Positions 1-64,000 of a stretch of DNA of 64,000 nt are shown one piece after another. Under the pieces are notes generated by a model. It had not been told where the DNA came from. It ran no database searches and worked only from the letters and a program-made list of their open reading frames with translations. Source of the DNA: a virus. Made by a program: the position numbers and the translations under genes. Position 1 is the first letter of the stretch, and each line of letters opens with the position of its first letter. The stretch covers positions 1-64,000 of IMG/VR virus record IMGVR_UViG_3300047564_003843; one strand, 5' to 3'.

Positions 1-843
1 TGGGACCTCTGGGGTGAGGTCATCTGCATTTGCAGCGGCGGTCACGGGTGCCTCCATTGTTTCCTGAACCACTACTGGTTCAATTGGTTGGGTTTCTTTG
101 ATTGATGCCTCTGCTGCATCTGCAACATCGGCGGCTGCGTCTGCTGCATCATCTGATGCTGCATCTGCAATTTCTGCTTCGGAAGCTTCTGCTTCCGCTG
201 GTGCATCTACTGATGCTTCAGCAGCTGGTGCTGCCTCTTCATCTGCTGATGCAGTTACTGGTGCCTCTGTAGCAACTGGTGCTACTTCAGCTGTCTCGGT
301 TGTGTCAGTTGAGAGCTCTGCGGTCTTATCCGCTTCGGTTGACGCTTCGGTCATGGCCTTTTTCTCCTCTTCCTTTTCTTTGTCTGCATCTGTTTCAGCA
401 ACAGGTGCTTCTTCAGCTGCAGGTGCGGATTCGGCAGGAGCAGCAGGAACTTCTTCAGCAATAGCTGGAGCTTCTTCCTTCTTCTCCTCTTCCATCACAG
501 GTGCTGCCATTTCAGTTGACTTTTCCATTTCGGTGTCATCATCTTTAGCTTCATCTGTTTCTGGCATTTCGCCATCTTCCTTCTTCATGTCGTCGCCGTA
601 CACACGGGACGCTGCCTCAGCGGCCCGCTGGGCGAGCTCCTGAACTGCGGCTTCGCGCTGCTTCAGTTCTGATTTAACAGAATCAAGCATGTCGGCAAGC
701 GACGTCATAGCGTCAACTGTTGCAGGAGTAGGCTCTTCTTTCTCAACCGATTCGAATTCGCTGATGATTGACTTTTGAAGCTCGGCGACTGAAGAGTCAT
801 CGAGATCAGCAAGTTGATCCATCATTTCTTTGATTCGGTCCAC
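1..843 (-). CDS. Probable major capsid protein, N-terminal acidic scaffold-like part (runs off the window edge)
   Basis: GTG at 843 follows AGGAGG. The frame is open to base 1 (MDRIKEMMDQLADLDDSSVAELQKSIISEF..., then E/A/P-rich). It lies downstream of portal and protease genes. It is missing from the ORF track because no stop is in the window. Confidence 0.6.
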   Translation of the reverse strand, partial: MDRIKEMMDQLADLDDSSVAELQKSIISEFESVEKEEPTPATVDAMTSLADMLDSVKSELKQREAAVQELAQRAAEAASRVYGDDMKKEDGEMPETDEAKDDDTEMEKSTEMAAPVMEEEKKEEAPAIAEEVPAAPAESAPAAEEAPVAETDADKEKEEEKKAMTEASTEADKTAELSTDTTETAEVAPVATEAPVTASADEEAAPAAEASVDAPAEAEASEAEIADAASDDAADAAADVADAAEASIKETQPIEPVVVQETMEAPVTAAANADDLTPEVP

Positions 844-1011
844 TGTCCCTCCTTGGGCAGTTGTGTAGAACAAAAATAGTTCTATCGCTGATTTAGTCGA
901 GGCCGAGGGACTCCGAGAGACGCAATGAATGCGTGGAGGCACTCCACCTGTTATAAATGGTACAACCATCTAAAACAAGTGATTGGACGGAAAACGAGGT
1001 GTTTCTGTCCT

Positions 1012-1734
1012 TTATGTTAAAAGTCTTAAAAGCTTCGCCATCTGTGAGGAAATCTCTGACTGGTTGTAGAGTTCACTACCAGACATAAACTTCTTAAGTT
1101 CTGCGGTTGCAATATCTGCGTCCTCATCGCCAATCTTGTCTTCAACCCGAGAGATCATGTCCTTCATAAGTTTGCGTAGGGCTGGAGGTACATCTGAGAA
1201 TCTAATTTTTTCAGCCTCTGCTCCAAAGGCAAATGGAAGGTTTGCAATAACCTTTCCAAGCTCCGCAGAACTGGTACGAATGTTCTCTAAAGCTTCAGGA
1301 TTAAGGGCTTTTGCGTCCAATCGGTCAATAATCCCGATAAGAGCATCTGCTGCTTTAGCAGCATTGCCATAATCTCCAGCATTGTCAAGGTTTTCAGCCT
1401 CTTCTACCTTGGAAATAACGCGGTCAAGACCAGCAGTTCCAAGGTCGGACTTCAAACGAGCAAGTACTTGACGGAACTTACCTGCAGCATCCCGAGGTTG
1501 AGTTTTAGGGGTGTACTTACCTCGTTCTTTTTCAGCTATATCTCTTGCTGTTTTTTCCAGTTTTAGAGCTTTAATCTCTTCTTCAGTTAAACCTTCTAAT
1601 GCTGGGTCTTCAGCAAAAAGTGCTTCTGATTTTTCAAATACAGCACTTTTTACTCCCCCAGCTGCTAATGCAGCCTGAGTAGAGGAGATAACTTCCCGCA
1701 TTCGAGAAGCGACATCGTCAGTGTTTGTAGTCAC
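1012..1734 (-). CDS. Head-associated helical protein with QPRDAAGKF motif
   Basis: 240-aa ORF between protease and capsid genes; shares the RDxxGxF motif with two upstream head proteins. Confidence 0.6.
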   Translation of the reverse strand: MTTNTDDVASRMREVISSTQAALAAGGVKSAVFEKSEALFAEDPALEGLTEEEIKALKLEKTARDIAEKERGKYTPKTQPRDAAGKFRQVLARLKSDLGTAGLDRVISKVEEAENLDNAGDYGNAAKAADALIGIIDRLDAKALNPEALENIRTSSAELGKVIANLPFAFGAEAEKIRFSDVPPALRKLMKDMISRVEDKIGDEDADIATAELKKFMSGSELYNQSEISSQMAKLLRLLT

Positions 1735-1736
1735 TA

Positions 1737-4700
1737 TTAGTCCTTTTTAGATTCAGTTGACTCTTTCGATTCAAGCACTGCGGCTGCAGCTAGAGCACGC
1801 TCTCTCATTGATGCGATTACAGAATCATCAATAGCAGCTGATTTCCACTTGTCTGGAATCATACCCTCTTTATTAAGGGCACGGGCACGCTTCATAATAT
1901 GCTTGCGAACAAGACCACGCTTACCAGCTTTTGCACGACCATAAGCCTGAATTGCGTTTCTCAAATCTCCAGAATTACGGATAGGAAATGAGCCATCGTC
2001 TAGAGCCTTACCTTCTTCGGCAAGCTTCTTACGTTGCTGGCGAGTAATAACAGCCATTTCTGACTCTGGGTCTTCGTCAAACATTTGAAGCATGTATTCA
2101 GATGCAGCATCTGCTTCTGCCTTTGCACCCGCAACGCGAGCAGAAAGGCTAGCCATTTTTTCAGCCATAGCTGCAGCTTGAGAAGCTTTATGAATACTCT
2201 CTAGAGCATCAATCTTGTAATTGATTTCGGCAATTGGGTCATGCTTCATTTGAGCAAGAACGTTTGCACCTGCTGCAACCAAAGCCATTACCTGACCTGA
2301 TGCAACACGAGCACGAGCAATTGGGAAGCCTGGAACGTTTACTTGGCAAACAGCAACCAGTTCAAGGTGTCCCTTGATTGGTCGCCAGTCACCTGATGGA
2401 GCTGATGCACGAGCGGCTCTGATTTGCTCGGGGGTTGTGCCAGGGCGTAGAGCACCTGAAACCCAAATTCCGTAAGCATCTTCACCTGCGTGCACGTCTG
2501 CGAATGCTGATGCAGTGTCATCATAATGACGCACTGCTTCTTCAGCAGAAGCCTCAAGACCAGCGTGACCGCCAGCCAAAGTTAGTTGACCAACTGGAAC
2601 ATCTTTACCTTCTGCGGTACGAATAATTCCAGTGTGGAAGTATGAATATTTAGAACGACTGCGTGGAGGACGAGTTCCAAACGCCATTCCAATGTGGTCT
2701 ACATGCCAAGCGGCAATGTGACCGAATACGCGACCTTCATCTGTGATGGTGAGTGGAGTCGCTTTATCAAGTTTCTGGTTTTCAAACCATTCTGCAGGAG
2801 GTTCTACAGGAATTGCACCCGCGACCATTCCGCAAGCAACAAGCGCTGATGCGTCTAGTGGGTTCACCCCATCTACATAAATACCATCTGGAACTGACAC
2901 AGCATCCTCCTCTAACTCGTTGCCATCATCAACGATTTGGATATAGCACTCTTGGAATGCTGGTTTTGGCACAATGGTGACAGCCATAATCCGAGCATTC
3001 TTGATTACTATTCTACCCGCCTCTACTTTACCTGAGTCTTCTGAAGCTTCCTCTTCGTCAGCTTCAAACATATCCATGTCAGCGGAAACTCCACGGATAA
3101 ACCCATTGCGAACAAGCCTTTCAGCTTCTTTTCCGTATTCGCCAGTATCAAAAACGCCAACGGCATTTCCAATTCCATCCCCGATGCGCTCCATATGAGT
3201 AATCTGTCCAACAACTACAGAGCCATCGTGACCTTGACCTGTCTTAATCTGCCAAAGTAATGGCAGAGGTAGGTCTCTCATAACTATTACACCTTTATCA
3301 AAGATGCGACCATCCCCAGATTCCTTATTTTCAGGAATAACTAGAGGTATTACAAATTTTGCTCCGTGCTCAACTGGCTTAGCGCCTTCGCGACCTGCAA
3401 ATTTAGCTTTAGCGGCTTCAGCACGAGCAGTCAAAGTAAATGAATCAATAATTTGCTCTTCAGAACGAAGTGCTTCAATACTGGAAACTAAAGACTTCTT
3501 CTTCATACCTGGATTGCGCTTATCTCCTGGCCACATACCAGTCATCTCTTTATGACGTAGTGCGCAGTAGCCCTTAGAACGTGGACCAAGATACTTAGAT
3601 AGATAACGGTGGCAACGAGTCCAGTCTCCTGGGGAGTTCCAACGAATCTTTAATCCGCCCTTGCCAACTGTCCAATAACGACGAAGTTTTTCTGCATTAC
3701 CGCGGTTTTGGTCAGCACCACCAGCGGCAGTGATTGGATTTAGACTCAAAGCCATTGCAATGTTTACATTTAAAGAAGCAACAATTCCACCATCAATTTG
3801 AGAAACAACATCAGCAAGTTGTTCTGTGCTTAGAACAATAGTTGGTGGAGGTGTTGGACTTTTTAGGTCAGCAAGAATTCTTTCATCGCGTTCCCATTTA
3901 CGATTACGACGTTTAAATGTTGCTGGTTGAGTTGTGTCTACACCTGCAGGAACTAGTGCAATTAACTCCATAACTGCAGCTGGATCATCCTCAGCGACAA
4001 TTGCAATGTACATAGGAGCAACGTCTGTTTTTTCAGGGGTAATCTCATAGTTAGGCTTTTTACCCTCAGCTGAAGAAATAATTGACATCTCAAGGTCTGG
4101 GTCAAACTTCTTCATGTAGTCCGCTGCGCTAATCTTTTTTACATCTTTTGCAGACTTTTTGCCCTCTACCTTAGGTCCAAGATTTCCATAAGGGCTACTT
4201 GGTTTGTACCAACCATCTCTGTGATAAGCAGTTTCAGGGTCAGCAGTTTTATTGTATTTCTTATCTAACCAACTACGAAGTAGTGGATTGTTATAAACAT
4301 TTTCTGTTGTAGCAGGATTCCAACCTGGTTTAGGGGTCCCGTCAGGATTAAATGAACCTGTGTAGTACTGACCAAGAACAGTGTTTGGGTCAAGTCGTGT
4401 ATCTACAGCAGGAGAAGTTCCAGCAGCTGGTGCTGGTGCACTTACAGGTTGCCCTGTGTATTCAGGAGTAACTCTTTGGTCTGCAACCCAACTTGTCCAG
4501 TCAGTAAGCATGACTTGAAGACTGTCTACTGTAAGAGGTGGTAGACGTCCTGGAAGTTTTGCTGTTGGCTCATCAATAGGAACTCGAGGCTCTCCAAGAA
4601 TTCCAGAGGTGTCTAATTCAAAACTAGGAAAACCTTGAACAGGAAGTGGTTGATAATCTTCTGCTAACTGAGTCTGATTTGCAGGAACAGCAACAACACT

Positions 4701-5942
4701 TCCACCTGGGAACTCTACGTTAGCTTCCTGAGTATCGGAATTAATAGAAAGAATTTTTCCTGTGTATTTAGGGTCGTTTCCAACAATGACAGTGCTTCCA
4801 GCTTTTGCAAATTTACCAAGCTGGTCTCGTACTTGTCGAGAAGCCTTCTCTGAACGCTCTTCTGGTGTGTAGTCACCGTCTTGATTTGTTGGAGCTTCAG
4901 TAGTTGGAGCACCTACAGCAAGAAGACCATCATCCCACTCATCTACTTCGTAAACATCATCTTCAGATAATTGGTCTAAGAAATTCCAGTCAATTTCAGG
5001 GATTGCTCTTTCAATTAAATCTGATTCATCAAAATCAATCATCTGCACCGATACTGGATTAAAAGGATTGTTATCCAGCATTGCAGAGATTTTTACTGCA
5101 GACTCACGGTCTACAGGAGTATGGATTTTTTGAACTTGGTCATATGGGTCATCAAGCGATTTGTCATATGTGATGAAGTCGTGTTCGATGTGACCCAAGT
5201 CTTCCCAGCAGCCGTCATCCCAAACGGTGCAATAACCTTCAATATCTACTTTATATAAACGATCAATTCCAGAACCGTCTAAACGAATACGAATATAAAA
5301 ATCTGGTTCATAATCTGACGGAGTGAATGCTGTGTAATCAATTCTTTGAATAGGCATGAACTCATCAATTGATGCAACAACTGAATTGTTTGAACGCTTT
5401 TTATTGTCGCGTTCTACTATTGCTGACGCCCACCTCTTGCCCGCGTCTCCACCCCAAAGAGCCCAAGCAATGCGACCGTTGCTGGGGTAATTCGCTTGAC
5501 CCGGTTTATAACCCTTGCCCTTTTTGTCAACTTCATGTCTTGGGAAGTACTTTGCAATGTGGCGGATTTTTGCGATGCCGATTTGGCCGCCGCCAGCAAG
5601 CGTGCGAGCGGTATTAAGCCCGACTGGTGTCCCTCCTCGTTTTTCTTCTCGTCTCCAAGCAAGACCTCTTTTAGCTTCTGCAATAACAGCATCAGGAATT
5701 GTGTACATGTTGCTGCTATCGCCATTACTTAAAACTTTAATATCTAGGTCAGTTACAGCAGCATTTGCAAGTTCAACAGAAGAGGCAACTGGCTTTTCAG
5801 CATAAGTGTCCCAATCTGCAGAAGCAAGCAACACTGAGCTACTGTCTACTCGAACAACAGTGTTTGTAGACTCGTCAATAACTGCTGCTAAGTTTTCGTT
5901 CGAAAATAGAACGTAGCTATCATTTCTACCTAGATATTGCAT
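1737..5942 (-). CDS. Prohead (capsid maturation) protease fusion protein, 1401 aa
   Basis: Protease core ESGDGRIF..LPLPLLWQ..GHDGSVVVGQI..GFIRGVSAD (His/Ser) and VFGHIAAWHVDHIG domain, as in actinophage cluster-B-type maturation proteases. Extra head-protein domains: RIAWALWGG, GNAEKLRRYW..GDWTRC..WPG, and C-terminal DGSFPIRNSGDLRNAI. Confidence 0.8.
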   Translation of the reverse strand: MQYLGRNDSYVLFSNENLAAVIDESTNTVVRVDSSSVLLASADWDTYAEKPVASSVELANAAVTDLDIKVLSNGDSSNMYTIPDAVIAEAKRGLAWRREEKRGGTPVGLNTARTLAGGGQIGIAKIRHIAKYFPRHEVDKKGKGYKPGQANYPSNGRIAWALWGGDAGKRWASAIVERDNKKRSNNSVVASIDEFMPIQRIDYTAFTPSDYEPDFYIRIRLDGSGIDRLYKVDIEGYCTVWDDGCWEDLGHIEHDFITYDKSLDDPYDQVQKIHTPVDRESAVKISAMLDNNPFNPVSVQMIDFDESDLIERAIPEIDWNFLDQLSEDDVYEVDEWDDGLLAVGAPTTEAPTNQDGDYTPEERSEKASRQVRDQLGKFAKAGSTVIVGNDPKYTGKILSINSDTQEANVEFPGGSVVAVPANQTQLAEDYQPLPVQGFPSFELDTSGILGEPRVPIDEPTAKLPGRLPPLTVDSLQVMLTDWTSWVADQRVTPEYTGQPVSAPAPAAGTSPAVDTRLDPNTVLGQYYTGSFNPDGTPKPGWNPATTENVYNNPLLRSWLDKKYNKTADPETAYHRDGWYKPSSPYGNLGPKVEGKKSAKDVKKISAADYMKKFDPDLEMSIISSAEGKKPNYEITPEKTDVAPMYIAIVAEDDPAAVMELIALVPAGVDTTQPATFKRRNRKWERDERILADLKSPTPPPTIVLSTEQLADVVSQIDGGIVASLNVNIAMALSLNPITAAGGADQNRGNAEKLRRYWTVGKGGLKIRWNSPGDWTRCHRYLSKYLGPRSKGYCALRHKEMTGMWPGDKRNPGMKKKSLVSSIEALRSEEQIIDSFTLTARAEAAKAKFAGREGAKPVEHGAKFVIPLVIPENKESGDGRIFDKGVIVMRDLPLPLLWQIKTGQGHDGSVVVGQITHMERIGDGIGNAVGVFDTGEYGKEAERLVRNGFIRGVSADMDMFEADEEEASEDSGKVEAGRIVIKNARIMAVTIVPKPAFQECYIQIVDDGNELEEDAVSVPDGIYVDGVNPLDASALVACGMVAGAIPVEPPAEWFENQKLDKATPLTITDEGRVFGHIAAWHVDHIGMAFGTRPPRSRSKYSYFHTGIIRTAEGKDVPVGQLTLAGGHAGLEASAEEAVRHYDDTASAFADVHAGEDAYGIWVSGALRPGTTPEQIRAARASAPSGDWRPIKGHLELVAVCQVNVPGFPIARARVASGQVMALVAAGANVLAQMKHDPIAEINYKIDALESIHKASQAAAMAEKMASLSARVAGAKAEADAASEYMLQMFDEDPESEMAVITRQQRKKLAEEGKALDDGSFPIRNSGDLRNAIQAYGRAKAGKRGLVRKHIMKRARALNKEGMIPDKWKSAAIDDSVIASMRERALAAAAVLESKESTESKKD

Positions 5943-5944
5943 TA

Positions 5945-6550
5945 TTATTCCTCTACCGCGTAATCTGCTAGGTCTGTTTTAGTGATCTTGTCACCAGCAT
6001 CCCAGCGGCTTACAAGGTCTGCTGATTTGTCATAGTCAATGTCTGTAATTTCTGAGCCGTCATATTCTTCAGACATTTCAGGAGTGGCAGGAGTCCACTT
6101 ACCATCTGTGCGGAAGAAAGTGCCAAGCCCAGTAACTGTGAAGACAACAGCTGTGACGTCGCCAGCATCGTTTGACAATGCCTCAACGGCTTGTTCTAAA
6201 CCGACTTGTTCGTCGATTGCCATCATTTCCTCCATCATTTGCGGGGTTAGAGTCAGTCCATAACCAGTTAGAAGCGCAGAGTCTTCCTCTGTGAACTTCC
6301 TGATTCGATAGGTACCGTCGAACGCAGCAAACTCAATTGTACCGTTGGTTTCCTTAACTAACTCTGGATCAACTGGGTAAAACATGCCGCGTCCTCCACG
6401 AACGAGGATGCCGCTATCGGCTTCATCGTCGTCTCCCTCATACACGAACTGAACTGCATCGAATATAGGGAATTTGATTTGGTCTTCTCCAGATAGTTTC
6501 TCGATAACTCCAGGAGTGCCAAAAATTACGTCTTCAGAGATAAGAGCCAT
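5945..6550 (-). CDS. Acidic hypothetical head-module protein
   Basis: 201-aa ORF translationally coupled to the 3133-aa gene. Confidence 0.6.
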   Translation of the reverse strand: MALISEDVIFGTPGVIEKLSGEDQIKFPIFDAVQFVYEGDDDEADSGILVRGGRGMFYPVDPELVKETNGTIEFAAFDGTYRIRKFTEEDSALLTGYGLTLTPQMMEEMMAIDEQVGLEQAVEALSNDAGDVTAVVFTVTGLGTFFRTDGKWTPATPEMSEEYDGSEITDIDYDKSADLVSRWDAGDKITKTDLADYAVEE

Positions 6551-9500
6551 TATTTCTTAGCCCCTTTCTTTTTCTTTTTACCAGCAACAATGTCTGCTAA
6601 ATCAGTCTTTCCTTCAGACATCAATCTTTCAATCAGCTTTTCTCTAATAGCTGTTGGCATTGATATGGAGGACAAGTCTGCCCAAGAGAGGTTCTTTTTA
6701 AACATCAACTCGCCGTAATTATTGCTTAAAGATTCAACAATGTCTTCCGAGTCAGATTGAAGCTGCCCATACTTATCAGAGTTGTTCTTGTAGTAGTCAA
6801 GACGACGAAGCACACTCTTAGAGTTAAAGTAGAAAGCTAGATTTGAAGAAGTGCTCGAGCCTTTTGATGATGGAGAGGCAAAAACGTAATTTCCTCCGTT
6901 GGCATCAATATCAGAAGAGGAGGACATTCCACTCTTGTTAATCCCATTCATCCAACGAGTAGCAGTTGCGTAGATTCCTCCAGATGTAATAACATCGTAG
7001 AACCAATCAACAGTGTTGGTTTGGTCTCCACCCTTCCAGTTATGAACAATGTGTGGAGAGAATCCTGTCTTCTCCATAAGCTTTTCTACAGCAGCCTCTG
7101 GCATATAATAATTAATACGTCCTCTAGCTAGAGGGTCTGCAACAATTTCAACATCATCTGCAGTAAATCCATACTCTTCTTTGATAATGTCTAAAGTCTT
7201 TTGACGAAGCTCTCCAGCGTAGTTCTTTTTGCCATCAGTTGCTGCACCAAGAAGCCAAATCATTTTGTTTTCAATAACACCTCGAACATCTGACTCAAGG
7301 GCAGGACGAACCTGTGAAATACCACCTAAAGAGTTTAAAGCTTCTGCAACATCTTCAGGAGTTGCATCTGCTGGCAGATAAATCTCTGCTTTGTTGTGAA
7401 ATGAAACAGCGTATGGACTACTACTGTGATACTTAAAGAAGTCGACCTCGGTGTCATCTATTGACTTAGATGCACGGTGAAGAAGGAAAGTTCCCTTTCC
7501 AGCAGGTCCTTCGAAAGTCACACCGTTCTTGTTTGAATCAACAGTGCTGGTATCCCAAGTGTCTTGCCAAACAACAGAACCGTCTGGTTGCTTTTTCCAT
7601 TTATCAAGTCTTAAAGCTTTGGTCTTTGTAATATTTGGGTCTGAGTCTGCTTTAGATGTTACTTGCTTTCCAGCCCAGCTTGTTAGAGTAAATTGCAGAC
7701 GAATTTTCTTTTGACCATCTTTGTCAGTAACCATACCAACGTGAACTTCTAAATCCTCAATTGAATCCGAGTCAAGCAGAGTAGTTGAACCGTTAGCAGC
7801 TTCCGCTGGGTTGTCATTATTTGCCATTTTAAGAGCATCTACTAAAGAAGGAACACTTGGGTGAGGAGATACAGAGTAGTCAGGGGCTGCATCTAAAGTT
7901 TGAATAGCAAAACCTGGACCATTAACTGTGAACTTATCTTTTAAAGCTTTTGCTTCAGCAGCTTGCTGAGCTTTCTTTAGCTTTTCGGCTTGTTGTTTAG
8001 CGTATAACTCACCCTTAGCTTTTGCAGCAGCCTTTGACTTATCAAATAGAGTTTGGTCAATTTCAATGTCTAATTCTTTTGCTTGCTCTGGAGTAATAAA
8101 CTTTTCACGGGACCAGATTTTGTCTGACTTTGTAGATTTTGTCTGTCCAGCTAAAGGACCATCAAAGTATGAAACCTCAATGTCACCAGTCTTTGCATCT
8201 TGCTTTGAGATAACTCCATAGCTAGTTAAATCTTGGTCTGAATCATTTGGGTTAGCGTTTTGGACCAAAATGCCAGGAGCCATGTTCTTAGAGTTAGGGT
8301 CTTTAATAAGTTCACCTTGCAAGAACTGCTTGTAATCGCTGTAATCGTTTGCACCATATGAAGCTAAATGACCAATAGAATTTTTATCTACTGCTTTTGC
8401 TTCTACATCTTTAATTGAAGTAGCACCTGCTAAATCCGCGCCTTCGTATTTAGGCAACTCAACTTTAGGCTCTGTGCTGTTTACTGGCGCAGGGCTGGAT
8501 GGAGTCTTAGGGGTTGTAGGTGTTCCTCCACCGCCACCAGTAGGTCCATCATCTTCTGGTTTATCTGGCTTTACTCCTGAGGTATCTTGAATATCTAGGT
8601 AGGTTGAAACCTTCCAATTCTTCTTTCCATCTTCCCATTGGACTTTTGCAACATCTGTATAAGTGTAACCCTGTGGGTTTGATTTGCTCTTAGATGTAAC
8701 AAGCTCATCCTTAAGAGATACAACCTTTCCAATCTTTCCAGTCTTGGTATCTTTGACAATCATTCCAACCTTAATTGGAGTCTTGCCATCAGCAGATACG
8801 TAAGCACCCTTCTTTGTAGGGATTGCAGAAGGTGCAATAGTTCCTGGAGTTTCTGGCTTAGATTTTGAGATAACTTTACTTGGAGTTATCTTTGCTTTCC
8901 ACTTTTCGTTCTCGATACGGCTTGAAAGAGCAGTGTATGAGTGCCAACGTCCTGCAAGAGTTTTAACTCTAGAAGTTCCGTCATTACCTTTGATTCGGTG
9001 ATAGACACTGAATGTATTATCAGCGTTGCGCTTAACCATTGTGTAAATAGTTGAGCCAGCTGGAGTTACATTCTCAGCAACAACAATGTCACCGTTTTCA
9101 AGTACAGAAATTCCCTTTTCATCTTTTACCTTTGCCCAAATCAAATCTGGGTCTAAAGGCTTCTTCAATTCTTCTGCAAGTGCTACAGGGTCAATTGGCG
9201 CTACTTCATCTTCTGGAGCAGCATCTTCATCTGGAGTTAGAGCTTGCGAAAGGTCAGATTGAATCTTTTCTTCTGGAGTTGCATCTGCAGGAGCAGATGG
9301 AGTGTTTATATCTTCAAGAATTGAATCAATCAGATCTGTGTTAGCACCATCTTGACCCTTTAAAGATTCAAGTAAGTCTTTTGTCTTACCCTTATTACCA
9401 AAAAGTTTTTCTGCAAGAGCAGAGACTTCATCAAGAACCTTTTGCTTCTCTGCTGGATCAATCTGAGCAGCCTCTGGAGCTTGTGGAAGTTCCTTCTCAG

Positions 9501-12500
9501 GTGTTGGAGCAGCCTCTGGTGCTTCTGAAGCAGTAGAACCGCTTTGCTCAAACTTAGAAAGGGTGTAATTCTTCTTTACACCATCTTCACCAATTGCTGA
9601 AAGGTTAATGTTGCCATTCTGTGGGTTCTTCCACACTCCCTTTGGAGTTACAACTCTTTCTTTTCCGTTGTATTTAAATGCAATCTTCTTTCCAGAAGCC
9701 TGAGCAGCAGAAATTTGTGCTTCGATATCACCAGAAGAATCAATAACAACAGTGTTACTGTCAACAACTGGCTTATCCTCTTCAACTGGTTCTTCAGCTG
9801 GCTTTTCACCCAAGAATCGATTAATTAAATACTCACGACGGGCTTTAAGAGTTTCTTTAAGTGAATCAGCAACTTCTGGGTCAGAGATAGCAGCATCTAC
9901 TATTTCATCAATCTTTTCTGGAGTTACTGCTTGAACTTTCTTTACGGACTCAGCAATCTCTTCATCACTCATGCTGCCAAACATTTCAACTGTAAGAGCA
10001 TTAGACATTGCCTTTGAACTACGCATTGAATCAATTTGCGTAGCTTCTGGTCCAAACTCTTTATCAGTTCCACCTTGAGCACGGAATAACAGAGAACCAC
10101 CAGCATCTACTCTGATTATGTTGTTATCAGAATCAACAAGTATGTTGTCGCCGCCAAGACCTGTTACATCATAATTTCCTACCCAAGCGTCAATTGCGAA
10201 GTCTTCTTGAACTTTCTTCTTCAGTTCTGATGATGGGCTTGTTCCTAAAATCTCACCTTGCTTAATTGGAGAAACAAGAACAGTGTTTCCGTTCTTATCT
10301 ACACCCTTATATGCACGACCGAAACTAACACCAGCCTCTTCGTAAAGAGCACCGCCTAATATTTCGTTCTCTGCATGTTTGTCAGACTTTGGCTTCTTAA
10401 CGTAATACTGATTTCCAGTATCTGGGTCTATATAGAATGCACCTTGGTTAGAACCAGCCTGTCCTGCAACTTTTTTCCACTTAGAGGTATCGAACACTGA
10501 AGAGACATCTTCAGGTGAAACTTCTTCTGCTGGAATTGGCTTATCTGTTTTAGCATCTTCATCTTCAAGGTTGCTAACGATATTAGGGAAAGAATCTGCA
10601 AAGTCTGAATGCAACATACCTGCATCAGACATTTTGTTAATCTGATCTCCAGTAAACCAACCAGTTGCAGTGTTCTCTCCATCCTTTGATGAAAGATCGT
10701 TGTACTGATCTGGTCCTACTTCAAAGACAGAAGTTTCGTATGCCCATTCAGCGCCGACTTTGTTTGTGTCAACGTAGATTGGCTCGAGTGCAGAGATGTC
10801 TCCGCCAACTTCTTCCATAAACTCTTCTTTTGCAGTTGCATTAGGAGCCTTAGCAATTGTTTGGTCTTTATGGGCTCCTCCAGGGATTCCCCACTTACCG
10901 CCACCTTGTGACAAAGAACTAGAACGCTTTGCAAGGAAGTATTCGTACTCTCCATCTGCATTCTTACGACGAATAAGAGCACCACCAGCACCATACTTGC
11001 CCCAGAAGCGCTTACCATCTGTAGTAAAGAAGTAGCCTTCACCAGTCTCTTGATTATTTCCGCCACCAAGAGGTGCAAAGAATGGAAGCTTAGGAGGAGT
11101 AAGAGTTCCAGCCTTTAGAGCTTGAACATCTGCAGCAGAAATATTTTCTGCGTAGAAGACGCCATCAGTTCCTTCTGCAATTGTGTAGTCATTCCACTTA
11201 CCAGCGTTTGCTTCCTTTTCAGGAGCTTCATCAATCTCAAGTTGTGGTTGTTCTAATTCTGGCTCTGGTGCAGGAACAGCTTCTGGCTCACCGTTGCGAC
11301 GCCATACTTCGTAAGCTTGATACTTAACCCAAGCAGATTCATACTCTTTTCCATTTGCAAGAAGTCTGCGCTTAACAAGTACACGCTTGTCGTCGCCTTC
11401 AATTGGGGTAATAGAAATAATTTCGTGGAATCCATCGTGCTTTGCCTTGATGAAGTCGCCTGGTTGCCACTCTTCAACAGCAATTGCTCCAACATTTGTT
11501 GTGTTCTCTGGGTCAGATACCCAGTTGTTGGATACGTTTCCGCCCAAGACTGATTCGACTTGAAAGTCTCCATCTGAAAGTTCGGTTGGCTTTGCAGAAG
11601 TAGATGGTGAAACTTCGTCTGAAGTTGGCTTGTCTTTTGGCATAGCCTTGACAAGAGCATCGGTTTCTGGAACATCTTTTCCAGCCATACCATCTGCAAA
11701 AGTCTTTGACATAACAAGTTCGGAGTCTGCTTTGCTCTTTCCAGACTTGTATGCGTCGTACTCTGCTTTTGCCTTGTCATAATCTGCAGAAGACTTCTCA
11801 AGGTCAAGAACATCGATACCAGACTTAGTAACAGCCATCTCATCCAAGAGATTGTTAAGAATTCCAGGCAATACAGCAACGTCAACAGAAGCATCGTGCC
11901 AATCAGTGTTTGGCTCAGCAAGTCCATAACGATTTGCTACAGCCTCAAGCTTGTGGTCTCCTGCGCTTCCATTAATAACCTTGCGAGCAAGTGAGAGTGT
12001 GTCAATCTCGCCAGCTGGTTTGTAATCAAGTCCATACTCGGCCATCTTGCGACGAAGGATTTCTCCATCAAATGGCATGTTGTGTGCAGAAACAATTGGG
12101 TCTGCACCAAGGAAGTCAGAGATTTCTTTAAATGCATCTGCTTGCGACATCTGCTTAGACAAGAACTCATCAGAGATTGGGTTTCCATCTGAGTCTTTAA
12201 GAACTTCTGAAGGGTCTTTGTCAGTATAGAAAGAGTCAAGTGGTTGTTCTGGGTTCATGAAGAGAGTCTTCTCTTCAATGATTTCACCATTCTTAACCTT
12301 GGTCATTGAAACTTGAATTGGGCTTGGAGATGTAAATCCTCCAGTGCTCTCAAAGTCAAGGTGAACTACTTCTTCATTAGCAAGAAGTTCTTTAAATTTA
12401 ACTGGGTCACCATTTGCTTCAGCAGCAATTGCCTTGAGCTTATCTCCCATAAATGCAGGAGGTGTTGGGCGTGAGACCTTCTTTGGCTTAGGTGGAAGTG

Positions 12501-15500
12501 CATCTACATCAATTGGAGGAGTAAATGTTGCAGCAGACTCTTTCTTTGCTGCATTGAACTCTGCATACTTCTCTTTGTATGCAGGGTCATCCTTCTTTGG
12601 ACGCTCGAGTGCTGGCTTCTTGCCTGGTTCTGGTAAATCAGATGCACCACGAATTACTTCGATAGGAGTGGTGCCCTTCCAAGTCTTTGTTTGAGACTGG
12701 TGACCTGGATAGTAACCTGTAACGACAGCATTACCAGTTTCATCAGTTGTTACATCTTGGACAATGAAATACTCGTAGAAGTCATTCTTTCCTTCTTTCT
12801 TGAAGGCAATGTCTCCTGGTTTTACTTCAGTTGCTCCAACCCCAACAACACCGACAGGTTTGCTTGGTGTGTAAACAGGAGCTTCAGATTCAGAAACCCA
12901 CTCTTCTAATCCTTCAGGAGCAGACCACATTTCTTTAGCTTGAGCAAGTTCTTCGTTGTATTTTTCAAAATCTGCTAAATATTGTTTTTGTGCAGCAGCA
13001 TCTTTAGGAACCCAAACTCCTTCAGGGTTCTTGTAAACCTTACCTTCAGGGTCATACTCTTTTGCCTTTGGTTTTGAAAGCACAGGCAAGTCACCCTTTG
13101 TTGGAGCATCTACATTTCTAAAGACAGAAATGTCAGTATCGTTGTTCCACAACTTAGTCTTTTGTGAGACGTGACCTGGATAGTAACCAGTAACCCATGA
13201 CTTACCTGGGAACTCAGAAGGTTCTACAGACTCAATTGTGAAGAAGTCATTTGTTGTGACATCTCCTGCTTTAAGTTCAGTAGTTTTAGCCTTTAACTTT
13301 GCTGGTCCTGTTGGTTCTCCAACTGCAACTCCGTCAACGGCTTCGGGTCCCTTTTCATCCGACGGAGCTTGTTCCGTGGTTTCGGTAGGCGCTTCTTGGG
13401 CAGGTTCTGGTGTGATTTCTTCTGTATCAGGTGCTTCTCCTTCTAGAGCGTCATTAATTTGCTCAGGAGTCAGTGCGTCTTCTTCTTGACCAGCGAAACC
13501 TTCATCATAGATTTCTTTGGTCAAAGCATTGGTGTCTTCACCTTGTAATTGCAGCGCATCACGAATTGCTTCGCCTGGAACATACGCTGAATACTCTTCA
13601 CCATCGTCGGTTTGTGTGCCAAGCATTCCATAACCAGGCATTTCATTTCCTGGCTCAAGAGCACGACGCAATTCGCCCTTCAAATCTTCCGTGTCGTAGT
13701 AATTAGCAATATCAACAGGGTCGTAATTAAATCCTTCAGGTGCATCTTCAGGAATTACGTATTGGTCTTTATCAAATGCTTCTGGAGAAAGCTCTGCGTA
13801 ATCTTCTGGAACATCAAAGGTGTCATTCTTTGGAAGATATTGCTTATACTCACCAGTCTTGGCGTAGTTATCCTTCTCATCGTCAGACAAACCTTCAAGA
13901 AGTGTAGGAAGCTCTGTTGGGTCTCCGCCTTCCATTTCTGGCACTTCTGGTAAGTCTTTACCAAGTTCATCTTTAACTTCATCAGAAACTTCTGGAGTTG
14001 CATCTTTCTTTCCATAAATACCATCAAGAATTGCATCAGCATCTTCACCCTGCTCTTTAAGAGCGTTGTAAATTGCTTCTGCTGGAACAATTTCATCTCC
14101 ATCTTCAAATGGCAAAGTTCCATAACCAGTTGCAGGAGATTTTTCTGTTCCCTTAACACCATCTTCTAGAGATTTCTCAAGAGTTGGAGTATCAAACTTC
14201 TGTGCAAGCTCTGCTGGGTCATCTGTAAAGTCAGAAGCTTCTTGTCCATCAATAGGGCCTTCAGGTGTGTATTCACCGCGGTCTACGTTGTAGTAACCAG
14301 GAGTTGGCTCAGCTGGTTTTTTACCGCTATCTTTTATTTGTTCAGGAAGATTTAATTTTGGTCCTACATCTAATTTTGCTTTTACTGCTGGCTCTTCTGT
14401 AGGAGCTTGTCCAGACGCATCGCGTTCTAACTCTCCAGTTTCAGCGTCAACTACAGAACCATCAGGAAGAAGAATGTGGTCCTTACTTGGGTCAAGTGGG
14501 AATAGCCCACCGTTTTCTTCGTAGTCCTTTAGATTCTTCTTATACTCTTTCATATTCTTCTTAAGGTTCTTCTTTGAAACCTTAGGAATTAATTCACCCT
14601 GAACTTCTGATGCAGGAGTTTCTTCTGGAGTATCTGGAGTTGGTTCTTCTCCTCCCTCATCTAGCATCTTTGCTGGATTTGGAAGTTCGCCCTTCTCAAA
14701 ATTAGGTTCGTCTTGTGAAATGTAATCTTGAACATCAGACCAACGCTGTGCAACAGCAAAAGGCTTGCTGTCATCTTCACCACGGCGAGATACAAAGTAA
14801 ACAGGAAGATTTGGGTCTAATGAACCATTCTTTCCTGCTCCTTCAGTAACAACATTCTGTCCTTCACCCTCGCGTTGCTGCGCTGCTTCAAACTTATCTT
14901 TTGCAGCAGCATTAGGTGTAGAAATTTTAATAACATCGTATGCATCATCTGTGTACTTAGTTCCAAGGTCAATCTTGGTTCCGTAATACTCTTTATCAAC
15001 GTCACTTGGAGACCAGCTCTCATCTTTACTAAATCCAGCAGGTGCATCAATCTTTACAAGATCAGCTTCCTCGATAACTGGGTCACCAGTTTTTACCTTT
15101 GCTGCAGTCTTGCTGTATCCATCTGGACCCTGAGCAGACTTAAGAATTGCCTTAACACCTTCAGCAGACTTTGCAGGGACGCGAACTAAATCACCATTTG
15201 GTAATTCCATATCGAAGGTATCGCTACCTTCATCAGTTGCTACAGCACGACCACTAAGAGATTGAACTGCTCCACTAATACGACGAATAAGTGCACGTAG
15301 ACCGCCACCCATCTCAGCAAAGCGACCCTTACGGTCACGGCGCTGACGCATAGCACGAGCACGACGGGCTGCAGGAGAGTTTCCATCTCCTAGAGCAGCA
15401 AGAAGTGCATACTGAGGCACAGAGCCTTGAGGCATTGATTGCAAGCGAGCAATAGAGTATTCATACTCAGGTGAAGCTGGATGTGCTGTTAAAGCAGAAG

Positions 15501-15951
15501 AAAGAATTGAACGAACAGTATCGTCTTGAATATTTGGGTCATCAATAATCCAACGAGCACGGTGCTTCATTACCTCTGCAGCGCTGAGCTCATGCTTGCG
15601 AGTTGAACGTGGGTGTGAAATAGGAAGTAAGTCTGTATTTTCAGGAGAGACGGAAAAAACCTTGTTGTACTGAGCAAGTTGGATATAACCATTAAGCTCT
15701 TTTAAAGTGCGCATACGGCGCAGCGAATAAGTTTCGTTCTCATACTTAGATAAGCAACGAGTCATAACAGACTTAGCGGCTCTACGAGTAATAAGTCTTG
15801 AACCAGAGAATTTAGTGTTTGCAGATTTAACTATGTCAAAACCTGCTTCTAGGATTCTTTCATTCTGTTGTTCTAGAGAAAGAGTCTTAACTTTCTTCTT
15901 TGCAATAGCAATAGCAGCTTGCTGCTTAGGTGTCTTTGAATACTTGGCCAT
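6550..15951 (-). CDS. Giant polyvalent virion protein (DEDDh exonuclease + MutT3-like Nudix + HipA/PI-kinase-like + WYL + putative ADP-ribosyltransferase, with SH3-like repeats)
   Basis: DEDDh: HLDFESTG/AHNMPFD/HDASVD. Nudix: RFWGKYGAGG..WGIPGG..EEFMEEVG. Kinase-like: GSNQG..YYVK..NE..NYDV..DNIL..RVDAG. WYL: KIAFKYNGKERVVTP. ART-like: IVH..GGIYAT..NYVF..GELMFK. Confidence 0.75.
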   Translation of the reverse strand: MAKYSKTPKQQAAIAIAKKKVKTLSLEQQNERILEAGFDIVKSANTKFSGSRLITRRAAKSVMTRCLSKYENETYSLRRMRTLKELNGYIQLAQYNKVFSVSPENTDLLPISHPRSTRKHELSAAEVMKHRARWIIDDPNIQDDTVRSILSSALTAHPASPEYEYSIARLQSMPQGSVPQYALLAALGDGNSPAARRARAMRQRRDRKGRFAEMGGGLRALIRRISGAVQSLSGRAVATDEGSDTFDMELPNGDLVRVPAKSAEGVKAILKSAQGPDGYSKTAAKVKTGDPVIEEADLVKIDAPAGFSKDESWSPSDVDKEYYGTKIDLGTKYTDDAYDVIKISTPNAAAKDKFEAAQQREGEGQNVVTEGAGKNGSLDPNLPVYFVSRRGEDDSKPFAVAQRWSDVQDYISQDEPNFEKGELPNPAKMLDEGGEEPTPDTPEETPASEVQGELIPKVSKKNLKKNMKEYKKNLKDYEENGGLFPLDPSKDHILLPDGSVVDAETGELERDASGQAPTEEPAVKAKLDVGPKLNLPEQIKDSGKKPAEPTPGYYNVDRGEYTPEGPIDGQEASDFTDDPAELAQKFDTPTLEKSLEDGVKGTEKSPATGYGTLPFEDGDEIVPAEAIYNALKEQGEDADAILDGIYGKKDATPEVSDEVKDELGKDLPEVPEMEGGDPTELPTLLEGLSDDEKDNYAKTGEYKQYLPKNDTFDVPEDYAELSPEAFDKDQYVIPEDAPEGFNYDPVDIANYYDTEDLKGELRRALEPGNEMPGYGMLGTQTDDGEEYSAYVPGEAIRDALQLQGEDTNALTKEIYDEGFAGQEEDALTPEQINDALEGEAPDTEEITPEPAQEAPTETTEQAPSDEKGPEAVDGVAVGEPTGPAKLKAKTTELKAGDVTTNDFFTIESVEPSEFPGKSWVTGYYPGHVSQKTKLWNNDTDISVFRNVDAPTKGDLPVLSKPKAKEYDPEGKVYKNPEGVWVPKDAAAQKQYLADFEKYNEELAQAKEMWSAPEGLEEWVSESEAPVYTPSKPVGVVGVGATEVKPGDIAFKKEGKNDFYEYFIVQDVTTDETGNAVVTGYYPGHQSQTKTWKGTTPIEVIRGASDLPEPGKKPALERPKKDDPAYKEKYAEFNAAKKESAATFTPPIDVDALPPKPKKVSRPTPPAFMGDKLKAIAAEANGDPVKFKELLANEEVVHLDFESTGGFTSPSPIQVSMTKVKNGEIIEEKTLFMNPEQPLDSFYTDKDPSEVLKDSDGNPISDEFLSKQMSQADAFKEISDFLGADPIVSAHNMPFDGEILRRKMAEYGLDYKPAGEIDTLSLARKVINGSAGDHKLEAVANRYGLAEPNTDWHDASVDVAVLPGILNNLLDEMAVTKSGIDVLDLEKSSADYDKAKAEYDAYKSGKSKADSELVMSKTFADGMAGKDVPETDALVKAMPKDKPTSDEVSPSTSAKPTELSDGDFQVESVLGGNVSNNWVSDPENTTNVGAIAVEEWQPGDFIKAKHDGFHEIISITPIEGDDKRVLVKRRLLANGKEYESAWVKYQAYEVWRRNGEPEAVPAPEPELEQPQLEIDEAPEKEANAGKWNDYTIAEGTDGVFYAENISAADVQALKAGTLTPPKLPFFAPLGGGNNQETGEGYFFTTDGKRFWGKYGAGGALIRRKNADGEYEYFLAKRSSSLSQGGGKWGIPGGAHKDQTIAKAPNATAKEEFMEEVGGDISALEPIYVDTNKVGAEWAYETSVFEVGPDQYNDLSSKDGENTATGWFTGDQINKMSDAGMLHSDFADSFPNIVSNLEDEDAKTDKPIPAEEVSPEDVSSVFDTSKWKKVAGQAGSNQGAFYIDPDTGNQYYVKKPKSDKHAENEILGGALYEEAGVSFGRAYKGVDKNGNTVLVSPIKQGEILGTSPSSELKKKVQEDFAIDAWVGNYDVTGLGGDNILVDSDNNIIRVDAGGSLLFRAQGGTDKEFGPEATQIDSMRSSKAMSNALTVEMFGSMSDEEIAESVKKVQAVTPEKIDEIVDAAISDPEVADSLKETLKARREYLINRFLGEKPAEEPVEEDKPVVDSNTVVIDSSGDIEAQISAAQASGKKIAFKYNGKERVVTPKGVWKNPQNGNINLSAIGEDGVKKNYTLSKFEQSGSTASEAPEAAPTPEKELPQAPEAAQIDPAEKQKVLDEVSALAEKLFGNKGKTKDLLESLKGQDGANTDLIDSILEDINTPSAPADATPEEKIQSDLSQALTPDEDAAPEDEVAPIDPVALAEELKKPLDPDLIWAKVKDEKGISVLENGDIVVAENVTPAGSTIYTMVKRNADNTFSVYHRIKGNDGTSRVKTLAGRWHSYTALSSRIENEKWKAKITPSKVISKSKPETPGTIAPSAIPTKKGAYVSADGKTPIKVGMIVKDTKTGKIGKVVSLKDELVTSKSKSNPQGYTYTDVAKVQWEDGKKNWKVSTYLDIQDTSGVKPDKPEDDGPTGGGGGTPTTPKTPSSPAPVNSTEPKVELPKYEGADLAGATSIKDVEAKAVDKNSIGHLASYGANDYSDYKQFLQGELIKDPNSKNMAPGILVQNANPNDSDQDLTSYGVISKQDAKTGDIEVSYFDGPLAGQTKSTKSDKIWSREKFITPEQAKELDIEIDQTLFDKSKAAAKAKGELYAKQQAEKLKKAQQAAEAKALKDKFTVNGPGFAIQTLDAAPDYSVSPHPSVPSLVDALKMANNDNPAEAANGSTTLLDSDSIEDLEVHVGMVTDKDGQKKIRLQFTLTSWAGKQVTSKADSDPNITKTKALRLDKWKKQPDGSVVWQDTWDTSTVDSNKNGVTFEGPAGKGTFLLHRASKSIDDTEVDFFKYHSSSPYAVSFHNKAEIYLPADATPEDVAEALNSLGGISQVRPALESDVRGVIENKMIWLLGAATDGKKNYAGELRQKTLDIIKEEYGFTADDVEIVADPLARGRINYYMPEAAVEKLMEKTGFSPHIVHNWKGGDQTNTVDWFYDVITSGGIYATATRWMNGINKSGMSSSSDIDANGGNYVFASPSSKGSSTSSNLAFYFNSKSVLRRLDYYKNNSDKYGQLQSDSEDIVESLSNNYGELMFKKNLSWADLSSISMPTAIREKLIERLMSEGKTDLADIVAGKKKKKGAKK

Positions 15952-15953
15952 TG

Positions 15954-17300
15954 CTAGCTCTTCCTTTTCGGCAGAAGGTCGGAATCCATGCTGTCGTATG
16001 TCATTGTTGCAAGAACAGCTGCTCGCTTAAATGGGTTTTCATTGTTGCGAACTGCACGAAGCCAAGATGCACGGAATGCAGACTCTGCTTCATAACCTAG
16101 ACCTGCAAATTCTGTCATAGCAAAGATTGCTTGTTCTGGAGTTTCATAATCTAACTCGGACTTCAACTCAACATTAAGTTCTGCATCTGCTTCAGCGGAT
16201 GCAAGTAAAAGCTCAAGGTCTTCTTCATCGCGAACAGGAACGTCATAACCTGACACTGCACCCTCTGGTAGAACAGCAAAGCGGCATTTGCCATCTGCTT
16301 CAACCTCAAGGGAGATAATCTGGCACTTATTTGGGCCTTGGAAAAATACGCAGTTTGAACACTTAACTCCGATGTCTTTAACTTCGTTCTCATAAGCAGG
16401 TGTGTAACCAGCCCACACTCCGTCACCATCTTGGTCAAATGGTCCATGCTTTCGAGTAATTGCAATAAGCGCATCTGCTAAATCTTGCTCTTCTGGAATT
16501 AAACCTGAAGCGATAATTGTAGAAGCGTTCTTCTTTGAAGAACGTGGGTGTGCTGCTGGTAGTAAATCGTTATCTGCTTTGTATGCAGAGTTCTTTGGCT
16601 TGCCAGACTTAAGTAGGCGCAAGAATGCATTTACACGACCCATTGCCCATTGGTTGCGAGTCATTCCTGGACGATGTGAAACAGAGTAGGCACCAGCACC
16701 ACGGCGATATACAGCTTTTAGGGTTGAGACAGAAGTCTTGCGACCTTTTGGAGCTTTCTCATTGTGCTCTTCTACCTTCTTGCGAAGAGACGATTCAATT
16801 GCTGGAGTAAAAGTGATTTTCTTTCCACCTGAAGCTGAGCCTTTTGAATTCTTGTCAGAACCTTTGACACGGTCTTTCTTTGGTGCAGGTGTTTGAGAGA
16901 TTGTTTTTTTCTTTTTTGTTGCAGAAGCTGTTACAGGACCACCAGAAACCCAAGCGCGGCAAGTCCTAGCACTAGCGCACTTAAAATCAAACGCTTCGCA
17001 ATATCCGAGGTCACCAGCTTCTTGAATTGAATCGTATTTATCATTTTGTTCTCCTGTGAGTCCACTGGCAATGCAGTCCAGCATCTCTGGAGTCTGAATA
17101 AAGACAGCACAGTTACCACAACGTTGTTTCTTTGCTGTCTCAGCGTCTACTTGCCATTCGTCAGCAAGTGCTTGCCAATACTCATCGTTTGGTTCTGTTG
17201 GATTAAGTGGACCGTACATTGCAGTATCAATTGCTTTTTTACGGTTATCAAGATTAAGAGCAACATCTTGTGTTGCAGGGGGGCAAGTTTCTTCAGCCAT
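15954..17300 (-). CDS. Cys-rich multi-domain head-module protein (two HiPIP-like CxxC..C..C domains and a DLLPxxHPRS domain)
   Basis: RCGNCAVF..GYCEAFDFKCASARTCRAW; LKAVYRRGAGAY..QWAMGRVNAF..DNDLLPAAHPRS; KCSNCVFFQGPNKCQ..GKCRF. Confidence 0.6.
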   Translation of the reverse strand: MAEETCPPATQDVALNLDNRKKAIDTAMYGPLNPTEPNDEYWQALADEWQVDAETAKKQRCGNCAVFIQTPEMLDCIASGLTGEQNDKYDSIQEAGDLGYCEAFDFKCASARTCRAWVSGGPVTASATKKKKTISQTPAPKKDRVKGSDKNSKGSASGGKKITFTPAIESSLRKKVEEHNEKAPKGRKTSVSTLKAVYRRGAGAYSVSHRPGMTRNQWAMGRVNAFLRLLKSGKPKNSAYKADNDLLPAAHPRSSKKNASTIIASGLIPEEQDLADALIAITRKHGPFDQDGDGVWAGYTPAYENEVKDIGVKCSNCVFFQGPNKCQIISLEVEADGKCRFAVLPEGAVSGYDVPVRDEEDLELLLASAEADAELNVELKSELDYETPEQAIFAMTEFAGLGYEAESAFRASWLRAVRNNENPFKRAAVLATMTYDSMDSDLLPKRKS

Positions 17301-19084
17301 TATTGCTGAACCTCCTCAGTTGGGGGTACTGCCTCCTCGGTGGGTGTTTCAGTCGCTGGTGTCGTTTCGGTTGGTTGAGTTTGACCAATTGCACCGTCAA
17401 GAAGAGTTTGTAACTCTGGAGACATTGGTGCAACGGAATTTTCTTGACTTACTTGCTGAACTGCTTGCATAACTTCAGGCGCTACTGCTTTGAGCATTGC
17501 TTCTGTAAGTTCTGGAGTAATTGCTCCACGCTCTTGTAGAAGTCGAAGTGCAACTTCTGTTGGAGTAGGTGCATCTTGGTCTGAGAAACCATGAGCACGA
17601 CGCCATGTGTCTCCTGAGATTGCCATACGGTCAAATCCTGAATCAGCATCTGCTGCACGGTCATTGCGTGTTGAAACTGCTGATGGGTCATACCAAACAA
17701 CAATTCGATTTACTTCAGACTCAGTGAAACCATTAGCCATCAAATATGGACGTAGGTAAACAACTGTTAGAGCATCTGAAATCAAAAGCATCAATGGCTC
17801 GATGTGTGCCTTGTAAAGTGATTCATCAATTTGCATTGCATTTGAATACTTAACATTTGCAAGACCTGTAACGATGTCCTTTGGAACATCTAGTCCCTGA
17901 AGAATGCGCTCTAGTACACGGTCAGAACGTTCTGCAAGTGATGGGTCAAAAGAACGCTCAAACTTGAACTGCTTAATCTTGTCGCCAAGTTCTGCAGGAC
18001 CACGAATGATGAGAGGAACAACAGCGCTCGCAGATTCTTCATCGCGAATCGGAGTTGTCATCGCATCAATAAGTTGTTCTTCGAATTCGTCTTCTGCTTC
18101 TTCAGCTGTGAAGCCCGCTCCCATTCCGTCTTCAGAATCGTATGGATAGTTAGGGTCTGCTTGTGCAGCAACAGAAAGTCCGTCTGGAAGATAAAGTGCT
18201 CCTGCATTGAGACGAGAACGTGCAGTTGCACGGAATGTTCTGTTGAGGAGAAGAAGTTCAGCACACATATCAAGCAAACCACGAAGTGATGAATCAGCTT
18301 CGTCGGAATAACGAGGATGTGAACGCCAGATGCGTCCTACGAATGCATTCTTATTAAGTTTGCTTACTCCAAAAGCAGAACCGCCACCTTGTCCTGCACC
18401 TTGTTCGCGGCGACCAATAACATTAAATCCACCACGAGCATCTGTTACTACTTCGTCAACAGAACGAATGTCCCAAGACTCAGGAACACCACTTCCTGTG
18501 CGAGCTGGCATTTGTACCAAGTAGCACTCGCCAGCGACTGAAAGATTGAGAGCTGCATCTTTAAGAAGACCTGCTTGACCGCCATATGCAGAGTTTAGAC
18601 GATCTAGAGCACGCTCTGCTGCAGATGCAAGACGTTCTTCAACTACTCGAGATTCATTTACAGAAACTGGAGCTTGTGAAGGATCATCAATTGCTGCTGC
18701 ATAAATACGAATACGAGATACAACAGAGGCAACTAAGTTAAATGCGTATTTGATTTCTCCAATTGCATCGTAATATTCCCATGCTTCTGCTTGCCATGCA
18801 GAGGAAGAAGCGGAACGACGATTTTTAAATTGCTCGAACTCGCCTTTGTCATTTACTTTGACTTGGACTGCTGCTGCAGTCATAGAGCGAGGAGTGTTGT
18901 ATGAAAGTGGAGCTGGAGAATTCGGTGAACTAAAGACTGAAAGAATTCCTGTTGATTGCGGAGTAGTTTTTGGCGCAACAACTTGACGGGAACGAGTGGT
19001 ACGCGTACGGCGACTAGAACGTGGTTTCTTAATTTCAGAGACGACTGGTTCTTGTGCTGGTTCTTCTTTTTTGAATACCGCCAC
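17300..19084 (-). CDS. Portal protein (actinobacteriophage cluster-B-like)
   Basis: 594 aa; WQAEAWEYYDAIGEIKY, LNLSVAGECYL, RIWRSHPR..EADS and SAVVPLIIRGP motifs typical of this portal family; first gene of the head module. Confidence 0.8.
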   Translation of the reverse strand: MAVFKKEEPAQEPVVSEIKKPRSSRRTRTTRSRQVVAPKTTPQSTGILSVFSSPNSPAPLSYNTPRSMTAAAVQVKVNDKGEFEQFKNRRSASSSAWQAEAWEYYDAIGEIKYAFNLVASVVSRIRIYAAAIDDPSQAPVSVNESRVVEERLASAAERALDRLNSAYGGQAGLLKDAALNLSVAGECYLVQMPARTGSGVPESWDIRSVDEVVTDARGGFNVIGRREQGAGQGGGSAFGVSKLNKNAFVGRIWRSHPRYSDEADSSLRGLLDMCAELLLLNRTFRATARSRLNAGALYLPDGLSVAAQADPNYPYDSEDGMGAGFTAEEAEDEFEEQLIDAMTTPIRDEESASAVVPLIIRGPAELGDKIKQFKFERSFDPSLAERSDRVLERILQGLDVPKDIVTGLANVKYSNAMQIDESLYKAHIEPLMLLISDALTVVYLRPYLMANGFTESEVNRIVVWYDPSAVSTRNDRAADADSGFDRMAISGDTWRRAHGFSDQDAPTPTEVALRLLQERGAITPELTEAMLKAVAPEVMQAVQQVSQENSVAPMSPELQTLLDGAIGQTQPTETTPATETPTEEAVPPTEEVQQ

Positions 19085-19117
19085 TGTCTAACCCTTCACT
19101 TTGTTACGGAGCATGAG

Positions 19118-19402
19118 CTATTTGTCCTCATACGCAGTCAACAGTCCTGCTACCGCTGACAGTGCGAATGGCACTAAAAGGATAACAGTTACTGATGTAA
19201 TCATAAAGCATCCGTAGATAAGTGATGCTGTCCAAATCGACATACACCACTCGCAGGTAAACAGATAACCTAGCTTTGATGACTCTGGAGGACGCTTTTT
19301 CCAGACTCTAGCCCTAATAGGCTCGGTAATAACGTCCCGCGTTATTAGTCTGGTAATTCGGAAGGTCGCAAGAGCAAGAACTGTAAACTCAAATAATTCC
19401 AC
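19118..19402 (-). CDS. DUF1360-family membrane protein
   Basis: LATFRITRLITRDVITEPIR..LFTCEWCMSIW; GTG start after GGAGG; directly upstream of portal. Confidence 0.75.
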   Translation of the reverse strand: MELFEFTVLALATFRITRLITRDVITEPIRARVWKKRPPESSKLGYLFTCEWCMSIWTASLIYGCFMITSVTVILLVPFALSAVAGLLTAYEDK

Positions 19403-19760
19403 TTGGGTCCTCCGTAGAAGCAACAATACCGTTGAATGGGTTCCAACCCCTCAACCGAGAGCCACAACCGCAATTGGTGTCCTTTATGAAGGCCAGCATC
19501 TTGCCTGATTCGGTTTTTACCCTGTCCAAGCCTTTTTCATTAATCATTTCAACTATCTTTTCCCGAAACACAAGTTGCGGACCTTCTGGAGAATCCACAG
19601 CTATCAAAACTGTCTCATTCAAAACTACAACCCTGCAACGGTCCAATTTCCTAGTCCCTTGGGGCATATCTCCCTTGACACTGGTCATGCTTAGTTCGGA
19701 AAGGGCGCCCGGAGAAATGAGTTTTACGATTGCTGGAAAGACATCTAACTGCTTTTTCAT
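19389..19760 (-). CDS. Hypothetical protein (CGCGS motif)
   Basis: 123-aa ORF in a coupled operon. Confidence 0.6.
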   Translation of the reverse strand: MKKQLDVFPAIVKLISPGALSELSMTSVKGDMPQGTRKLDRCRVVVLNETVLIAVDSPEGPQLVFREKIVEMINEKGLDRVKTESGKMLAFIKDTNCGCGSRLRGWNPFNGIVASTEDPSGII

Positions 19761-20083
19761 TGTTCCTCAACATATTCGGTTGGTACATAAAAGTTTTCCC
19801 AGCCTAAAGCTGATTTAGCAATAGGCATTGGAACTATTAAAGGGTGGCTTCGAGTGCTTTGGGAGATAAGGTCAAAAACCTCTTGAACGCTAGAAACAAA
19901 AGTTGCATTACTCCACTCCCTGTTTTTCTTTAAATAGGTAGCAGGAAAAACAATCGGTAGGGTTGAATCCTCTGTAGTCATAGTCTCAAGGGCTCTGCCT
20001 CTACCTTTTGGGTTAGACCAAACAACAATTGCCAACTCAGAAGGAGCGTAGGAGCCAGTTTTATTCTTGAAGGTTGTATTCAT
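19757..20083 (-). CDS. Hypothetical protein
   Basis: 108-aa ORF with ATGA overlaps on both sides. Confidence 0.6.
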   Translation of the reverse strand: MNTTFKNKTGSYAPSELAIVVWSNPKGRGRALETMTTEDSTLPIVFPATYLKKNREWSNATFVSSVQEVFDLISQSTRSHPLIVPMPIAKSALGWENFYVPTEYVEEQ

Positions 20084-20574
20084 CTACTAATCCTTCGAAT
20101 CATAGCTCTGTAAGAGACACCAGCGGAATCCGCCAACGCCTGAGCAGGAACGCCCATTGTGTAGAGGGTTTTAACCATAACAGTCAGTTGGTCATTGGCA
20201 AGAGCCACAGGGTGCCCTGCAGGAGTCTTAGCCCTGTAAAGACGTGCCTGTAGAGATAACTGTTTAATCTCGTTCTTAAGGTGTTCAGGGACGCCAGGAG
20301 AGATAGTCCTGACTCGAGGGGCAGTCTTAGTTGGAACGCTAGTTGTTAGAGAGCGGGGTGGCGGTGAGGGGACCTGCCTATGTTGTTGCTCAGGGGTGGC
20401 TCGTTTGACCCAGAAGTGGATTGTGGTCTTAGGGCGTTGAGGAACGAGAGAGGACCCGATTGATTGTAGGGACCAGCCAACCTCCCACAAAGCTCGCATG
20501 CGAGACTCAGCTTGCGGGCGCGGTAAGGATTGGATGAAGGTGACTTCATCTAAAGGAAGAGTTGGGATTTCCAC
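20080..20574 (-). CDS. Putative DNA-binding protein with two HTH-like segments
   Basis: GWSLQSIGSSL..KTTIHFWV and GVPAQALADSAGVSYRAMIRRI; leaderless start (TACACT-6nt-GTG). Confidence 0.55.
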   Translation of the reverse strand: MEIPTLPLDEVTFIQSLPRPQAESRMRALWEVGWSLQSIGSSLVPQRPKTTIHFWVKRATPEQQHRQVPSPPPRSLTTSVPTKTAPRVRTISPGVPEHLKNEIKQLSLQARLYRAKTPAGHPVALANDQLTVMVKTLYTMGVPAQALADSAGVSYRAMIRRISR

Positions 20575-20714
20575 TTACCTAGTGTACAGGCTTTTAAAGG
20601 AGCCGTACGGAGCCACTTCATTGTACGGCAGCAGCGATTTTATGAACCTTAACGATTTCTTCTTTTGGCCTGTGAGACGGCTCCGCTTATATATAGCCTT
20701 TTGCCAAATCGTTC

Positions 20715-21215
20715 CGGGCTTTTTTTCGTTGTTTTGTTGGTTTTTGTTTTGCTGCCAGGATTGTTTTTTCTTGTGCTTTGTTATGTGCTTTTTAGTTTTT
20801 GTTTTATAAAAAGTAGGCAGGTTGTCATTGTCTTGTTATTTTTTTGTGTTTATGTGCTTGCTTTGTTGAGAGGCTCTTACTTTTTTGTGTCTATGTGCTT
20901 GTGCTTGTCAATGTTGAGTGTGTCTTGTGTTGTCTAGGTGTTGGTGCTTGGGCTAGGTGGTCAAGGTTGTCAAGGCTTGGGGCTAGTGCTTGGGCTAAGT
21001 GCTTGTGAGTAGAGGTGGGTGGGTTAGTAGGTGGTGGGTCTGGTGATAGAGGAGGTGGAGGAAGCTACTGACGAGTAGCAAATGTTTTGGCTAGAGATAC
21101 AAACAACTTGTGTAAGTCTGACCAGGTATGCCTGGTGTGCCTAGTGCTTGGCTGGTTAGTCTGGCTGGGGGCTATAGGTGGTCAGGTCTGGTCAGGTGTG
21201 TAGGGGTTATTGTGA
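20715..21215. repeat. Strand-asymmetric T/G-rich low-complexity intergenic tract
   Basis: Plus strand is strongly T/G-rich with GTGCTTG(G)GCT and GGTCA(A)GG repeats; lies between divergent transcription units. Confidence 0.75.
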
Positions 21216-21234
21216 TGTTAGAGGCTAAAACTTT

Positions 21235-21298
21235 GTTACCAAATCGTTATCAAATATGGGGGGTTATGACTTGACATAGTGCAGGAAGGTGATAGATT
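21235..21298 (+). promoter_or_regulatory. Early promoter with GTTAC-N6-GTTAT upstream box and TGCAGGAAGGTG spacer motif
   Basis: TTGACA(21271)-N16-TAGATT; direct repeat ends 20 nt before the -35. Confidence 0.7.
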
Positions 21299-21350
21299 AA
21301 GCGTGTGGTGAGAGGCTCACCGCATAACGACAAAACGAAAGAGGCACACA

Positions 21351-21560
21351 ATGAAGACTTATGGAATTTCAATCACCGCAGGTGGAAGTCAATACAACTT
21401 TCACGTTGATACAGTTCAAAAGGTTAGAGAGTTATTTACTGGCTCTCACTCTATTACAGAGTTCACCGTATACGAGCAAACACACACAGGCACAGCAATG
21501 ACTCACCGCACTATGTCTGACGCAGAGGTGCAGGACATTATCTGGGGAAGGGTTGCCTAA
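21351..21560 (+). CDS. Hypothetical early protein
   Basis: 69-aa ORF after promoter and RBS GAAAGAGG. Confidence 0.6.
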   Translation: MKTYGISITAGGSQYNFHVDTVQKVRELFTGSHSITEFTVYEQTHTGTAMTHRTMSDAEVQDIIWGRVA

Positions 21561-21676
21561 TGTTTATTCTTGACTGGATAGATGAAAACCTAGATGCACA
21601 AATGGCAGGTATAGGAGGGGCAATACTAACCGTAGTTATTATTGCAACACTTGGAGTATTGGGGGTATTCAACTAA
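21560..21676 (+). CDS. Small membrane protein (38 aa)
   Basis: MFILDWIDENLDAQMAGIGGAILTVVIIATLGVLGVFN; TAATG coupling at both ends. Confidence 0.55.
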   Translation: MFILDWIDENLDAQMAGIGGAILTVVIIATLGVLGVFN

Positions 21677-22005
21677 TGACAAACGCTCTAGTAATCACCG
21701 CAGAAGGTGAGATTAAAACTCTGGACAATACAGGGTTGCAAGCTTTACAATCCGCAGTAGGTGGTTGGGTTCAGGCTATTGACTTAGCAAACGACCTAAC
21801 TATCTGGGTCAATGAGGAAGGCAAACTCATTGGGCTACCGCACAATCAAACCGCACAGAAACTCTGGGACAAGACTTTCTGGGTAGGCTCTGACTTTATC
21901 GTTGGCGATGTCGTCCTCACAGGTGGCACAGGGGAAGAGGGTGAGACTCTGGCTCTGGCTAAAGACACCGAACAACGAGTCCGCGAGTTACTGGTTGCCT
22001 CCTAG
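21676..22005 (+). CDS. DUF3846-family protein
   Basis: LQALQSAVGGWVQ..IWVNEEGKLIGLPHN..DFIVGDVVLTG. Confidence 0.75.
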   Translation: MTNALVITAEGEIKTLDNTGLQALQSAVGGWVQAIDLANDLTIWVNEEGKLIGLPHNQTAQKLWDKTFWVGSDFIVGDVVLTGGTGEEGETLALAKDTEQRVRELLVAS

Positions 22006-22020
22006 ATAACTCGAACGAAA

Positions 22021-22052
22021 GACCCTCCCTCCCTTTCTAGGGGGGGTTTTTT
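22021..22052 (+). terminator. Intrinsic terminator
   Basis: C-rich/G-rich stem (ACCCTCCCT...AG-G-run-T) followed by a T run. Confidence 0.65.
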
Positions 22053-22116
22053 GTTATCAAAATGTGATGTAATAAACAGCGATTCGACTTGCAATAGTGC
22101 AGGAAGGTGCTATTGT
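22053..22116 (+). promoter_or_regulatory. Early promoter with GTTAT-N6-GTGAT box and spacer motif
   Basis: TTGCAA(22089)-tagTGCAGGAAGGTGc-TATTGT. Confidence 0.65.
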
Positions 22117-22149
22117 TCTACTTAGAGGCAAACGACGAAAGGAAAACAA

Positions 22150-22383
22150 ATGTCAAGCAACTATCCCGCAGGTGTTACAGGAAACGAATACCAAATCTCA
22201 GGGGCTCAGCACGAGTGGAGTGATGTTCGTGCAGAGGCTTGCTATAACGAAGAGTGCAAGATGTTTGAGGTTGAAGATGTCGAAGCAGATGTCGAAATCG
22301 AATTGTCACACGACACCGAATACTACGAGTGGAAGTGTCCAACTTGTGGGGCAACTAGAGACATTGAAAGAAATGTCGAGTAG
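22150..22383 (+). CDS. Small zinc-ribbon protein
   Basis: NYPAGVTG..CYNEEC..CPTCG; AACGACGAAAGG RBS. Confidence 0.65.
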   Translation: MSSNYPAGVTGNEYQISGAQHEWSDVRAEACYNEECKMFEVEDVEADVEIELSHDTEYYEWKCPTCGATRDIERNVE

Positions 22384-22392
22384 GCGTGTCGC

Positions 22393-22420
22393 TTGACAAA
22401 GTGCAGGAAGGTGTTAAAGT
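22393..22420 (+). promoter_or_regulatory. Early promoter
   Basis: TTGACA-aagTGCAGGAAGGTGt-TAAAGT. Confidence 0.7.
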
Positions 22421-22471
22421 TCTACCTATAAGGCAAACGCCTTATAGAAACAAACGACGAAAGGGAAACAA

Positions 22472-22636
22472 ATGAAGTGCAAAGTTCCAAACTGTGAGAG
22501 CACAGACCTAGTATTCTCAGGCACAGACGCTTTTCAACTAGGGCTCCCAGCAACAGAGAAGTATTGCCGTGGTTGTGCCGTAGCGTATTACATAATCAAG
22601 CAAGATGTAGACGCTCTAATTCAAGCAACAGCATAA
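22472..22636 (+). CDS. Small zinc-binding protein (54 aa)
   Basis: MKCKVPNC..YCRGCA; AACGACGAAAGG RBS. Confidence 0.6.
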   Translation: MKCKVPNCESTDLVFSGTDAFQLGLPATEKYCRGCAVAYYIIKQDVDALIQATA

Positions 22637-22653
22637 AACTTAATAGATTTAAG

Positions 22654-22687
22654 AAGACCCTCCAGGAAACTGGGGGGTTTTTCTTTT
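22654..22687. terminator. Intrinsic terminator between convergent units
   Basis: ACCCTCCAG-GAAA-CTGGGGGGT then T-rich run. Confidence 0.65.
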
Positions 22688-22825
22688 GCAGCAGAGACAC
22701 AGGAGAGCTTGACGGGGTAAAAATTTAGGCAGCCAAGCTCTCCCGCACCTTGCGTTGTCCAAACAAAAACGCCCAGCGTTCTGATTTTCTCAGATTTACT
22801 GGGCGTTGATGCTGTAAAAACTAAA

Positions 22826-23314
22826 CTATGGGAGAACCTCAACTGAAGTTCCAGCGAATACAGCCTCAATCATCTCTTGTGAGTAGATGTCTGAAGCAAC
22901 CGCGTTATCACTCTTGAAGTCTTCAAGGGCTTTTGCAGTTCCCGCACTAATCCAACCTTGCTTGTCGTCTCCAGCAGTCGCATAACCAAGTTCGATTAGG
23001 CGTATCTGAAGCACAGCAACAGAGTTACTGTTCCTTGCATACTCAGATTCAAAGACAACTTTAGAAAGATAAACAGAAGTTCCATCGGCGATCTGCGATC
23101 CGACCACGGATTTTTTACCCCTGGTCTTCTTGTCAGTTGGCGCGATCTGTTCTTCAACCGCAACAACTTCAGGCTCAACTACGATGGCAACTGGTTCTTC
23201 AACCTTGACCATCTCAGGTGCTGGCTCAGCCATCACAACAGGGAGAGTTTCAGGCTCAACTGCGAGCGCCTTAGGCTCTTCCATCTCATACAAACGCTCT
23301 GGTTCTTGACTCAT
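22826..23314 (-). CDS. Peptidoglycan-binding-domain protein
   Basis: SNSVAVLQIRLIELGY..GWISAGTAKALEDFK resembles PG_binding_1. Confidence 0.55.
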   Translation of the reverse strand: MSQEPERLYEMEEPKALAVEPETLPVVMAEPAPEMVKVEEPVAIVVEPEVVAVEEQIAPTDKKTRGKKSVVGSQIADGTSVYLSKVVFESEYARNSNSVAVLQIRLIELGYATAGDDKQGWISAGTAKALEDFKSDNAVASDIYSQEMIEAVFAGTSVEVLP

Positions 23315-23316
23315 AA

Positions 23317-23964
23317 CTATCCTTTGGTTGGGTATTCAGCAAGGAAAGATTCAAACCTTTCACTGCCATTATTATAGCCAGTAACCTTCCACGCTGAGAA
23401 GTTAGTTCCTGCACCACTCATATGGAAAGCAACCTCCGCGTTAGTCACAGGGTTGAGTAGGTCTTCGTTCTTCTTGAGTTCAAACTTCTCGATGCGTGCA
23501 TCTCCAAGTGCTCCAATCATATTGATTTGGAACAACCCGTAAGAGTTATCGCCTGTTCGAGTATTTGAGTTATGGGCTTTAGGACGAGCATTGGACTCAG
23601 TCATTACAACTGCCCAAGCGGTCTTCAAGCCTTGACCCTCAAACCCAACGAGTCTGAGTAAGGTCTTCAGTTCTAGAGCAGCAAGGGGAACAGTTCGGTC
23701 TTCGAACAGCTCAAGCTGCATCTGGGTTCTTAGATTTTTTACCTCTTGGAGCTTCTCCTCTTTGGACTCAGCTCCAGCTATCCGTGCTGCTGCCATATTG
23801 ATGAGCCGCACTTCTTCCAATACAACAGCGGGTGCTGCTGCTCCTGCGTTCGTTTCATTAGTTTCTGCACTTGCTGCCGCACTCCATACGACTGCTCCTG
23901 CTAGCACTGCTGCTATCACACCAAACGTAGTAGTTTCGGCATGGCGAAATAAAGGGTTTCGCAT
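23317..23964 (-). CDS. Secreted lytic transglycosylase (SLT/lysozyme-like)
   Basis: N-terminal signal/TM segment; AVVMTESN (catalytic Glu), SYGLFQINM, NPVTNAEVA..W. Confidence 0.75.
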   Translation of the reverse strand: MRNPLFRHAETTTFGVIAAVLAGAVVWSAAASAETNETNAGAAAPAVVLEEVRLINMAAARIAGAESKEEKLQEVKNLRTQMQLELFEDRTVPLAALELKTLLRLVGFEGQGLKTAWAVVMTESNARPKAHNSNTRTGDNSYGLFQINMIGALGDARIEKFELKKNEDLLNPVTNAEVAFHMSGAGTNFSAWKVTGYNNGSERFESFLAEYPTKG

Positions 23965-24111
23965 TTGCTTCTCCTTTGTTAGGGGACATGGGCAGGTTGC
24001 TAGTTACTCGCAACCAATGGGCTAGGACGCCCTTCGTTTTGTCTAATGTGTCGTTTCATCTATAAAACCATAGCACAGATGCAGAAAAGGCTGTCAAACC
24101 AAGACACGCAC

Positions 24112-24507
24112 CTACGCCTGAGGGTAACTGTATTCTTCCTCATACCAGCGTGAACCTAAAGTGCTTGCCTTTTTGGTCTTTTTACGCTTGTCAGACACTT
24201 CTAACATCTCATACCAGACTCCGTGCAGAGGCTCCGCGAAATCATAACCGCGTGTCTTTGTCACCTGAGTCTTGAAATTGTCATAGTTCAACTCCTCAAC
24301 TCGGGTTGCAAGCCATTGAGTCAGTTGTTCTTTTGTCAGGTAGATGCGATATTCATAATCACGATGCTCGAGTTCTACAATTTTTACCCTGAACATCTTC
24401 ACAAAACCTTCTAACGACTTCTTATCGCGAGCGCGAACAGAAATCTTAGTTCGGTCTTCCTTTGAAACAACCGCACTAACAAAACCTGTATCAGTAAATA
24501 ACCACAT
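24112..24507 (-). CDS. Conserved phage hypothetical protein
   Basis: MWLFTDTGFVSAV..VRAR..DYEYR..YDNFK pattern. Confidence 0.6.
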   Translation of the reverse strand: MWLFTDTGFVSAVVSKEDRTKISVRARDKKSLEGFVKMFRVKIVELEHRDYEYRIYLTKEQLTQWLATRVEELNYDNFKTQVTKTRGYDFAEPLHGVWYEMLEVSDKRKKTKKASTLGSRWYEEEYSYPQA

Positions 24508-24654
24508 TTATTCTCTCCCACTCAAGATGGCAAACGAAATTGCTGTTGCACCAAACGCCATCACTAAATCAGATGCACCAAATACCGCAGAGATTACTGA
24601 ACCTACAACGGCGAGCGCAGAAATCAACGCTGTCCAAACAATGTTCTTAGGCAT
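24508..24654 (-). CDS. Small membrane protein (48 aa)
   Basis: MPKNIVWTALISALAVVGSVISAVFG...; fills the gap between coupled genes. Confidence 0.5.
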   Translation of the reverse strand: MPKNIVWTALISALAVVGSVISAVFGASDLVMAFGATAISFAILSGRE

Positions 24655-24844
24655 TGACTACGCTCCTATCTGGGCGAGTTCGCCCAACTAATCTTTGAGA
24701 TGGGTCTCTAAACTCCACCCCACCTGCTCTAATGGCTTTGCGTGCTGTCCTGTAGGCAACTCCCAACTTCTGGGCTACTGCCTCGACTGCCAAACCATCT
24801 ACATACATCTTTGCTGCTTCTTCAGCCAAACGCTGGCTCTTCAT
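24647..24844 (-). CDS. Small HTH DNA-binding protein
   Basis: MYVDGLAVEAVAQKLGVAYRTARKAI. Confidence 0.65.
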   Translation of the reverse strand: MKSQRLAEEAAKMYVDGLAVEAVAQKLGVAYRTARKAIRAGGVEFRDPSQRLVGRTRPDRSVVNA

Positions 24845-24846
24845 TT

Positions 24847-25335
24847 TTACTCTCCATCTCTCGGTCGTTGGACTGTGTGCTTTGGGTCGAAACCCATATC
24901 ACGCATTTTCTGTTCCATCTCTTCTCCACCATCTTCACCTGAAACGGCACGACCCGTCTTCCAAGTAAAAGGCGTTGTATCTCCCATCGCTAAAACAAAC
25001 AAGTGATACTGATTAGCACCATCAACTAACAATGCTTCAGGTGGGAAAATCTCTATTGCTTCTCGTTGAGCACCCGCAAGTTCGTTCTTGATGCGTTGGA
25101 AATGACGCCAATCTCGAATAGCCTTGCGCTGTTGATGTCTAATGCTGAGGTGCATCGGACCATCTGCTCCGTGTGCTGTTAGGTATTTCCTAAACACCAC
25201 ATAAAACTTGTTCTGCCACATTGTTTCTTGGTCACTTAGTAAATCAGGTCTAGGTTTCCCATCAACATACGGCGTGCACTCAACAAACTCGTCCCAAGTC
25301 GGCGCTGTTGTGCCAGCTTTTTTACCCCCTGACAT
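24847..25335 (-). CDS. Conserved phage protein
   Basis: HLSIR..IRDWRHFQRIKNELAG..EAIEIFP..LVDGANQYHL pattern. Confidence 0.65.
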   Translation of the reverse strand: MSGGKKAGTTAPTWDEFVECTPYVDGKPRPDLLSDQETMWQNKFYVVFRKYLTAHGADGPMHLSIRHQQRKAIRDWRHFQRIKNELAGAQREAIEIFPPEALLVDGANQYHLFVLAMGDTTPFTWKTGRAVSGEDGGEEMEQKMRDMGFDPKHTVQRPRDGE

Positions 25336-25337
25336 CT

Positions 25338-25517
25338 TCAGCCCCCAATCTTCGGGAGAGGAAGGTTTCTTACATACGCCTTCCGTGCTTCTTTTGTTGG
25401 TAGCGCATCACGCTCTGCTAATTGTGCGTCTGTCATAAAGGCAAACTTCAATAGGAAGTCCGCGAAGTCGCTATCTGAAATCTCAGATAGGTCTTGACCA
25501 AATCTTCCCTTACGCAT
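25338..25517 (-). CDS. Hypothetical protein
   Basis: Coupled ORF starting MRKGRFGQ. Confidence 0.45.
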   Translation of the reverse strand: MRKGRFGQDLSEISDSDFADFLLKFAFMTDAQLAERDALPTKEARKAYVRNLPLPKIGG

Positions 25518-25726
25518 TACTTGCCCCCAAACTGACACTCAATGATGTCGCCCCAGCAATAACCATTTTCTGTCCACCACAAGTTCTTTGCAACTGTCCA
25601 AATCACGGCGAGCGCGATTATTGCGATTAGAGTGAATACAACATTACGGCGCACTACATACTTGCGCTCTTGCTTCCACTTGGAAGTGTCGAACATAAAT
25701 ACTGCCTCTAGCACTTTGTCGAACAT
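25517..25726 (-). CDS. Small membrane protein
   Basis: One TM segment; AATGACGAAAGG RBS. Confidence 0.55.
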   Translation of the reverse strand: MFDKVLEAVFMFDTSKWKQERKYVVRRNVVFTLIAIIALAVIWTVAKNLWWTENGYCWGDIIECQFGGK

Positions 25727-25760
25727 TTTGTTTCCTTTCGTCATTTTGTCTTACTGGATA

Positions 25761-25790
25761 AGTTTATTACATCTTCCTGCATTTTGTCAA
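25761..25790 (-). promoter_or_regulatory. Early promoter
   Basis: TTGACA-aaaTGCAGGAAGATGtaa-TAAACT. Confidence 0.65.
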
Positions 25791-25792
25791 AT

Positions 25793-25951
25793 CTATCGGC
25801 GAGCCTTTCGGCGCAAGTTCCAGACATAGAGAGCGTGTAGGAGTTCCTGCACTATCTCTAGGAAGGTAAGTTCCTGTCGGCTTCTACGGCTACGGCGTGG
25901 CTTTAGACGCTTGTAAGTTCCGTAAATCGCACTATCAGGTAGTCCTCGCAT
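25793..25951 (-). CDS. Small basic protein (52 aa)
   Basis: MRGLPDSAIYGTYKRLKPRR...; own promoter and AACGACGAAAGG RBS. Confidence 0.5.
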   Translation of the reverse strand: MRGLPDSAIYGTYKRLKPRRSRRSRQELTFLEIVQELLHALYVWNLRRKARR

Positions 25952-25987
25952 TGTCTTTCCTTTCGTCGTTTTGTTCTTACATAGAGA

Positions 25988-26015
25988 ACTTTACTCAGAA
26001 ATGCAGGAAAGTCAA
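25988..26015 (-). promoter_or_regulatory. Early promoter with inverted spacer motif
   Basis: TTGACT-TTCCTGCAtttctgag-TAAAGT; CRP-like TGTGA-N6-CCACA at 26047-26062. Confidence 0.55.
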
Positions 26016-26146
26016 GTCGAAATGGCAGGAAAATGAAATAATTTTTTGTGATAAAGACCACAGTCAAAATGTCCGAATTGTCTTAACACTTTTGAGGTCA
26101 AGGCGGAGAGGGGCTTTTCAACTTCCAAATAACTTTTTGTAGATGG

Positions 26147-26728
26147 TTAGCCTGGCTGACGGCACTCATCTTGCTGAACAGAGATGAGCAACTGACCACC
26201 AGTATTAGGGTCAAGCCTTGTTGCAACCTCTAGCGAGCGCCGAACCGCAGCACGCACAGCAGTTAGCGTAAATTTTTTACCCTCAAGCTGACTATGCAGC
26301 GAACCCAGAGCGTATTCTCCTCCAGAACCAAACGCATAAATTCCGCTTTGGTCACGGCACCAATCGTAACCAGAGCCAATCTCGTAGATGCGTCCGTGCA
26401 CAACGCAGAGGATTTCTGACTCTTGGTTTCCCTTTTCCCCGTATTGAACTTCATCAAACAATGATTTCAACTCAGGTATGAATTTACTTGAGACGAATTT
26501 GTCTAGTCTGCTTCCAGAACAGTTCACGGGAGGAACAGGTGGCTTGAACTGATAAGCAAGTAAGTTGATAGCACGCATATCGCCCGCAGCACCAAACAAG
26601 AAAGGACCATTTCTCATTATCTTTGGATTATCTTTAGGAAGGATAAAAATTTTATTGTCTTCAGTAACTTGGCTGTCGCAGCCAACGACTGCCCAAGTAG
26701 GTCCTTGCACTGCTACCATCGTTGTCAT
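26147..26728 (-). CDS. Proteasome beta/HslV-like Ntn threonine protease
   Basis: N-terminal MTT, CDSQ, K (NPKI), GAAGD, FGSGG, DPNTGG: the Ntn-hydrolase catalytic pattern. Confidence 0.8.
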   Translation of the reverse strand: MTTMVAVQGPTWAVVGCDSQVTEDNKIFILPKDNPKIMRNGPFLFGAAGDMRAINLLAYQFKPPVPPVNCSGSRLDKFVSSKFIPELKSLFDEVQYGEKGNQESEILCVVHGRIYEIGSGYDWCRDQSGIYAFGSGGEYALGSLHSQLEGKKFTLTAVRAAVRRSLEVATRLDPNTGGQLLISVQQDECRQPG

Positions 26729-26730
26729 TA

Positions 26731-26976
26731 CTACTCCCAGAGCAAATCACGAAGTAGAAAGTCGTATCTTCCACCATCTTGGGTGTGCTTTTTTGCAGAG
26801 ATATCTTCTTCTTCTATTAAAGTATCTAAATCAAGAACAGCCGTATAGCCTTCTTCTTCAAACATAATTACTAACTTGACGCGACCATCATTAGCATCGT
26901 CAATCAACGCAGCAACAAACCTCTCACCTTCAGGGTTTGGGTGAACAGAGGAGTCAAGGATTTCTACATCAGCCAT
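26731..26976 (-). CDS. Acidic hypothetical protein
   Basis: 81 aa; leaderless start TAGTAT-6nt-ATG. Confidence 0.55.
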   Translation of the reverse strand: MADVEILDSSVHPNPEGERFVAALIDDANDGRVKLVIMFEEEGYTAVLDLDTLIEEEDISAKKHTQDGGRYDFLLRDLLWE

Positions 26977-27172
26977 AGATACATACTAAACCGCATACAG
27001 GGAAGTGATAGGAAAAGACTCGACACCTCTCCCCCGCTAGGGGTTGCGGGCGGAGGGTGCGGCAGGGGGTAGCAGTCCCGCCTCATCAACACACCGCGAG
27101 CGCGAAGCTCCAGCTGCGTGTGCTGGAGCTCTAGAATAAAACAGAATTTTTACCCTGATTTCCTTCAGGAGC

Positions 27173-27391
27173 TCACTCCTCGACAATCCCAATCTCATTG
27201 GCTACTGCCTCTAAGTCCCACCCGTAGTAGCCCAACATAAACTGTTTTGCCAAGCGAATAGCGAAATCATCATCATCTTCGCCTTCCGCACGCTTGCTCT
27301 CCTCAAGGACAACTGTGGTCATCAGGCTGAAGTAGTCACCCACAAATAAAACTGTCCGCGAAAGATTTATCTCGTCTATGCTCTCACTCAT
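27173..27391 (-). CDS. Hypothetical protein
   Basis: 72-aa coupled ORF. Confidence 0.55.
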   Translation of the reverse strand: MSESIDEINLSRTVLFVGDYFSLMTTVVLEESKRAEGEDDDDFAIRLAKQFMLGYYGWDLEAVANEIGIVEE

Positions 27392-27753
27392 TATTTCCAG
27401 CCCCCCAAACCATCAGCAAAGTAAGTTCTTCCTGTCATAGCATCTCCTTCGTGCTTCCAAGCCCAATCACAGCAGGGCTTGGTTTTATCGTCAGTTGGGT
27501 GAAGACCTCTCGGTAACTTAGCCGCAAGCATCGGGAAAGTTTGTAACATCTTAAGTATGCACTCGTGACATAGGTTCCACTCCAAATTTTTATCCCCCAT
27601 CGCTGGAGCATTGTCTATGAAACCCCCGTAGTAACCTAACTCTTGAAAATTAAATGCGATGCCATTATCAACAACTTCTTCTTGACTATGGCACTCTTTG
27701 GGAACACCGCACGCATCACAGGTCTGATACCCGTAGAAAGGTTCAGTCGTCAT
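27391..27753 (-). CDS. Zinc-binding hypothetical protein
   Basis: CDAC..GYYGGFID..LCHEC; likely start MTTEPF. Confidence 0.55.
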   Translation of the reverse strand: MTTEPFYGYQTCDACGVPKECHSQEEVVDNGIAFNFQELGYYGGFIDNAPAMGDKNLEWNLCHECILKMLQTFPMLAAKLPRGLHPTDDKTKPCCDWAWKHEGDAMTGRTYFADGLGGWK

Positions 27754-27919
27754 AGCAACCACAACAATCAACACAGAGTCTGTCATCATCTTTGGAGCAG
27801 TTCGGACACAAGTATTGGTCTAGTGTCTTCTCAGGTTCTTTGCACTCTTCGCAAATAATCTTTTCTAACTCTTGGATAGACATATCCCGTAAGTGTTTTC
27901 TGTCTTCAGTTGCTGACAT
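27743..27919 (-). CDS. Small Cys-rich protein (58 aa)
   Basis: MSATEDRKH..CEEC..CPNC..CVDCCGC. Confidence 0.5.
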   Translation of the reverse strand: MSATEDRKHLRDMSIQELEKIICEECKEPEKTLDQYLCPNCSKDDDRLCVDCCGCYDD

Positions 27920-27921
27920 TT

Positions 27922-28116
27922 TTACCCCTTCACTTCATAGAAACATTTCATACCAACATCTTCTTTTGATTTGATGAGGGATTTTACATAATCCCCCATC
28001 AACTCTCCAGCCCTGACTTCCGCATCATACATATCCGCATCAGAGTCTCCGACAAGTTCTTCTAAGTCGTATTCTTTTACAAGGCTTACTACTATCTTTG
28101 TTTTTCTTTTTGCCAT
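27922..28116 (-). CDS. Hypothetical protein
   Basis: 64-aa coupled ORF. Confidence 0.5.
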   Translation of the reverse strand: MAKRKTKIVVSLVKEYDLEELVGDSDADMYDAEVRAGELMGDYVKSLIKSKEDVGMKCFYEVKG

Positions 28117-28406
28117 TAGTCTATTCCGAGTTCTTCACGAATAGTATCCACTGCTTCTAGCCACACTTGCGCACGGACTTCATTGAGGACTTCATCGTTC
28201 TCCCAGAGTCTAAGGAACTTTATCCATTGTTCGTCTGTGATTTCAACACCAAGGTCTGACTCAACATCTGATTTACTGTAGATATTGTAAGAAACAATTT
28301 CGTTCTCATCAAACTCTTGTTCAAGATACTCGCCAACTAACCCCGCAGTTAGAAACTCGCTATCTTCTTCTTCTAGTTCTTCTAGTTCTTCTACTTCCTT
28401 GCTCAT
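28116..28406 (-). CDS. Very acidic small protein
   Basis: E/D-rich; ATGA overlap with the upstream gene. Confidence 0.55.
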   Translation of the reverse strand: MSKEVEELEELEEEDSEFLTAGLVGEYLEQEFDENEIVSYNIYSKSDVESDLGVEITDEQWIKFLRLWENDEVLNEVRAQVWLEAVDTIREELGID

Positions 28407-28597
28407 AGTGCATACTCCATTTCCCAAGAAACATCAGGCCAATGCAGGTCGTGTTTATCGGAGTCTATTGCCCCTAGGTCGTCTAGGTGCGAGTTTATTT
28501 TTTTATTTGCTTCTGCCTCATTTTTAGCAGAAACAATTCCAGAAAGTTTTATTACAAACGCAAAGTTTTGCTCTACCGCATCTTTTTTATTTGTCAT
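28403..28597 (-). CDS. Hypothetical protein
   Basis: 64-aa coupled ORF. Confidence 0.5.
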   Translation of the reverse strand: MTNKKDAVEQNFAFVIKLSGIVSAKNEAEANKKINSHLDDLGAIDSDKHDLHWPDVSWEMEYAL

Positions 28598-29109
28598 TTT
28601 ATATAACCCCCTAAAAAACCTTGATTCTTTTTATGGCGAAAGTTTTTTATATTAAAAGTAGTGTGACCCGTAGCCTCTGCTATTTCACGGGCAGTTATTT
28701 TATTGTCTATGGCAAGAATTATTAGTTCTTGCTTTCTTTTCTTCAGGTCGGAATACTGTTTAGAGATAATTTCCAACTCGGTAAGGATTTTTACCGCAGT
28801 AGTATCTACTGTTACTGACTTTGGTCTGCCTACTCTAAACTTTTGTGTAGATTTCACCTCACCTTTTTGAGTGAAACCAATAGAGTAACTCTGCTTTACT
28901 CTTTTATAACGATTAGTTATTGCTTGACTACTTTGATAACCTAAAGCAAGAGCAAGTTCTACTGCTGTAACTCCTCTTTCAATTTCATCTACAATCAGTT
29001 TGTCAAACTCTAAAACTTCAACCGCAGCTCTATTGCCACCCCACGCTTTCTTTTGGTCTGGTTTTAGTTCTAGTAATCTCGCAACTACTTTCTCATCTGC
29101 TTTCGTCAT
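28594..29109 (-). CDS. Putative DNA-binding protein (two HTH-like motifs)
   Basis: GVTAVELALALGYQSSQAI and ITAREIAEATGHT. Confidence 0.55.
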   Translation of the reverse strand: MTKADEKVVARLLELKPDQKKAWGGNRAAVEVLEFDKLIVDEIERGVTAVELALALGYQSSQAITNRYKRVKQSYSIGFTQKGEVKSTQKFRVGRPKSVTVDTTAVKILTELEIISKQYSDLKKRKQELIILAIDNKITAREIAEATGHTTFNIKNFRHKKNQGFLGGYIK

Positions 29110-29111
29110 TT

Positions 29112-29354
29112 TTATCCTTCCTGCTCTGAGATATATTGAGAAATCTCTTCTCTTGTGAGTCCTGTAGTCATTTGATACCGCACCCACAAATCACCTGTTG
29201 TTGCATACATTTCCATTAACGCAAACAACTTATCCATTGAGTAATCTTTATGATTTTTATGCTTGTTGAGTTGTTCTTGCATAAAGGTAAGCAGTAGTGC
29301 CATACCCATCGCAGATAGTTCTGCTTCTTTTTCAGTTAATTCAATCTGTGCCAT
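29112..29354 (-). CDS. Hypothetical protein
   Basis: 80 aa; AATGACGAGAGG RBS. Confidence 0.55.
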   Translation of the reverse strand: MAQIELTEKEAELSAMGMALLLTFMQEQLNKHKNHKDYSMDKLFALMEMYATTGDLWVRYQMTTGLTREEISQYISEQEG

Positions 29355-29461
29355 CTGAGTTGTCCTCTCGTCATTTTTAGGTATACACGGAGCAACATCT
29401 TGTTTCCGACCCTCTAGAGTTAAAGTCGTTCAGGTGACCACTGCTGGACTCCGTGTATGAA

Positions 29462-29494
29462 AGTAATCATTTCATTTACCTGCAACTTTGTCAA
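29462..29494 (-). promoter_or_regulatory. Early promoter
   Basis: TTGACA-aagtTGCAGGTAAATG. Confidence 0.55.
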
Positions 29495-29664
29495 ACTCAT
29501 TTCTAGCGTGTCGCAAACATTTCTTTTGCGAGCGCCACCACCACCGCACCCACCATCTCCGCCGCAGGTGCATCATTGTGAAGTTGTTTGGTTGTTCACC
29601 ATTACATAAACCGGGCCGATCAAAAATTTTTACCCCAGCGGCAGCGGCAGCTTTCCAACAAAAG

Positions 29665-29697
29665 AAAAACTCCCGCATCTTTCGACACGGGAGTTCT
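29665..29697 (-). terminator. Intrinsic terminator
   Basis: AACTCCCG...CGGGAGTT stem with U run on the minus strand. Confidence 0.6.
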
Positions 29698-29710
29698 TGT
29701 TCTTCGACGC

Positions 29711-29929
29711 TTAGTTAATACTCCACGCTCCGAAGTCAATGTCACTTGCTTCACGACGGGAGTCTGCCCAAGCCATTTCTCCGTAGTAATACTTCTTCTT
29801 CTTCGTTGCTTTGTTTGTAACTGCCCAATAGTCCTGATAAAACTCTGCTGTTCCAACTGAAACTGATACTAAGTCGCTGTCGTAGACAACTTCCCAATTC
29901 TTTACTTTGGTAACACTTGGCTTTGCCAT
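29711..29929 (-). CDS. Hypothetical early protein
   Basis: 72 aa; own promoter and AACGACGAAAGG RBS. Confidence 0.6.
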   Translation of the reverse strand: MAKPSVTKVKNWEVVYDSDLVSVSVGTAEFYQDYWAVTNKATKKKKYYYGEMAWADSRREASDIDFGAWSIN

Positions 29930-29956
29930 AGCAATCCTTTCGTCGTTGTTGAAAGT

Positions 29957-29985
29957 AATCTAACACTTTCCTGCATCTTTGTCAA
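29957..29985 (-). promoter_or_regulatory. Early promoter
   Basis: TTGACA-aagaTGCAGGAAAGTGt-TAGATT (17-nt spacer). Confidence 0.7.
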
Positions 29986-30170
29986 GCATTTGCAAGAAAG
30001 TCACCAAATAATCCGTGCATCATTAAAAAGTTATTCGCACCTGGTGCAGGAATTTGCTGCTGACCTAGATTTTTTGCTTCAGCTCCCGGAATTTTTACCC
30101 CGCAATTCCGCACGCATCTGGACAAAAGAAAAACCCCCACATCTCTGCGGGGGCTTCTCGTTACTGCTTT

Positions 30171-30533
30171 TTACTTAGCGACTAGCACCACATACTTGCT
30201 AAGGGTTTGTGTTGCTTCGTATGCCTCTGGAAAGGCGGTCTTTAGGGCTTCGGTGTCAATACCGCGACGCTCGCGGTGTGATACTTCAAGACGGAGAGTT
30301 CCATCTGGTAGAAGTCCCTGTGTAGCCTCACCAAGATAAGTCTTGATTTGTGCCTCTAGTTCCTTCTTTTCTTTTTCCATCTTTGTGATGAGGTCACGCT
30401 TTTCAATGAACTGCTCAATCACAATCTGGGTTGCTTTGTCGAGATAAACGGCATTTGCCTTTGTCTCAACTGTGGTTGTTACTTCTACTACTGCTGGTGT
30501 TGCTATTGTCTTTGTAACTGTTGCCTTAGACAT
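30171..30533 (-). CDS. Coiled-coil protein resembling the C-terminal part of YqaJ-type phage recombination proteins
   Basis: KKELEAQIKTYLGEA..RRGIDTEALKTAFPEAY. Confidence 0.5.
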   Translation of the reverse strand: MSKATVTKTIATPAVVEVTTTVETKANAVYLDKATQIVIEQFIEKRDLITKMEKEKKELEAQIKTYLGEATQGLLPDGTLRLEVSHRERRGIDTEALKTAFPEAYEATQTLSKYVVLVAK

Positions 30534-30611
30534 AACTAAGACTCCTTTTCATTTCGTCATTTCTCTCGGAGACTTCCTCAGAGAGGTTCTCAGGTTTCCC
30601 TGATAGATAGA

Positions 30612-30677
30612 ACATTACACGACCTTCCTGACATCTGTCAAGTCAAGTCAAGCACTTTTTGGTAACGATTTGGTAAC
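30612..30677 (-). promoter_or_regulatory. Early promoter with GTTAC-N6-GTTAC box
   Basis: TTGACA(30641)-gatgtCAGGAAGGTcgtg-TAATGT; direct repeat 20 nt upstream of the -35. Confidence 0.65.
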
Positions 30678-30901
30678 AAGTTTTGATACTTTTGATGGTT
30701 GATGGGCTATACCATCTGAACAAGTGAGTTCGCCAAAGGCATCTACCCACCCAAAGTCTTGATGGAGTTCCCAACCGCATCTAACGCAAACGCTTAGCAT
30801 TTACCGCACCCTGCGTGATGTGTGTAATCACTTTCCTTGATGGAGAACGGGCTTCCGCATCTCCAACAATGTATGTAAATAATGACGGGTTTTTTCGCCA
30901 T
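30648..30901 (-). CDS. Two tiny overlapping Zn-finger-like ORFs (30794-30901, 35 aa; 30648-30800, 50 aa)
   Basis: MAKKPV..CWRCG..CGKC and MLSVCVRCG..C..H; downstream of promoter 30924-30954 and the extended RBS. Confidence 0.45.
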
Positions 30902-30978
30902 TTCTACTCCTTTCGTCGTTGGAAGTATTCTTGCACTTACCTGCACTCTTGTCAAACACATTTTGCTGGGCGTGTCGC

Positions 30979-31464
30979 TTAGTGGTGGAAACTCACCGCA
31001 ACTAGGTATTGCATCTCAGGGGCAAGTTCGCAACGCTCTCTAAAGGCTTTGAGATTTGCTGACCAAGTTTCTAGGTCATAGACGGCACTATCCATAGTCC
31101 ATCTATCTTCCAAGATGCTGGCTATCTTTCTAATCTCATAGATACGGAAGTCATCTTCTGTGTAACCACCTGACTTGAACGGGTCGTAATTTTCAACAGA
31201 TTTTTTCAAATCGAAATTTTTTACCCGGTCGTAATACCTCTTCAGTTCAGCTTCCCGTTCTGCAACCATCTCGTTAAACATCATCTTGCCAATGGTTGTT
31301 GAGTAGGGAACCGCTTCTTCCTTGTCGAAGAACTCAACTACATCGTGATAATCCGACCAATCAGGTGTAGGCGAACCATCACCTTCAAGCAAACCAAGAA
31401 CAGACCGCTTTGCGTCTTCTGCGCTTTCTGCTTCTACCAACATCAACTGAATAACTCTTGCCAT
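30979..31464 (-). CDS. Conserved phage hypothetical protein
   Basis: PDWSDY..QYLVAVSFHH pattern. Confidence 0.6.
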   Translation of the reverse strand: MARVIQLMLVEAESAEDAKRSVLGLLEGDGSPTPDWSDYHDVVEFFDKEEAVPYSTTIGKMMFNEMVAEREAELKRYYDRVKNFDLKKSVENYDPFKSGGYTEDDFRIYEIRKIASILEDRWTMDSAVYDLETWSANLKAFRERCELAPEMQYLVAVSFHH

Positions 31465-31496
31465 CGTCGTTTTCTCCTACCCGTTATTTTTACCCG

Positions 31497-31949
31497 TTAC
31501 ACCATCTCCAAGCCAACATTTTCAATGGCTTGTGCGTTCTGCTTCTCTTCTTGTAACCAAGAAATAGCACTCCGTATTGCGTCCCACACATCGTGCGTCA
31601 CCGTATCAAGATGCTCGCCATCGCAATACAAATCGAACCAACTGTTATTGACAATCTCTAAGTCACCGCTTTCGGTTGCCTGATTTAGCAACTCGTCCGT
31701 CGTGTAGTCGTGCATTATCAAATCCCCGCCGTATGTATAACGCTGGCCATTTGTTCTATCACGAACATCGGTAATGCCGTCGCAATAAATGTCCACCGAG
31801 AACTCAGCTATTTTTACCCCTGCCACAAATCGTGAAGAGTTGCCGTCGCAATAAAACATCGCGTCCCGTTTATCTTCGTGCATCGGCAAACCGCTATCCC
31901 ACTCAACTGTTGCACCTACATTGTCAAGTAGTGGTTGTATGCCGTCCAT
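31497..31949 (-). CDS. Hypothetical early protein
   Basis: 150 aa; NNSWF motif; extended RBS. Confidence 0.6.
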   Translation of the reverse strand: MDGIQPLLDNVGATVEWDSGLPMHEDKRDAMFYCDGNSSRFVAGVKIAEFSVDIYCDGITDVRDRTNGQRYTYGGDLIMHDYTTDELLNQATESGDLEIVNNSWFDLYCDGEHLDTVTHDVWDAIRSAISWLQEEKQNAQAIENVGLEMV

Positions 31950-32082
31950 TTTTACCCGCCTTTCGTCGTTTGGTGGGAAACCCCGCCGTGACCGACGGGG
32001 CTTCCACTTTTACCTTCATCTTGTTTGGACAACGCGCTGGAAGGACGCATAACAAGACTCAGGTTGAGAGTTCGCCGTATTG

Positions 32083-33852
32083 CTACCGCGTTCCCACATT
32101 TGTTAGAACTCGCTCTGCCGTCCTTCCGATTTCTACGGAAGCCGATACAGGGTCAAGCACACCTGACATTACCACGCCCGATTTATTATCGAGTAAAGAC
32201 TTAGCGTAATGACCGCCATCAAAAGGAAGCCATAAAACCGCAACGCCTGACTCGGCGCAACGCTTTGTCCAATGACGAGCCTTTATTTTTTCTTCGTGTG
32301 TGTATTGTCCATCTGAAACAATTACAAGTAAGCGAGCGCCACTTCCATTGAGAAGATTTAGTGCGCCATCAAGTGCGCGAAATGCTTTGTCAAACTTTTC
32401 AGTTGAGTCGCTCGCAGAATAAACACGAACTTCTTCAAGGTGTTGTCCTGCCTTCAAGGTGGGAAAAACATCTGAACCATAATAAACCATCGCACATCTT
32501 CCTTGAACTCTGCGAGTTGCTTCAGACATAACCCACGCAGTTGTAGCCATTGGCTTCATCGCATCTCCCATAGAACCTGAAATGTCCACCATCACGCCAA
32601 CTGTAAGAGTTGTTTCTTCTGTCTGCTTACGAACTGTGCGACGCCACGCTTCTGTTTGTTGCACAATTCCGCGTGACTTCATCGCGGCATTTTGGACGAG
32701 TGCGCGAGAGCGCAATCTTCCGGGAGGAATAATCGAAGTAATCTCTGTCGCATCTCTGTCACGATACTTTGCTTTTTCTAGCATCTTAGAAATCGTAACT
32801 GCCGCGATGCGCTCTGCGCTAGTTGGCTTACGAACTTCTACGAGAGTCGAGTTTGTGTTTCCACCTGTTTCTGTTGTGGATTTATTGAAAACTTTTTTTG
32901 CCACATCTTTGTTGTCATTTTCTTCTTTGGCTTGGTTTGCTTTTGACTTTGCTTCCTCTGCCATTTCCTCAGACATTTGTTGGTCTGATAGCGCCATACT
33001 TGTTGAAACTGACATTTCATCTGAAGCCTCTTCTAATGCTTCCATAAGAGCCTGAGCGAAAGCCTGAGCCATCTGCTCATCTTTCTCGCCCTTCTCTTCT
33101 TTCACATCGCGAATAATCTTCGCCCACTCTTTTGCTAATGGATAGAGAAGAGTTTCTCCCTGAGTTGGGAAGTCAATAATAGTTTCGCGGAAAGTTTTAG
33201 AAATCTCTCGCAACTTAGAAACAACTTCTTCACCTAAGAAATCTAAAACTTGCTTTTCGATACCTGCAACTTCATCAGCATCTATGATGCCCGCATCAAC
33301 GCGAGCCAACACTAAACCAATCGCACTAGCGCAACTTTGAGTAGTTGAAGTGCTTGCTTCCATTTCTTTTGCATCTGCGATAACTATTTCCATCGCGCAA
33401 GAGCGTAGAAAGTTTAGAGAGTCAGGTTTGTGCCAAACACCCTGAGTTTCAATGCGACCTTCTTCAAGTAACATCAAAGCTTCAACTTCATCTTTTTCTA
33501 AATCTTTGTGAGCCTTTGGTATGTCAAAAATAGAAAACTTTGCGTGAAACGCTTCGTGAAGTATTGCGCCTGTTGCTTTAGGAAACTCATACTGCTGAGT
33601 GCGCTCGCGTAAATCTCCAACCATCATTGGAGTTGTTACTTTGCCAAACGCAATCTCTGTATTTACTTCAACCTCTGCGAGCGCAGGGTTGTAACACGCT
33701 GGTGCGCTACCACCTGCACCTTCACCTACATAAGCGATTAGGTCTGACCTATCAGACCAAGTATTTACAAGTTCGCCTATCTGTGCGCCTACGCCTAACC
33801 ACTCTTTCGGAGTGGACTCTGCTCTAGTGGCAGAAATCTTTATGTGTGCCAT
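32083..33852 (-). CDS. VWA-domain protein with N-terminal HExxH metallopeptidase-like region (CobT-like architecture)
   Basis: ILHEAFH..LEEGRIE; MIDAS VDISGSM..T..IVSDG. Confidence 0.8.
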   Translation of the reverse strand: MAHIKISATRAESTPKEWLGVGAQIGELVNTWSDRSDLIAYVGEGAGGSAPACYNPALAEVEVNTEIAFGKVTTPMMVGDLRERTQQYEFPKATGAILHEAFHAKFSIFDIPKAHKDLEKDEVEALMLLEEGRIETQGVWHKPDSLNFLRSCAMEIVIADAKEMEASTSTTQSCASAIGLVLARVDAGIIDADEVAGIEKQVLDFLGEEVVSKLREISKTFRETIIDFPTQGETLLYPLAKEWAKIIRDVKEEKGEKDEQMAQAFAQALMEALEEASDEMSVSTSMALSDQQMSEEMAEEAKSKANQAKEENDNKDVAKKVFNKSTTETGGNTNSTLVEVRKPTSAERIAAVTISKMLEKAKYRDRDATEITSIIPPGRLRSRALVQNAAMKSRGIVQQTEAWRRTVRKQTEETTLTVGVMVDISGSMGDAMKPMATTAWVMSEATRRVQGRCAMVYYGSDVFPTLKAGQHLEEVRVYSASDSTEKFDKAFRALDGALNLLNGSGARLLVIVSDGQYTHEEKIKARHWTKRCAESGVAVLWLPFDGGHYAKSLLDNKSGVVMSGVLDPVSASVEIGRTAERVLTNVGTR

Positions 33853-33995
33853 TTCGTCGTTCCTTCCATTTATGTCTTTGTCCGAGACAGGTAAATACTA
33901 TAATGAAAATGCTTTGGGTGTCAAGTAGGGAGAGTAGGGGGCGCGACACCCAATGAAGCGCCCCCCACCTGTTCAACGAAAATCCGACATAGGGG

Positions 33996-35039
33996 TTAGA
34001 TTTTCGCTGGCTTGACCTCTTCCCCATAAGCCCTTGTCAGCACATCGGCAACGACAGGTCTGTCTATTTCGGGGGCAGAGGCAAGAAGGTTCGAGATAGC
34101 GAAAGTATTGCCAAAAGTTTTCGCAACATCTCGGAAAGCAATAAGTTCTCGCATTTGTGGAGACCAAGAAACTTCATTTGATACTTGCTTCTTAGCAAGA
34201 TTTTGTGAAGCAGTAACCATCGCAGTTGGAACTCCAAGCTTTTTTGCGAGCGCCCAATCAGTAGTCATTTCAACTTGAATAGTGAAACGAGATAACAACG
34301 CTTCAGAAAGTCTAACTCCCGGAGCATTTGGATTTGTCGCAGCGACTACGAAAAAGTTTTCGTGAGCCTTGATAGTGCCACGCTCAGGATTTGCGGTGAC
34401 AACTAACTCGCGTCGTCCGTCCATCAAACCATAAGCAAGTGACAAAACCTTTGGGTCAATCAAACCAATTTCGTCAATGAAATAAACTTTGCCATTGACG
34501 GCGGCATCTATCAAACCACCATCAACCCAATCGAAACCACCACTTGGAGTTTGGACATAGCCACCAACTAAGTCAGCGACTTCTGTGTCACCTGTTCCCA
34601 TAAGTGTGACAACATCTTCACCAAACGCTGCTTCGACCATCGCAGTTTTTCCGCAACCCGGAGCGCCATAAATAAGTGCGAACATTGGAGAACCACCTTC
34701 ACCTGCGAAAGACTTCATTGTCATTTCTCTCGCTTTGCGAAGTGCCATAACATCTGAGTGTTCGCCCCACTTGCGACCAAAATACAAATCGCCATTTGGT
34801 CGAGCATAAGACTCAGCGCCTTCCATACTCTCGACACTAATAACTTGCTTTGACTTGCGTGGCGCTCTGTCAGAACCACTTGCGCGAGCAACATAACGCC
34901 CCGCAGGGTTCACTACTGCTGAAAGAGTTTTTGTTGAACTCTCAGATACTGCCTGTGCAACAACTTCTTCAGCGAATTGCCATAGTGTGCTACTCCCACC
35001 TAGTGAAGAGTATTTTTCTCTAAGATTTACATTTTCCAT
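33996..35039 (-). CDS. MoxR/CbbQ/CobS-family AAA+ ATPase
   Basis: Walker A GAPGCGKT, Walker B YFIDE, AATNP, ALLSRF. Confidence 0.9.
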   Translation of the reverse strand: MENVNLREKYSSLGGSSTLWQFAEEVVAQAVSESSTKTLSAVVNPAGRYVARASGSDRAPRKSKQVISVESMEGAESYARPNGDLYFGRKWGEHSDVMALRKAREMTMKSFAGEGGSPMFALIYGAPGCGKTAMVEAAFGEDVVTLMGTGDTEVADLVGGYVQTPSGGFDWVDGGLIDAAVNGKVYFIDEIGLIDPKVLSLAYGLMDGRRELVVTANPERGTIKAHENFFVVAATNPNAPGVRLSEALLSRFTIQVEMTTDWALAKKLGVPTAMVTASQNLAKKQVSNEVSWSPQMRELIAFRDVAKTFGNTFAISNLLASAPEIDRPVVADVLTRAYGEEVKPAKI

Positions 35040-35059
35040 TTCCCTATGTCCTTTTCTCT

Positions 35060-35515
35060 CTACGCTATGAGTTCTTCAGGGAACTCGCTTGCTTCACGCA
35101 CTAAACCAATGCGATAAAGCAACTTGTTGGGTGTCTTACCTGTTCGGATTTCTTCTAAATCCTTTTTTGATACTTCCACAAGGAAAGCATCTTTTACAAT
35201 CTGCCAACCACCATTGTTTATCGCATCAAACAAATCCATAGCGAAAAACAATCTTTGAGTAGCAAACGCTTCTTTCTTTTCATCATCAAGCATTACTCCA
35301 CCTAGTTCAGTTATTGCGTGATTAGGTATTGGAGAGTTACGCCATTGTTTCTTTGGGGAAGCAGGTGTTACCACTCTGCGAAACAAATTGGCAGGAACAT
35401 CTTTGCCATCTGTTGTGTAACCATCAGGGGTGATGATTATTTGCATTGTTGCTCCGGGCTTACGGAACTCTGCATAAACTCCTACGCCCTGAACTTCTTT
35501 CGTGTTATCTAGCAT
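35060..35515 (-). CDS. Hypothetical early protein
   Basis: 151 aa; extended RBS. Confidence 0.6.
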   Translation of the reverse strand: MLDNTKEVQGVGVYAEFRKPGATMQIIITPDGYTTDGKDVPANLFRRVVTPASPKKQWRNSPIPNHAITELGGVMLDDEKKEAFATQRLFFAMDLFDAINNGGWQIVKDAFLVEVSKKDLEEIRTGKTPNKLLYRIGLVREASEFPEELIA

Positions 35516-35556
35516 TGGGTGTCCTTTCGTCGTTGTTGGTGCTAGTGAAAACTAAT

Positions 35557-36048
35557 CTACCATCTCTCTGCTAAATGTGCAAACTCTTCAGCAAAAAGAT
35601 TTTCAGGTGTCGTGGTCTTTCCGAAAACTGAGGTGTAGAGGGCTAGACCCTCAGACCACTCTTCCCACCCCCCATCTGAGGAAACTTCAACTTGCTTCCC
35701 AAAAACATCTTTGATGAGTATTAGGGTTGCACAAACTAAAGTGTCGTAAGGGTGCATTTGGGTTTTGCAAAAGTTGAAAGAAGTTTTTGCATCTTTATCC
35801 CAATCAGGTGCAGGTGGCACGATTTGAGAGAAATGAAAAGTTTCGCACGCTTGTGGTTCTAAACCATTGAAAGCGATGCGCTCGCCACTTGCTTCCCAAG
35901 CGCCAGCCTTTTCTCCAAAAGCATCTGCAACTACAATGCCATTGAGGTCAGCTTTTTTTACTAACTCGATAAAACCTTTACGAACCTTTTCATAAAGTTC
36001 AGGCTCGTTACTATCGAGACTTCTTTTTAGATAATGGGTGTATCCCAT
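35557..36048 (-). CDS. Conserved phage protein
   Basis: MGYTHY..CETF..FNFCKT..PYD..VSSDG pattern. Confidence 0.65.
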   Translation of the reverse strand: MGYTHYLKRSLDSNEPELYEKVRKGFIELVKKADLNGIVVADAFGEKAGAWEASGERIAFNGLEPQACETFHFSQIVPPAPDWDKDAKTSFNFCKTQMHPYDTLVCATLILIKDVFGKQVEVSSDGGWEEWSEGLALYTSVFGKTTTPENLFAEEFAHLAERW

Positions 36049-36078
36049 TTGGGTGTCCTTTCGTCGTTTGACAGGAAA

Positions 36079-36107
36079 AGATTATTTCATCTTCCTGCCA
36101 TTGTCAA
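36079..36107 (-). promoter_or_regulatory. Early promoter
   Basis: TTGACA-atgGCAGGAAGATGaaa-TAATCT (17 nt). Confidence 0.7.
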
Positions 36108-36266
36108 GTAGAACACCAAAACTTTTTGATTTATTTCCTGACCCTGTGGGGATAAAAATGGCGAGCGCCAAAAAAAAGGTGAGCAGTTTTGTGACTTGCT
36201 CAGGTCTACGTGGGATAACGACGAAGAAACCCACGTAAGATTTTTACCCTATCAAGGGCCTAACTG

Positions 36267-36602
36267 TCAAGCTGGGTCCCGCGGCATGAAGTCATCGAGG
36301 TCAATACCGTATTGCTCGAACTTGTCATACAACACCGACATCTCCTCAGGCTTCTCGTAGGACTCCGTTATTAACCGTGCGACATTTGCACGCTGGCTAT
36401 CCGATGCTGACTCGAGGATTTCCCAATCTACTTCTCTCCAAAATGTAGTTTCCAATACGAGCAGACCGCTAGCGTCTCCGTAGTTCCCGTCAAGCGCGAA
36501 GTAACCTAGCGAGCGCTCTACAGGCTGCGGGTCTACTATTTTTACCTCTATAGGCGAGCCGTCTTCTACAAGCTCCGCGTCTAGAATCTCGTTCTCTTCC
36601 AT
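36267..36602 (-). CDS. Acidic hypothetical protein
   Basis: 111 aa; YFALDGNYGDA motif. Confidence 0.55.
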   Translation of the reverse strand: MEENEILDAELVEDGSPIEVKIVDPQPVERSLGYFALDGNYGDASGLLVLETTFWREVDWEILESASDSQRANVARLITESYEKPEEMSVLYDKFEQYGIDLDDFMPRDPA

Positions 36603-36694
36603 CCCGTTTTTTACCCTTCCGTTTCAATAAACTAATACTACCCTGCCGTTTGGTATGGGTGGGGCTTTTTTACCCCACCCACGCCGTGCCGTTC

Positions 36695-37420
36695 TTAGAC
36701 AATCATCTCGCTGATGTCCTCAAACTTCTGAATTACTTCTTCCGTCTTTTTGGCTTCTTGGGCGAGCCGTTCTTCTCGGTCAGGGCAGTCCTCATACCAC
36801 TCCTCAGGTTCATCCGAATAGTGGGCACAGGAACATCCGTCTGCGTTATCCCTTGCCACATAATCAGCGTGGCTTTCAGGAATGTCCCACTCTTCAACTA
36901 CAACTAACTCGCCGTTCTCGCTGGCATACTTCACGCCCCAGCCTTGCTCCTCTTCGCAATCAAACTCAAAGGTAAGTTCTGGATGTTGCTCAACCATTGC
37001 TCGGTAAGCACCTTCGGCAGGAGACCAAGCCGTAGAGAACTGATAACGAACCTCGCCTCTGGTTGAAATGTTATCTTCGTAGTAGAGGTCGCTACAATCC
37101 CACTTAGTTCCCCAGTTGCGGATGTTCCAGTCATACCAGCCATCTGACTTGAACTGCATAGAGACAGCCATCTTCTCTTCAACACTTAGTTCGTCATAAC
37201 CTTCTGGCTTGTAATCACTTGCCCCAAAGTAAAGTTGCTTGTTTTCTGGTTCTATGAAGTTCCAAAATGAAAGTTCTTTTTCTGAAACTTCTTCTTTTGT
37301 TTCATTTGTTTTCCAGTCCATCCAATAAGTTGTGTGAGGCTTGGTCGCCTTTTCAACAAACTTCTTGAGGTCTGCTTCTTCTCCTGTGATAACCACAGTA
37401 TTGAATACCCAGTTTGGCAT
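36695..37420 (-). CDS. DUF1281/Api92-like ferredoxin-fold protein
   Basis: MPNWVFN..WYDWNIRNWGTKWD..FSTAWSP. Confidence 0.75.
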   Translation of the reverse strand: MPNWVFNTVVITGEEADLKKFVEKATKPHTTYWMDWKTNETKEEVSEKELSFWNFIEPENKQLYFGASDYKPEGYDELSVEEKMAVSMQFKSDGWYDWNIRNWGTKWDCSDLYYEDNISTRGEVRYQFSTAWSPAEGAYRAMVEQHPELTFEFDCEEEQGWGVKYASENGELVVVEEWDIPESHADYVARDNADGCSCAHYSDEPEEWYEDCPDREERLAQEAKKTEEVIQKFEDISEMIV

Positions 37421-37466
37421 TTTTATCCTTTCGTCGTTTTGGATAGTTCCATTTGGAACAGGTTTA

Positions 37467-37712
37467 TTATTTCACATCTCCACACTTTTCGCAAGTGCTC
37501 ATACAACAATCGCAATAGTTTTCGTGAGAGTTGTGGGAACAGCAGTCAGTATTGACAGCAACAAAATCCCACTTGGCGTTGATTTCATAATCCTCGAAGT
37601 CATCTGAAATCCAGTCATCAAGTTTGTTGATGGCGTCGTCTTCACTCTCTGCCTCGCCCACCTCAACCGCATACTCTTTGGTGAGGGTCGCATAGATTTT
37701 ATAGGTCGCCAT
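37467..37712 (-). CDS. Hypothetical protein with Cys-rich tail
   Basis: 81-aa coupled ORF. Confidence 0.5.
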   Translation of the reverse strand: MATYKIYATLTKEYAVEVGEAESEDDAINKLDDWISDDFEDYEINAKWDFVAVNTDCCSHNSHENYCDCCMSTCEKCGDVK

Positions 37713-38041
37713 TAGTCTTCATCCATCCAATCGAATCCCTGTGGAATGATGTTGATGAATCCTTCATTTGGGTCTGAAGGATTTGTGTTCACTGCTTGAA
37801 CGAATCGCAGTCCACAAGAGTTATCGAACCACTCCATTACTTTCTTTGACATTTCTTCAGGTGTCATTTCATCTGAAGTAATAAGTGGGTCGTATCCATA
37901 CTGGCGCATTAGAGCAACCTGCTCGTCGTCCATAAGAACATAGATTTTGTGGCAGGTGTCCCAAGCGATTGCTTTTGCGCTCGCTGTGTATTCATCAAGT
38001 TTTTCTGCTTCATAAACTTTATAGTTCGACATCAAAGACAC
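37712..38041 (-). CDS. Conserved phage hypothetical protein
   Basis: IAWDTCHKIYVLMD..SCGLRFV pattern. Confidence 0.6.
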   Translation of the reverse strand: MSLMSNYKVYEAEKLDEYTASAKAIAWDTCHKIYVLMDDEQVALMRQYGYDPLITSDEMTPEEMSKKVMEWFDNSCGLRFVQAVNTNPSDPNEGFINIIPQGFDWMDED

Positions 38042-38216
38042 CTACGCCTTCTTTGTAATCTTCAATGATGTCTGTGAGCAAACCATCAAGAAAGTTTTCA
38101 GCACGACCTTCTAGTTCGTCGGCAACTTTTTCCCATTGCTCATCTGTGATGAAAGCAGAAATCATTCCCTCGAAATCATCTTTCGAGATGGTGCTTATGT
38201 TCACTACCTTTGCCAT
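38019..38216 (-). CDS. Acidic hypothetical protein
   Basis: 65 aa; promoter 38251-38279 and extended RBS. Confidence 0.55.
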   Translation of the reverse strand: MAKVVNISTISKDDFEGMISAFITDEQWEKVADELEGRAENFLDGLLTDIIEDYKEGVGVFDVEL

Positions 38217-38367
38217 TTGTATCCTTTCGTCGTTTTACTTGGCATAACAAACATTACATCATCTACCTGATAAAAGCAAATCTCGCCACACCTGACTAGA
38301 CATCTTGGTAATCAAAAAGTTATTTGAAAGTTTGGACTGGCCTGGGGCCCTGGACCTGGACGAAAAG

Positions 38368-38559
38368 TTATTGGGAAGTTCCTGCTGATGGCGGATCAGA
38401 CATCAACGATTCTTGAACAGCCTCAATGTTTTTTACCCCGCGGGTTCTACGACGCTTCGTGCGTCGGTCCTCAAAGACTTGGGACTTCTGGTTCTGCACA
38501 TAGTTTCCAGGCACGCCCCGTGTTAAACGACGCAGTTCATCCCGTTCTTTTTTACCCAT
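38368..38559 (-). CDS. Small basic protein
   Basis: MGKKERDELRR..FEDRRTKRRRTR; leaderless TATTAT-6nt-ATG. Confidence 0.45.
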   Translation of the reverse strand: MGKKERDELRRLTRGVPGNYVQNQKSQVFEDRRTKRRRTRGVKNIEAVQESLMSDPPSAGTSQ

Positions 38560-38622
38560 AGCAAAATAATAAACCCGTGGGCTCGCAGTGAGCTCCACGG
38601 GCTTACCGTAGTTATTTGGATG

Positions 38623-39036
38623 TTACTTCGACGCTGCAGCGGATCTTGCTGACTCCACCATCTCACGAGTGAAGTATGTAGCACCCGTTATAGCATGCCG
38701 TTCGATTTTTTTACTCCTGTAGACCCAACTCTCCGCGCCGCCAAAGAACGCAGAGGAGTGATCCGTCCCGAGACTCCACAGTTGTTTGGACGTGCCGTTA
38801 GTTGAAATTTCAAATACGTAGATGCGGTCATGCCGTTCTAAGTCCATGCCGACTACCTTGCCGTTCTCGAACTTGTAGTGCGGGTGGTCTAGAAGTCTGA
38901 ACCACATAAAATTCATTGCGTCCGCAGGAGTGCACGCCGCGTAAATTTCTCCGAAGTGGGACTTTAATCCCTCGCCGTTGATGTCCGTGAACACGCACTC
39001 TGGTGCTGCGTGATACAACTTGCTCGGCACTCTCAT
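38623..39036 (-). CDS. Putative ART-fold protein (Tpt1/DUF952-like)
   Basis: KLYHAA..INGEGL..IYAA..VFEI..ESWVY..I. Confidence 0.5.
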   Translation of the reverse strand: MRVPSKLYHAAPECVFTDINGEGLKSHFGEIYAACTPADAMNFMWFRLLDHPHYKFENGKVVGMDLERHDRIYVFEISTNGTSKQLWSLGTDHSSAFFGGAESWVYRSKKIERHAITGATYFTREMVESARSAAASK

Positions 39037-39338
39037 GCACGCCCGCAATCTTCATACGGGTATTCGTGCGGTTCTAAGTCTTCGCAACTGCAGAAACCGA
39101 ATAGTTCTACTTGCTTGCCGTGATTGAGATCCGCGAGCTCGCCCCACGACATCACAACATCTTCTCCTTCTTCGACGAGCCGCTGCCCCTTGCCTGTTCC
39201 CAAGCCGACGCCGTATGTATCAAAGTGTGGTTCACACATATTGCCCCACGGGCCGTATGTTGTCATGCCGTCAAATCTTGCTTTATCTGTGCAGAAGTCG
39301 CATTGAGGTAATGCCGCTACTTTTGTAATTGTTGACAC
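39033..39338 (-). CDS. Zinc-binding phage protein
   Basis: CDFC..FDGMTTYGPWGNMC..H..GVGLGTGKGQ. Confidence 0.6.
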   Translation of the reverse strand: MSTITKVAALPQCDFCTDKARFDGMTTYGPWGNMCEPHFDTYGVGLGTGKGQRLVEEGEDVVMSWGELADLNHGKQVELFGFCSCEDLEPHEYPYEDCGRA

Positions 39339-39380
39339 GGTTGTCCTTCCGTCATTTTGTTGAAGCAGGTGCTTCAGAAA

Positions 39381-39677
39381 CTATTCTATGTTCTCCCTGT
39401 CAAAATAGCAAATCGCTCCAACAAAGAAAACAACTGCTACCACAACATAGATAAGCGGGTTGATGAAGAGAGTAACGCTGGCCAAGGCTGCAGCTGCTAG
39501 TAAGGAACGAAAGATGTTCAGACCTGTGTGATGCCTCGCCACCAGAAAAACTCCGACTGGCCACAGTGCGGATCCCAAGACCAACATCCCAACAATCCAG
39601 TCTTGTTCACCATAAGGGTCGTTGTCTATGTCGTCTCGAATGCGAGTCAACTGCCAAAGTATTAATGTCTCTATCAC
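39381..39677 (-). CDS. Membrane protein
   Basis: Three hydrophobic segments; TAGAAT-7nt-GTG. Confidence 0.55.
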   Translation of the reverse strand: MIETLILWQLTRIRDDIDNDPYGEQDWIVGMLVLGSALWPVGVFLVARHHTGLNIFRSLLAAAALASVTLFINPLIYVVVAVVFFVGAICYFDRENIE

Positions 39678-39689
39678 GCCATCGATTCT

Positions 39690-40265
39690 ATTATAAATTT
39701 TTTATCTGCGCAAGTGTTTGGTTTGCAACCTACAGCTGTCATCTAGTTACAAAGTTATTTGGAAGTTCCACAGCTCGGGCCCGAAACGATCAGAAATTTT
39801 TACCCCTGCAAAAGCCTGGCACCTGGTGCTGCAGCTTGGGATGGTAAAAGTTATTTGGAAGTTGGAAGCTGAAGGGCCCTTTTTAGTTTTGCGGCCGCTA
39901 GGTTGCAAAACCTAATCCTACCTGGCTTGTCAAGCTCTGTCAACCTGGCAGCCAAAGTTGTTCATAAGTTGTTCAGGGATCTGGAGCTGGCCATCTTCAG
40001 GGGTAAAAATTCTTGATCTGGCGGCGGGCCGCTGTCTCAAGTTGTTTGGATGTTGACGGTGATCTGCAGCTACGTGGTGCCCGTTGGACCTGTTGGACCC
40101 GTTGGTCCAGAGCTGGCCGCTGTAGCTTGGCAAAGTTATTTGGAAGTTGGGAGCTGATCTGCAGCTGCAGCTAAATCTTCCTGCACTATTACCGTTGTAA
40201 TTTAGGTGTAAATTACTACGCGACATACCGTTGTATATATGTATGCGCTCAGGCGCACGCCGTTA
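39690..40265. repeat. Non-coding tract with AAAGTTATTTGGAAGTT repeats and AGCT/CAGCTG/GCTGCAGC palindromes
   Basis: Exact 17-mers at 39751, 39847 and 40132; no convincing CDS. Confidence 0.6.
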
Positions 40266-40403
40266 TTAGGAAGTGGTTGAGGCGGGCCGTTGAGTTGTGG
40301 CGCAGCTTTTACACACGCCGTCTGGATTAAGTTCCTCGCCGCACCAGAAGCAATCCGTTTTGCTCGCCGCCTTCGGTGGGTAAAAATTACTGAAGGTGCT
40401 CAC
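40266..40403 (-). CDS. Small zinc-finger protein (45 aa)
   Basis: CFWCG..CKSC; GTGA overlap with a 25-aa ORF at 40400-40477 that has a GAGGAG RBS. Confidence 0.4.
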   Translation of the reverse strand: MSTFSNFYPPKAASKTDCFWCGEELNPDGVCKSCATTQRPASTTS

Positions 40404-40540
40404 AGCAAATCGTCCATATCGCTCGCGCCGTCTTTTGGCGCAGGTTCTTTCGTGCAGTCACCCTCTAGCCGTCCCATGCCGTTCTCCTCTTGACAAACCG
40501 TTAATTACTAACTATGCTAGCACCTAGCATAGTTTAGTAA

Positions 40541-40747
40541 TTAATCTATAAATCCCATGCCGCTAATGTTGCGAACAGGCTGCGGCTCATTTGATTGAAG
40601 TTTCAACAATCCGTTAACCATCTCCGCTGCTTCATTAGCGCGAGCCGTTACTCGAATGTGTTCGTCCCTTGTGCGGGCCAGCTTGATGTCGTTCTCGAGC
40701 CGCTCTGCGTGCAGCTGTGCTAATTCCAAAAGTTGTTCGGTTGTCAT
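40541..40747 (-). CDS. Small coiled-coil protein
   Basis: 68 aa; ATGA-coupled to the terS-like gene. Confidence 0.55.
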   Translation of the reverse strand: MTTEQLLELAQLHAERLENDIKLARTRDEHIRVTARANEAAEMVNGLLKLQSNEPQPVRNISGMGFID

Positions 40748-41736
40748 CGTAGCTCGTCGAGCTCCTCTTCAGAGATTGCTGGTTGGGAAAGTTGTTCCGA
40801 TGTCGAGCTCGGATCAGAGCTTTGGGGGGTAAAAATTTTGGGGTCTTCTTCCGTTAACTCCAAAATAACTTCTGCTTCTTTCTGGTCCGTGTGATCAACA
40901 AGCTCGCCTTGAATGATGGTGGCTCCTGCTTTTAAGCGGGCAAGCCGTTCAGCAATAATCTCAGCGGGTGTTCGGGAATCTTTAAGTTCCACGCCGAGGT
41001 CAATCTCCATACCAGCACGGATACCAGCACGGTCAAGAATCTCTGTCGCCGCTTTGAGTTTGACTGGCTCGGAGATGGCGTTCTCCATAAGTTCTTCAAG
41101 TTTGTCTACCGCGTAGGGTGCAGACTGCATCAGCTTCTTGCGAGCCCGTTCGATGTCCGCGCCCGTCTTCTTGTTCGCGCCAAGGTGTAGGCGACACAAG
41201 CCGTCATCTTTCATACGCCCCGATGACCACAGCATGCAGCGGATGCCCTCGGATGTGTGGGCACGGCAACGCATAGGTAATGCTTTTGGCGCTCGCCGAG
41301 CCGTTGGCGGTCCGCCATCTTCCTGCTCTTTTAGGTAGGCGCGGGTCGCGCCGAGTACCCAAGGCGGTACGAGTTTGCACGCCTCTGAATCAACAACCAG
41401 ATCCAGACCCGTCAAGTAATCGGAGTTATTCTGAAGTGGTTCGCTTAATAGGGCCCTTTTGCTGGAGAGCGACATGAGTCGCCGTTCCTTCATCTGCTCA
41501 AGGGAGCGGGCCTCAATTAGCCCAGTCGGGTGTCCGTTCTCTGTATAGACGGGAACCCATTGAAAGTTATGTTGGCGTAAAAGCAAGCGGTTCTCATAAG
41601 TATCTTCAACTATGCCGCGGTCATGCTCGATAAAACCCAATTCAGACAAATCGGGCCGCATGTCGACAGGGGTGTCGATGAGCGGTTCATTCGGCTCATC
41701 GTCACCCTTGCCGTCAAAAATCTGGAGGTCGGTCAA
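40744..41736 (-). CDS. Putative terminase small subunit / DNA-binding protein
   Basis: RCRAHTSEGIRC..CRLHLG zinc finger followed by APYAVDKLEELM..VKLKAATEILDRAG, a TerS-like helical motif. Confidence 0.55.
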   Translation of the reverse strand: MTDLQIFDGKGDDEPNEPLIDTPVDMRPDLSELGFIEHDRGIVEDTYENRLLLRQHNFQWVPVYTENGHPTGLIEARSLEQMKERRLMSLSSKRALLSEPLQNNSDYLTGLDLVVDSEACKLVPPWVLGATRAYLKEQEDGGPPTARRAPKALPMRCRAHTSEGIRCMLWSSGRMKDDGLCRLHLGANKKTGADIERARKKLMQSAPYAVDKLEELMENAISEPVKLKAATEILDRAGIRAGMEIDLGVELKDSRTPAEIIAERLARLKAGATIIQGELVDHTDQKEAEVILELTEEDPKIFTPQSSDPSSTSEQLSQPAISEEELDELR

Positions 41737-41751
41737 AATTTTTACCCCCAG

Positions 41752-41940
41752 CTATTCGTCAATGCCGAGATGTCTCCTGAGTTCTGCACGCTTCTCAACT
41801 AGTTGGTCGGCGTAATACATCTTTTCGGTTTTGGTTCGATACTCAGCGTTACGCATGAGAGTAACCAAACTCTCAATGTCAGCTTTAAGGCTGAGCTCCT
41901 TCTCAACGTGAGCGTTCAGCTCCTCTGGGGTCATTGGCAT
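41752..41940 (-). CDS. Hypothetical protein
   Basis: 62-aa ORF. Confidence 0.5.
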   Translation of the reverse strand: MPMTPEELNAHVEKELSLKADIESLVTLMRNAEYRTKTEKMYYADQLVEKRAELRRHLGIDE

Positions 41941-41958
41941 CTTAAAGTTATTCCTTTG

Positions 41959-42255
41959 TTAGGACTTCTTCTTTGCTGGAGCCTTCTTTGGCTTTGCGGC
42001 CTCGGAGGCAAGTTTCTTAGTAACTTCGGCAGCAGCGGCTACTGCGATGCGGCCAAATGCTGGGTCCTTCTTGTTAATCCAGCGGAGTGCCGTTGGGATA
42101 ACAGATGCCCATAGTGCGTTGGCTACAAGTAGCCATTCGCCAGAACCAAAGTCGAGTGGGGAGCCCACGCCACTGGTCTGACTAACAATCATTACTGCGC
42201 CGATAACCTGACCAAGGAGGTTCCGTAGGTAGGACTCGAGTGCTGCTTTGTTCAT
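41959..42255 (-). CDS. Holin-like membrane protein
   Basis: Two TM segments, ALRWINKKDPAFGR motif, basic C-terminal tail. Confidence 0.55.
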   Translation of the reverse strand: MNKAALESYLRNLLGQVIGAVMIVSQTSGVGSPLDFGSGEWLLVANALWASVIPTALRWINKKDPAFGRIAVAAAAEVTKKLASEAAKPKKAPAKKKS

Positions 42256-42482
42256 GAACAAGTTCCTTCTAAGTAGGGTTTTTTAGTTTCTACTTGGAAT
42301 ACAAAATAACACACATGGTTGAAAAGTTTTTTTCAAAAATGCTGCAAGAAAAGAGTCCTTTATAAACAAAAGTTTGGGCCAAAACTCTGAAATGAGCGTA
42401 AATCAATGGGTTTCAAAGTGTTGGACGGCAGCACAAAATGGGTGAATAAAAAGTGATTCTGGTCGGCGTGTCGAGTCGAAAA

Positions 42483-42557
42483 TTAAGCCATAACTGCCAA
42501 AAGCAAAAGCAAGACTTGCATCAACTCAGACCAAGCAAGAAGGAAGAATTCGATCAC
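42483..42557 (-). CDS. 24-aa hydrophobic peptide
   Basis: GGAGG RBS then GTG; MIEFFLLAWSELMQVLLLLLAVMA. Confidence 0.4.
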   Translation of the reverse strand: MIEFFLLAWSELMQVLLLLLAVMA

Positions 42558-42623
42558 AGTAAACCTCCGTTCTGGTTTTCCGAAGACTACCTTAGGGGAG
42601 GTATAAAAGCAAGAACCTGCTAG

Positions 42624-42836
42624 TTAGACGTCAACGTCTAAAAATTCTTCAAGCTTTTTTATAAGACGACTTGAGTCATCTACAAATTGTTTTTTGCCTT
42701 TGGGCCAAGCACTCTCATTGAGTTCTGGGTTTAGGTACCATCCACCTGCTCGAGCAATCCGTAGAGCGGTTACGGCTTCCTCTTTAGTCAAGGTGATTTT
42801 TTCTTTACCGCTCATCTGGGGTGTCTTCCTTTTCAA
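42624..42836 (-). CDS. Hypothetical protein
   Basis: 70-aa ORF in operon. Confidence 0.5.
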   Translation of the reverse strand: MKRKTPQMSGKEKITLTKEEAVTALRIARAGGWYLNPELNESAWPKGKKQFVDDSSRLIKKLEEFLDVDV

Positions 42837-43101
42837 GGATAGGCAGTTGCTTCAAGATGTCAGGGTCGTTATCAACCAAAACATCGATGGCTCGACGAAT
42901 CCCGAGGGTATAGAAAGTCTTATCTTCCTCACCCATTGAGGCTTCCCAATCTTTAACCATTTGCTCAAGCTTTCCGACTTTATCCAAAATGGCACCATCA
43001 GAAATATCCCCGACCTTCTGGATAATTTTTTGATAAGCCTCTGGGGAGATTTCATGATTAACAGTCATATCCCAAAGGATGGGTGTTAGTTGTTTTTTCA
43101 T
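42805..43101 (-). CDS. Hypothetical protein
   Basis: 98 aa; YTLGIRRAIDV motif. Confidence 0.55.
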   Translation of the reverse strand: MKKQLTPILWDMTVNHEISPEAYQKIIQKVGDISDGAILDKVGKLEQMVKDWEASMGEEDKTFYTLGIRRAIDVLVDNDPDILKQLPILEKEDTPDER

Positions 43102-43577
43102 CGTATCGCCTCAAGACAATTCTCGCAAAGAAGAGCATCGTAACCAGTCGCTTCATAAGAGACGGTTTTATACTCGGTGACTGCTGTTGGCACAATTCTC
43201 ACATCTCCTGCTGGAGTTGCTTCAATCGAGCACTTGTCACATTTAGGATTTTCAATCCACTCAACATTTTTGTCTGCACTAAAAGATGCAGCAAGTCCAC
43301 GAGTCAAAGCGTGTTCTACTCCAGGACCACTGGTCTTTCTCAGGAACAGTCTGGTGTCTTCAACCTCAACTACTGGACGAAGATTTTTACAAGGGCAGTT
43401 GTATCTGCTTGGTACACATATAACCAAACCAGCGTCGGTTGAGTGTTTGTTTATAGCGTGACCACAGAGGCAAATCCTCTTGTCACGACTTGGTTTGCGA
43501 GTCAGACTTTCATCTGCCTCAACTGCTTCTTCTGCACTAAGTCCTAGCATGGCTAGTGCATCTCTAGCGTTCGTCAT
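43098..43577 (-). CDS. Multi-zinc-finger protein
   Basis: CLCGH..H..C..CPC; CDKC..CENC. Confidence 0.6.
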   Translation of the reverse strand: MTNARDALAMLGLSAEEAVEADESLTRKPSRDKRICLCGHAINKHSTDAGLVICVPSRYNCPCKNLRPVVEVEDTRLFLRKTSGPGVEHALTRGLAASFSADKNVEWIENPKCDKCSIEATPAGDVRIVPTAVTEYKTVSYEATGYDALLCENCLEAIR

Positions 43578-43794
43578 TGTTGTCTCTCTCGTTTCCCATG
43601 AAGTTCCACCCCATGATGTTTCTGAACTGAGTATCCGTCTCAGCTTTTTCAATCAAGCCCCCAAGCATTCTCTCGAGGAACTCATTTTTGCGTCGTGCTT
43701 CTCTAAATGCGTTTATGGCAGAAATAATAAACATCGCCATAAAAACACTAAAGAAATTTACTACCCCAATAACTGCTACTTGTTCCCAACTCAT
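43564..43794 (-). CDS. Membrane-anchored small protein
   Basis: N-terminal TM segment. Confidence 0.5.
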   Translation of the reverse strand: MSWEQVAVIGVVNFFSVFMAMFIISAINAFREARRKNEFLERMLGGLIEKAETDTQFRNIMGWNFMGNERDNNDER

Positions 43795-43982
43795 TTGGCA
43801 CCTTCAACTTTCAAAAGTCCATGAGCCATCAATTCGTCAACCACTGCCTCAGCATCTCTGGTTGCGATTTTTAACCACTCGTCTGCATCTAGTGGAATCC
43901 TTGTAGGAAACCAATCTTTCATCAAACGACCAGCAATCACATACTTGACTCTCTCAGGAGTCACTGTCATTTTGTCATTCAT
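43791..43982 (-). CDS. Hypothetical protein
   Basis: Likely start MNDKMTV. Confidence 0.5.
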   Translation of the reverse strand: MNDKMTVTPERVKYVIAGRLMKDWFPTRIPLDADEWLKIATRDAEAVVDELMAHGLLKVEGAK

Positions 43983-44210
43983 AAAAGTATTATTACCTAA
44001 CACTAGAGAACTTGTCAACCTAAATCCTTCCACCAATTTCCACCCCAATCTGGGACTTAGATACTACCATACACTATTTTTAAATACAACCTAACACTAG
44101 TTTTAAATATTCAAATTCTCAACCCATTTTCTTAGGGGGTGAAACTTTTTTCTCATACGCGTATAGGAAATAGGTTGAATATTAAAATATTAAGTATAGT
44201 TTTTATTCTT

Positions 44211-44453
44211 ACTATCACGATTTTTAAAAAGTTTTTGAATTTTCCTTGATAGTAGAGACCTTCCTGCAAAAAACTGTACTATCACGATTTTTTAAAAAAC
44301 TTTTTATTTTTCTTGATAGTATGTTTTACAATGAAAAAAATAACTATCGCAGTTTGTAAAGTTTTTTAGCTTTTTTCTTGATAGTTATTTTTACAGCCCA
44401 AATAAACTACTATCAGGATTTTACAAAAAATGCTGAACTTTTTTGATGATAGT
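44211..44453. repeat. Four tandem AT-rich units with ACTATC...GATAGT inverted ends (candidate replication-origin iterons)
   Basis: Units at 44211-44253, 44278-44320, 44343-44385 and 44409-44453; period 65-67 bp. Confidence 0.7.
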
Positions 44454-44530
44454 AACTCTAAAAACTATACACCAAACACTAGATTTTGAATAATCGACCA
44501 TGCAGAGAAATCTGCCTCAAATGTCGACAT

Positions 44531-45184
44531 TTAGACAGTAAAAATGACTGCCTTATGATGCTCAACCCTGACCAAGGGGTGTAGCCAAATCTGGAACCCA
44601 GCCTCTTTAGCCCCAACACACCAAGAGTAGTCCTCCCCCAACATGACAGGAAAGTCTGCCCCTTCAACCCCAATCTCTCGAATCTTGAACCATGGCCTAG
44701 CCATCTTCTCAAAGACCCCAGACTTAACCCCCAAGAATCCAAAACCTACCCCATCAACCCTGACAGGCTCACCCTCTACTAGAAACTCCACAGCGTTTAG
44801 AGAGACAGGATGTCCTGCTTCATTGACCCTCATAGCCCCTATACGACCATCTCGACCTATAGCCATCATTCCAGAGATGATGTCCTTATCGCTTTTCAAA
44901 ATTAACTCAAAATCTTTCACAGACCAAGAGATGTCTGAATCTATCCAAATAATCTTTTCATAGGTAAAGGCTCCACCCCCAAAAGCCACCGCTTGCCAAT
45001 CCGCCCCGTAAGAGTCGGTTGCAGTGTTCTCTCTGGCGCTTGGAACAAAGCTCGAATATTGAGATACGAAGTGATACTTCAAACCCTTGTGATTAAGCCA
45101 TTTTGTAGTCTCTATCAGGCTCTTTACAAAATCCGCCTTCATATCAGAACCAGGCGTTGCAATTACTACGTTGTAGTGTTCCAT
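44531..45184 (-). CDS. Glycosyltransferase, GT-A fold (GT2-like)
   Basis: VVIATP, ARE, IWIDSDI (DxD), GFGFLGV, GEDYSWC, H. Confidence 0.8.
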   Translation of the reverse strand: MEHYNVVIATPGSDMKADFVKSLIETTKWLNHKGLKYHFVSQYSSFVPSARENTATDSYGADWQAVAFGGGAFTYEKIIWIDSDISWSVKDFELILKSDKDIISGMMAIGRDGRIGAMRVNEAGHPVSLNAVEFLVEGEPVRVDGVGFGFLGVKSGVFEKMARPWFKIREIGVEGADFPVMLGEDYSWCVGAKEAGFQIWLHPLVRVEHHKAVIFTV

Positions 45185-45214
45185 AACCACAGCCTACACC
45201 TGTAGGATTGTTTT

Positions 45215-45535
45215 ATGGCAAAACCAAAGACATTTAAATTAGAGCACTCCTCGGTAAGGCTAAAGGACGTCCATCCTGAAGACCAGTGCTTAAAAGAGTT
45301 TTGCACCATCCACAACCGCTCTAAACACCATATGCGCCACCTGCCACAGAACTGGCGGGAAGACCTTGGAATTATGGAGCGAATCTGCGAGCATGGCGTC
45401 GGACATCCAGACCCTGACGAGTTTATGCTTAGTAAGGACATCTACAATTCAATTCACGGATGTGATGGATGTTGTACCCCAATAAGAAAGCTTATTGTTC
45501 GAAAAGACTTAAGGAAACAGGGCAGTGCAAATTGA
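45215..45535 (+). CDS. Conserved Cys/His-rich phage protein
   Basis: CTIHN..H..MERICEHGVGHPDPD..HGCDGCC. Confidence 0.65.
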   Translation: MAKPKTFKLEHSSVRLKDVHPEDQCLKEFCTIHNRSKHHMRHLPQNWREDLGIMERICEHGVGHPDPDEFMLSKDIYNSIHGCDGCCTPIRKLIVRKDLRKQGSAN

Positions 45536-46028
45536 CGAATTAAAAGAGGCTCTCACCCTTCAGATGATGATGGCTGGCGGTTTTGATCCTGACAACCGAG
45601 AAGAGTCACCTCTTGAATGGGACTTGAATACTAAAGACAGTCAATACTCAATTTGTAAAGATATTGCAGATTCCCATGTAGATTTTGTTCTTACTCAAAT
45701 AATGTCTATTCCATCTCCTGAAGCACAAGAAGATGTAGAGAATGAAGATTATCTAGATTTTGAATATGAAGATAATCCTCTTGATAGTAAAAAGACAAAC
45801 ACAACTTCTGCAGCTCTTTTTATTTTTATGGATGCAGGTAATGGTAATCCACGTTATGTTTCAGATGTTCGGCAGTGGCTTGCAAATGTTGATAAAGCAG
45901 GTATCCCAGATGACACTGAAATCGAGGGACAGTTATATTTAAGTTATGACATTGAAGGTTCAATAGAAACTATTGAATGTGGTGAGTGTGGTTATGAAGA
46001 AACCCTCATCTCAAGTCACAATCACTGA
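45525..46028 (+). CDS. Acidic hypothetical protein
   Basis: 167-aa ORF. Confidence 0.55.
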   Translation: MQIDELKEALTLQMMMAGGFDPDNREESPLEWDLNTKDSQYSICKDIADSHVDFVLTQIMSIPSPEAQEDVENEDYLDFEYEDNPLDSKKTNTTSAALFIFMDAGNGNPRYVSDVRQWLANVDKAGIPDDTEIEGQLYLSYDIEGSIETIECGECGYEETLISSHNH

Positions 46029-46414
46029 TGTTAAATCCACGAGTATTAGCCAATCTTGGCAAACAACAACAACAACAACCAACAAACATTTATTACCTAT
46101 CTGGACCAATGACAGGGCTACCTGACTACAACCGTCCGACATTCAATAAAGCAGCAGAATGGCTTAGAAATCAAGGTTTTAATGTATGGAACCCAGCAGA
46201 GGAATTTGACCCAAATTACATATACCCACGCAAGTTCTATATGCGTCGAGACATTGAAGCACTTTTAAAGTGTGAATCTATAGTAATGCTTCACGGTTGG
46301 GAGAAATCAGCTGGTGCCCGTTTAGAGCTTGAAATAGCCAAGGAATTAGAAATGAACATATTTTTTCTAGGGGATAATAATCTTGAGAGGAGCCACAATG
46401 AGACCAACCCCTGA
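46028..46414 (+). CDS. DUF4406 / nucleoside 2-deoxyribosyltransferase-like protein
   Basis: YLSGPMTGLPDYN..F..VWNPA..YMRRDI..GWEKSAGARLE. Confidence 0.8.
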   Translation: MLNPRVLANLGKQQQQQPTNIYYLSGPMTGLPDYNRPTFNKAAEWLRNQGFNVWNPAEEFDPNYIYPRKFYMRRDIEALLKCESIVMLHGWEKSAGARLELEIAKELEMNIFFLGDNNLERSHNETNP

Positions 46415-46550
46415 GAAGCTTCCTGAAAATCTGCGTGACAAGTGTCCATATTGTGGACGTCCTCGTGAGTATGATGACGGCCATGGTCGTCCTCGTTGTC
46501 CTAAACAAGGATGCGCAGGACAACACTCTGGCTGGAATAAAGTCAAGTAA
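46398..46550 (+). CDS. Small zinc-finger protein (50 aa)
   Basis: AGGAGCCACA-ATG; CPYCG..CPKQGC. Confidence 0.5.
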   Translation: MRPTPEKLPENLRDKCPYCGRPREYDDGHGRPRCPKQGCAGQHSGWNKVK

Positions 46551-46629
46551 TTCATCGCCTTTACTTTTTCGCGATAAACTATAGACTCACCTTAAATTTT
46601 TTAAACCCCTTTTACCTTTAGGAGCCACC

Positions 46630-48678
46630 GTGAGTATCGCTTTCTCTTTTTCCTTGTCAAAAGACTTTGTTGCAACATATAAGGATAAGAAAGCGCCATT
46701 TGGTTATACAGATGCAGCAGGTAACTCCGTAGGTGAGATTACATTTCTTCGCACATACTCACGATTAAAAGAAGATGGAACTAAAGAATCTTGGTCAGAT
46801 GTTTGCGAACGAGTTGTTAATGGTATGTACTCAATTCAAAAAGACCATTGCAAATCACAGCGTCTTCCTTGGAATGACTCTCGCGCACAAGCATCTGCAA
46901 AAGAAGCATTTGACCGTTTATTCAACTTGAAGTGGACTCCACCAGGACGTGGACTTTGGGTAATGGGAACTAACATTGTTAATGTCCAGAGAAACTCAGC
47001 AGCACTTCAAAACTGCGCATTTGTTTCAACTGCAGAGATGACAAAGAACAATCCATCAAAACCTTTTGGATTTCTTATGGAAGCATCAATGCTTGGCGTT
47101 GGTGTTGGTTTTGATGACAAAGGTGCTGACAAAGACTTTACAATCTACACACCAGAAGAAGGAGAGACCTATGTCATCCCAGACACCAGAGAAGGATGGG
47201 TGGAATCAACCACAGCCCTCCTCGATGCTTTCCTACGACCAGATACGGCGGCTCCAGTATTTGATTACAAAGAAATCCGCCCGCTTGGAGAGCCAATCAA
47301 AACTTTTGGTGGAACAGCAGCAGGACCCGACCCACTAATTAAATTACACAACCACATCCGCAAAATGTTTGCTGGACGTGGAGGTGAGAAGCTCACACGT
47401 GTAGACATTGCAGATATTGGAAATCTTATTGGCGTTTGTGTTGTCTCAGGAAACGTTCGTCGTTCAGCAGAGCTTTTAATTGGTCGTCTAGATGATGATA
47501 ACTTCTTGAACTTGAAGAATGCAGAGAAGTTCCCACAGCGTAACTCTTATGATGCAGATGCACCCGGTTGGGCTTGGATGTCTAACAACTCTGTCTCTGT
47601 TGAAGTAGGACAAGACCTTTCAAACATTGTTGAGGGTATTGCCAGAAACGGTGAGCCTGGTGTAATTTGGCTGGATGTTTCAAAACAATACGGAAGACTT
47701 GCAGACCCAATCAACAACAAAGACCACCGAGTTGCAGGTTACAACCCGTGTGCAGAGCAGTCACTCGAATCCTATGAGTGCTGCACTCTCGTTGAAACTT
47801 ACCTCAACCGTCACGACTCAATCGAAGATTACAAGCGAACACTTAAATTCGCATATCTCTACGCAAAAACTGTCACTCTCCTTCCAACACACTGGGAAGA
47901 GACAAATGCAATTATGCAACGTAACCGAAGAATTGGAACGTCTATGTCGGGAGTTGCAAACTTTGCAGACCTCCACGGACTCCCAGTCCTACGAAAGTGG
48001 ATGGACGATGGATACGCAACAATTAAAAGCTATGATGTTACTTACTCTGAGTGGCTTGGTATCCGTGAATCAATCAAAACAACTACTGTAAAACCATCAG
48101 GAACTGTTTCAATCCTTGCAGGTGAATCACCAGGAGTTCACTGGACTCCAGGTGGTAAGTTCTTCAAGCGAGCAATTCGTTTTGGAAACACAGACCCAAT
48201 GCTTCCACTTTTTAAGATGGCTAACTACACAGTAGAACCAGCATCTGAATCTCCAGATACAACTAGTGTTGTTTTCTTTCCAATTAAATCTGGCGCATCT
48301 CGTGCAGAGAAAGATGTAACCATCTTTGAGAAGATGAGCCTTGCTGCAACTGCACAACACTATTGGTCTGATAACTCTGTATCTGTCACAGTTTCATTCG
48401 ATCCTGAAAAGGAATCAGAGCATGTAGGCACAGTCCTTCACATGTATGACGGACAGCTAAAGACCGTAAGCTTCCTTCCTTCAGGAAACTTCACATACCC
48501 ACAAATGCCTTACACCCAAATCACTGAAGAAGAGTATGAAGATTCTATAATGAAACTCTTCCCTATCGATTTCTCTGGCGTGTATGCAGGACTAGCAGCT
48601 GATGCTATTGGCGATGCTTACTGCACCACAGACGCATGCGAGATTAAGCTTATTGTGGAGAACCAAAAAGATAAGTAA
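46630..48678 (+). CDS. nrdJ: Class II (adenosylcobalamin-dependent) ribonucleotide reductase, monomeric RTPR type
   Basis: TPPGRGLW, LQNCAF, VSGNVRRSA, NPCAEQ, TVKPSGT, C-terminal CTTDAC. Confidence 0.92.
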   Translation: MSIAFSFSLSKDFVATYKDKKAPFGYTDAAGNSVGEITFLRTYSRLKEDGTKESWSDVCERVVNGMYSIQKDHCKSQRLPWNDSRAQASAKEAFDRLFNLKWTPPGRGLWVMGTNIVNVQRNSAALQNCAFVSTAEMTKNNPSKPFGFLMEASMLGVGVGFDDKGADKDFTIYTPEEGETYVIPDTREGWVESTTALLDAFLRPDTAAPVFDYKEIRPLGEPIKTFGGTAAGPDPLIKLHNHIRKMFAGRGGEKLTRVDIADIGNLIGVCVVSGNVRRSAELLIGRLDDDNFLNLKNAEKFPQRNSYDADAPGWAWMSNNSVSVEVGQDLSNIVEGIARNGEPGVIWLDVSKQYGRLADPINNKDHRVAGYNPCAEQSLESYECCTLVETYLNRHDSIEDYKRTLKFAYLYAKTVTLLPTHWEETNAIMQRNRRIGTSMSGVANFADLHGLPVLRKWMDDGYATIKSYDVTYSEWLGIRESIKTTTVKPSGTVSILAGESPGVHWTPGGKFFKRAIRFGNTDPMLPLFKMANYTVEPASESPDTTSVVFFPIKSGASRAEKDVTIFEKMSLAATAQHYWSDNSVSVTVSFDPEKESEHVGTVLHMYDGQLKTVSFLPSGNFTYPQMPYTQITEEEYEDSIMKLFPIDFSGVYAGLAADAIGDAYCTTDACEIKLIVENQKDK

Positions 48679-48851
48679 TGGCAACCTACGACTATAAGTG
48701 TTCTAACGAGCACCACAGAGAAGTCGTTCGTTCCATGACTGCTGCCGAAGAACTGGTGACCTGCACGGAGTGCGGGGAAGAGATGACGAGAGTCTTTTCA
48801 TCCCCACCTGTCATGTTCAAGGCTAAAGGGTTCTACTCAAGTAGGGGTTAG
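48678..48851 (+). CDS. FmdB-family zinc-ribbon protein (57 aa)
   Basis: MATYDYKC..CTECG..FKAKGFYS. Confidence 0.7.
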   Translation: MATYDYKCSNEHHREVVRSMTAAEELVTCTECGEEMTRVFSSPPVMFKAKGFYSSRG

Positions 48852-48902
48852 CGTTGGGCGAGTCTGTTGACGTGCCAGCAGACTCTCCCACATAATAGTC
48901 TC

Positions 48903-49067
48903 ATGATGTTTACCCAAGGCGATGTAATCGCGACAATAATTGCACTACTCGGTTGTTTAACAGTTATGGGCTTATTCTGGAAACAGAATATTGCCTTGCA
49001 AAGAGAGAACATTGCGCTTAGAAAGCGTCTAGTCGAACAAGAAGTTAAAAGCATTCTTCATAAGTAA
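48903..49067 (+). CDS. Small membrane protein
   Basis: TTGACG-N18-CATAAT-6nt-ATG leaderless start; TM segment plus coiled coil. Confidence 0.5.
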   Translation: MMFTQGDVIATIIALLGCLTVMGLFWKQNIALQRENIALRKRLVEQEVKSILHK

Positions 49068-49108
49068 TAATGCTATGATTGAATACCAAAGCACAAGGAA
49101 GGACCACA

Positions 49109-49369
49109 ATGGCAATTCAAATCCCTGATTTTGAAGACCCTAAAGAAAAGGTTGCTTGGCTTCGCGCCAAAATGATTGAGCTATCAACAGACCATGACAA
49201 TCCTGCTATTGAAGCAGATAGAGCAAGTCTTGAAGCTCCATACTTCGCTGCACTAGAAGCAGCAGGTATGACAGATTGGGTGCCTAACGAAAACTTGAAT
49301 CGTCCAGAAGATACAGATGTTTTTGTTACCGAAGTTCTTGCACCTCCAGCTGAAGAACCAGCAGAGTAG
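49109..49369 (+). CDS. Acidic hypothetical protein
   Basis: GAAGG RBS; MAIQIPDF. Confidence 0.55.
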   Translation: MAIQIPDFEDPKEKVAWLRAKMIELSTDHDNPAIEADRASLEAPYFAALEAAGMTDWVPNENLNRPEDTDVFVTEVLAPPAEEPAE

Positions 49370-49879
49370 TTGGAGCGCACCAAAGAATTCATAGAACCAG
49401 ACCTTGTGAACTTATCGCAGGGTCTGGTTTCTGTATCTAATGCAACAACTTTTAATTCAACAGCTCTTGAAGAGATTTACAATAGAAATTTAGAACTTAT
49501 AGAAAAATATCGAATTCCTCTTAAAGAAGGTTCGATTCCAAAAGTTTTTAATATTTTTTGGCAAAACCACATCTGCGGTCAAATTATTATACAAATCGAC
49601 AAAATAACAAACAGCGGACTTATTAGTTACTGGGTTGACTCTCAACTCTCTAATAGAAACATAGCAACTAACGCGGTTATTCTTATAAAACAATACTCTT
49701 TTGATATTTTTAATTTAGATTATCTAGAGGCTTATGTTCAACCAGATAATGTAAAAAGCCACCGTGTATTAGAAAAATCTGGTTTTATTAAGACAGAAGC
49801 AGTTTTTACTTATATAAACCCCGTAGGTACAGGCATCGAGCACTGTGTATACAGAATAGAGCGCGACTACCTCTCTTAA
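49370..49879 (+). CDS. GNAT acetyltransferase, RimJ/RimL family
   Basis: ISYWV..NRNIATNAV..AYVQPDNVKSHRVLEKSGF. Confidence 0.8.
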   Translation: MERTKEFIEPDLVNLSQGLVSVSNATTFNSTALEEIYNRNLELIEKYRIPLKEGSIPKVFNIFWQNHICGQIIIQIDKITNSGLISYWVDSQLSNRNIATNAVILIKQYSFDIFNLDYLEAYVQPDNVKSHRVLEKSGFIKTEAVFTYINPVGTGIEHCVYRIERDYLS

Positions 49880-49916
49880 ACTAAAAATATTGTATTTTTA
49901 TTTAAGGCAGGTAGTA

Positions 49917-50591
49917 ATGGCAAAAGCACAATTTCCTATTGATGGAGTTCAGGGAAAGAGCTGGAAAATAACATCTCCCTTTGGTTGGAGAATTCATCCG
50001 ATTGAAAAGCGTAAAAAGCACCACAATGGAATAGACATTTGGTCTTCTCAAGAACCATGCTATATAGAATCAGCCTCTGACGGCACTGTGCTCTATGCAG
50101 GTCCTTCCGAGAAGAAGAAAGCAAATGGTGAACCAGATGGTTATGGTTATTACGTAAGAGTGTTGTCTGAGGTTGATGGCGTGTGGATGACTCACACATA
50201 CGCTCATATGGTTAAAGACTCGCTAAAAGTTAAAAAGGGTCAAAAGATTGAAGCTGGCACTGTTATTGGTAAAATGGGCACCACTGGTGCTTCCACGGGA
50301 AAGCATCTCCACTGGGAAATACATGAAGGGAAGAAACACCTATGGTCAGCAGATGGCTCAGGGTTTTTGGATCCAATCGCGTTTTGGAAAACTGTAATTG
50401 CGAAACAGAAGGCACTTGCAGATGCACCGTTAGCAACACCAGAGACTGCACCTGTAGCGCCAAGTCCGACGCACGGGAAAGCTCCCGTCACGAAGCCATC
50501 AGCCTCTGCTCCTGCGAAAGTAAAGCAGTCTTCCACTCGTGCTCCTGCGGGAACTGCTAAACCCAAAAGCAAGGGTAGGTTGACACCCTAA
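49917..50591 (+). CDS. M23 metalloendopeptidase (endolysin-like)
   Basis: HNGID, YAHM, TGASTGKHLHWE. Confidence 0.85.
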   Translation: MAKAQFPIDGVQGKSWKITSPFGWRIHPIEKRKKHHNGIDIWSSQEPCYIESASDGTVLYAGPSEKKKANGEPDGYGYYVRVLSEVDGVWMTHTYAHMVKDSLKVKKGQKIEAGTVIGKMGTTGASTGKHLHWEIHEGKKHLWSADGSGFLDPIAFWKTVIAKQKALADAPLATPETAPVAPSPTHGKAPVTKPSASAPAKVKQSSTRAPAGTAKPKSKGRLTP

Positions 50592-50649
50592 GGTCTAACA
50601 CATAGACTGCAGGTAGAAGCAACAATAACGACAAGAAAGACGAAATGAC

Positions 50650-50832
50650 ATGGCACTAGCCCTACACTGCGACGCACCCAGTTGCGAAGCTTGGATTGAA
50701 AATAACTACACAAATAAGCAGAAGTACATCATCCTCAGCCATAACGGCGAAGATAAACATTTCTGCTCTTGGAATTGTGTAATTACATTTGTAAATGAAG
50801 TGGATGTTCTCGATGGTTTTGAGTCTAAGTAG
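50650..50832 (+). CDS. Small zinc-binding protein
   Basis: CDAPSC..HFCSWNC. Confidence 0.55.
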   Translation: MALALHCDAPSCEAWIENNYTNKQKYIILSHNGEDKHFCSWNCVITFVNEVDVLDGFESK

Positions 50833-50846
50833 GATAGGCTCTCATC

Positions 50847-51551
50847 ATGGGAAAAAAGATAATCAAGTTTGGAAGAAGTCACGACTACCCTGAACTTCCT
50901 GTACCCGTTAGAAATGTAGTTCCAGATTGGTATAAAAAATCTCCTAGATTTATAGATGGCAAAGAAGCTTCTATTATTTATACCGAACGAGGTGCTCGTT
51001 CTAATATTGGTATGAAGATGTGCGTTCCATTTTTTGACGCGATGATTTGTGGATATACAGCAACTCTTTGGCAAGATGTCCAAGTAACAAGACGACCAGA
51101 TGGTTTAAAACTAGATTGGCTTGTAGACCCTACCCCAATCAATGACAGAAGTAGTCATGGTATGGAACTTCTTCCTATTCCTGCAGGACACTATCCTCAG
51201 CAATACGCTTGGGTAACACCTTTCTCAATTCAAACTCCTCCAGGCTATAGTGTTCTTATAACTCATCCGTTTAATCGTTATGACCTCCCGTTTACAACTT
51301 TGAACGGTATTCACGATTCTGACTCAATAATGCCTCACGGGCACTTACCTTTTTATATGAAAGATAATTTTGAAGGAGTAATTCCAGCAGGAACTCCTAT
51401 TTATCAAATCTTCCCATTTAAACGCGATGCTTGGGAATCAGAGTTTGACGAGACCCTTGGTAAAAAAGCAGAGAAGAGAATGTGGGACGGTATGACCAAA
51501 ATGTTTGGACATTACCGAAATAACATATGGAATAAGAAAGAGTACAACTGA
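50847..51551 (+). CDS. Conserved phage protein, DUF6065-like (paralog of 62739-63464)
   Basis: PDWYK..KMCVPFFDAM..TPPGYSVL..P.NR..IPAGTPIYQIFPFKR. Confidence 0.65.
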   Translation: MGKKIIKFGRSHDYPELPVPVRNVVPDWYKKSPRFIDGKEASIIYTERGARSNIGMKMCVPFFDAMICGYTATLWQDVQVTRRPDGLKLDWLVDPTPINDRSSHGMELLPIPAGHYPQQYAWVTPFSIQTPPGYSVLITHPFNRYDLPFTTLNGIHDSDSIMPHGHLPFYMKDNFEGVIPAGTPIYQIFPFKRDAWESEFDETLGKKAEKRMWDGMTKMFGHYRNNIWNKKEYN

Positions 51552-53119
51552 TGGAGCTTAGAGACATAAAGAATGTGACCATCATTGGTGGTGGTACAGC
51601 AGGGTGGCTCGTTGCTCTTTATGCAAAGACAGTTCTTCCAACAAAAAGAATAACCTTAATCGAGTCAGACAAAATCGGTATTCTTGGTGCTGGTGAGGGA
51701 GCAACTCCTCAACTAATTAGCTTTTTAGACGTACTACAAATACCTGTTTCTAAATTAATTCAAGAAGCAGATGTAACACTTAAGCAGGGTATTAAGTTTA
51801 CAAATTGGCACAAAGGTGGAGATTCTGATTGGTTCTATCACCCATTTGTTGGTTTTGGTAATGTTGCTGCCACAGAGGTTTCTTTAGAAAGATATGTCTC
51901 TGGTACACCAGCTCTTTTTACACAGGTAGCAAAACTACAAGAACCTCAAGAAGAGTGGTGTTTTATGACCCGCTTATGTGAGCAGAACAAGGTTGCCTTC
52001 AAACCACATAGAGAAGAATTTTATCCAGCATCAGATCCAATTTTTCAATACGAAAAGATGGGAGCATTTTCTCTACATTTTGATGCTAGAAAACTTGCTG
52101 CGTTTTTATCAGAAACTGGTCAAGAACGCGGTATTCAAAGAATTGAAGGTTTAGTAGAAAGCTATAAAACAGATGATGAAGGTTATGTCAATGAACTTCT
52201 TTTAGATAATGGAAAGTCAGTAGATACTGATTTTGTTTTTGACTGCACTGGTTTTAAGTCTTTCTTTGCTAAAGAGTTTGAAACTAGTTGGGTGTCTGCT
52301 AAAGACCATTTAACTGTCAATGCTGCTATGCCTTTCTTCCTTGATATAGAAAGTCCTATCCCTCCATACACAGAAGCAGTAGCAATGAAGTATGGGTGGA
52401 TGTGGAAGATTCCTCTTCAATCTCGTTATGGTTGCGGTTATGTTTTTAATAGCAACATGATTGATGATGCTCAAGCAAGAGAAGAGATTATTGATTATCT
52501 TGGCTATGAACCTGAATGGCCTAGGGAAAAATCATTTAGTTGGGAACCAGGTTATTTATCAGAACCTTGGAAAAAGAATGTATTTACGATTGGTCTTTCT
52601 GCAGGTTTTGTTGAACCGCTAGAAGCTACTTCTATATGGTCAACTGTTATTGATTGGTCTAGTGCATTACTTGGCAATGTAGAACTTATGTATACAAAAG
52701 ACCAAAGTATTATTGATGATTTCAATAACTTCTGGCGTAAGAATCAAGAAGAAGTTATCGGCTTTATTTATGCTCATTACATGAGTGGAAGAACCGATAC
52801 AGAGTTTTGGGAGCACTACACCTACGAAAATGCACCTGCTTCATCAAAACGTTATTTAGATATAAATAATAAAAGATCCTTTATCCTTAATGATTTTATA
52901 GACCACAATTTCTTTGAAATTGATTCATGGTCTTATATTCTTCTCGGGCTTAAAAATAAAAAGTTTATAGAACACCACAAGCTATTCGAGTTCTATAATT
53001 TTACAAGAACTTTTATGGAACAAAGATATACAAGCTTTAAAAAACTTATTCAATATGTAGCAGACAATGAAGCAATCACCCACGACGAGTTTTTGGAGAA
53101 GATGAATGAAAAACAATAA
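51551..53119 (+). CDS. Flavin-dependent (tryptophan-type) halogenase
   Basis: GGGTAGW, GAGEG, catalytic Lys in TLKQGIKF, GWMWKIPL, FVEPLEATS. Confidence 0.88.
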   Translation: MELRDIKNVTIIGGGTAGWLVALYAKTVLPTKRITLIESDKIGILGAGEGATPQLISFLDVLQIPVSKLIQEADVTLKQGIKFTNWHKGGDSDWFYHPFVGFGNVAATEVSLERYVSGTPALFTQVAKLQEPQEEWCFMTRLCEQNKVAFKPHREEFYPASDPIFQYEKMGAFSLHFDARKLAAFLSETGQERGIQRIEGLVESYKTDDEGYVNELLLDNGKSVDTDFVFDCTGFKSFFAKEFETSWVSAKDHLTVNAAMPFFLDIESPIPPYTEAVAMKYGWMWKIPLQSRYGCGYVFNSNMIDDAQAREEIIDYLGYEPEWPREKSFSWEPGYLSEPWKKNVFTIGLSAGFVEPLEATSIWSTVIDWSSALLGNVELMYTKDQSIIDDFNNFWRKNQEEVIGFIYAHYMSGRTDTEFWEHYTYENAPASSKRYLDINNKRSFILNDFIDHNFFEIDSWSYILLGLKNKKFIEHHKLFEFYNFTRTFMEQRYTSFKKLIQYVADNEAITHDEFLEKMNEKQ

Positions 53120-53477
53120 AACACCAAAGAACTACCAATACAAAGACCCAAACTTCTACACAAATCAAGAAGTCTTTGACGGAAATGTGAAGAAACACTT
53201 TCAATGGGTCAGAGCACTAAAGACGATGGGTCAACGCAGTTATTGGAATGTTCCTAACACTGTTGAGTTTCTAGCATTTACCACTAAGGCAGTTATCATC
53301 ATTCCAGGTTTGCTTTTTGGTGTTTCTATTTGGTGGCTGTATATTTTTGCTCTTGTAACTAGTTTTTTATTAATTTGGTCAGCTACTATAAAAACTTTGC
53401 CTACACTTATCTGGTTTAATATTTTATGGGTTATTCTTGCATCAACCTTTATTGTAAAGCACTTTGCAGGATTGTAA
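53106..53477 (+). CDS. Membrane protein
   Basis: Three TM segments. Confidence 0.6.
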   Translation: MKNNKTPKNYQYKDPNFYTNQEVFDGNVKKHFQWVRALKTMGQRSYWNVPNTVEFLAFTTKAVIIIPGLLFGVSIWWLYIFALVTSFLLIWSATIKTLPTLIWFNILWVILASTFIVKHFAGL

Positions 53478-54418
53478 TGGATTTTTCAAAGTTTCCTTAC
53501 ATTAGAGATTTAGGCGGACATGTAATTGATGTCCGTCGATTAATTGACCCTAACAATAAAAATTGGGGTGCAACTAATCTTTCTATTGGAAACTACAAAA
53601 ATAAGTATGTTGGAGCTTTGCGCTCAAGTAATTATGTAATTATGGATAACGGAAGTTATACCGTTACCGAAGGTAATCTCATCACTTCAAAAATATATTG
53701 GGGCGAGTTTAATAAAGAATGGAAGTTAGAAAATCTAAGACAGATAGATACTTCTATTGCAGGAGATTTAAAACGAGGTTTAGAGGACCCTAAAGTTTTT
53801 TATCGAGATGGTGCTTGGCACATAACCTGCGTAATTATGGATAAAGAAGAAGTCCCATATGCACGTATGGCAATTGCTCGTCTTGACTCAAAGTGCACAA
53901 AGCTTGTAAGTTTTGAAGTCTTAAATGGTATGGATACTCAGCGTCCAGAAAAGAATTGGATGCTTCCTTACGAACCAAATCCACATTTTGATTTTATTTA
54001 TGGACCAAACTCCACAGTTCAAAATAATATGATGACAATGCTTTTTACAGATGTAAGAAAGCTTTCACAACTTCGAGGCAACACAAACTTGCTTCTTTTA
54101 GAAGATGGAACATATCTTGGAGTTATGCATAGAACTTTTGTAAGAAACGAGGCTAGGTGGGAGCCAAAACGATTTAGCACTCAAAATGCCTCTGTCAGAA
54201 ATTACATTCATTACTTTGTAAGATTTGATATTGAAGGCAGTATTTTGGAGATTTCTAAAGGCTTTCAGTTCTTCAAGTCAGGGGTTGAATTTGCTGCTGG
54301 TTTAGTTGCCCACAAGGACAATTTCTTAATTAGCTTTGGCAGAGATGACCTATCTAGTCATATCGCCGTGATGCCTAAAGACCTAGTTTTAAAATCACTC
54401 ACACCAATCGAGTATTAG
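53477..54418 (+). CDS. Five-bladed beta-propeller glycosidase/phosphorylase-like protein (GH130/GH43-like)
   Basis: GLEDPKV, PEKNWM, LRGNT, VEFAAGL, ISFGRDD. Confidence 0.65.
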   Translation: MDFSKFPYIRDLGGHVIDVRRLIDPNNKNWGATNLSIGNYKNKYVGALRSSNYVIMDNGSYTVTEGNLITSKIYWGEFNKEWKLENLRQIDTSIAGDLKRGLEDPKVFYRDGAWHITCVIMDKEEVPYARMAIARLDSKCTKLVSFEVLNGMDTQRPEKNWMLPYEPNPHFDFIYGPNSTVQNNMMTMLFTDVRKLSQLRGNTNLLLLEDGTYLGVMHRTFVRNEARWEPKRFSTQNASVRNYIHYFVRFDIEGSILEISKGFQFFKSGVEFAAGLVAHKDNFLISFGRDDLSSHIAVMPKDLVLKSLTPIEY

Positions 54419-54428
54419 AATCATCAGT

Positions 54429-54665
54429 ATGACCCTGTTAGGTTCTGGCACGCAAAGCCAAGAAGACACTCGTACCGTCTACGAAAACGGCGACCACGAG
54501 CGTTACTCTCACTATGCTCCAAAAGATGAGATTATGGAAGCATTAATCAATGGGACACCAATTATGGCTTTGTGTGGGAAAGTTTGGGTTCCTTCTCGTG
54601 ATCCAAAAAAATTTCCCATCTGCCCAATGTGCAAAGACATATATGAGCAGATGAGCCATGAGTGA
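54429..54665 (+). CDS. DUF3039-family protein (actinobacterial)
   Basis: GDHERYSHY..ALCGKVWVPSRDPKKFPICPMCKDIY. Confidence 0.85.
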   Translation: MTLLGSGTQSQEDTRTVYENGDHERYSHYAPKDEIMEALINGTPIMALCGKVWVPSRDPKKFPICPMCKDIYEQMSHE

Positions 54666-54870
54666 TACTACTCAAATCATAAAGCTAGACAACACACCGC
54701 TTGAATATATAACTCCCCGCGAACGTTGCGACGCTTGCGGTCATCAAGCATATTATCGTGTTACTTTTGAAGCAGGACATCTATTCTTTTGCAGACATCA
54801 CTACATCAAACAAGAAGATGCTTTCTTTGAGAAAGCTTTAGATATCGTTGACGAGTCTGAATTACTTTGA
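54658..54870 (+). CDS. Conserved actinobacterial small Zn-binding protein
   Basis: RCDACGHQAY..LFFCRHH..IVDE. Confidence 0.7.
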   Translation: MSDTTQIIKLDNTPLEYITPRERCDACGHQAYYRVTFEAGHLFFCRHHYIKQEDAFFEKALDIVDESELL

Positions 54871-55248
54871 AGGCTTTGTAAAGTCTTCGATAGTAAATCC
54901 ATCAGTTCTTTCAAGAACCACATAGGTGTAGTCAAAAAGACTGAGATTGCTTTCAAGATTATCTAGAACTTGTTTTACAGGAAGCTCTCCACATGTATAT
55001 AAATCAAACTGGACTTTTGAAGGTTTATCTTCATCCCAGATATGCATAGCAATATGAGAAGTCTCAATCATAACTACTGCTGTTAAACCACGGTTTCCTT
55101 CAGCAGTTACATATGAGGCATAAGGTCCTTGAATGACCTTCATATCAATGGATTCAACAAGCTCACGCATCCAATTGATAACAAGTGTTTCGTCAGTCGG
55201 TGGATTAAGTGTCCACCCGTTTACTAGTAAATGGTTGTGTAAAGGCAT
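54862..55248 (-). CDS. speD: S-adenosylmethionine decarboxylase proenzyme
   Basis: GLTAVVMIETSHIAMHIWDE (pyruvoyl Ser), QFDLYTCG. Confidence 0.85.
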   Translation of the reverse strand: MPLHNHLLVNGWTLNPPTDETLVINWMRELVESIDMKVIQGPYASYVTAEGNRGLTAVVMIETSHIAMHIWDEDKPSKVQFDLYTCGELPVKQVLDNLESNLSLFDYTYVVLERTDGFTIEDFTKPSK

Positions 55249-55273
55249 AACTAAAGCCTACAGCAGAAAGTAA

Positions 55274-55555
55274 TTATTCCTCTGAAGCAGGGGCTTCTTC
55301 AGCAGGTGTTTCTTCTACGACAACAACTGCCTCTTCTTTTTCCTCTTCAGGAGCGTTATAGCGGACAAGACCAATGTCATATACCTGCTCACCTTCTTCG
55401 GCGGCTCGTACAACAGAGAAACCACCATCGCGCCATACGACCTCAGGTAGAGGAAGAATGTCCTTACAAGGACCATCAATCATGCATGCTTGGACGTGGT
55501 TAGCCAAGACTCGCCCGTTATTAGGCATTTGTTCAAATCCGCATAGACATTTCAT
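55274..55555 (-). CDS. Small zinc-finger protein with acidic tail
   Basis: CLCG..H..C; leaderless start. Confidence 0.55.
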   Translation of the reverse strand: MKCLCGFEQMPNNGRVLANHVQACMIDGPCKDILPLPEVVWRDGGFSVVRAAEEGEQVYDIGLVRYNAPEEEKEEAVVVVEETPAEEAPASEE

Positions 55556-55627
55556 AGTTCTATTCTACATCCAATTCTTTAGCCTTAGGACCTTCTCGGG
55601 TCTTGTTTTTGCTTTACAATATAATAT

Positions 55628-56866
55628 ATGACTTCAACCCCTATAACCAATGTTTCAAAGCCAAATCGCGACCAGATTAATGGCTTCCGTACAGACATGT
55701 TTGGGCGTACTAAGGTCTCTCAAAACTACACATATTTTGATGCTTCGCATCGTTTTCAAGAGAATCCAGACTATAGCGACATCTTTATTGGCACTGCCAG
55801 TAAGTCTTACTCTCAGAATGAGAGCTGTGTAAACCTCACTATTGGAACTGCTTCAGGGGATAAGGTCCACCGCGAGACCAAAAAGGTAATGCTCTATCAG
55901 CCAGGTAAATCTCTTCAACTAATGCAGACATTTACAATGGAACCTGCAAAAACAAACCTACGCCAACGAGTTGGATATTACTCACGGCAGAATGGTTTTT
56001 ACTTAGAACAAACTGGTACAACTATAAATCTTGTCAAGCGTTCATATACCTCTGGTCAGTTAGTGGAAACTAGAGTTCCTCAGTCAGAGTGGAACATGGA
56101 TAAGCTCGATGGCTCTGGACCATCTGATGTGGTTCTAGACCTCAGTAAGTCTCAAATTCTGTGGACTGAAGTTGAATGGCTAGGCGTTGGTTCTGTAAGG
56201 ATGGGTTTTGCTATTGATGGTTACTTTGTCGCTGCTCACCAGTTCAATCATGCTAACCACGACACAAGCACCTATATAACTACAGCGGCTTTACCATTTG
56301 CCTTCGAAATTGAAAACATTGGGGCAACTTCATATGCAAGTACTATGAAACAAATATGTTGTTCCGCGGGTATCAATGGTGGGTATGAAAAAATTACAGA
56401 GTCATGGTCTGCATATAGAAGCACTCCAGTAAACATCACAACATCTTTTACGCATCTAGTATCGATTCGACTTTCAAATGGAAGAACAGATGCAATTGTT
56501 ATCCCCTCTGCTCTTGATATTATGGCAACTCAGGCTGGAAACTATGAGTGGGTTCTTCTTAGAAATGCAACTATTACTGGTGGTACATGGGTAACCCACG
56601 CTTCCCCTCAAAACGCTGATTACAACGTAACCGCCACAGGGCTTTCTGATATATCTGAAGCAATCATTGTTCGTCAAGGGTATTTTCAATCAACTAATCA
56701 ATCAAGCGGTTCTATTGAAATTGGTGGAATCAATCGTCTAGACCTACAGCTTGGCAGAACAAATGCTGACACCCCTGTCAGTGACACATTTACTCTTGCT
56801 CTAAGAACCCTCTCTGGCTCAGGTCAGGCTGTTGGTTCTATTGCTTGGTTTGACCTGCTCAGCTAA
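55628..56866 (+). CDS. Beta-rich putative virion/structural protein of a family common in aquatic phages
   Basis: DMFGR..YQPGKS..QSEWNMDKLDG..EWLGVGSVRMGF pattern. Confidence 0.55.
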   Translation: MTSTPITNVSKPNRDQINGFRTDMFGRTKVSQNYTYFDASHRFQENPDYSDIFIGTASKSYSQNESCVNLTIGTASGDKVHRETKKVMLYQPGKSLQLMQTFTMEPAKTNLRQRVGYYSRQNGFYLEQTGTTINLVKRSYTSGQLVETRVPQSEWNMDKLDGSGPSDVVLDLSKSQILWTEVEWLGVGSVRMGFAIDGYFVAAHQFNHANHDTSTYITTAALPFAFEIENIGATSYASTMKQICCSAGINGGYEKITESWSAYRSTPVNITTSFTHLVSIRLSNGRTDAIVIPSALDIMATQAGNYEWVLLRNATITGGTWVTHASPQNADYNVTATGLSDISEAIIVRQGYFQSTNQSSGSIEIGGINRLDLQLGRTNADTPVSDTFTLALRTLSGSGQAVGSIAWFDLLS

Positions 56867-56903
56867 CCTGGACTTTTTGCCTTTTTTCTGATAGCCTGGA
56901 GCT

Positions 56904-57983
56904 ATGGAGAGTTGGCAAAAACTAGATAGGTCATCTACCCCTTTGACCTCAACAGTTGAGATGGACAGCCTTACACAAGAGCTTGTTCGTCCCTTCGATT
57001 ACGAAACAAACGGTCTTTCAACCTTTCACCCGTTTGTTCTTCCAAAACTTCCTAGTGAGTTTAATCTTGGCGTAATTGTTGGTGCCTCTGGGACAGGTAA
57101 GTCAACTCTCCTCCAATCTTTTGGAAATCCAGTAATTCCAACTTGGGACTACAACAAATCAATTGCATCTCACTTTGATAATCCAGTAGATGCAAGTGAG
57201 CGCTTATCTGCAGCAGGACTTATGTCTGTTCCTGAGTGGGTAAAGCCTTATCAGGTTTTATCAAATGGACAAAAGTTTCGTGCTGACTTAGCAATATCTT
57301 TGCAAAGTGGTGCTGTCATTGATGAATACACATCTGTTGTAGATCGTAATGTTGCAAAAGCTGCATCAACATCAATGTCTAAATACATTCGTCGTAACAA
57401 CATAAAAGGAGTTGTGCTGGCAACTGTTCACCGCGACATCCTTGAGTTCCTTGAGCCAGATTGGGTTATTGATACTGACCGTGGCGAATGGACCTCAGGA
57501 AGGTATCTTCAACGACCTGAACTGGTTCTCGACATATATCCTGCCCACAACAGCGTTTGGGGATACTTCGCTTCGCACCACTATCTCTCCGAAAAGCTCA
57601 ATAAGGCCTCACACAGCTACTTGGCTATCTGGGAACAACAGTTAGTTGGTTATGTAGCAGCAATGACTTATCCGTCAGGCACTGTGCAAAATGCTTGGCG
57701 TGAGCATCGTTTAGTAGTTCATCCTGATTATCAAGGACTTGGGTTTGGCCCAAGAATTTCAGAAGCAGTTGCAGAGTATTATATAAATCAAGGAAAAAGA
57801 TATTTTTCAAAGACTTCTCATCCACGCTTAGGCGAATATAGAGACACTTCTAATTTGTGGAAACCTACATCAAAAAACCACATGAAACGTTTAGATGGAC
57901 ATATTGAACGTACAAATATGAGATGGCAATTAAATCCAAATCGATGGTCTTATTCTCACGAATATATAGGAGAAAATAAGTAA
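56904..57983 (+). CDS. ABC-type ATPase fused to C-terminal GNAT acetyltransferase
   Basis: GASGTGKST, LSNGQ, VIDEYTS; HHYL..HRLVVHPDYQGLGFG. Confidence 0.85.
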   Translation: MESWQKLDRSSTPLTSTVEMDSLTQELVRPFDYETNGLSTFHPFVLPKLPSEFNLGVIVGASGTGKSTLLQSFGNPVIPTWDYNKSIASHFDNPVDASERLSAAGLMSVPEWVKPYQVLSNGQKFRADLAISLQSGAVIDEYTSVVDRNVAKAASTSMSKYIRRNNIKGVVLATVHRDILEFLEPDWVIDTDRGEWTSGRYLQRPELVLDIYPAHNSVWGYFASHHYLSEKLNKASHSYLAIWEQQLVGYVAAMTYPSGTVQNAWREHRLVVHPDYQGLGFGPRISEAVAEYYINQGKRYFSKTSHPRLGEYRDTSNLWKPTSKNHMKRLDGHIERTNMRWQLNPNRWSYSHEYIGENK

Positions 57984-58008
57984 TCTTTTTGAGGTCTACA
58001 CTGTAGAT

Positions 58009-58302
58009 ATGAGTGAGCCGAACTCACCCGAAGAGCCTCGGGACAAAGAACCTTCGTCTTTTGATTTCAATCGACTCGAGGTAGACCTTGGCATCTCATC
58101 TTTAGATGAAGATGCAATGCAGATGTATGAGCTTTTTAAGTCTTTAGTAAAAGCAGGTTTTAAAGACAAACAAGCTTTAAGACTTGTAGCTTTGATAATT
58201 ACAGAACATGATGTATTAGAAGAAGCTGTTATTTTTAATTTTGACCCTGATGATATGGAAGATTTAGAAGAACCAGAATCAGACCCTGACGAAGAGGAAT
58301 AA
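58009..58302 (+). CDS. Acidic hypothetical protein
   Basis: YELFKSLVKAGF..AL motif; leaderless start. Confidence 0.6.
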   Translation: MSEPNSPEEPRDKEPSSFDFNRLEVDLGISSLDEDAMQMYELFKSLVKAGFKDKQALRLVALIITEHDVLEEAVIFNFDPDDMEDLEEPESDPDEEE

Positions 58303-58303
58303 A

Positions 58304-58651
58304 GTGTCAGAAGAGCCAGAGCAAGACAGGTCAGACTACCTTTTCGGACTTCTTCTAGAAATAGGAGCAGTCGAGTTTTACGGAGTCTCTGGCGACACAG
58401 GGGAGCCTATCTACCGAATAACAGATTTGTGCGAAGAAATTTTCCCCGAGCTTTGGCAAGCGCAAGTACAACATGTTGGAGAGACAGCAAACAGGCTTTG
58501 GCAAATGGGGCTTGTTGAAATCAATCTTTCTGCAAAAGGGGAGACTGTCTACTTTAGAGAACATAATTACAGAAAATACTTAGAAATAAAAGATTCTCTC
58601 TCAGAAGAAGATAAAACCTTTATAGAGGTTTTTCTTGAAGATTTGTCTTAA
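58304..58651 (+). CDS. Hypothetical protein (wHTH-like)
   Basis: LLEIGAVE..GEPIY..LWQMGLVE. Confidence 0.6.
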   Translation: MSEEPEQDRSDYLFGLLLEIGAVEFYGVSGDTGEPIYRITDLCEEIFPELWQAQVQHVGETANRLWQMGLVEINLSAKGETVYFREHNYRKYLEIKDSLSEEDKTFIEVFLEDLS

Positions 58652-58668
58652 ACGCGTATACTGGAGAA

Positions 58669-58911
58669 ATGACTATGTCTTACGCCAGATTTTTTGCAGA
58701 TGATGTTTATGTATTTGCATCACCTAGAGGTCTTACATGTCAAATGTGTAGTTTTGGTGACATGTTGGAAACAAGCTTTTTAGCTGAATCAACCCAAGAA
58801 ATGGTTGACCACCTCAAAGCCCATCAGAAAAAAGGAGACAAGATGCCTTCAACAATTTTTGATGAGCTTTGGGCAGATGACTCCGAAAACTATCCTTCTA
58901 AAAAGAATTAA
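58669..58911 (+). CDS. Small C2H2-like protein
   Basis: MSYARF..CQMC..HLKAH. Confidence 0.6.
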   Translation: MTMSYARFFADDVYVFASPRGLTCQMCSFGDMLETSFLAESTQEMVDHLKAHQKKGDKMPSTIFDELWADDSENYPSKKN

Positions 58912-59318
58912 AAGTTTTTAATATCTTTTAACTTCTCAAACAGTTCCATAATTTTAGGTGGAGTGTTTGTAAGCTTTATATTATTATTGCTGTGATTTTC
59001 TTCAAACCGCGGGAACATAATTGTTGTATGTCCTCCATCGTTTGAATATGCTCTTGGATTTCTTTTATTTCTCCAAAGCTCGTCTGTAATCTGTTCCCAC
59101 TCATTCGGGTGGTCAGTTAGCTGCCTTAAGTTCTCGTGACGAAATAGCTTTTCTAAAGCTTCTGGCATAAAGTAAAGAGTATTTTCGGTGTGAGGATAAT
59201 CTGTAAAAAAATCTACTAACTTTATATAAAAAGCTTTTAGTTCAGGGTCATCTTCAGATAAATCAAGCTCATAATTAGCATGACGCATCCACTCTTCTTT
59301 GCTGTATTCAAATGCCAT
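58908..59318 (-). CDS. Hypothetical phage protein
   Basis: LTDHPNEW..LWRNKR..SNDGG. Confidence 0.6.
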   Translation of the reverse strand: MAFEYSKEEWMRHANYELDLSEDDPELKAFYIKLVDFFTDYPHTENTLYFMPEALEKLFRHENLRQLTDHPNEWEQITDELWRNKRNPRAYSNDGGHTTIMFPRFEENHSNNNIKLTNTPPKIMELFEKLKDIKNF

Positions 59319-60039
59319 TTATATTCCTATTCCTAACATTATCGTTATACCATTTTCGTCCCTCGGCTACGTTTGAGACAAAAACTGGTTCCCCTAAGTC
59401 TACCGAAGCAAACCAGTCATACCACTTAGGCAAGCAGTCAATGTATGGTCCGTCTAATAAAGCAAATGGTATCCCATACGCATGCGCTGTAATTGCAACG
59501 TGCATAGCCCCCGCTAAAACAAAGCGTGCTCCTGATATTTTGTGAACCATAGCAATAGTCTCATCAATAGTTTCTACAACAGCGCTTATTACAGCATCAG
59601 CACCATATTCGTGGTGCGTAAATTTATTATAATCAGATGGATCTTTTATGTGGCGCACAACTATTGCCATAGCGTTTGGAGCAGCTTTAGTTAAAATATT
59701 TGGCAGTATGTAAGCAGGATCTTTACTTACTTCTACATCAACTCCATGTTTTTCTAACTCCATTTGAGTGTATGGACCGCGAGCGCCGATAAATTCACAT
59801 GCACCTACAAGTTGAGGATCTAAACCTTCTCCACGCCACCCACAAGAAATAAATATTGGTTTGTAACCTTGTCTTAAAGTTTCATCTATTATTTCATTAC
59901 ATATAACACTTCCAAGAGGAAAGTACATATTTTCGGTGTCGTTGTACCAAGCGTTATACACAGATGGCGGAGTAATTAACTCAGCCAGAGCATCGCCATA
60001 GTTCCTGACGACCCCATCCATCTTCCACTCATAAATCAC
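59308..60039 (-). CDS. Polysaccharide pyruvyl transferase-like protein
   Basis: NYGDAL, GARGPYT, DPA, MHVAITAHAYGIP. Confidence 0.7.
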   Translation of the reverse strand: MIYEWKMDGVVRNYGDALAELITPPSVYNAWYNDTENMYFPLGSVICNEIIDETLRQGYKPIFISCGWRGEGLDPQLVGACEFIGARGPYTQMELEKHGVDVEVSKDPAYILPNILTKAAPNAMAIVVRHIKDPSDYNKFTHHEYGADAVISAVVETIDETIAMVHKISGARFVLAGAMHVAITAHAYGIPFALLDGPYIDCLPKWYDWFASVDLGEPVFVSNVAEGRKWYNDNVRNRNINGI

Positions 60040-60141
60040 CTCTCAACCTTACCTTCCCCCTCCCCTCTTTATTTCTCAACGCGCCGCTGCTTTTAACGGA
60101 AAGAGAGCCCGGAAAATTGAAATTTGTATTATGATAAACAC

Positions 60142-60885
60142 ATGGCACGCAAAGACGAAGTTACGGTTTATTGGTCTCCTTACTACCCTGTCAGGGCAGA
60201 GGAGCGCTATGACTGGAACATGATGTATCAGGACCCAAAATCCTTAACAGATTCTTTAAAGCCTGAAAGAGTAGTTGATGGTGACCCCAACAACAGTATC
60301 TTTTTTTGCCCTGCTTATAAAAATATGTTTTCTAATACATTTGTCTTTTCAAATCTTGTAGATAGTAAATATGAATTTAATCCAGAGACTAAACAGTTTG
60401 TTGCTGTTCAAGACCATCAATATGTATTATCTCGTTCGATGGAACCTTTTATGCAGGATAGAAGGGTAATTTGGATTCCTCTTGGTTGGACTTTCTTTTG
60501 CGAAGAGGATGTAGAAATGGAGCTTATGCCACCAATTCTTCACGACACTATTCATAGACACTATGGAAGTATCACCCCAGGACGATTTAACATCTCTAAG
60601 TGGTACAGACCTTGCATAACAGAGTTTATTCTTTGGAAAGGTCAAAACAGATTCCATCTTGCTGAAGAACCAGTAATGTACGCAAGATTTCATACAGACA
60701 AGAAAGTTGTCCTTAAACGTTTTGAAATGACAGCTGACCTACAAAAATTAGCTGAAAGCATTGCTGACACAAAAAACAACCTTGGCAGGTTCAAGTCCCT
60801 AGCTTACAGATACGATACTTTTGTTAAATCTCGAACCAAAGAGATTGTTCTTCGTAAAATAAAAGAGGCTGTTATAGATGAGTAA
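60142..60885 (+). CDS. Conserved phage protein (paralog of 60878-61618)
   Basis: VYWSP..DWNM.Y.DP..CPA..NTFVF..GRFNISKWYRP. Confidence 0.65.
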   Translation: MARKDEVTVYWSPYYPVRAEERYDWNMMYQDPKSLTDSLKPERVVDGDPNNSIFFCPAYKNMFSNTFVFSNLVDSKYEFNPETKQFVAVQDHQYVLSRSMEPFMQDRRVIWIPLGWTFFCEEDVEMELMPPILHDTIHRHYGSITPGRFNISKWYRPCITEFILWKGQNRFHLAEEPVMYARFHTDKKVVLKRFEMTADLQKLAESIADTKNNLGRFKSLAYRYDTFVKSRTKEIVLRKIKEAVIDE

Positions 60886-61618
60886 AGACGAGATTGTTGT
60901 TTATTGGGGACCTTGTTACGAAGTTGGTCCAGACCACATTATTGATTGGAACATGTTCTATGCCGACCCTACAGAGCTTCTTCCTGATTTAAAAAAGATG
61001 AAAGATAAGACAGCAGGAAATCAAAGCATACTTTACTGCCCTGCTTTCACCGAAAACTATAAAAATACTTTTGTATTCAGCAGCGTTGTAGACAGCAGGT
61101 TTTCATACAACCATCAACAAAATTGCTGGGAAATACCTAATAAGTATCAAATACACCCTGCTACAACCATGCGAACCAGTTACATGGAAAATCGCAAACC
61201 TTTAGTTCTTTCTATGATTTGGCTTTTTGTTTCTGAAGAGCCATTAGAGATGGAGATTATTTCTCCATACCTTCATCAAACAGAGTCTTCCAAGTACGGG
61301 GTTATTGCCACTGGAAGGTTTGATATTGGACGTTGGTATAGACCTATCCATGCCGACTATCTGTTGTGGAGCGGTCTTGACAACTTTGCAATTAAAGAAG
61401 GAGACCCCTTTTTCTATGTAAGATTTAATACTGATAAAAAGGTTGTTTTAAAAAGATACGTTAATACCCCTGAAATCTACAAGCAGACTGTTTCTAATGT
61501 TGAAACTAAATTTCTTTTTGGTAAGACACCCCCTCTTGCAAAGCTATACAACTACTTTTCAAAAACTAGAACCAAAGACATAATGCTTAAAAAGATAAAA
61601 GATGCGGTGATTGAGTAA
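60878..61618 (+). CDS. Conserved phage protein (tandem paralog)
   Basis: Same motifs as 60142-60885. Confidence 0.65.
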   Translation: MSKDEIVVYWGPCYEVGPDHIIDWNMFYADPTELLPDLKKMKDKTAGNQSILYCPAFTENYKNTFVFSSVVDSRFSYNHQQNCWEIPNKYQIHPATTMRTSYMENRKPLVLSMIWLFVSEEPLEMEIISPYLHQTESSKYGVIATGRFDIGRWYRPIHADYLLWSGLDNFAIKEGDPFFYVRFNTDKKVVLKRYVNTPEIYKQTVSNVETKFLFGKTPPLAKLYNYFSKTRTKDIMLKKIKDAVIE

Positions 61619-62070
61619 TGGAATCTTCGGCACTGGTTGAGCTTGAGCGTATGTTTAAGCAGAACAAGGTTGGCTTTACAGCCTCTTGTTTTGACCTTCT
61701 ACACGCAGGACACATTCTTATGCTTGAAGAAGCAAAATCAGTTTGTGACCACCTTATAGTGGCACTTCAAGCAGACCCAAGCATTGACAGACCTCAGAAA
61801 AGAAAACCCATTCAATCTTTAATTGAGCGTCAAATCCAACTTAAAGCAGTTAAGTATGTAGATGAAATTGTTGTTTATGAGACAGAAGATGACCTACTCA
61901 ATCTACTCAAGACCTTGCCTATAGATGTTCGAATTATTGGTGAAGACTACATAGGTAAAGATTTCACAGGTAGGGACTACTGCATAACTCACAACATAGA
62001 TATTTACTACAATAGTCGCAGACACACCTACTCCTCTACAGAGTTGATAGAGCGCATCCGAAAGGTATAA
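61618..62070 (+). CDS. Cytidylyltransferase (TagD-like, HxGH family)
   Basis: FDLLHAGH..KPIQSLIER..YSSTEL. Confidence 0.85.
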   Translation: MESSALVELERMFKQNKVGFTASCFDLLHAGHILMLEEAKSVCDHLIVALQADPSIDRPQKRKPIQSLIERQIQLKAVKYVDEIVVYETEDDLLNLLKTLPIDVRIIGEDYIGKDFTGRDYCITHNIDIYYNSRRHTYSSTELIERIRKV

Positions 62071-62090
62071 GGGAACGGGAGCCCGGAGAA

Positions 62091-62309
62091 ATGAACTATA
62101 GAGATATTCAAGCTGGCTCCATCTTTCAAGCATGGGGAAGTTTTAGTAGCCCAACTCTTTCAGAACCAGTAACTCTTTCTATAACTACAAAGTGTCCAGA
62201 GAAGTGGCTACTTATTGATAGAGAAACTGGTCAGGTTTATCAAGGTTCCGATGAAGTAAATCCTCATATGCCTTCACAGATGCTTTGGAAACCTATAGAA
62301 TCTAATTAA
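62091..62309 (+). CDS. Hypothetical protein
   Basis: TKCPEKWLLIDRETGQVY. Confidence 0.55.
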   Translation: MNYRDIQAGSIFQAWGSFSSPTLSEPVTLSITTKCPEKWLLIDRETGQVYQGSDEVNPHMPSQMLWKPIESN

Positions 62310-62352
62310 CAGTAGAAAGTCTTCTGTTATTGCAGTACATATAGGAGCCACA

Positions 62353-62742
62353 ATGTTGGCTAAGACAAATTCAGGTAGTGACAAACAAGTAATACAACCA
62401 AAACAGTGGACATTAGTTTATTTTGGTGAAAAGAAACAAACATCTTTTATATCTCATGGTGCAGGTAAACTTCTTTTTAATGTCATCCTTCGTGTTGAAT
62501 ATCCCGAGATAGGGTGCCCAAGAACTCTTCGAGGACGATTTGTCAGATGGCCTAATACATCAAAAGCAGATGAAACGGGTCATAACGATGTTAATCCAAT
62601 TGCTGGACTAACAAGACATCACCACTGGGACCACTTCTTAGAGAACAGAGCTAAAATGCCAGTAGGTTTTATAGTCTGGCATGATGGAGAAAGCCCTATT
62701 GTTCTTGATGGAAGACAGATTAAAAGCTTTTTAAGTAACTAG
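62353..62742 (+). CDS. Hypothetical protein
   Basis: 129 aa; AGGAGCCACA RBS. Confidence 0.55.
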   Translation: MLAKTNSGSDKQVIQPKQWTLVYFGEKKQTSFISHGAGKLLFNVILRVEYPEIGCPRTLRGRFVRWPNTSKADETGHNDVNPIAGLTRHHHWDHFLENRAKMPVGFIVWHDGESPIVLDGRQIKSFLSN

Positions 62743-63464
62743 TTATATTCTTTTCTAGTCCAAAACTTATCTTTGTATGCATTGTAAAAACTCATTTTTA
62801 GTTTTCTTATGCTTCTTTGAATAGTTATCATGTCTGATCTCTCTCCATACTTCATTTCATAAGATTCTCTTTTAAATGGAATAACTTGAGCCATTGGATA
62901 CCCTGCAGGGATTATCCCCTCCCACTCGGGGTCAATTAAAAATGGAAAGTTAATTGGATGAGCGTAAGTATCAGTGTCAACGATAGCTGGGATACATTGA
63001 AGTATTTGGTCTTTTGCATCTCTATTCATTGGAGGAACAAATAAACATGAGTAACCTTTTGGAGTTATTACTGTCCAAGGTGAGTGAAATTTTGGAATTG
63101 CATTGTCAGGATGTTTTTGCACATGAGGATGAGTAGACATTTGTAATGGTGGATGAAACCCTAAAACATCGTAATCAGGCCATTGAAAAAGTTGCTGACC
63201 ATCTTTTTTTGTCACCTTCACATCTGTGGTTAAAGGGATTATGTAACCTGCTGTCATAGCATCCAGCATTGGCATGCACTTTTTTCCTGTCGCGGTGCCC
63301 GTGTTCAACCCGATGTCACTCCAGTAGACAGTCCCCTGCTCTCCATCTATGTATGAAGGCAGTTTTTTATACCAGTCTGGAACAGCTTTTTTGGCGGGGT
63401 AAGGTCGAGTCTCCTCTGGGAGGTCTCCCATAAGGTCCACAAAAGTAATTGGTACTGAAGTCAT
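62739..63464 (-). CDS. Conserved phage protein, DUF6065-like (paralog of 50847-51551)
   Basis: PDWYKKLP..KKCMPMLDAM..TPKGYSCL..VDTD..IPAGYPMAQVIPFKR. Confidence 0.65.
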   Translation of the reverse strand: MTSVPITFVDLMGDLPEETRPYPAKKAVPDWYKKLPSYIDGEQGTVYWSDIGLNTGTATGKKCMPMLDAMTAGYIIPLTTDVKVTKKDGQQLFQWPDYDVLGFHPPLQMSTHPHVQKHPDNAIPKFHSPWTVITPKGYSCLFVPPMNRDAKDQILQCIPAIVDTDTYAHPINFPFLIDPEWEGIIPAGYPMAQVIPFKRESYEMKYGERSDMITIQRSIRKLKMSFYNAYKDKFWTRKEYN

Positions 63465-63645
63465 ATATCTAAAACTACACCTTTTTCCTCAAAAGACAAC
63501 ACACAACTTACCTATAATTATCAAGATACATAGATTTCCTTACCCGACATGCTAAGGAAAAAGGCGGCTGGACCCATAATCAACGGTCCAGTCGCCTTCT
63601 TTATTTTGAGCGATAATAGACCTTGGACAAGGTATTGGAGAAACA

Positions 63646-63876
63646 ATGAGAAAACTAGGGCTCCTAAGCGTATTGGCGCTAGGTCTTCTTTTAACAGGAT
63701 GTGGGTATCAGGGTAATTATCGATATCCATGCCAAGAACCACACAATTGGGAAACAGCTGAATGCAAGCCTCCTGTTTGCACTGTTGCTGGCACTTGTCC
63801 AGTAGACTTGGTAGGCGAGGATGTCTTTAACGGCGAGACAACAACAACAGATAGTGGAGCGACACCAAATGGCTAG
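63646..63876 (+). CDS. Cys-rich lipoprotein
   Basis: Lipobox LLTGC; YRYPCQ..C.PP.C..GTC. Confidence 0.65.
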   Translation: MRKLGLLSVLALGLLLTGCGYQGNYRYPCQEPHNWETAECKPPVCTVAGTCPVDLVGEDVFNGETTTTDSGATPNG

Positions 63877-64000
63877 ATATAGATATTCTCAAGCAGAGCT
63901 TGACTCTCGCTTGAAGTTTACCCTTGGAATTATTCTTGGGGTTATTTTGCTGTGCACAGCAATTGGTATTTTGTATGGATTGCTTTTTGTAACACAGCCA
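63869..64000 (+). CDS. Membrane protein (partial)
   Basis: MARYRYSQAELDSRLKFTLGIILGVILL...; open to the window end. Confidence 0.5.
   Translation, partial: MARYRYSQAELDSRLKFTLGIILGVILLCTAIGILYGLLFVTQP

Follow-up and report, generated by a model that had tools for sequence, protein, structure and literature searches.

Which proteins a phage encloses in its head and injects, and how they are chosen, is known in detail for few models: the capsid-targeting sequence (CTS) of T4, the scaffold-dependent ejection proteins of P22, gp7/MuF of SPP1, and the HK97 protease. The head-gene locus of an IMG/VR virus (IMGVR_UViG_3300047564_003843, positions 1 to 64,000 of which are called the window here) raises the same question for proteins of unusual size. 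The genes follow the order portal, a 448-aa protein, the giant protein P0003, a 201-aa protein, the protease polyprotein P0002, the scaffold-like protein P0001, and the major capsid protein, whose gene starts at 969 and continues past the start of the window (Table 1). PF04233 (MuF), searched in six frames against the whole 160.7-kb record, gave no match at E ≤ 0.01, and a Pfam scan of P0003 returned RNase_T only, with no Phage_Mu_F domain. What, then, could bring a 3133-aa protein into the procapsid?

Three Head Proteins Carry the Same Short Motif

The preliminary description reported related peptides in three proteins between 1474 and 15345, and all three are present there, on the minus strand. 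We refer to the copies in P0002, P0001, and P0003 as classes A, B, and C, respectively. Within the phage proteome (43,063 residues), Q.RD..G[KR]F has these three occurrences, every one in a head gene, against 0.0012 expected from the phage's own amino acid composition and a mean of 0.0015 over 2000 shuffled proteomes. The looser pattern RD..G[KRQ][FW] is found four times, with 0.055–0.066 expected. Its fourth match, FIRDPFGKF in the tape measure protein, is not conserved across the lineage and was set aside, as was an RDSRGQF match that some relatives have in a small HK97 gp10-like protein and that is not lineage-wide. The gp10-like gene of this genome has no in-frame motif match.

Table 1. 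Head-gene features in the window (positions numbered from its first nucleotide)
Feature	Position	Strand	Remarks
PVTAA island	34..48	-	N-terminal extension of major capsid protein
P0001, 240-aa scaffold-like protein	1012..1734	-	between protease and major capsid genes
Class B tag TQPRDAAGKF	1471..1500	-	P0001 residues 78-87; directly into helix RQVLARLK
ALAAG site	1657..1671	-	P0001 residues 22-26, upstream of class B tag
P0002, 1401-aa protease polyprotein	1737..5942	-	N-domain, tag module, middle region, prohead protease domain
Prohead protease domain	2082..3383	-	P0002 residues 854-1287; PHROGs matches
PITAA island	3723..3737	-	before NRGNAEKLRRYW domain of polyprotein; candidate maturation cleavage site
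Class A module	4635..4886	-	P0002 residues 353-436; helix, hairpin, five-strand KOW/Tudor-like barrel
Class A hairpin RQVRDQLGKF	4809..4838	-	P0002 residues 369-378
LLAVG site	4911..4925	-	upstream of class A module; ITAAG or ITAAV in relatives
P0003, 3133-aa multi-domain protein	6550..15951	-	portal-to-protease slot
Class C module	15118..15396	-	P0003 residues 186-278; basic helix AARRARAM, hairpin, Gly-rich turn, barrel
Class C hairpin RQRRDRKGRF	15319..15348	-	P0003 residues 202-211
ALLAAL site	15391..15408	-	P0003 residues 182-187, 16 aa upstream of class C hairpin
448-aa protein	15954..17300	-	between portal and P0003; DUF5824 and Cys-rich HiPIP-like segment; PVTAS island at residues 122-126
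Portal protein, 594 aa	17300..19084	-	phrog_776, 1.2e-108
Portal (M/L)TAAA island	18869..18883	-	residues 68-72, after variable N-terminus

Because the motif was defined after the fact from three short peptides, the matches could in principle be a post hoc chance coincidence. Three occurrences where 0.0012 are expected already speak against this, and so does position-specific conservation. At least 584 related portal loci exist in IMG/VR; the motif is kept in every ortholog examined (80 IMG/VR loci, and Microbacterium and Arthrobacter phages) and is present in 136 of the best 150 among 432 protein clusters in a module profile search. The enrichment in head modules over other proteins that had been named as a check also holds in relatives. 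Across the 80 loci, 161 of 161 strict matches lie on the head-gene strand, with 0 in 358,254 residues of opposite-strand ORFs, and in each of five complete related genomes (127–186 kb), the in-frame F/W matches, 2–4 per genome, fall in head-module genes only. The complete relative with only two pattern matches has the variant QVRNKLGMF as its polyprotein copy. On these sequence comparisons, we regard chance coincidence as already refuted and its probability as negligible.

Classes A and C keep the Q, R, D, and G of the motif without exception and F/W almost without exception, and 23 scaffold sequences show no substitution of Q, P, R, D, G, or F. Distant protease–scaffold polyproteins retain HPRDxxG[RK]F, although the adjoining sequence has diverged. 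The residue before F is usually basic, but M, E, or Q also occur, and in class C, W sometimes takes the place of the F found in classes A and B of that phage; a single rigid receptor pocket is not obvious, given this swap and the variable residue. The overall consensus is QxR[DN]xxGx[FW], in an N-terminal or internal position.

We found no description of a QxRDxxGxF element in the literature and no Pfam family for it, and searches with the motif flanks in Pfam, by feature in the ESM Atlas, and by fold in BFVD and the atlas gave generic small-barrel matches only. Against cultured phages, tblastn with the class C segment (P0003:179-299) had no match; relatives were recovered with class A, class B, and W-type queries. 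A near-identical peptide is present in the baseplate hub, not a head protein, of Agrobacterium phages Milano and 7-7-1; in Milano, it falls within residues 77–95 of gp26 (PDB 8FQC, chain C1). This occurrence outside the head speaks against a head-loading tag.

The Motif Opens a Module Common to the Polyprotein and the Giant Proteins

The three carriers had been taken to be otherwise unrelated. This is true of the scaffold-like protein, which has in common with the others only the hairpin (plus YTP), but not of P0002 and P0003, where the motif forms the front of an ~80-aa module that is homologous between the two (hhalign 98%, E = 2.5e-13) and is made up of a helix, the hairpin with its DxxG turn, and a predicted KOW/Tudor-like barrel. 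This module is the sole region that we found common to the polyprotein and the giant proteins and is thus a candidate means of polyprotein incorporation. The AF2 model of class A has five strands, pLDDT of 76–86 at model residues 21–80, and bridges at R27 and F33. Foldseek relates the model to Tudor and KOW domains (TM about 0.7 by target, sub-threshold E of about 1e-2), the ribosomal L24 KOW motif aligns from the motif F onward (sub-threshold HMM E of 0.09–0.6), and Pfam KOW, Tudor, Myosin_N, and RimP SH3 matches all lie below cut-off. The scaffold copy has no barrel; its hairpin precedes the first helix of the scaffold domain. The AF2 model of the protein is all-helical, with the tag region disordered in the monomer.

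That each copy stands at the start of a new domain block, as first described, is correct. In tblastn comparisons with relatives, P0001 homology starts at query residues 52–78 (exactly 78 for the closest relative); a linker in P0002 and a conserved N-terminal domain in P0003 precede the module. In most relatives, the P0001-type domain, from residue 78 on, is fused to the C terminus of the protease polyprotein, in which two motif copies then flank the protease; in Microbacterium phage Cece, P0001 matches the C-terminal portion of gp70, the "capsid maturation protease". Since the gene is split here, the polyprotein of this phage has lost its fused scaffold domain. Nothing suggests a programmed frameshift between P0002 and P0001, the junction (AAGGA, TAA, GTG) being one of ordinary coupling. 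In P0002, residues 854–1287 match phrog_859 (4.7e-91) and phrog_18402, head maturation protease (3.5e-56), and the Pfam Peptidase_S78 match is sub-threshold (18.6 bits against a cut-off of 21); it is on PHROGs that we class P0002 as a predicted HK97-type prohead serine protease (Peptidase_S78).

What follows the module varies. In P0003, only a DEDDh exonuclease is confidently recognised (residues 1196–1360; Pfam RNase_T, 7.8e-12; phrog_192, 1.9e-23), and a NUDIX match is weak (E = 0.2). The module is at the extreme N terminus of Cece gp68, DSL-LC01 WJZ48507, and P0131, P0073, and P0142 of other relatives. P0142 consists of the module and an ADP-ribosyltransferase (ADPrib_exo_Tox), and its gene is the one next to the portal, ahead of the protease polyprotein gene. 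P0008 has two modules, one N-terminal and the second at residue 868. Overall, module-bearing relatives carry ADP-ribosyltransferase and 2H phosphoesterase.

The barrel suggests one way in which the motif might not be a signal at all. It could be mainly structural, a hairpin capping a KOW/Tudor-like barrel that binds nucleic acid or protein after ejection or in the filled head, with the scaffold copy a duplication remnant lacking any shared function. The F of the motif and the next G align with the first strand of the L24 KOW motif, the folds matched (Tudor, KOW, and SH3-like barrels) bind RNA or peptides, the class C helix is very basic (AARRARAMRQRRDRKGRF), and a near-identical hairpin exists in an unrelated tail hub protein. 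Moreover, part of the motif's conservation may indeed be structural, because G-x-F in classes A and C belongs to the first barrel strand in the model. A remnant, however, would hardly keep its Q, P, R, D, G, and F unchanged in 23 sequences and persist in distant lineages, as the barrel-less scaffold copy does; class A and B copies are not basic; and nothing in such a role predicts restriction to head-interior proteins. We consider a mainly structural role improbable. DNA docking, one of the roles first suggested for the tag, is likewise unlikely as the shared function and was rejected on timing, because scaffold and protease have acted, and are gone or degraded, by the time the head takes in DNA.

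Small-residue Sites Upstream of the Motif Are Candidate Cleavage Sites

Prohead proteases cut internal head proteins, as is established for the T4, HK97, lambda, and herpesvirus assemblin systems. The small-residue motif noted upstream of each copy is a real feature of the lineage, unevenly distributed among the classes: [ILVM][TILV]A[ASG] occurs within 45 aa upstream in 32 of the 46 class A modules and in 70 of the 82 modules of class C (background, about 10%), but in only 4 of 15 scaffold-type copies. Both Ala residues of ALLAAL are invariant in alignment A2, and at the position equivalent to the PITAA island, DSL-LC01 has VAAAGG and Cece has LVAAGG.

Similar islands are found in two head proteins that have no hairpin. 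In 66 orthologs of the major capsid protein, MEAPVTA[AS]A (MEASVTAAA at one locus) and, downstream, VAITAGADIPG (VTITAGADIPG at three loci) are nearly invariant and come after a variable acidic linker and before the HK97-type core. In the portal island, T69, A70, and A72 are invariant in 33 portals. Because the sites upstream of the motif resemble these conserved ΦTA[AS] islands, it is likelier from the sequences that the small-residue islands, rather than the hairpin, are the putative protease sites.

These observations bear on a second alternative, in which the prohead protease recognises the hairpin, as an exosite or as the place where it cuts. The hairpin would then direct the processing of internal head proteins (scaffold, the protease's own polyprotein, and cargo) and would not be needed for incorporation. 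A role in proteolysis fits the carrier distribution equally well, as all three carriers belong to protein classes usually cut by prohead proteases. The two copies flanking the protease in fused polyproteins recall the two related sites of herpesvirus protease–scaffold precursors, and an exosite could position the small-residue site that lies 10–45 aa upstream in 70–85% of class A and C modules. Yet the protease would need no hairpin at the putative sites in capsid protein and portal, which also makes cleavage at the hairpin itself less likely; the class A and C motif is modelled inside a folded domain (pLDDT about 80), a poor scissile site; and natively N-terminal modules have little or nothing upstream to remove. 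We therefore judge protease recognition unlikely as the main role.

The expectation that the tag would sit near a new N terminus after maturation gains partial support, both from the conserved cleavage-like site upstream and from relatives in which the module is natively N-terminal on single effectors encoded between portal and protease.

Comparison with Known Systems

One close parallel is MuF/SPP1 gp7, which serves phage polymorphic toxins and polyvalent proteins as an N-terminal domain for incorporation into the head. The genes occupy the same slot, between portal and protease/scaffold genes, and a conserved N-terminal module is joined to variable effectors, here the DEDDh exonuclease and in relatives the ADP-ribosyltransferase and 2H phosphoesterase, that are presumed to be packaged and injected. 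In contrast to MuF, the element is an ~80-aa module of hairpin and KOW/Tudor-like barrel, the key motif of which recurs in scaffold and protease polyprotein.

An analogy to the T4 CTS or encapsulin peptides had been drawn at the outset, and it stands as a functional likeness only: the hairpin belongs to an 80-aa module in P0002 and P0003, is not a 10-residue terminal peptide, and is probably retained. The T4 CTS, carried by IPI–III and Alt, comprises ~10 N-terminal residues, which are removed by cleavage at an LxE site. It is a short signal on several unrelated head-interior proteins, is tied to prohead-protease sites, and loads injected enzymes, including an ADP-ribosyltransferase; our motif would be like it in these respects. 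Our motif has no similarity to it in sequence, however, and lies at residues 78, 370, and 203 in the window, with candidate sites upstream rather than a protease site right after an extreme N-terminal peptide; being downstream of the candidate cleavage site, it is probably retained. Encapsulin cargo-loading peptides and the C-terminal targeting tail of the HK97 protease are also short and bring cargo into a shell of HK97 fold, but they are C-terminal, extended, and of another consensus (for encapsulins, of a hydrophobic/Gly-Ser-Leu type), whereas QxR[DN]xxGx[FW] is an N-terminal or internal hairpin.

As in herpesvirus and phage protease–scaffold polyproteins (HSV UL26/UL26.5, lambda C/Nu3, P2 gpO), the protease lies upstream of a C-terminal scaffold domain in most relatives, and the candidate sites are of the hydrophobic-x-Ala/Ser kind. 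By analogy, the motif, which is conserved at the N side of the scaffold domain and distinct from the C-terminal amphipathic helix, may also be likened to the short scaffold motif for portal incorporation in HSV-1. The polyproteins here differ in their far larger size (1400–1900 aa), extra N-terminal domains, and second motif copy.

The modelled five-strand barrel is similar in size to small barrels such as L24, NusG/Spt5 KOW, and PHF1/PHF19 Tudor, and F-x-x-G-x-x-V-x-I-G-G aligns with the KOW motif, although no match reaches threshold (E about 1e-2 in Foldseek and about 0.1 with HMMs) and the conserved QxRDxxG extension is foreign to those families. Finally, polyvalent phage proteins unite a number of unrelated effector or enzyme domains in a single chain and are encoded with virion genes (Iyer et al. 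2017, PMC5512222). P0003 may be of this kind: its gene lies in a head module, as theirs do among virion genes, and one enzymatic domain in it, the DEDDh exonuclease, is above thresholds.

A Putative Procapsid-incorporation Tag

What function could be common to a motif that is conserved, restricted to head genes, modular in its architecture, and fused to effectors? Scaffold and protease have their roles in the procapsid alone, and cargo has to be taken in at that stage, so procapsid assembly is the one step common to all three carriers. Further, the nine-residue pattern occurs in two structural contexts, before a barrel and before a helix, which argues for a recognition role over a purely fold-specific one. 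We propose, at somewhat less than even confidence, that the hairpin is a putative portable procapsid-incorporation tag that stands in for MuF.

According to this proposal, the QxR[DN]xxGx[F/W] β-hairpin would mark proteins to be enclosed in the procapsids of a lineage of large actinobacterial siphophages. During procapsid assembly, it would bind a common site in the head interior, for which scaffold core, portal, and the inner surface of the capsid protein are candidates, and cargo and protease would thereby co-assemble with the scaffold, the hairpin taking over the role played elsewhere by the MuF domain or the T4 CTS. The prohead protease would then probably cut at hydrophobic-T/V/L/I-A-A/S sites, a few to a few dozen residues upstream, leaving the module near the new N terminus of the mature cargo with its hairpin retained. 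A complex prediction of portal and module scored 0.00; its controls were not run, and it gives no verdict either way.

A more specific form of the proposal is possible rather than probable: an undescribed portable encapsidation tag, in which an N-terminally extended KOW/Tudor-like module whose hairpin mimics that of the scaffold would, through co-assembly with the scaffold, load ADP-ribosyltransferases and giant multi-enzyme proteins of up to 5.7 thousand residues, replacing MuF.

In general, the motif provides a concrete, mutable, sequence-defined candidate signal for a large and mostly uncultured lineage. Because some members are in culture, such as Microbacterium phage Cece and Arthrobacter phage Atuin, the hypothesis is open to direct tests. 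From the linked small-residue islands, one can also begin to guess what sequences this protease family prefers. If the procapsid-incorporation reading is true, the recruitment of proteins of 2,000 to >5,000 aa without MuF would be explained, injected effectors would be recognisable from sequence alone with the module as a marker, and the hairpin would provide a handle for loading foreign cargo into capsids.

Results

The preliminary description had proposed a candidate capsid-cargo sorting signal from three peptides: TQPRDAAGKF in the 240-aa scaffold-like protein (P0001), RQVRDQLGKF in the 1401-aa protease polyprotein (P0002), and RQRRDRKGRF in the 3133-aa giant protein (P0003). All three are present where it had placed them. 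These 3 matches to Q.RD..G[KR]F compare with 0.0012 predicted from the composition of the phage's own proteome (43,063 residues) and a mean of 0.0015 in shuffled proteomes (n = 2000). The sole further RD..G[KR]F in a real open reading frame of the record, FIRDPFGKF in the tape measure gene, is by sequence comparison probably a chance match because the tape measure genes of Actinomycetia phage DSL-LC01 and Microbacterium phage Cece lack it.

The record (160,704 bp, a single virus, the window covering its first 64 kb) repeats its start at its end: G000:C1:136445-160704 corresponds to window positions 1-24059 in the same order at 80-85% nucleotide identity, the giant gene having diverged further. 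It looks like a ~136-kb genome whose assembly ran on beyond the end into that of a related strain (a chimeric or permuted assembly), not a true terminal repeat. Among the head genes, P0001 is all-helical in the structure model and lies where a scaffold is expected. In the giant protein, a DEDDh exonuclease is the only enzyme domain that was confirmed. The 448-aa protein has a Cys-rich segment with weak likeness to HiPIP; DSL-LC01 instead has, ahead of its protease, a gene annotated "high potential iron-sulfur protein". A metal-cluster protein is unusual in a head module.

Features of the window phage (window genes in their order on the minus strand) and of related loci and proteins
Feature	Position	Strand	Remarks
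Portal	17300-19084	-	phrog_776, 1.2e-108
448-aa protein	15954-17300	-	between portal and giant gene; DUF5824, 4.6e-09
P0003, 3133 aa	6550-15951	-	
201-aa protein		-	between P0003 and P0002
P0002, 1401 aa	1737-5942	-	prohead protease domain, residues 854-1287; phrog_18402, 3.5e-56
P0001, 240 aa	1012-1734	-	scaffold position
Major capsid gene, start	969 down to 1	-	
Major capsid protein, second copy	L107:995-3115	-	706 aa
LDTSGILGEPR[VT]PIDxPxAxLPG	4572-4601	-	P0002 residues ~448-470
Tape measure gene	G000:C1:126501-130241		FIRDPFGKF at 127887-127907 (-)
Class A	protease polyprotein, ~residue 365-420		YTPEERSxxAxxQ[VL]RDxxG[KR]FAxxG
Class B	scaffold domain, 160 residues before end		KYTPxTQPRDxxGKFRxVLARLK
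Class C	giant protein, ~residue 200		GNSxxxRxxRAxxQ[RW]RDRxGR[FW]xxxGxG
RDSRGQF[VK]xIGS	L041:18216, L058:18670, L062:14915, L065:13686, L079:18340		HK97 gp10-like protein
346-aa protein	L108:524-1564		module + ADP-ribosyltransferase
921-aa protein	L108:2094-4859		downstream of the 346-aa protein
Milano gp26	8FQC chain C1, residues 77-95		baseplate hub protein, solved structure
7-7-1 hub protein	9RKU chain Af, residues 80-96		baseplate hub protein, solved structure

Scanning IMG/VR with the protease domain gave 296 relatives, of which 80 loci were kept. In these, the strict pattern RD..G[KRQ][FW] has 161 matches, 161/161 on the head-gene strand, and opposite-strand open reading frames (358,254 residues) contain none. 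The matches sort into three position-specific classes, A, B, and C. Lineages missed by the strict pattern carry QVRNKNGEF or QVRDKSGMF at the equivalent position, and the core is therefore QxR[DN]xxGx[FW]. Cultured relatives, all of 129-195 kb, are DSL-LC01, seven Microbacterium phage records, and four Arthrobacter phages. In five complete relatives, searched with the DNA pattern for R-D-x-x-G-x-(F/W), the in-frame F/W matches (2-4 per genome) all lie within the head module and none outside it, bearing out there the head enrichment that the preliminary description had suggested as a check. In some relatives, an HK97 gp10-like protein (133-149 aa, ~8 kb downstream of the protease) has a peptide, RDSRGQF[VK]xIGS, that resembles the tag; the window genome's gp10-like gene has no in-frame match.

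The carriers had been called otherwise unrelated, which does not hold for classes A and C: the two regions match with 98% probability in profile-profile comparison (E 2.5e-13, 79 columns) and have a homologous module in common. The AlphaFold2 model of this module (pLDDT 76-86 over residues 21-80) has a helix, the motif bridged at R and F, and five strands; the DxxG turn closes the modeled motif into a hairpin. In fold the barrel is similar to Tudor and KOW domains (Foldseek TM ~0.7 by target, E only ~1e-2), and from the F onward the sequence aligns weakly with the L24 ribosomal protein at its KOW motif; no Pfam family covers the module. The scaffold aligns with class A over 28 columns (E 1e-4), the common part being only the hairpin and the upstream YTP, and with class C over 14 columns, not significantly. 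In the monomer model of the scaffold copy, the motif is disordered and F begins a helix. Thus, one pattern of nine residues persists both before a barrel and before a helix, two different structural settings. That the barrel's role is mainly structural or nucleic-acid-binding seems unlikely, as the scaffold copy is invariant yet has no barrel. A second peptide, LDTSGILGEPR[VT]PIDxPxAxLPG, is also strongly conserved: almost every polyprotein has it after the class A barrel, and it was not found elsewhere in the genome.

The module is portable. Among 1.84 billion cluster representatives, its profile matched those of 432 clusters at E <= 1e-3, of which 117 reach E <= 1e-10; among the 150 best of the 432, 136 have the core motif and 70 have lengths between 2000 and 5693 aa. 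A and B copies occur together in 17 polyproteins, including distant ones, where the B copy reads HPRDxxG[RK]F despite diverged flanks. Most relatives have the scaffold domain fused to the C terminus of the protease polyprotein; a few encode it separately, as does the window phage. At the extreme N terminus, the module is found in Cece gp68 and a 467-aa DSL-LC01 protein, and it is likewise N-terminal in P0131, P0073, and P0142 from relatives. In P0142 (346 aa), whose gene lies directly after a portal gene and before a protease polyprotein, an ADP-ribosyltransferase domain follows the module (4.5e-16), and P0008 combines two modules with a 2H phosphoesterase domain. L108, a 5.8-kb metagenome contig, encodes in this order a portal, a module and ADP-ribosyltransferase protein, a protein with small barrels but without the hairpin (921 aa), and the N-domain of a protease polyprotein. 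A MuF domain was not found in the genome.

The small-residue motifs noticed upstream of the peptides (ALLAAL, LLAVG, and ALAAG) are borne out statistically in classes A and C: among 46 class A modules, 32 have [ILVM][TILV]A[ASG] <=45 residues upstream, as do 70 of the 82 in class C, versus ~10% expected, although these counts are not phylogenetically independent. Comparable islands are conserved where processing would be expected, as (M/L)TAAA after the variable portal N terminus, PITAAGG in the polyprotein interior, PVTAS in the 448-aa protein, and MEAPVTA[AS]A and VAITAGADIPG in the capsid protein. The capsid islands are nearly invariant among 66 orthologs (MEASVTAAA in one locus, VTITAGADIPG in three). 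The capsid protein's N-terminal extension of ~330 aa begins with a helical, delta-like segment (~80 aa); ~250 aa of acidic Glu/Ala/Pro/Thr low-complexity linker follow, then the islands, just before the HK97-type core. The islands are of the hydrophobic-x-Ala type and in this resemble the sites that herpesvirus assemblin cuts. From these sequences, we infer that the islands, not the hairpin, are the putative maturation sites. The hairpin could instead be a protease exosite or site, which would also fit the motif distribution; we consider this improbable because the capsid protein and portal have putative sites but no hairpin and the motif is predicted to be folded in classes A and C.

Discussion

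We found no description of this element in curated families or the literature. In function it may be likened to MuF and to the T4 capsid-targeting sequence, but it proved a member of neither. A peptide nearly identical to the tag and its Gly-rich continuation, Q[NP]RDASGRFA[FY]SGG, occurs in baseplate hub proteins of Agrobacterium phages Milano and 7-7-1 (E 0.01-0.03 versus PDB). This likeness may have arisen by convergence on a stable hairpin; it also makes the head specificity of the motif less certain beyond the present lineage.

The procapsid is the only stage at which scaffold and protease act, and it is also when cargo must be enclosed; thus, procapsid assembly and maturation are the only steps common to the three carriers. 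The reading that we favor, tentatively and as somewhat short of probable, is that the hairpin is an incorporation tag binding a common interior site. It is favored because the motif is portable, is fused to single effectors, and persists in two different structural contexts, because MuF is absent, and because the split polyprotein of the window phage, with no fused scaffold domain, has only the module in common with other head-interior proteins. After putative cleavage at the islands, the module would lie near a newly formed N terminus, and the cleaved carriers would then resemble the small effectors, whose modules are natively N-terminal.

Follow-up and report, generated by a model that had tools for sequence, protein, structure and literature searches.

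The polyvalent proteins of phages and conjugative elements, described by Iyer, Burroughs, Anand, de Souza and Aravind in 2017, are recognised by 2-15 distinct effector domains per polypeptide, by a setting among late virion genes, by hub domains such as MPTase, ArdC-N, MuF, ART and SNF2, and by delivery with the DNA (PMC5512222). Phages, and myoviruses in particular, have been proposed to carry ADP-ribosyltransferases (ARTs), Nudix proteins and polyvalent proteins packaged in their virions (PMC5512222, PMC9503650). A further set of packaged proteins comprises T4 Alt and the capsid-targeted internal proteins, P1 DarB, the N4 virion RNA polymerase and the ejection proteins of SPN3US, which are packed in the head and ejected together with the DNA (PMC3012670, PMC9024508, PMC7411985).

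Here we describe a giant phage protein that resembles the polyvalent proteins in combining many unrelated effector domains in a single chain, encoded amid the genes for late virion proteins. Its gene lies on the minus strand of a 64,000-nucleotide window (IMGVR_UViG_3300047564_003843:1-64000), where one unbroken ORF (P0001; 6550..15951, 3133 aa) occupies the portal-to-protease slot of the head module, as had been claimed in a preliminary description of this DNA. The ATG directly follows the stop codon of the upstream 448-aa gene, and there is an overlap between the P0001 stop codon and the start of the gene that follows. Full-length alignment to P0001 recovered 99 homologues of 2-5 kaa, several of them aligned from residue 1, and the frame is therefore neither fused nor mis-called.

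All genes of the module that we annotated are on the minus strand. They comprise, in order, the portal gene (17300..19084; phrog_776, E 1e-108; 74% identity to the DSL-LC01 portal), a gene for a 448-aa DUF5824 protein that fills the gap between portal and giant (15954..17300; Pfam DUF5824, E 4.6e-9), P0001, a 201-aa gene (5945..6550; homologue of Pumpernickel gp83, E 4e-10), a 1401-aa prohead-protease fusion (1737..5942; phrog_18402 head maturation protease, E 3.5e-56) and a 240-aa protein in the scaffold position (1012..1734), flanked by the genes for the protease and the major head protein. The portal-DUF5824-giant synteny is repeated in independent 139-kb contigs, and the order of the module as a whole is shared by those contigs, DSL-LC01 and Microbacterium phage Pumpernickel, which places P0001 in a conserved late gene setting of the kind expected for a polyvalent protein. 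Conservation in the head module extends to the 201-aa gene. We considered this gene as an immunity gene specific to the ART of P0001, but the giant protein of Pumpernickel, where the gene has a homologue, lacks an ART, and this role is therefore ruled out. The actinobacterial host assumed earlier is supported by two WhiB genes in the phage genome, and the relatives of the portal also point to actinobacteria.

P0001 differs from the published polyvalent proteins in that it lacks MuF, ArdC-N and MPTase and has a different, undescribed anchor; of the hub domains, it carries the ART fold only. The absence of MuF, already noted in the preliminary description, was borne out by profile searches for PF04233: P0001 gave no match, and neither did a six-frame translation of the complete 160.7-kb genome at E values up to 10, in which the controls were detected. 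These absences, and that of a portal fusion, count against packaging. The lack of MuF and of a portal fusion would also fit a late-expressed factor for takeover or assembly that remains in the cytoplasm of the producing cell and never enters the capsid. Its gene would then sit among the head genes solely for the sake of timing, and the protein might, for example, switch off host defence or DNA metabolism at a late stage, or serve as a removable chaperone or scaffold.

The N-terminus of P0001 bears directly on this question. Alignment delimits an N-terminal anchor domain (aa 15-430; 14662..15909, minus) whose profile matched 567 clusters, always within the first ~400 residues of proteins of 2-7 kaa. 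The anchor had no match in Pfam or the PDB, and this lack of a known fold or function likewise weighs against packaging. Within it, the family alignment reveals an invariant motif, QRRDRKGRFAEMGGG (aa 203-217; 15301..15345, minus), with conservation of Q in 204/204 sequences, R in 200/204, D in 199/204, G in 200/204 and F or W in 204/204. The pattern Q-x-R-D-x-x-G-[KR]-F is common to the giant, the 1401-aa protease protein (at aa ~372) and the 240-aa protein, where it reads QPRDAAGKF, and it also occurs in head proteins of DSL-LC01 and Pumpernickel, such that its sharing with protease and scaffold-position proteins extends over three distant phages. Proteins of these two types are often degraded in, or expelled from, mature heads, which could again suit an unpackaged factor. 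We nevertheless regard an unpackaged role as quite unlikely: counter-defence enzymes would hardly be useful late in infection, a strictly N-terminal anchor joined to freely exchangeable cargo is the pattern of a delivery handle, and the literature argues that proteins of this class are virion-borne (PMC5512222).

P0001 is thus probably a capsid-packaged polyvalent effector that would be injected into the host. In this respect it would resemble T4 Alt, DarB, the N4 virion RNA polymerase and the SPN3US proteins, which are large enzymes or an ART with a short N-terminal prohead signal and with scaffold and protease genes nearby. These proteins show no sequence or fold relation to P0001, and T4-type targeting uses a cleaved 10-aa leader, whereas the element proposed for P0001 is an internal motif near residue 200 of a 400-aa domain.

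Downstream of the anchor, P0001 carries several barrels and no fewer than five domains of enzymatic or sensor type, a number within the range published for polyvalent proteins. All five of these domains had been proposed in the preliminary description, at coordinates that agree with ours to within a few codons, and where segments were checked by structure (AF2 models, Foldseek and VIA) the kinase, WYL and ART folds were matched. The first cargo modules are repeats. Self-BLAST identified the two copies of a helical repeat, R, that had been described as a duplicated module (aa 575-646, 14014..14229, and aa 741-815, 13507..13731, both minus; E 1.6e-8), which is shared by 198/208 giants of the family, followed by two copies of a putatively SH3-like repeat S containing VTGYYPGH (aa 902-962, 13066..13248, and aa 1060-1119, 12595..12774, both minus), which match each other at E 2e-10 and are likewise a duplication.

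The repeats are followed by a DnaQ/PolC-type DEDDh 3'-5' exonuclease (aa 1189-1412; 11716..12387, minus), which matches Pfam RNase_T (PF00929; E 7.8e-12, 46.5 bits against a cut-off of 24), phrog_192 (E 1.9e-23) and the exonuclease region of PolC (E 2e-21). Its motif-bearing core (aa 1196-1360, nt 11872-12366) retains all acidic and His motifs, as had been reported: LDFESTG, HNMPFDG and HDASVD correspond to Exo I (D-x-E), Exo II (N-x-x-F-D) and Exo III-epsilon (H-x-A-x-x-D), and 138-139 of the 139 sequences in the family keep D1199, E1201, D1295, H1352 and D1357. Next in the chain is a RenU/MutT3-like Nudix hydrolase (aa 1636-1787; 10591..11046, minus). Mycobacterial RenU (PDB 6uuf) matches over the whole domain (E 1e-9; query residues 37-188 of 211), including an N-terminal G-x-G-W...RFWG extension, which agrees with the MutT3-type assignment made earlier. 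P0001 departs from RenU in a divergent Nudix box, K-E-E-F-M-E-E-V-G in place of G-x5-E-x7-R-E-U-x-E-E-x-G-U, in an insertion ahead of the box, and in a Pfam NUDIX (PF00293) score of 16.2 bits, under the 21.1 cut-off. The box residues E1710, E1713 and E1714 are nevertheless present in 50/50 family sequences.

An atypical protein-kinase-like domain of the CtkA/CotH/PI4K-II/HipA type spans aa 1818-2048 (9808..10500, minus). Its AF2 model, with pLDDT mostly >90, was matched by VIA to CtkA (Z 15.6, rmsd 3.2 over 203 aa), CotH (13.6), PI4KIIa (13.1), MavQ (12.9) and HipA (11.9), and by Foldseek to CtkA at E 3.4e-6. The K/E/D..N/D motifs recognised in the preliminary description are intact. K1852, E1863, D1928, N1936 and D1949, each found in 98/98 sequences, were assigned their CtkA equivalents by motif order, and their roles as ATP-binding Lys, helix-C Glu, catalytic Asp and Asn, and metal-binding Asp. 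The domain therefore shares both its fold and its invariant Lys, Glu, Asp...Asn and Asp positions with H. pylori CtkA, HipA/HipT, CotH, type II PI4K, MavQ and actin-fragmin kinase. The W-x-G-N-x-D context of its catalytic loop presumably resembles the HipA motif. It differs from this group in an 8-residue D-to-N spacing with an insert and in a sub-threshold sequence signal: Pfam HipA_C and HipA_2 gave no match in P0001, and HipA_2 was matched in 5/21 members with a best, sub-threshold E of 0.0017.

The kinase is followed by a WYL-fold domain (aa 2073-2141; 9529..9735, minus), as anticipated, for which VIA found the WYL domains of DriD (Z 8.5, rmsd 1.9 over 63 aa, 25% identity) and PafBC (Z 8.3), an Sm/SH3-like fold. 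The Pfam WYL profile did not match P0001, and the position of the expected W-Y-L signature, read by eye in the translation, is I-N-L; relatives carry up to four tandem copies of the domain. A KOW/Tudor-type SH3 barrel lies further downstream (aa 2382-2460; 8572..8808, minus; DSIF KOW4 by VIA, Z 8.9, rmsd 1.4 over 56 aa). A second candidate barrel, preceding a long helix (aa 2544-2630; 8062..8322, minus), gave weak VIA matches (Z 5.0-5.7) to Spt5 KOW and Tudor domains.

The C-terminus of P0001 is formed by a fixed cassette (TBPl-mid-ART), the first part of which is an alpha+beta domain of TBP-like/helix-grip type (aa 2727-2879; 7315..7773, minus; weak VIA matches to TBP, Z 4.7-5.3) that accompanies the ART in 80/80 cases. 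The ART fold itself (aa 2952-3124; 6580..7098, minus), predicted earlier from an H..Y..E spacing, was modelled by AF2 with a pLDDT of 88.4 and a pTM of 0.78. The best four of 48,161 chains in VIA were all DarT (Z 8.8, 7.8, 7.5 and 7.2), followed by Tpt1 and other ARTs, and all seven DarT entries rank 1-7 (Z 6.8-8.8); the best Foldseek match was also DarT, at a probability of 0.98. The match to DarT, the ssDNA thymidine or guanosine ART of DarTG toxin-antitoxin defence systems, covers ~145 residues. Thermus DarT has the catalytic set H13, R51, Y71 and E160 (PMC9967889), and P0001 has H2970 (82/82), R2999 (91/91), Y3022 (85/91) and E3081 (87/91) in the same order with similar spacing, matched by order rather than by residue superposition. 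The start of the alignment (model residue 461 to chain residue 3) is compatible with an equivalence of H2970 and H13, provided that no gap falls within its first ten residues.

Several features separate the P0001 ART from DarT. Sequence identity is 8-14%, and Pfam DarT (PF14487) did not match P0001 and reached two of 31 relatives at a marginal E of 0.037; PADLOC likewise gave no DarT match, and a PDB sequence search gave no match. The ARTT region is shorter, with 59 residues from Y to E compared with 89 in DarT, and the domain sits at the C-terminus of a head protein, behind the TBP-like and 'mid' parts of the cassette. It is encoded by a phage, not by a host as defence, and has no DarG/NADAR partner: a search at E values up to 1 found no Macro or NADAR reversal enzyme in the phage genome. 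The predicted structure, at a middling Z of 8.8 and with marginal sequence support, suggests a relation to DarT, and DarT likeness would make nucleic acid, rather than protein, the likely acceptor. Of the earlier proposal that host targets are ADP-ribosylated, the ART fold thus stands and the acceptor is refined.

An ART and a kinase in one protein could also be read as a 'Trojan horse' toxin aimed at eukaryotic predators that ingest infected cells. VIP2-type ART toxins with a proposed anti-grazer role have been reported in freshwater phages (PMC6802176), CtkA, the nearest kinase of solved structure, comes from a bacterium and has host cells as its target, and ADPrib_exo_Tox occurs in some relatives of P0001. 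We find this highly improbable, as the P0001 ART is DarT-like rather than VIP2-like, we saw neither a secretion signal nor an AB-toxin partner, nor any module for translocation or receptor binding, and the remaining modules (DEDDh and WYL, with ArdC-N and MPTase in relatives) are typical of conflict between phage and bacterium.

The preliminary description had interpreted P0001 as an injected toolkit that degrades nucleic acid, removes nucleotide signals, and phosphorylates and ADP-ribosylates host targets. Its observations are confirmed and its interpretation is supported in part; packaging, injection, nucleotide-signal removal and modification of host targets, which we infer, also belong to the explanation that we favour, a packaged and injected effector. 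The ~400-residue anchor with QRRDRKGRF would bring the protein into the procapsid by the same short motif that the prohead protease and scaffold-like protein carry, and the remainder would consist of independently folding cargo modules on acidic and proline-rich linkers. At infection the protein would leave the capsid with the DNA and act early in the actinobacterial host. There, the exonuclease may shorten single-stranded nucleic acid from its 3' ends, the Nudix domain, being RenU-like, may hydrolyse NAD(H), ADP-ribose or dinucleotides of the FAD type, or else caps or signals of NAD type, the kinase may phosphorylate a host target, and the WYL and KOW/Tudor barrels may bind nucleic acid or a ligand. 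With NAD+ as its donor, the DarT-like enzyme would modify a base or an end of a nucleic acid by ADP-ribosylation, which could stall host replication or disable defence nucleic acid. Against this explanation, the genome encodes no Macro or NADAR protein to spare the phage's own DNA, and a chain of 3133 aa would have to cross the portal and tail unfolded, as other ejection proteins do.

The family of P0001 is large, consists of uncultured members only and includes proteins of up to 7004 aa. The domain combination, which was unfamiliar to the author of the preliminary description, is not a singular case but one of the architectures found in this modular family, in which cargo content is variable and its order shuffled, as in the polyvalent proteins. 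Member P0134 combines UvrD, ArdC-N (E 6e-47) and MPTase-PolyVal (E 5e-49), and other members carry ADPrib_exo_Tox and PI3/PI4 kinase. Through such members, with their ArdC-N, MPTase-PolyVal, UvrD-type helicase and ART domains, P0001 is tied to the published polyvalent proteins as a new branch of them. The branch differs from those in several respects: in the main text of PMC5512222 'DEDDh' is absent, 'exonuclease' occurs once, in the title of a cited reference, and 'Nudix' occurs once; the kinase described there is a C-lobe-less Ser/Thr/Tyr type from Bacteroidetes and Verrucomicrobia phages, whereas that of P0001 is of the CtkA/HipA type; and the hosts of the P0001 family are actinobacteria. 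Among 50,697 GenBank phages, the N- or C-terminal modules were found only in the metagenome-assembled DSL-LC01.

Wherever the ART cassette is found, the kinase is present as well (85/85 cases). More tentatively, we entertain the possibility of a MuF-independent, previously undescribed capsid-loading system in actinobacterial phages, in which the anchor and QRRDRKGRF, also borne by protease and scaffold, would load exchangeable cargo of 2-7 kaa. Its common set would be an obligately linked CtkA-type kinase and DarT-like ART for DNA or other nucleic acid, usually with a RenU-like Nudix domain, the three enzymes acting in one pathway, and the phage would have turned a type of host-defence enzyme into an injected weapon.

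The distribution of modules also bears on whether P0001 instead acts inside the capsid on the phage's own DNA. In that case it would process, cap or protect the ends of the genome while this is packaged or ejected, and termini might, for instance, be trimmed or ADP-ribosylated to block host end-dependent nucleases. Many modules centre on nucleic acid (DEDDh, WYL, KOW/Tudor and the DarT-like ART), Tpt1, the next-best relative of the ART after DarT, acts on nucleic-acid phosphates, and the lack of an antidote that removes ADP-ribose would be easier to explain if phage DNA were the intended substrate. The fixed S-S-Exo-Y cassette is moreover the commonest cargo, in 138 of 208 family giants. However, kinase and ART are both absent from 117 of the 208 giants and the exonuclease from 70, so no cargo module is essential for genome handling, and the ArdC-N, MPTase and helicase modules that relatives swap in are of a host-directed, antirestriction type. 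We consequently judge a role on the phage's own DNA unlikely and retain that of an injected effector. Catalytic residues are near-invariant across the family, which we read as the mark of enzymes under selection. Close relatives of P0001 form a mosaic, module by module, and between the two copies in the contig the middle of the gene is 67-70% identical at the nucleotide level or undetectable, compared with 80-84% for flanking genes; such rapid divergence and mosaicism suit conflict better than housekeeping, and we read them as the signature of an arms race.

The 3133-aa giant protein (P0001) is encoded by a single open frame at positions 6550-15951 of the window, on the minus strand. It begins immediately after the end of a DUF5824 gene for 448 aa (15954-17300, minus strand), which adjoins the portal gene, and its stop overlaps the beginning of the next gene, for 201 aa. 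Beyond this lie genes for three further proteins: a 1401-aa prohead-protease protein, one of 240 aa and the major head protein. The DUF5824 gene is tightly coupled between the portal gene and the giant, and this synteny is conserved. The prohead protease (1737-5942, minus strand) sits inside the 1401-aa multi-module protein, in which protease-related PHROG matches fall at aa ~850-1290 and the N-terminal 850 residues are mostly without assignment; in the metagenome-assembled Actinomycetia phage DSL-LC01 the equivalent region consists of two genes, each annotated as a protease. A mis-assembled or fused ORF was ruled out as the origin of the giant by 99 full-length homologues and by identical synteny in independent 139-kb contigs.

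The record is a 160,704-bp single contig of which the window forms the first 64 kb, and the locus found no match among GenBank phages by megablast. The portal protein is closest to that of DSL-LC01 (74% identity), with further relatives in Microbacterium and Arthrobacter phages of 186-195 kb and in Gordonia and Mycobacterium phages, and two WhiB-family genes lie ~1 kb apart outside the window (genome 109875-110078 and 110862-111071). Because the portal relatives are actinophages and two WhiB genes are present, these sequence comparisons give good support to an actinobacterial host, and the G+C content of 43% suggests one from a low-GC freshwater lineage.

A word-indexed search identified 99 proteins of 2-5 kaa, almost all metagenomic, and BLAST mapping gave sharp borders between their modules. 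In P0001 these comprise the N-anchor (aa 15-430), the helical R repeats, a block of two S (VTGYYPGH) repeats with the exonuclease and Y, the Nudix domain, a kinase-WYL-X1-KOW block, and a C-terminal region of KOW, TBP-like, mid and ADP-ribosyltransferase (ART) modules. Distant members differ in module order, the kinase lying upstream of Nudix in relatives P0069 and P0079, and the DSL-LC01 giant carries two WYL copies near its N-terminus. Per-module HMMs were run against 248 proteins, among them 208 anchor-bearing giants; R repeats were found in 198/208, the exonuclease in 138, the kinase in 91, the ART in 85, WYL in 81 and Nudix in 47, proportions that are indicative only, as the sample is partly biased to relatives of the query. 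The TBP-like and ART modules always occur together (80/80), the ART was never seen without the kinase (85/85 with kinase), and Nudix is accompanied by the ART in 46 of 47 cases; this strict co-occurrence of kinase with ART and of Nudix with ART suggests coupled biochemistry.

The cargo of one relative, P0134, comprises a UvrD helicase, ArdC-N (E 6e-47) and MPTase-PolyVal (E 5e-49), and other members carry ADPrib_exo_Tox and PI3/PI4 kinase domains. These cargo domains are the signature hubs of polyvalent proteins (Iyer et al. 2017, PMC5512222). The C-terminal halves of four exonuclease-only relatives matched no Pfam family. The largest members (P0210, at 7004 aa, P0200, P0227, P0230 and P0234) span 5-7 kaa and have up to four tandem WYL domains directly after the anchor, with two kinase domains in P0210 and thousands of residues that match none of the P0001-derived module HMMs. 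Across 50,697 GenBank phage records, N or C modules were found only in DSL-LC01, whose 3289-aa homologue is annotated as a 'hypothetical protein' and goes without mention in the retrieved passages of the DSL-LC01 paper.

The N-anchor matched no known domain in Pfam, PHROGs, NCBIfam, a PDB profile search or ESM-Atlas features. The preliminary description had noted that no MuF domain was evident, and indeed PF04233 matched neither P0001 nor the six frames of the genome. When the N-anchor profile was searched against 1.84 billion representatives, it recovered 567 clusters at E <= 1e-3 and 221 at E <= 1e-30, always within the first ~400 residues of proteins as long as 7004 aa. Within the anchor, at the peptide QRRDRKGRFAEMGGG (aa 203, window 15339), lies the motif Q-x-R-D-x-x-G-[KR]-F, which is conserved more strongly than anything else in the giant family and occurs in 89 of 105 proteins; the remainder mostly have no N-anchor BLAST match and appear to be N-terminally truncated or very distant.

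Three distantly related actinophages have the pattern Q-x-R-D-x-x-G-[KRQ]-F in common, each in its giant, in its protease-containing protein and in proteins next to the portal or in the scaffold position. When ORFs >150 aa of this genome were searched with the less strict R-[DE]-x-x-G-[KR]-[FWY], the giant, the protease fusion (aa ~372, window 4829) and the 240-aa scaffold-position protein (window 1494) matched, as did the duplicates of these at the opposite end of the contig and one 1251-codon ORF that has no leading Q. DSL-LC01 has the motif in its giant, in a protein adjacent to the portal and in the protease, and in the Microbacterium phage Pumpernickel it occurs once in gp82, at the start of that protein, and twice in gp84; in the sequences of these two phages it lies at 19716, 22888 and 34365 (L001) and at 17035, 25242 and 28398 (L002). 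Beyond the motif, similarity between Pumpernickel gp82 and P0001 is limited to one short region (aa ~2208-2365, E 2e-04). The DSL-LC01 protein in the DUF5824 slot carries an extended form, MQRRDRKGRFAEMGGG, nearly identical to that of the giant. Since a short motif is common to a protease, a scaffold-position protein and a cargo carrier, we infer that it is a candidate procapsid-targeting or portal/capsid-docking signal, analogous in its proposed role to the capsid-targeting sequence of T4 and unrelated to it. A literature search found no mention of the motif.

The domain calls of the preliminary description, made from sequence alone, were accurate. The internal duplications it reported, the helical R and putatively SH3-like S repeats, are both significant, and the segment containing them (aa 430-1190) matched no Pfam family in P0001 or nine relatives. 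The proposed DEDDh exonuclease matches Pfam RNase_T above cut-off (aa 1196-1360, E 7.8e-12) with all three Exo motifs present, as well as phrog_192 (E 1.9e-23) and the PolC exonuclease region (E 2e-21), and D1199, E1201, D1295, H1352 and D1357 are conserved in 138-139 of 139 sequences. The Nudix domain, described as having a divergent box, is sub-threshold for Pfam NUDIX and does have such a box; it matches mycobacterial RenU (6uuf) across its full length by phmmer (E 3e-8 when the complete protein was the query, 1e-9 for the isolated domain), and E1710, E1713 and E1714 are conserved in 50/50.

For the predicted atypical kinase, sequence methods gave no more than hints: five of 21 relatives hit HipA_2, and the top PDB hit, CtkA, was non-significant. 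Modelling of aa 1800-2500 with AlphaFold2 on a 49-row alignment (mean pLDDT 80.7, kinase part mostly >90) bore the assignment out: Foldseek returned CtkA at E 3.4e-6 along with 445 kinase chains at E <1e-3, and an independent aligner placed CtkA first (Z 15.6), ahead of CotH (13.6), PI4KIIa (13.1), MavQ (12.9) and HipA (11.9), with Fam20 and actin-fragmin kinase also matched. Residues K1852, E1863, D1928, N1936 and D1949 are each conserved in 98/98. The same model places the suggested WYL-like domain at aa 2073-2141 (DriD Z 8.5, rmsd 1.9, 25% identity; PafBC Z 8.3), both matches being DNA-bound transcription-activator structures, and a KOW-type barrel at aa 2382-2460 (Z 8.9).

The C-terminal domain, likened earlier to DarT on the spacing of its H, Y and E residues, was modelled over aa 2500-3133 (36 rows, pLDDT 88.4, pTM 0.78). 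The model has an ART fold with DarT as the top Foldseek match (E 0.035, probability 0.98), and against 48,161 chains the best four were all DarT, namely E. coli DarT1 (Z 8.8, rmsd 3.6 over 147 aa) and the Thermosipho (7.8), Thermus (7.5) and M. tuberculosis (7.2) enzymes, followed by Tpt1, CopC/OspC3 and SopF, all ART folds; re-examination put the seven DarT entries together at ranks 1-7. As these Z values are middling, the domain is described, on the predicted model, as an ART fold nearest to DarT and not as a member of the DarT family. By sequence, PDB profile searches and PADLOC returned neither DarT nor any other ART, and Pfam DarT was marginal. Apart from one protein of 783 aa, searches for shorter stand-alone relatives gave nothing but fragments at contig ends, and BFVD and ESM-Atlas fold searches gave only uncharacterised proteins with weak scores.

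Among aligned sequences, H2970 is conserved in 82/82, R2999 in 91/91, Y3022 in 85/91 and E3081 in 87/91, with Gln in four. Their order and spacing (29, 23 and 59 residues) are similar to those of H13, R51, Y71 and E160 in Thermus DarT, R51 being the catalytic residue peculiar to DarT (PMC9967889). The structural alignment begins at model residue 461 and chain residue 3; provided that no gap falls within its first ten residues, H2970 stands opposite H13. R2999 may be the counterpart of R51. The Gln replacement (S-Q-I-M-F-K) occurs in P0026, the second giant copy of this genome, and in P0025, P0034 and P0036, all of which keep H, R and Y; it may change the chemistry or leave an inactive module that only binds. 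The last 10 codons (window 6550-6579) encode a Lys-rich tail, G-K-K-K-K-K-G-A-K-K, seen in close relatives only, which may serve in nucleic-acid binding or targeting.

No Macro or NADAR antidote was found in the genome, and the 201-aa downstream gene was ruled out as an ART antitoxin, because its homologue in Pumpernickel follows a giant that lacks the ART. That no antidote was found raises the question of how self-damage is avoided and lends some weight to the alternative that the enzymes of the giant act on the phage's own DNA ends. The most likely reading, held with moderate confidence, is that the giant is a capsid-loaded, ejected polyvalent effector. Its main target would be nucleic acid, given its many nucleic-acid-centred modules (the DEDDh exonuclease, WYL, KOW/Tudor barrels and the DarT-like ART). 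The RenU-like Nudix domain could serve to remove ADP-ribose or NAD-derived products or signals, a role suggested for virion Nudix proteins at large (PMC9503650), and the predicted kinase, obligately linked to the ART, would phosphorylate some target.

What is new here is the giant family with its MuF-less anchor, the invariant motif common to giant, protease and scaffold-position proteins, the presence of DEDDh, RenU-Nudix and CtkA-type kinase modules in such proteins, the strict kinase-ART linkage and, as predicted from the model, a DarT-like ART in a phage head protein. Polyvalent, virion-associated proteins as a kind were published in 2017. The passages searched in a 2022 survey of viral NAD/ADP-ribose systems contain no report of a phage-borne DarT-like ADP-ribosyltransferase and mention only one viral DarT-related family, the ORF28 family of arthropod viruses. 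If our reading holds, abundant freshwater and soil actinophages would hold a large, diverse store of injected multi-enzyme proteins, amounting to hundreds of clusters with members up to 7004 aa and no cultured phage representative; the short candidate capsid-targeting motif, kept across distant phages, could become a tool for loading capsid cargo; and a phage-borne DarT-like ART would reverse the known direction of the weapon.

The contig ends (1-24059 and 136445-160704) are collinear copies of the 24-kb head module with 67-84% nucleotide identity, and the second giant ORF, P0026, lies outside the window at genome 142983-152468 on the minus strand. Between the end copies, identity is 84% in the protease gene and 80% on the portal side, falling to 67-70% in the central part of the giant where that aligns at all; module by module, amino-acid identity between the two giants ranges from 34% (X2) to 83% (Nudix). 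Mosaicism is seen in close relatives such as P0002, with a 99% identical kinase and an 88% identical exonuclease, and P0003, with the reverse arrangement (70% and 98%). This divergence and mosaicism fits recombinational shuffling under conflict. Related contigs of ~139 kb carry a single copy of the module, and the contig ends look as if the metagenome assembly had gone around a circular or permuted genome of ~136 kb and continued in a related strain, rather than like a true terminal repeat.
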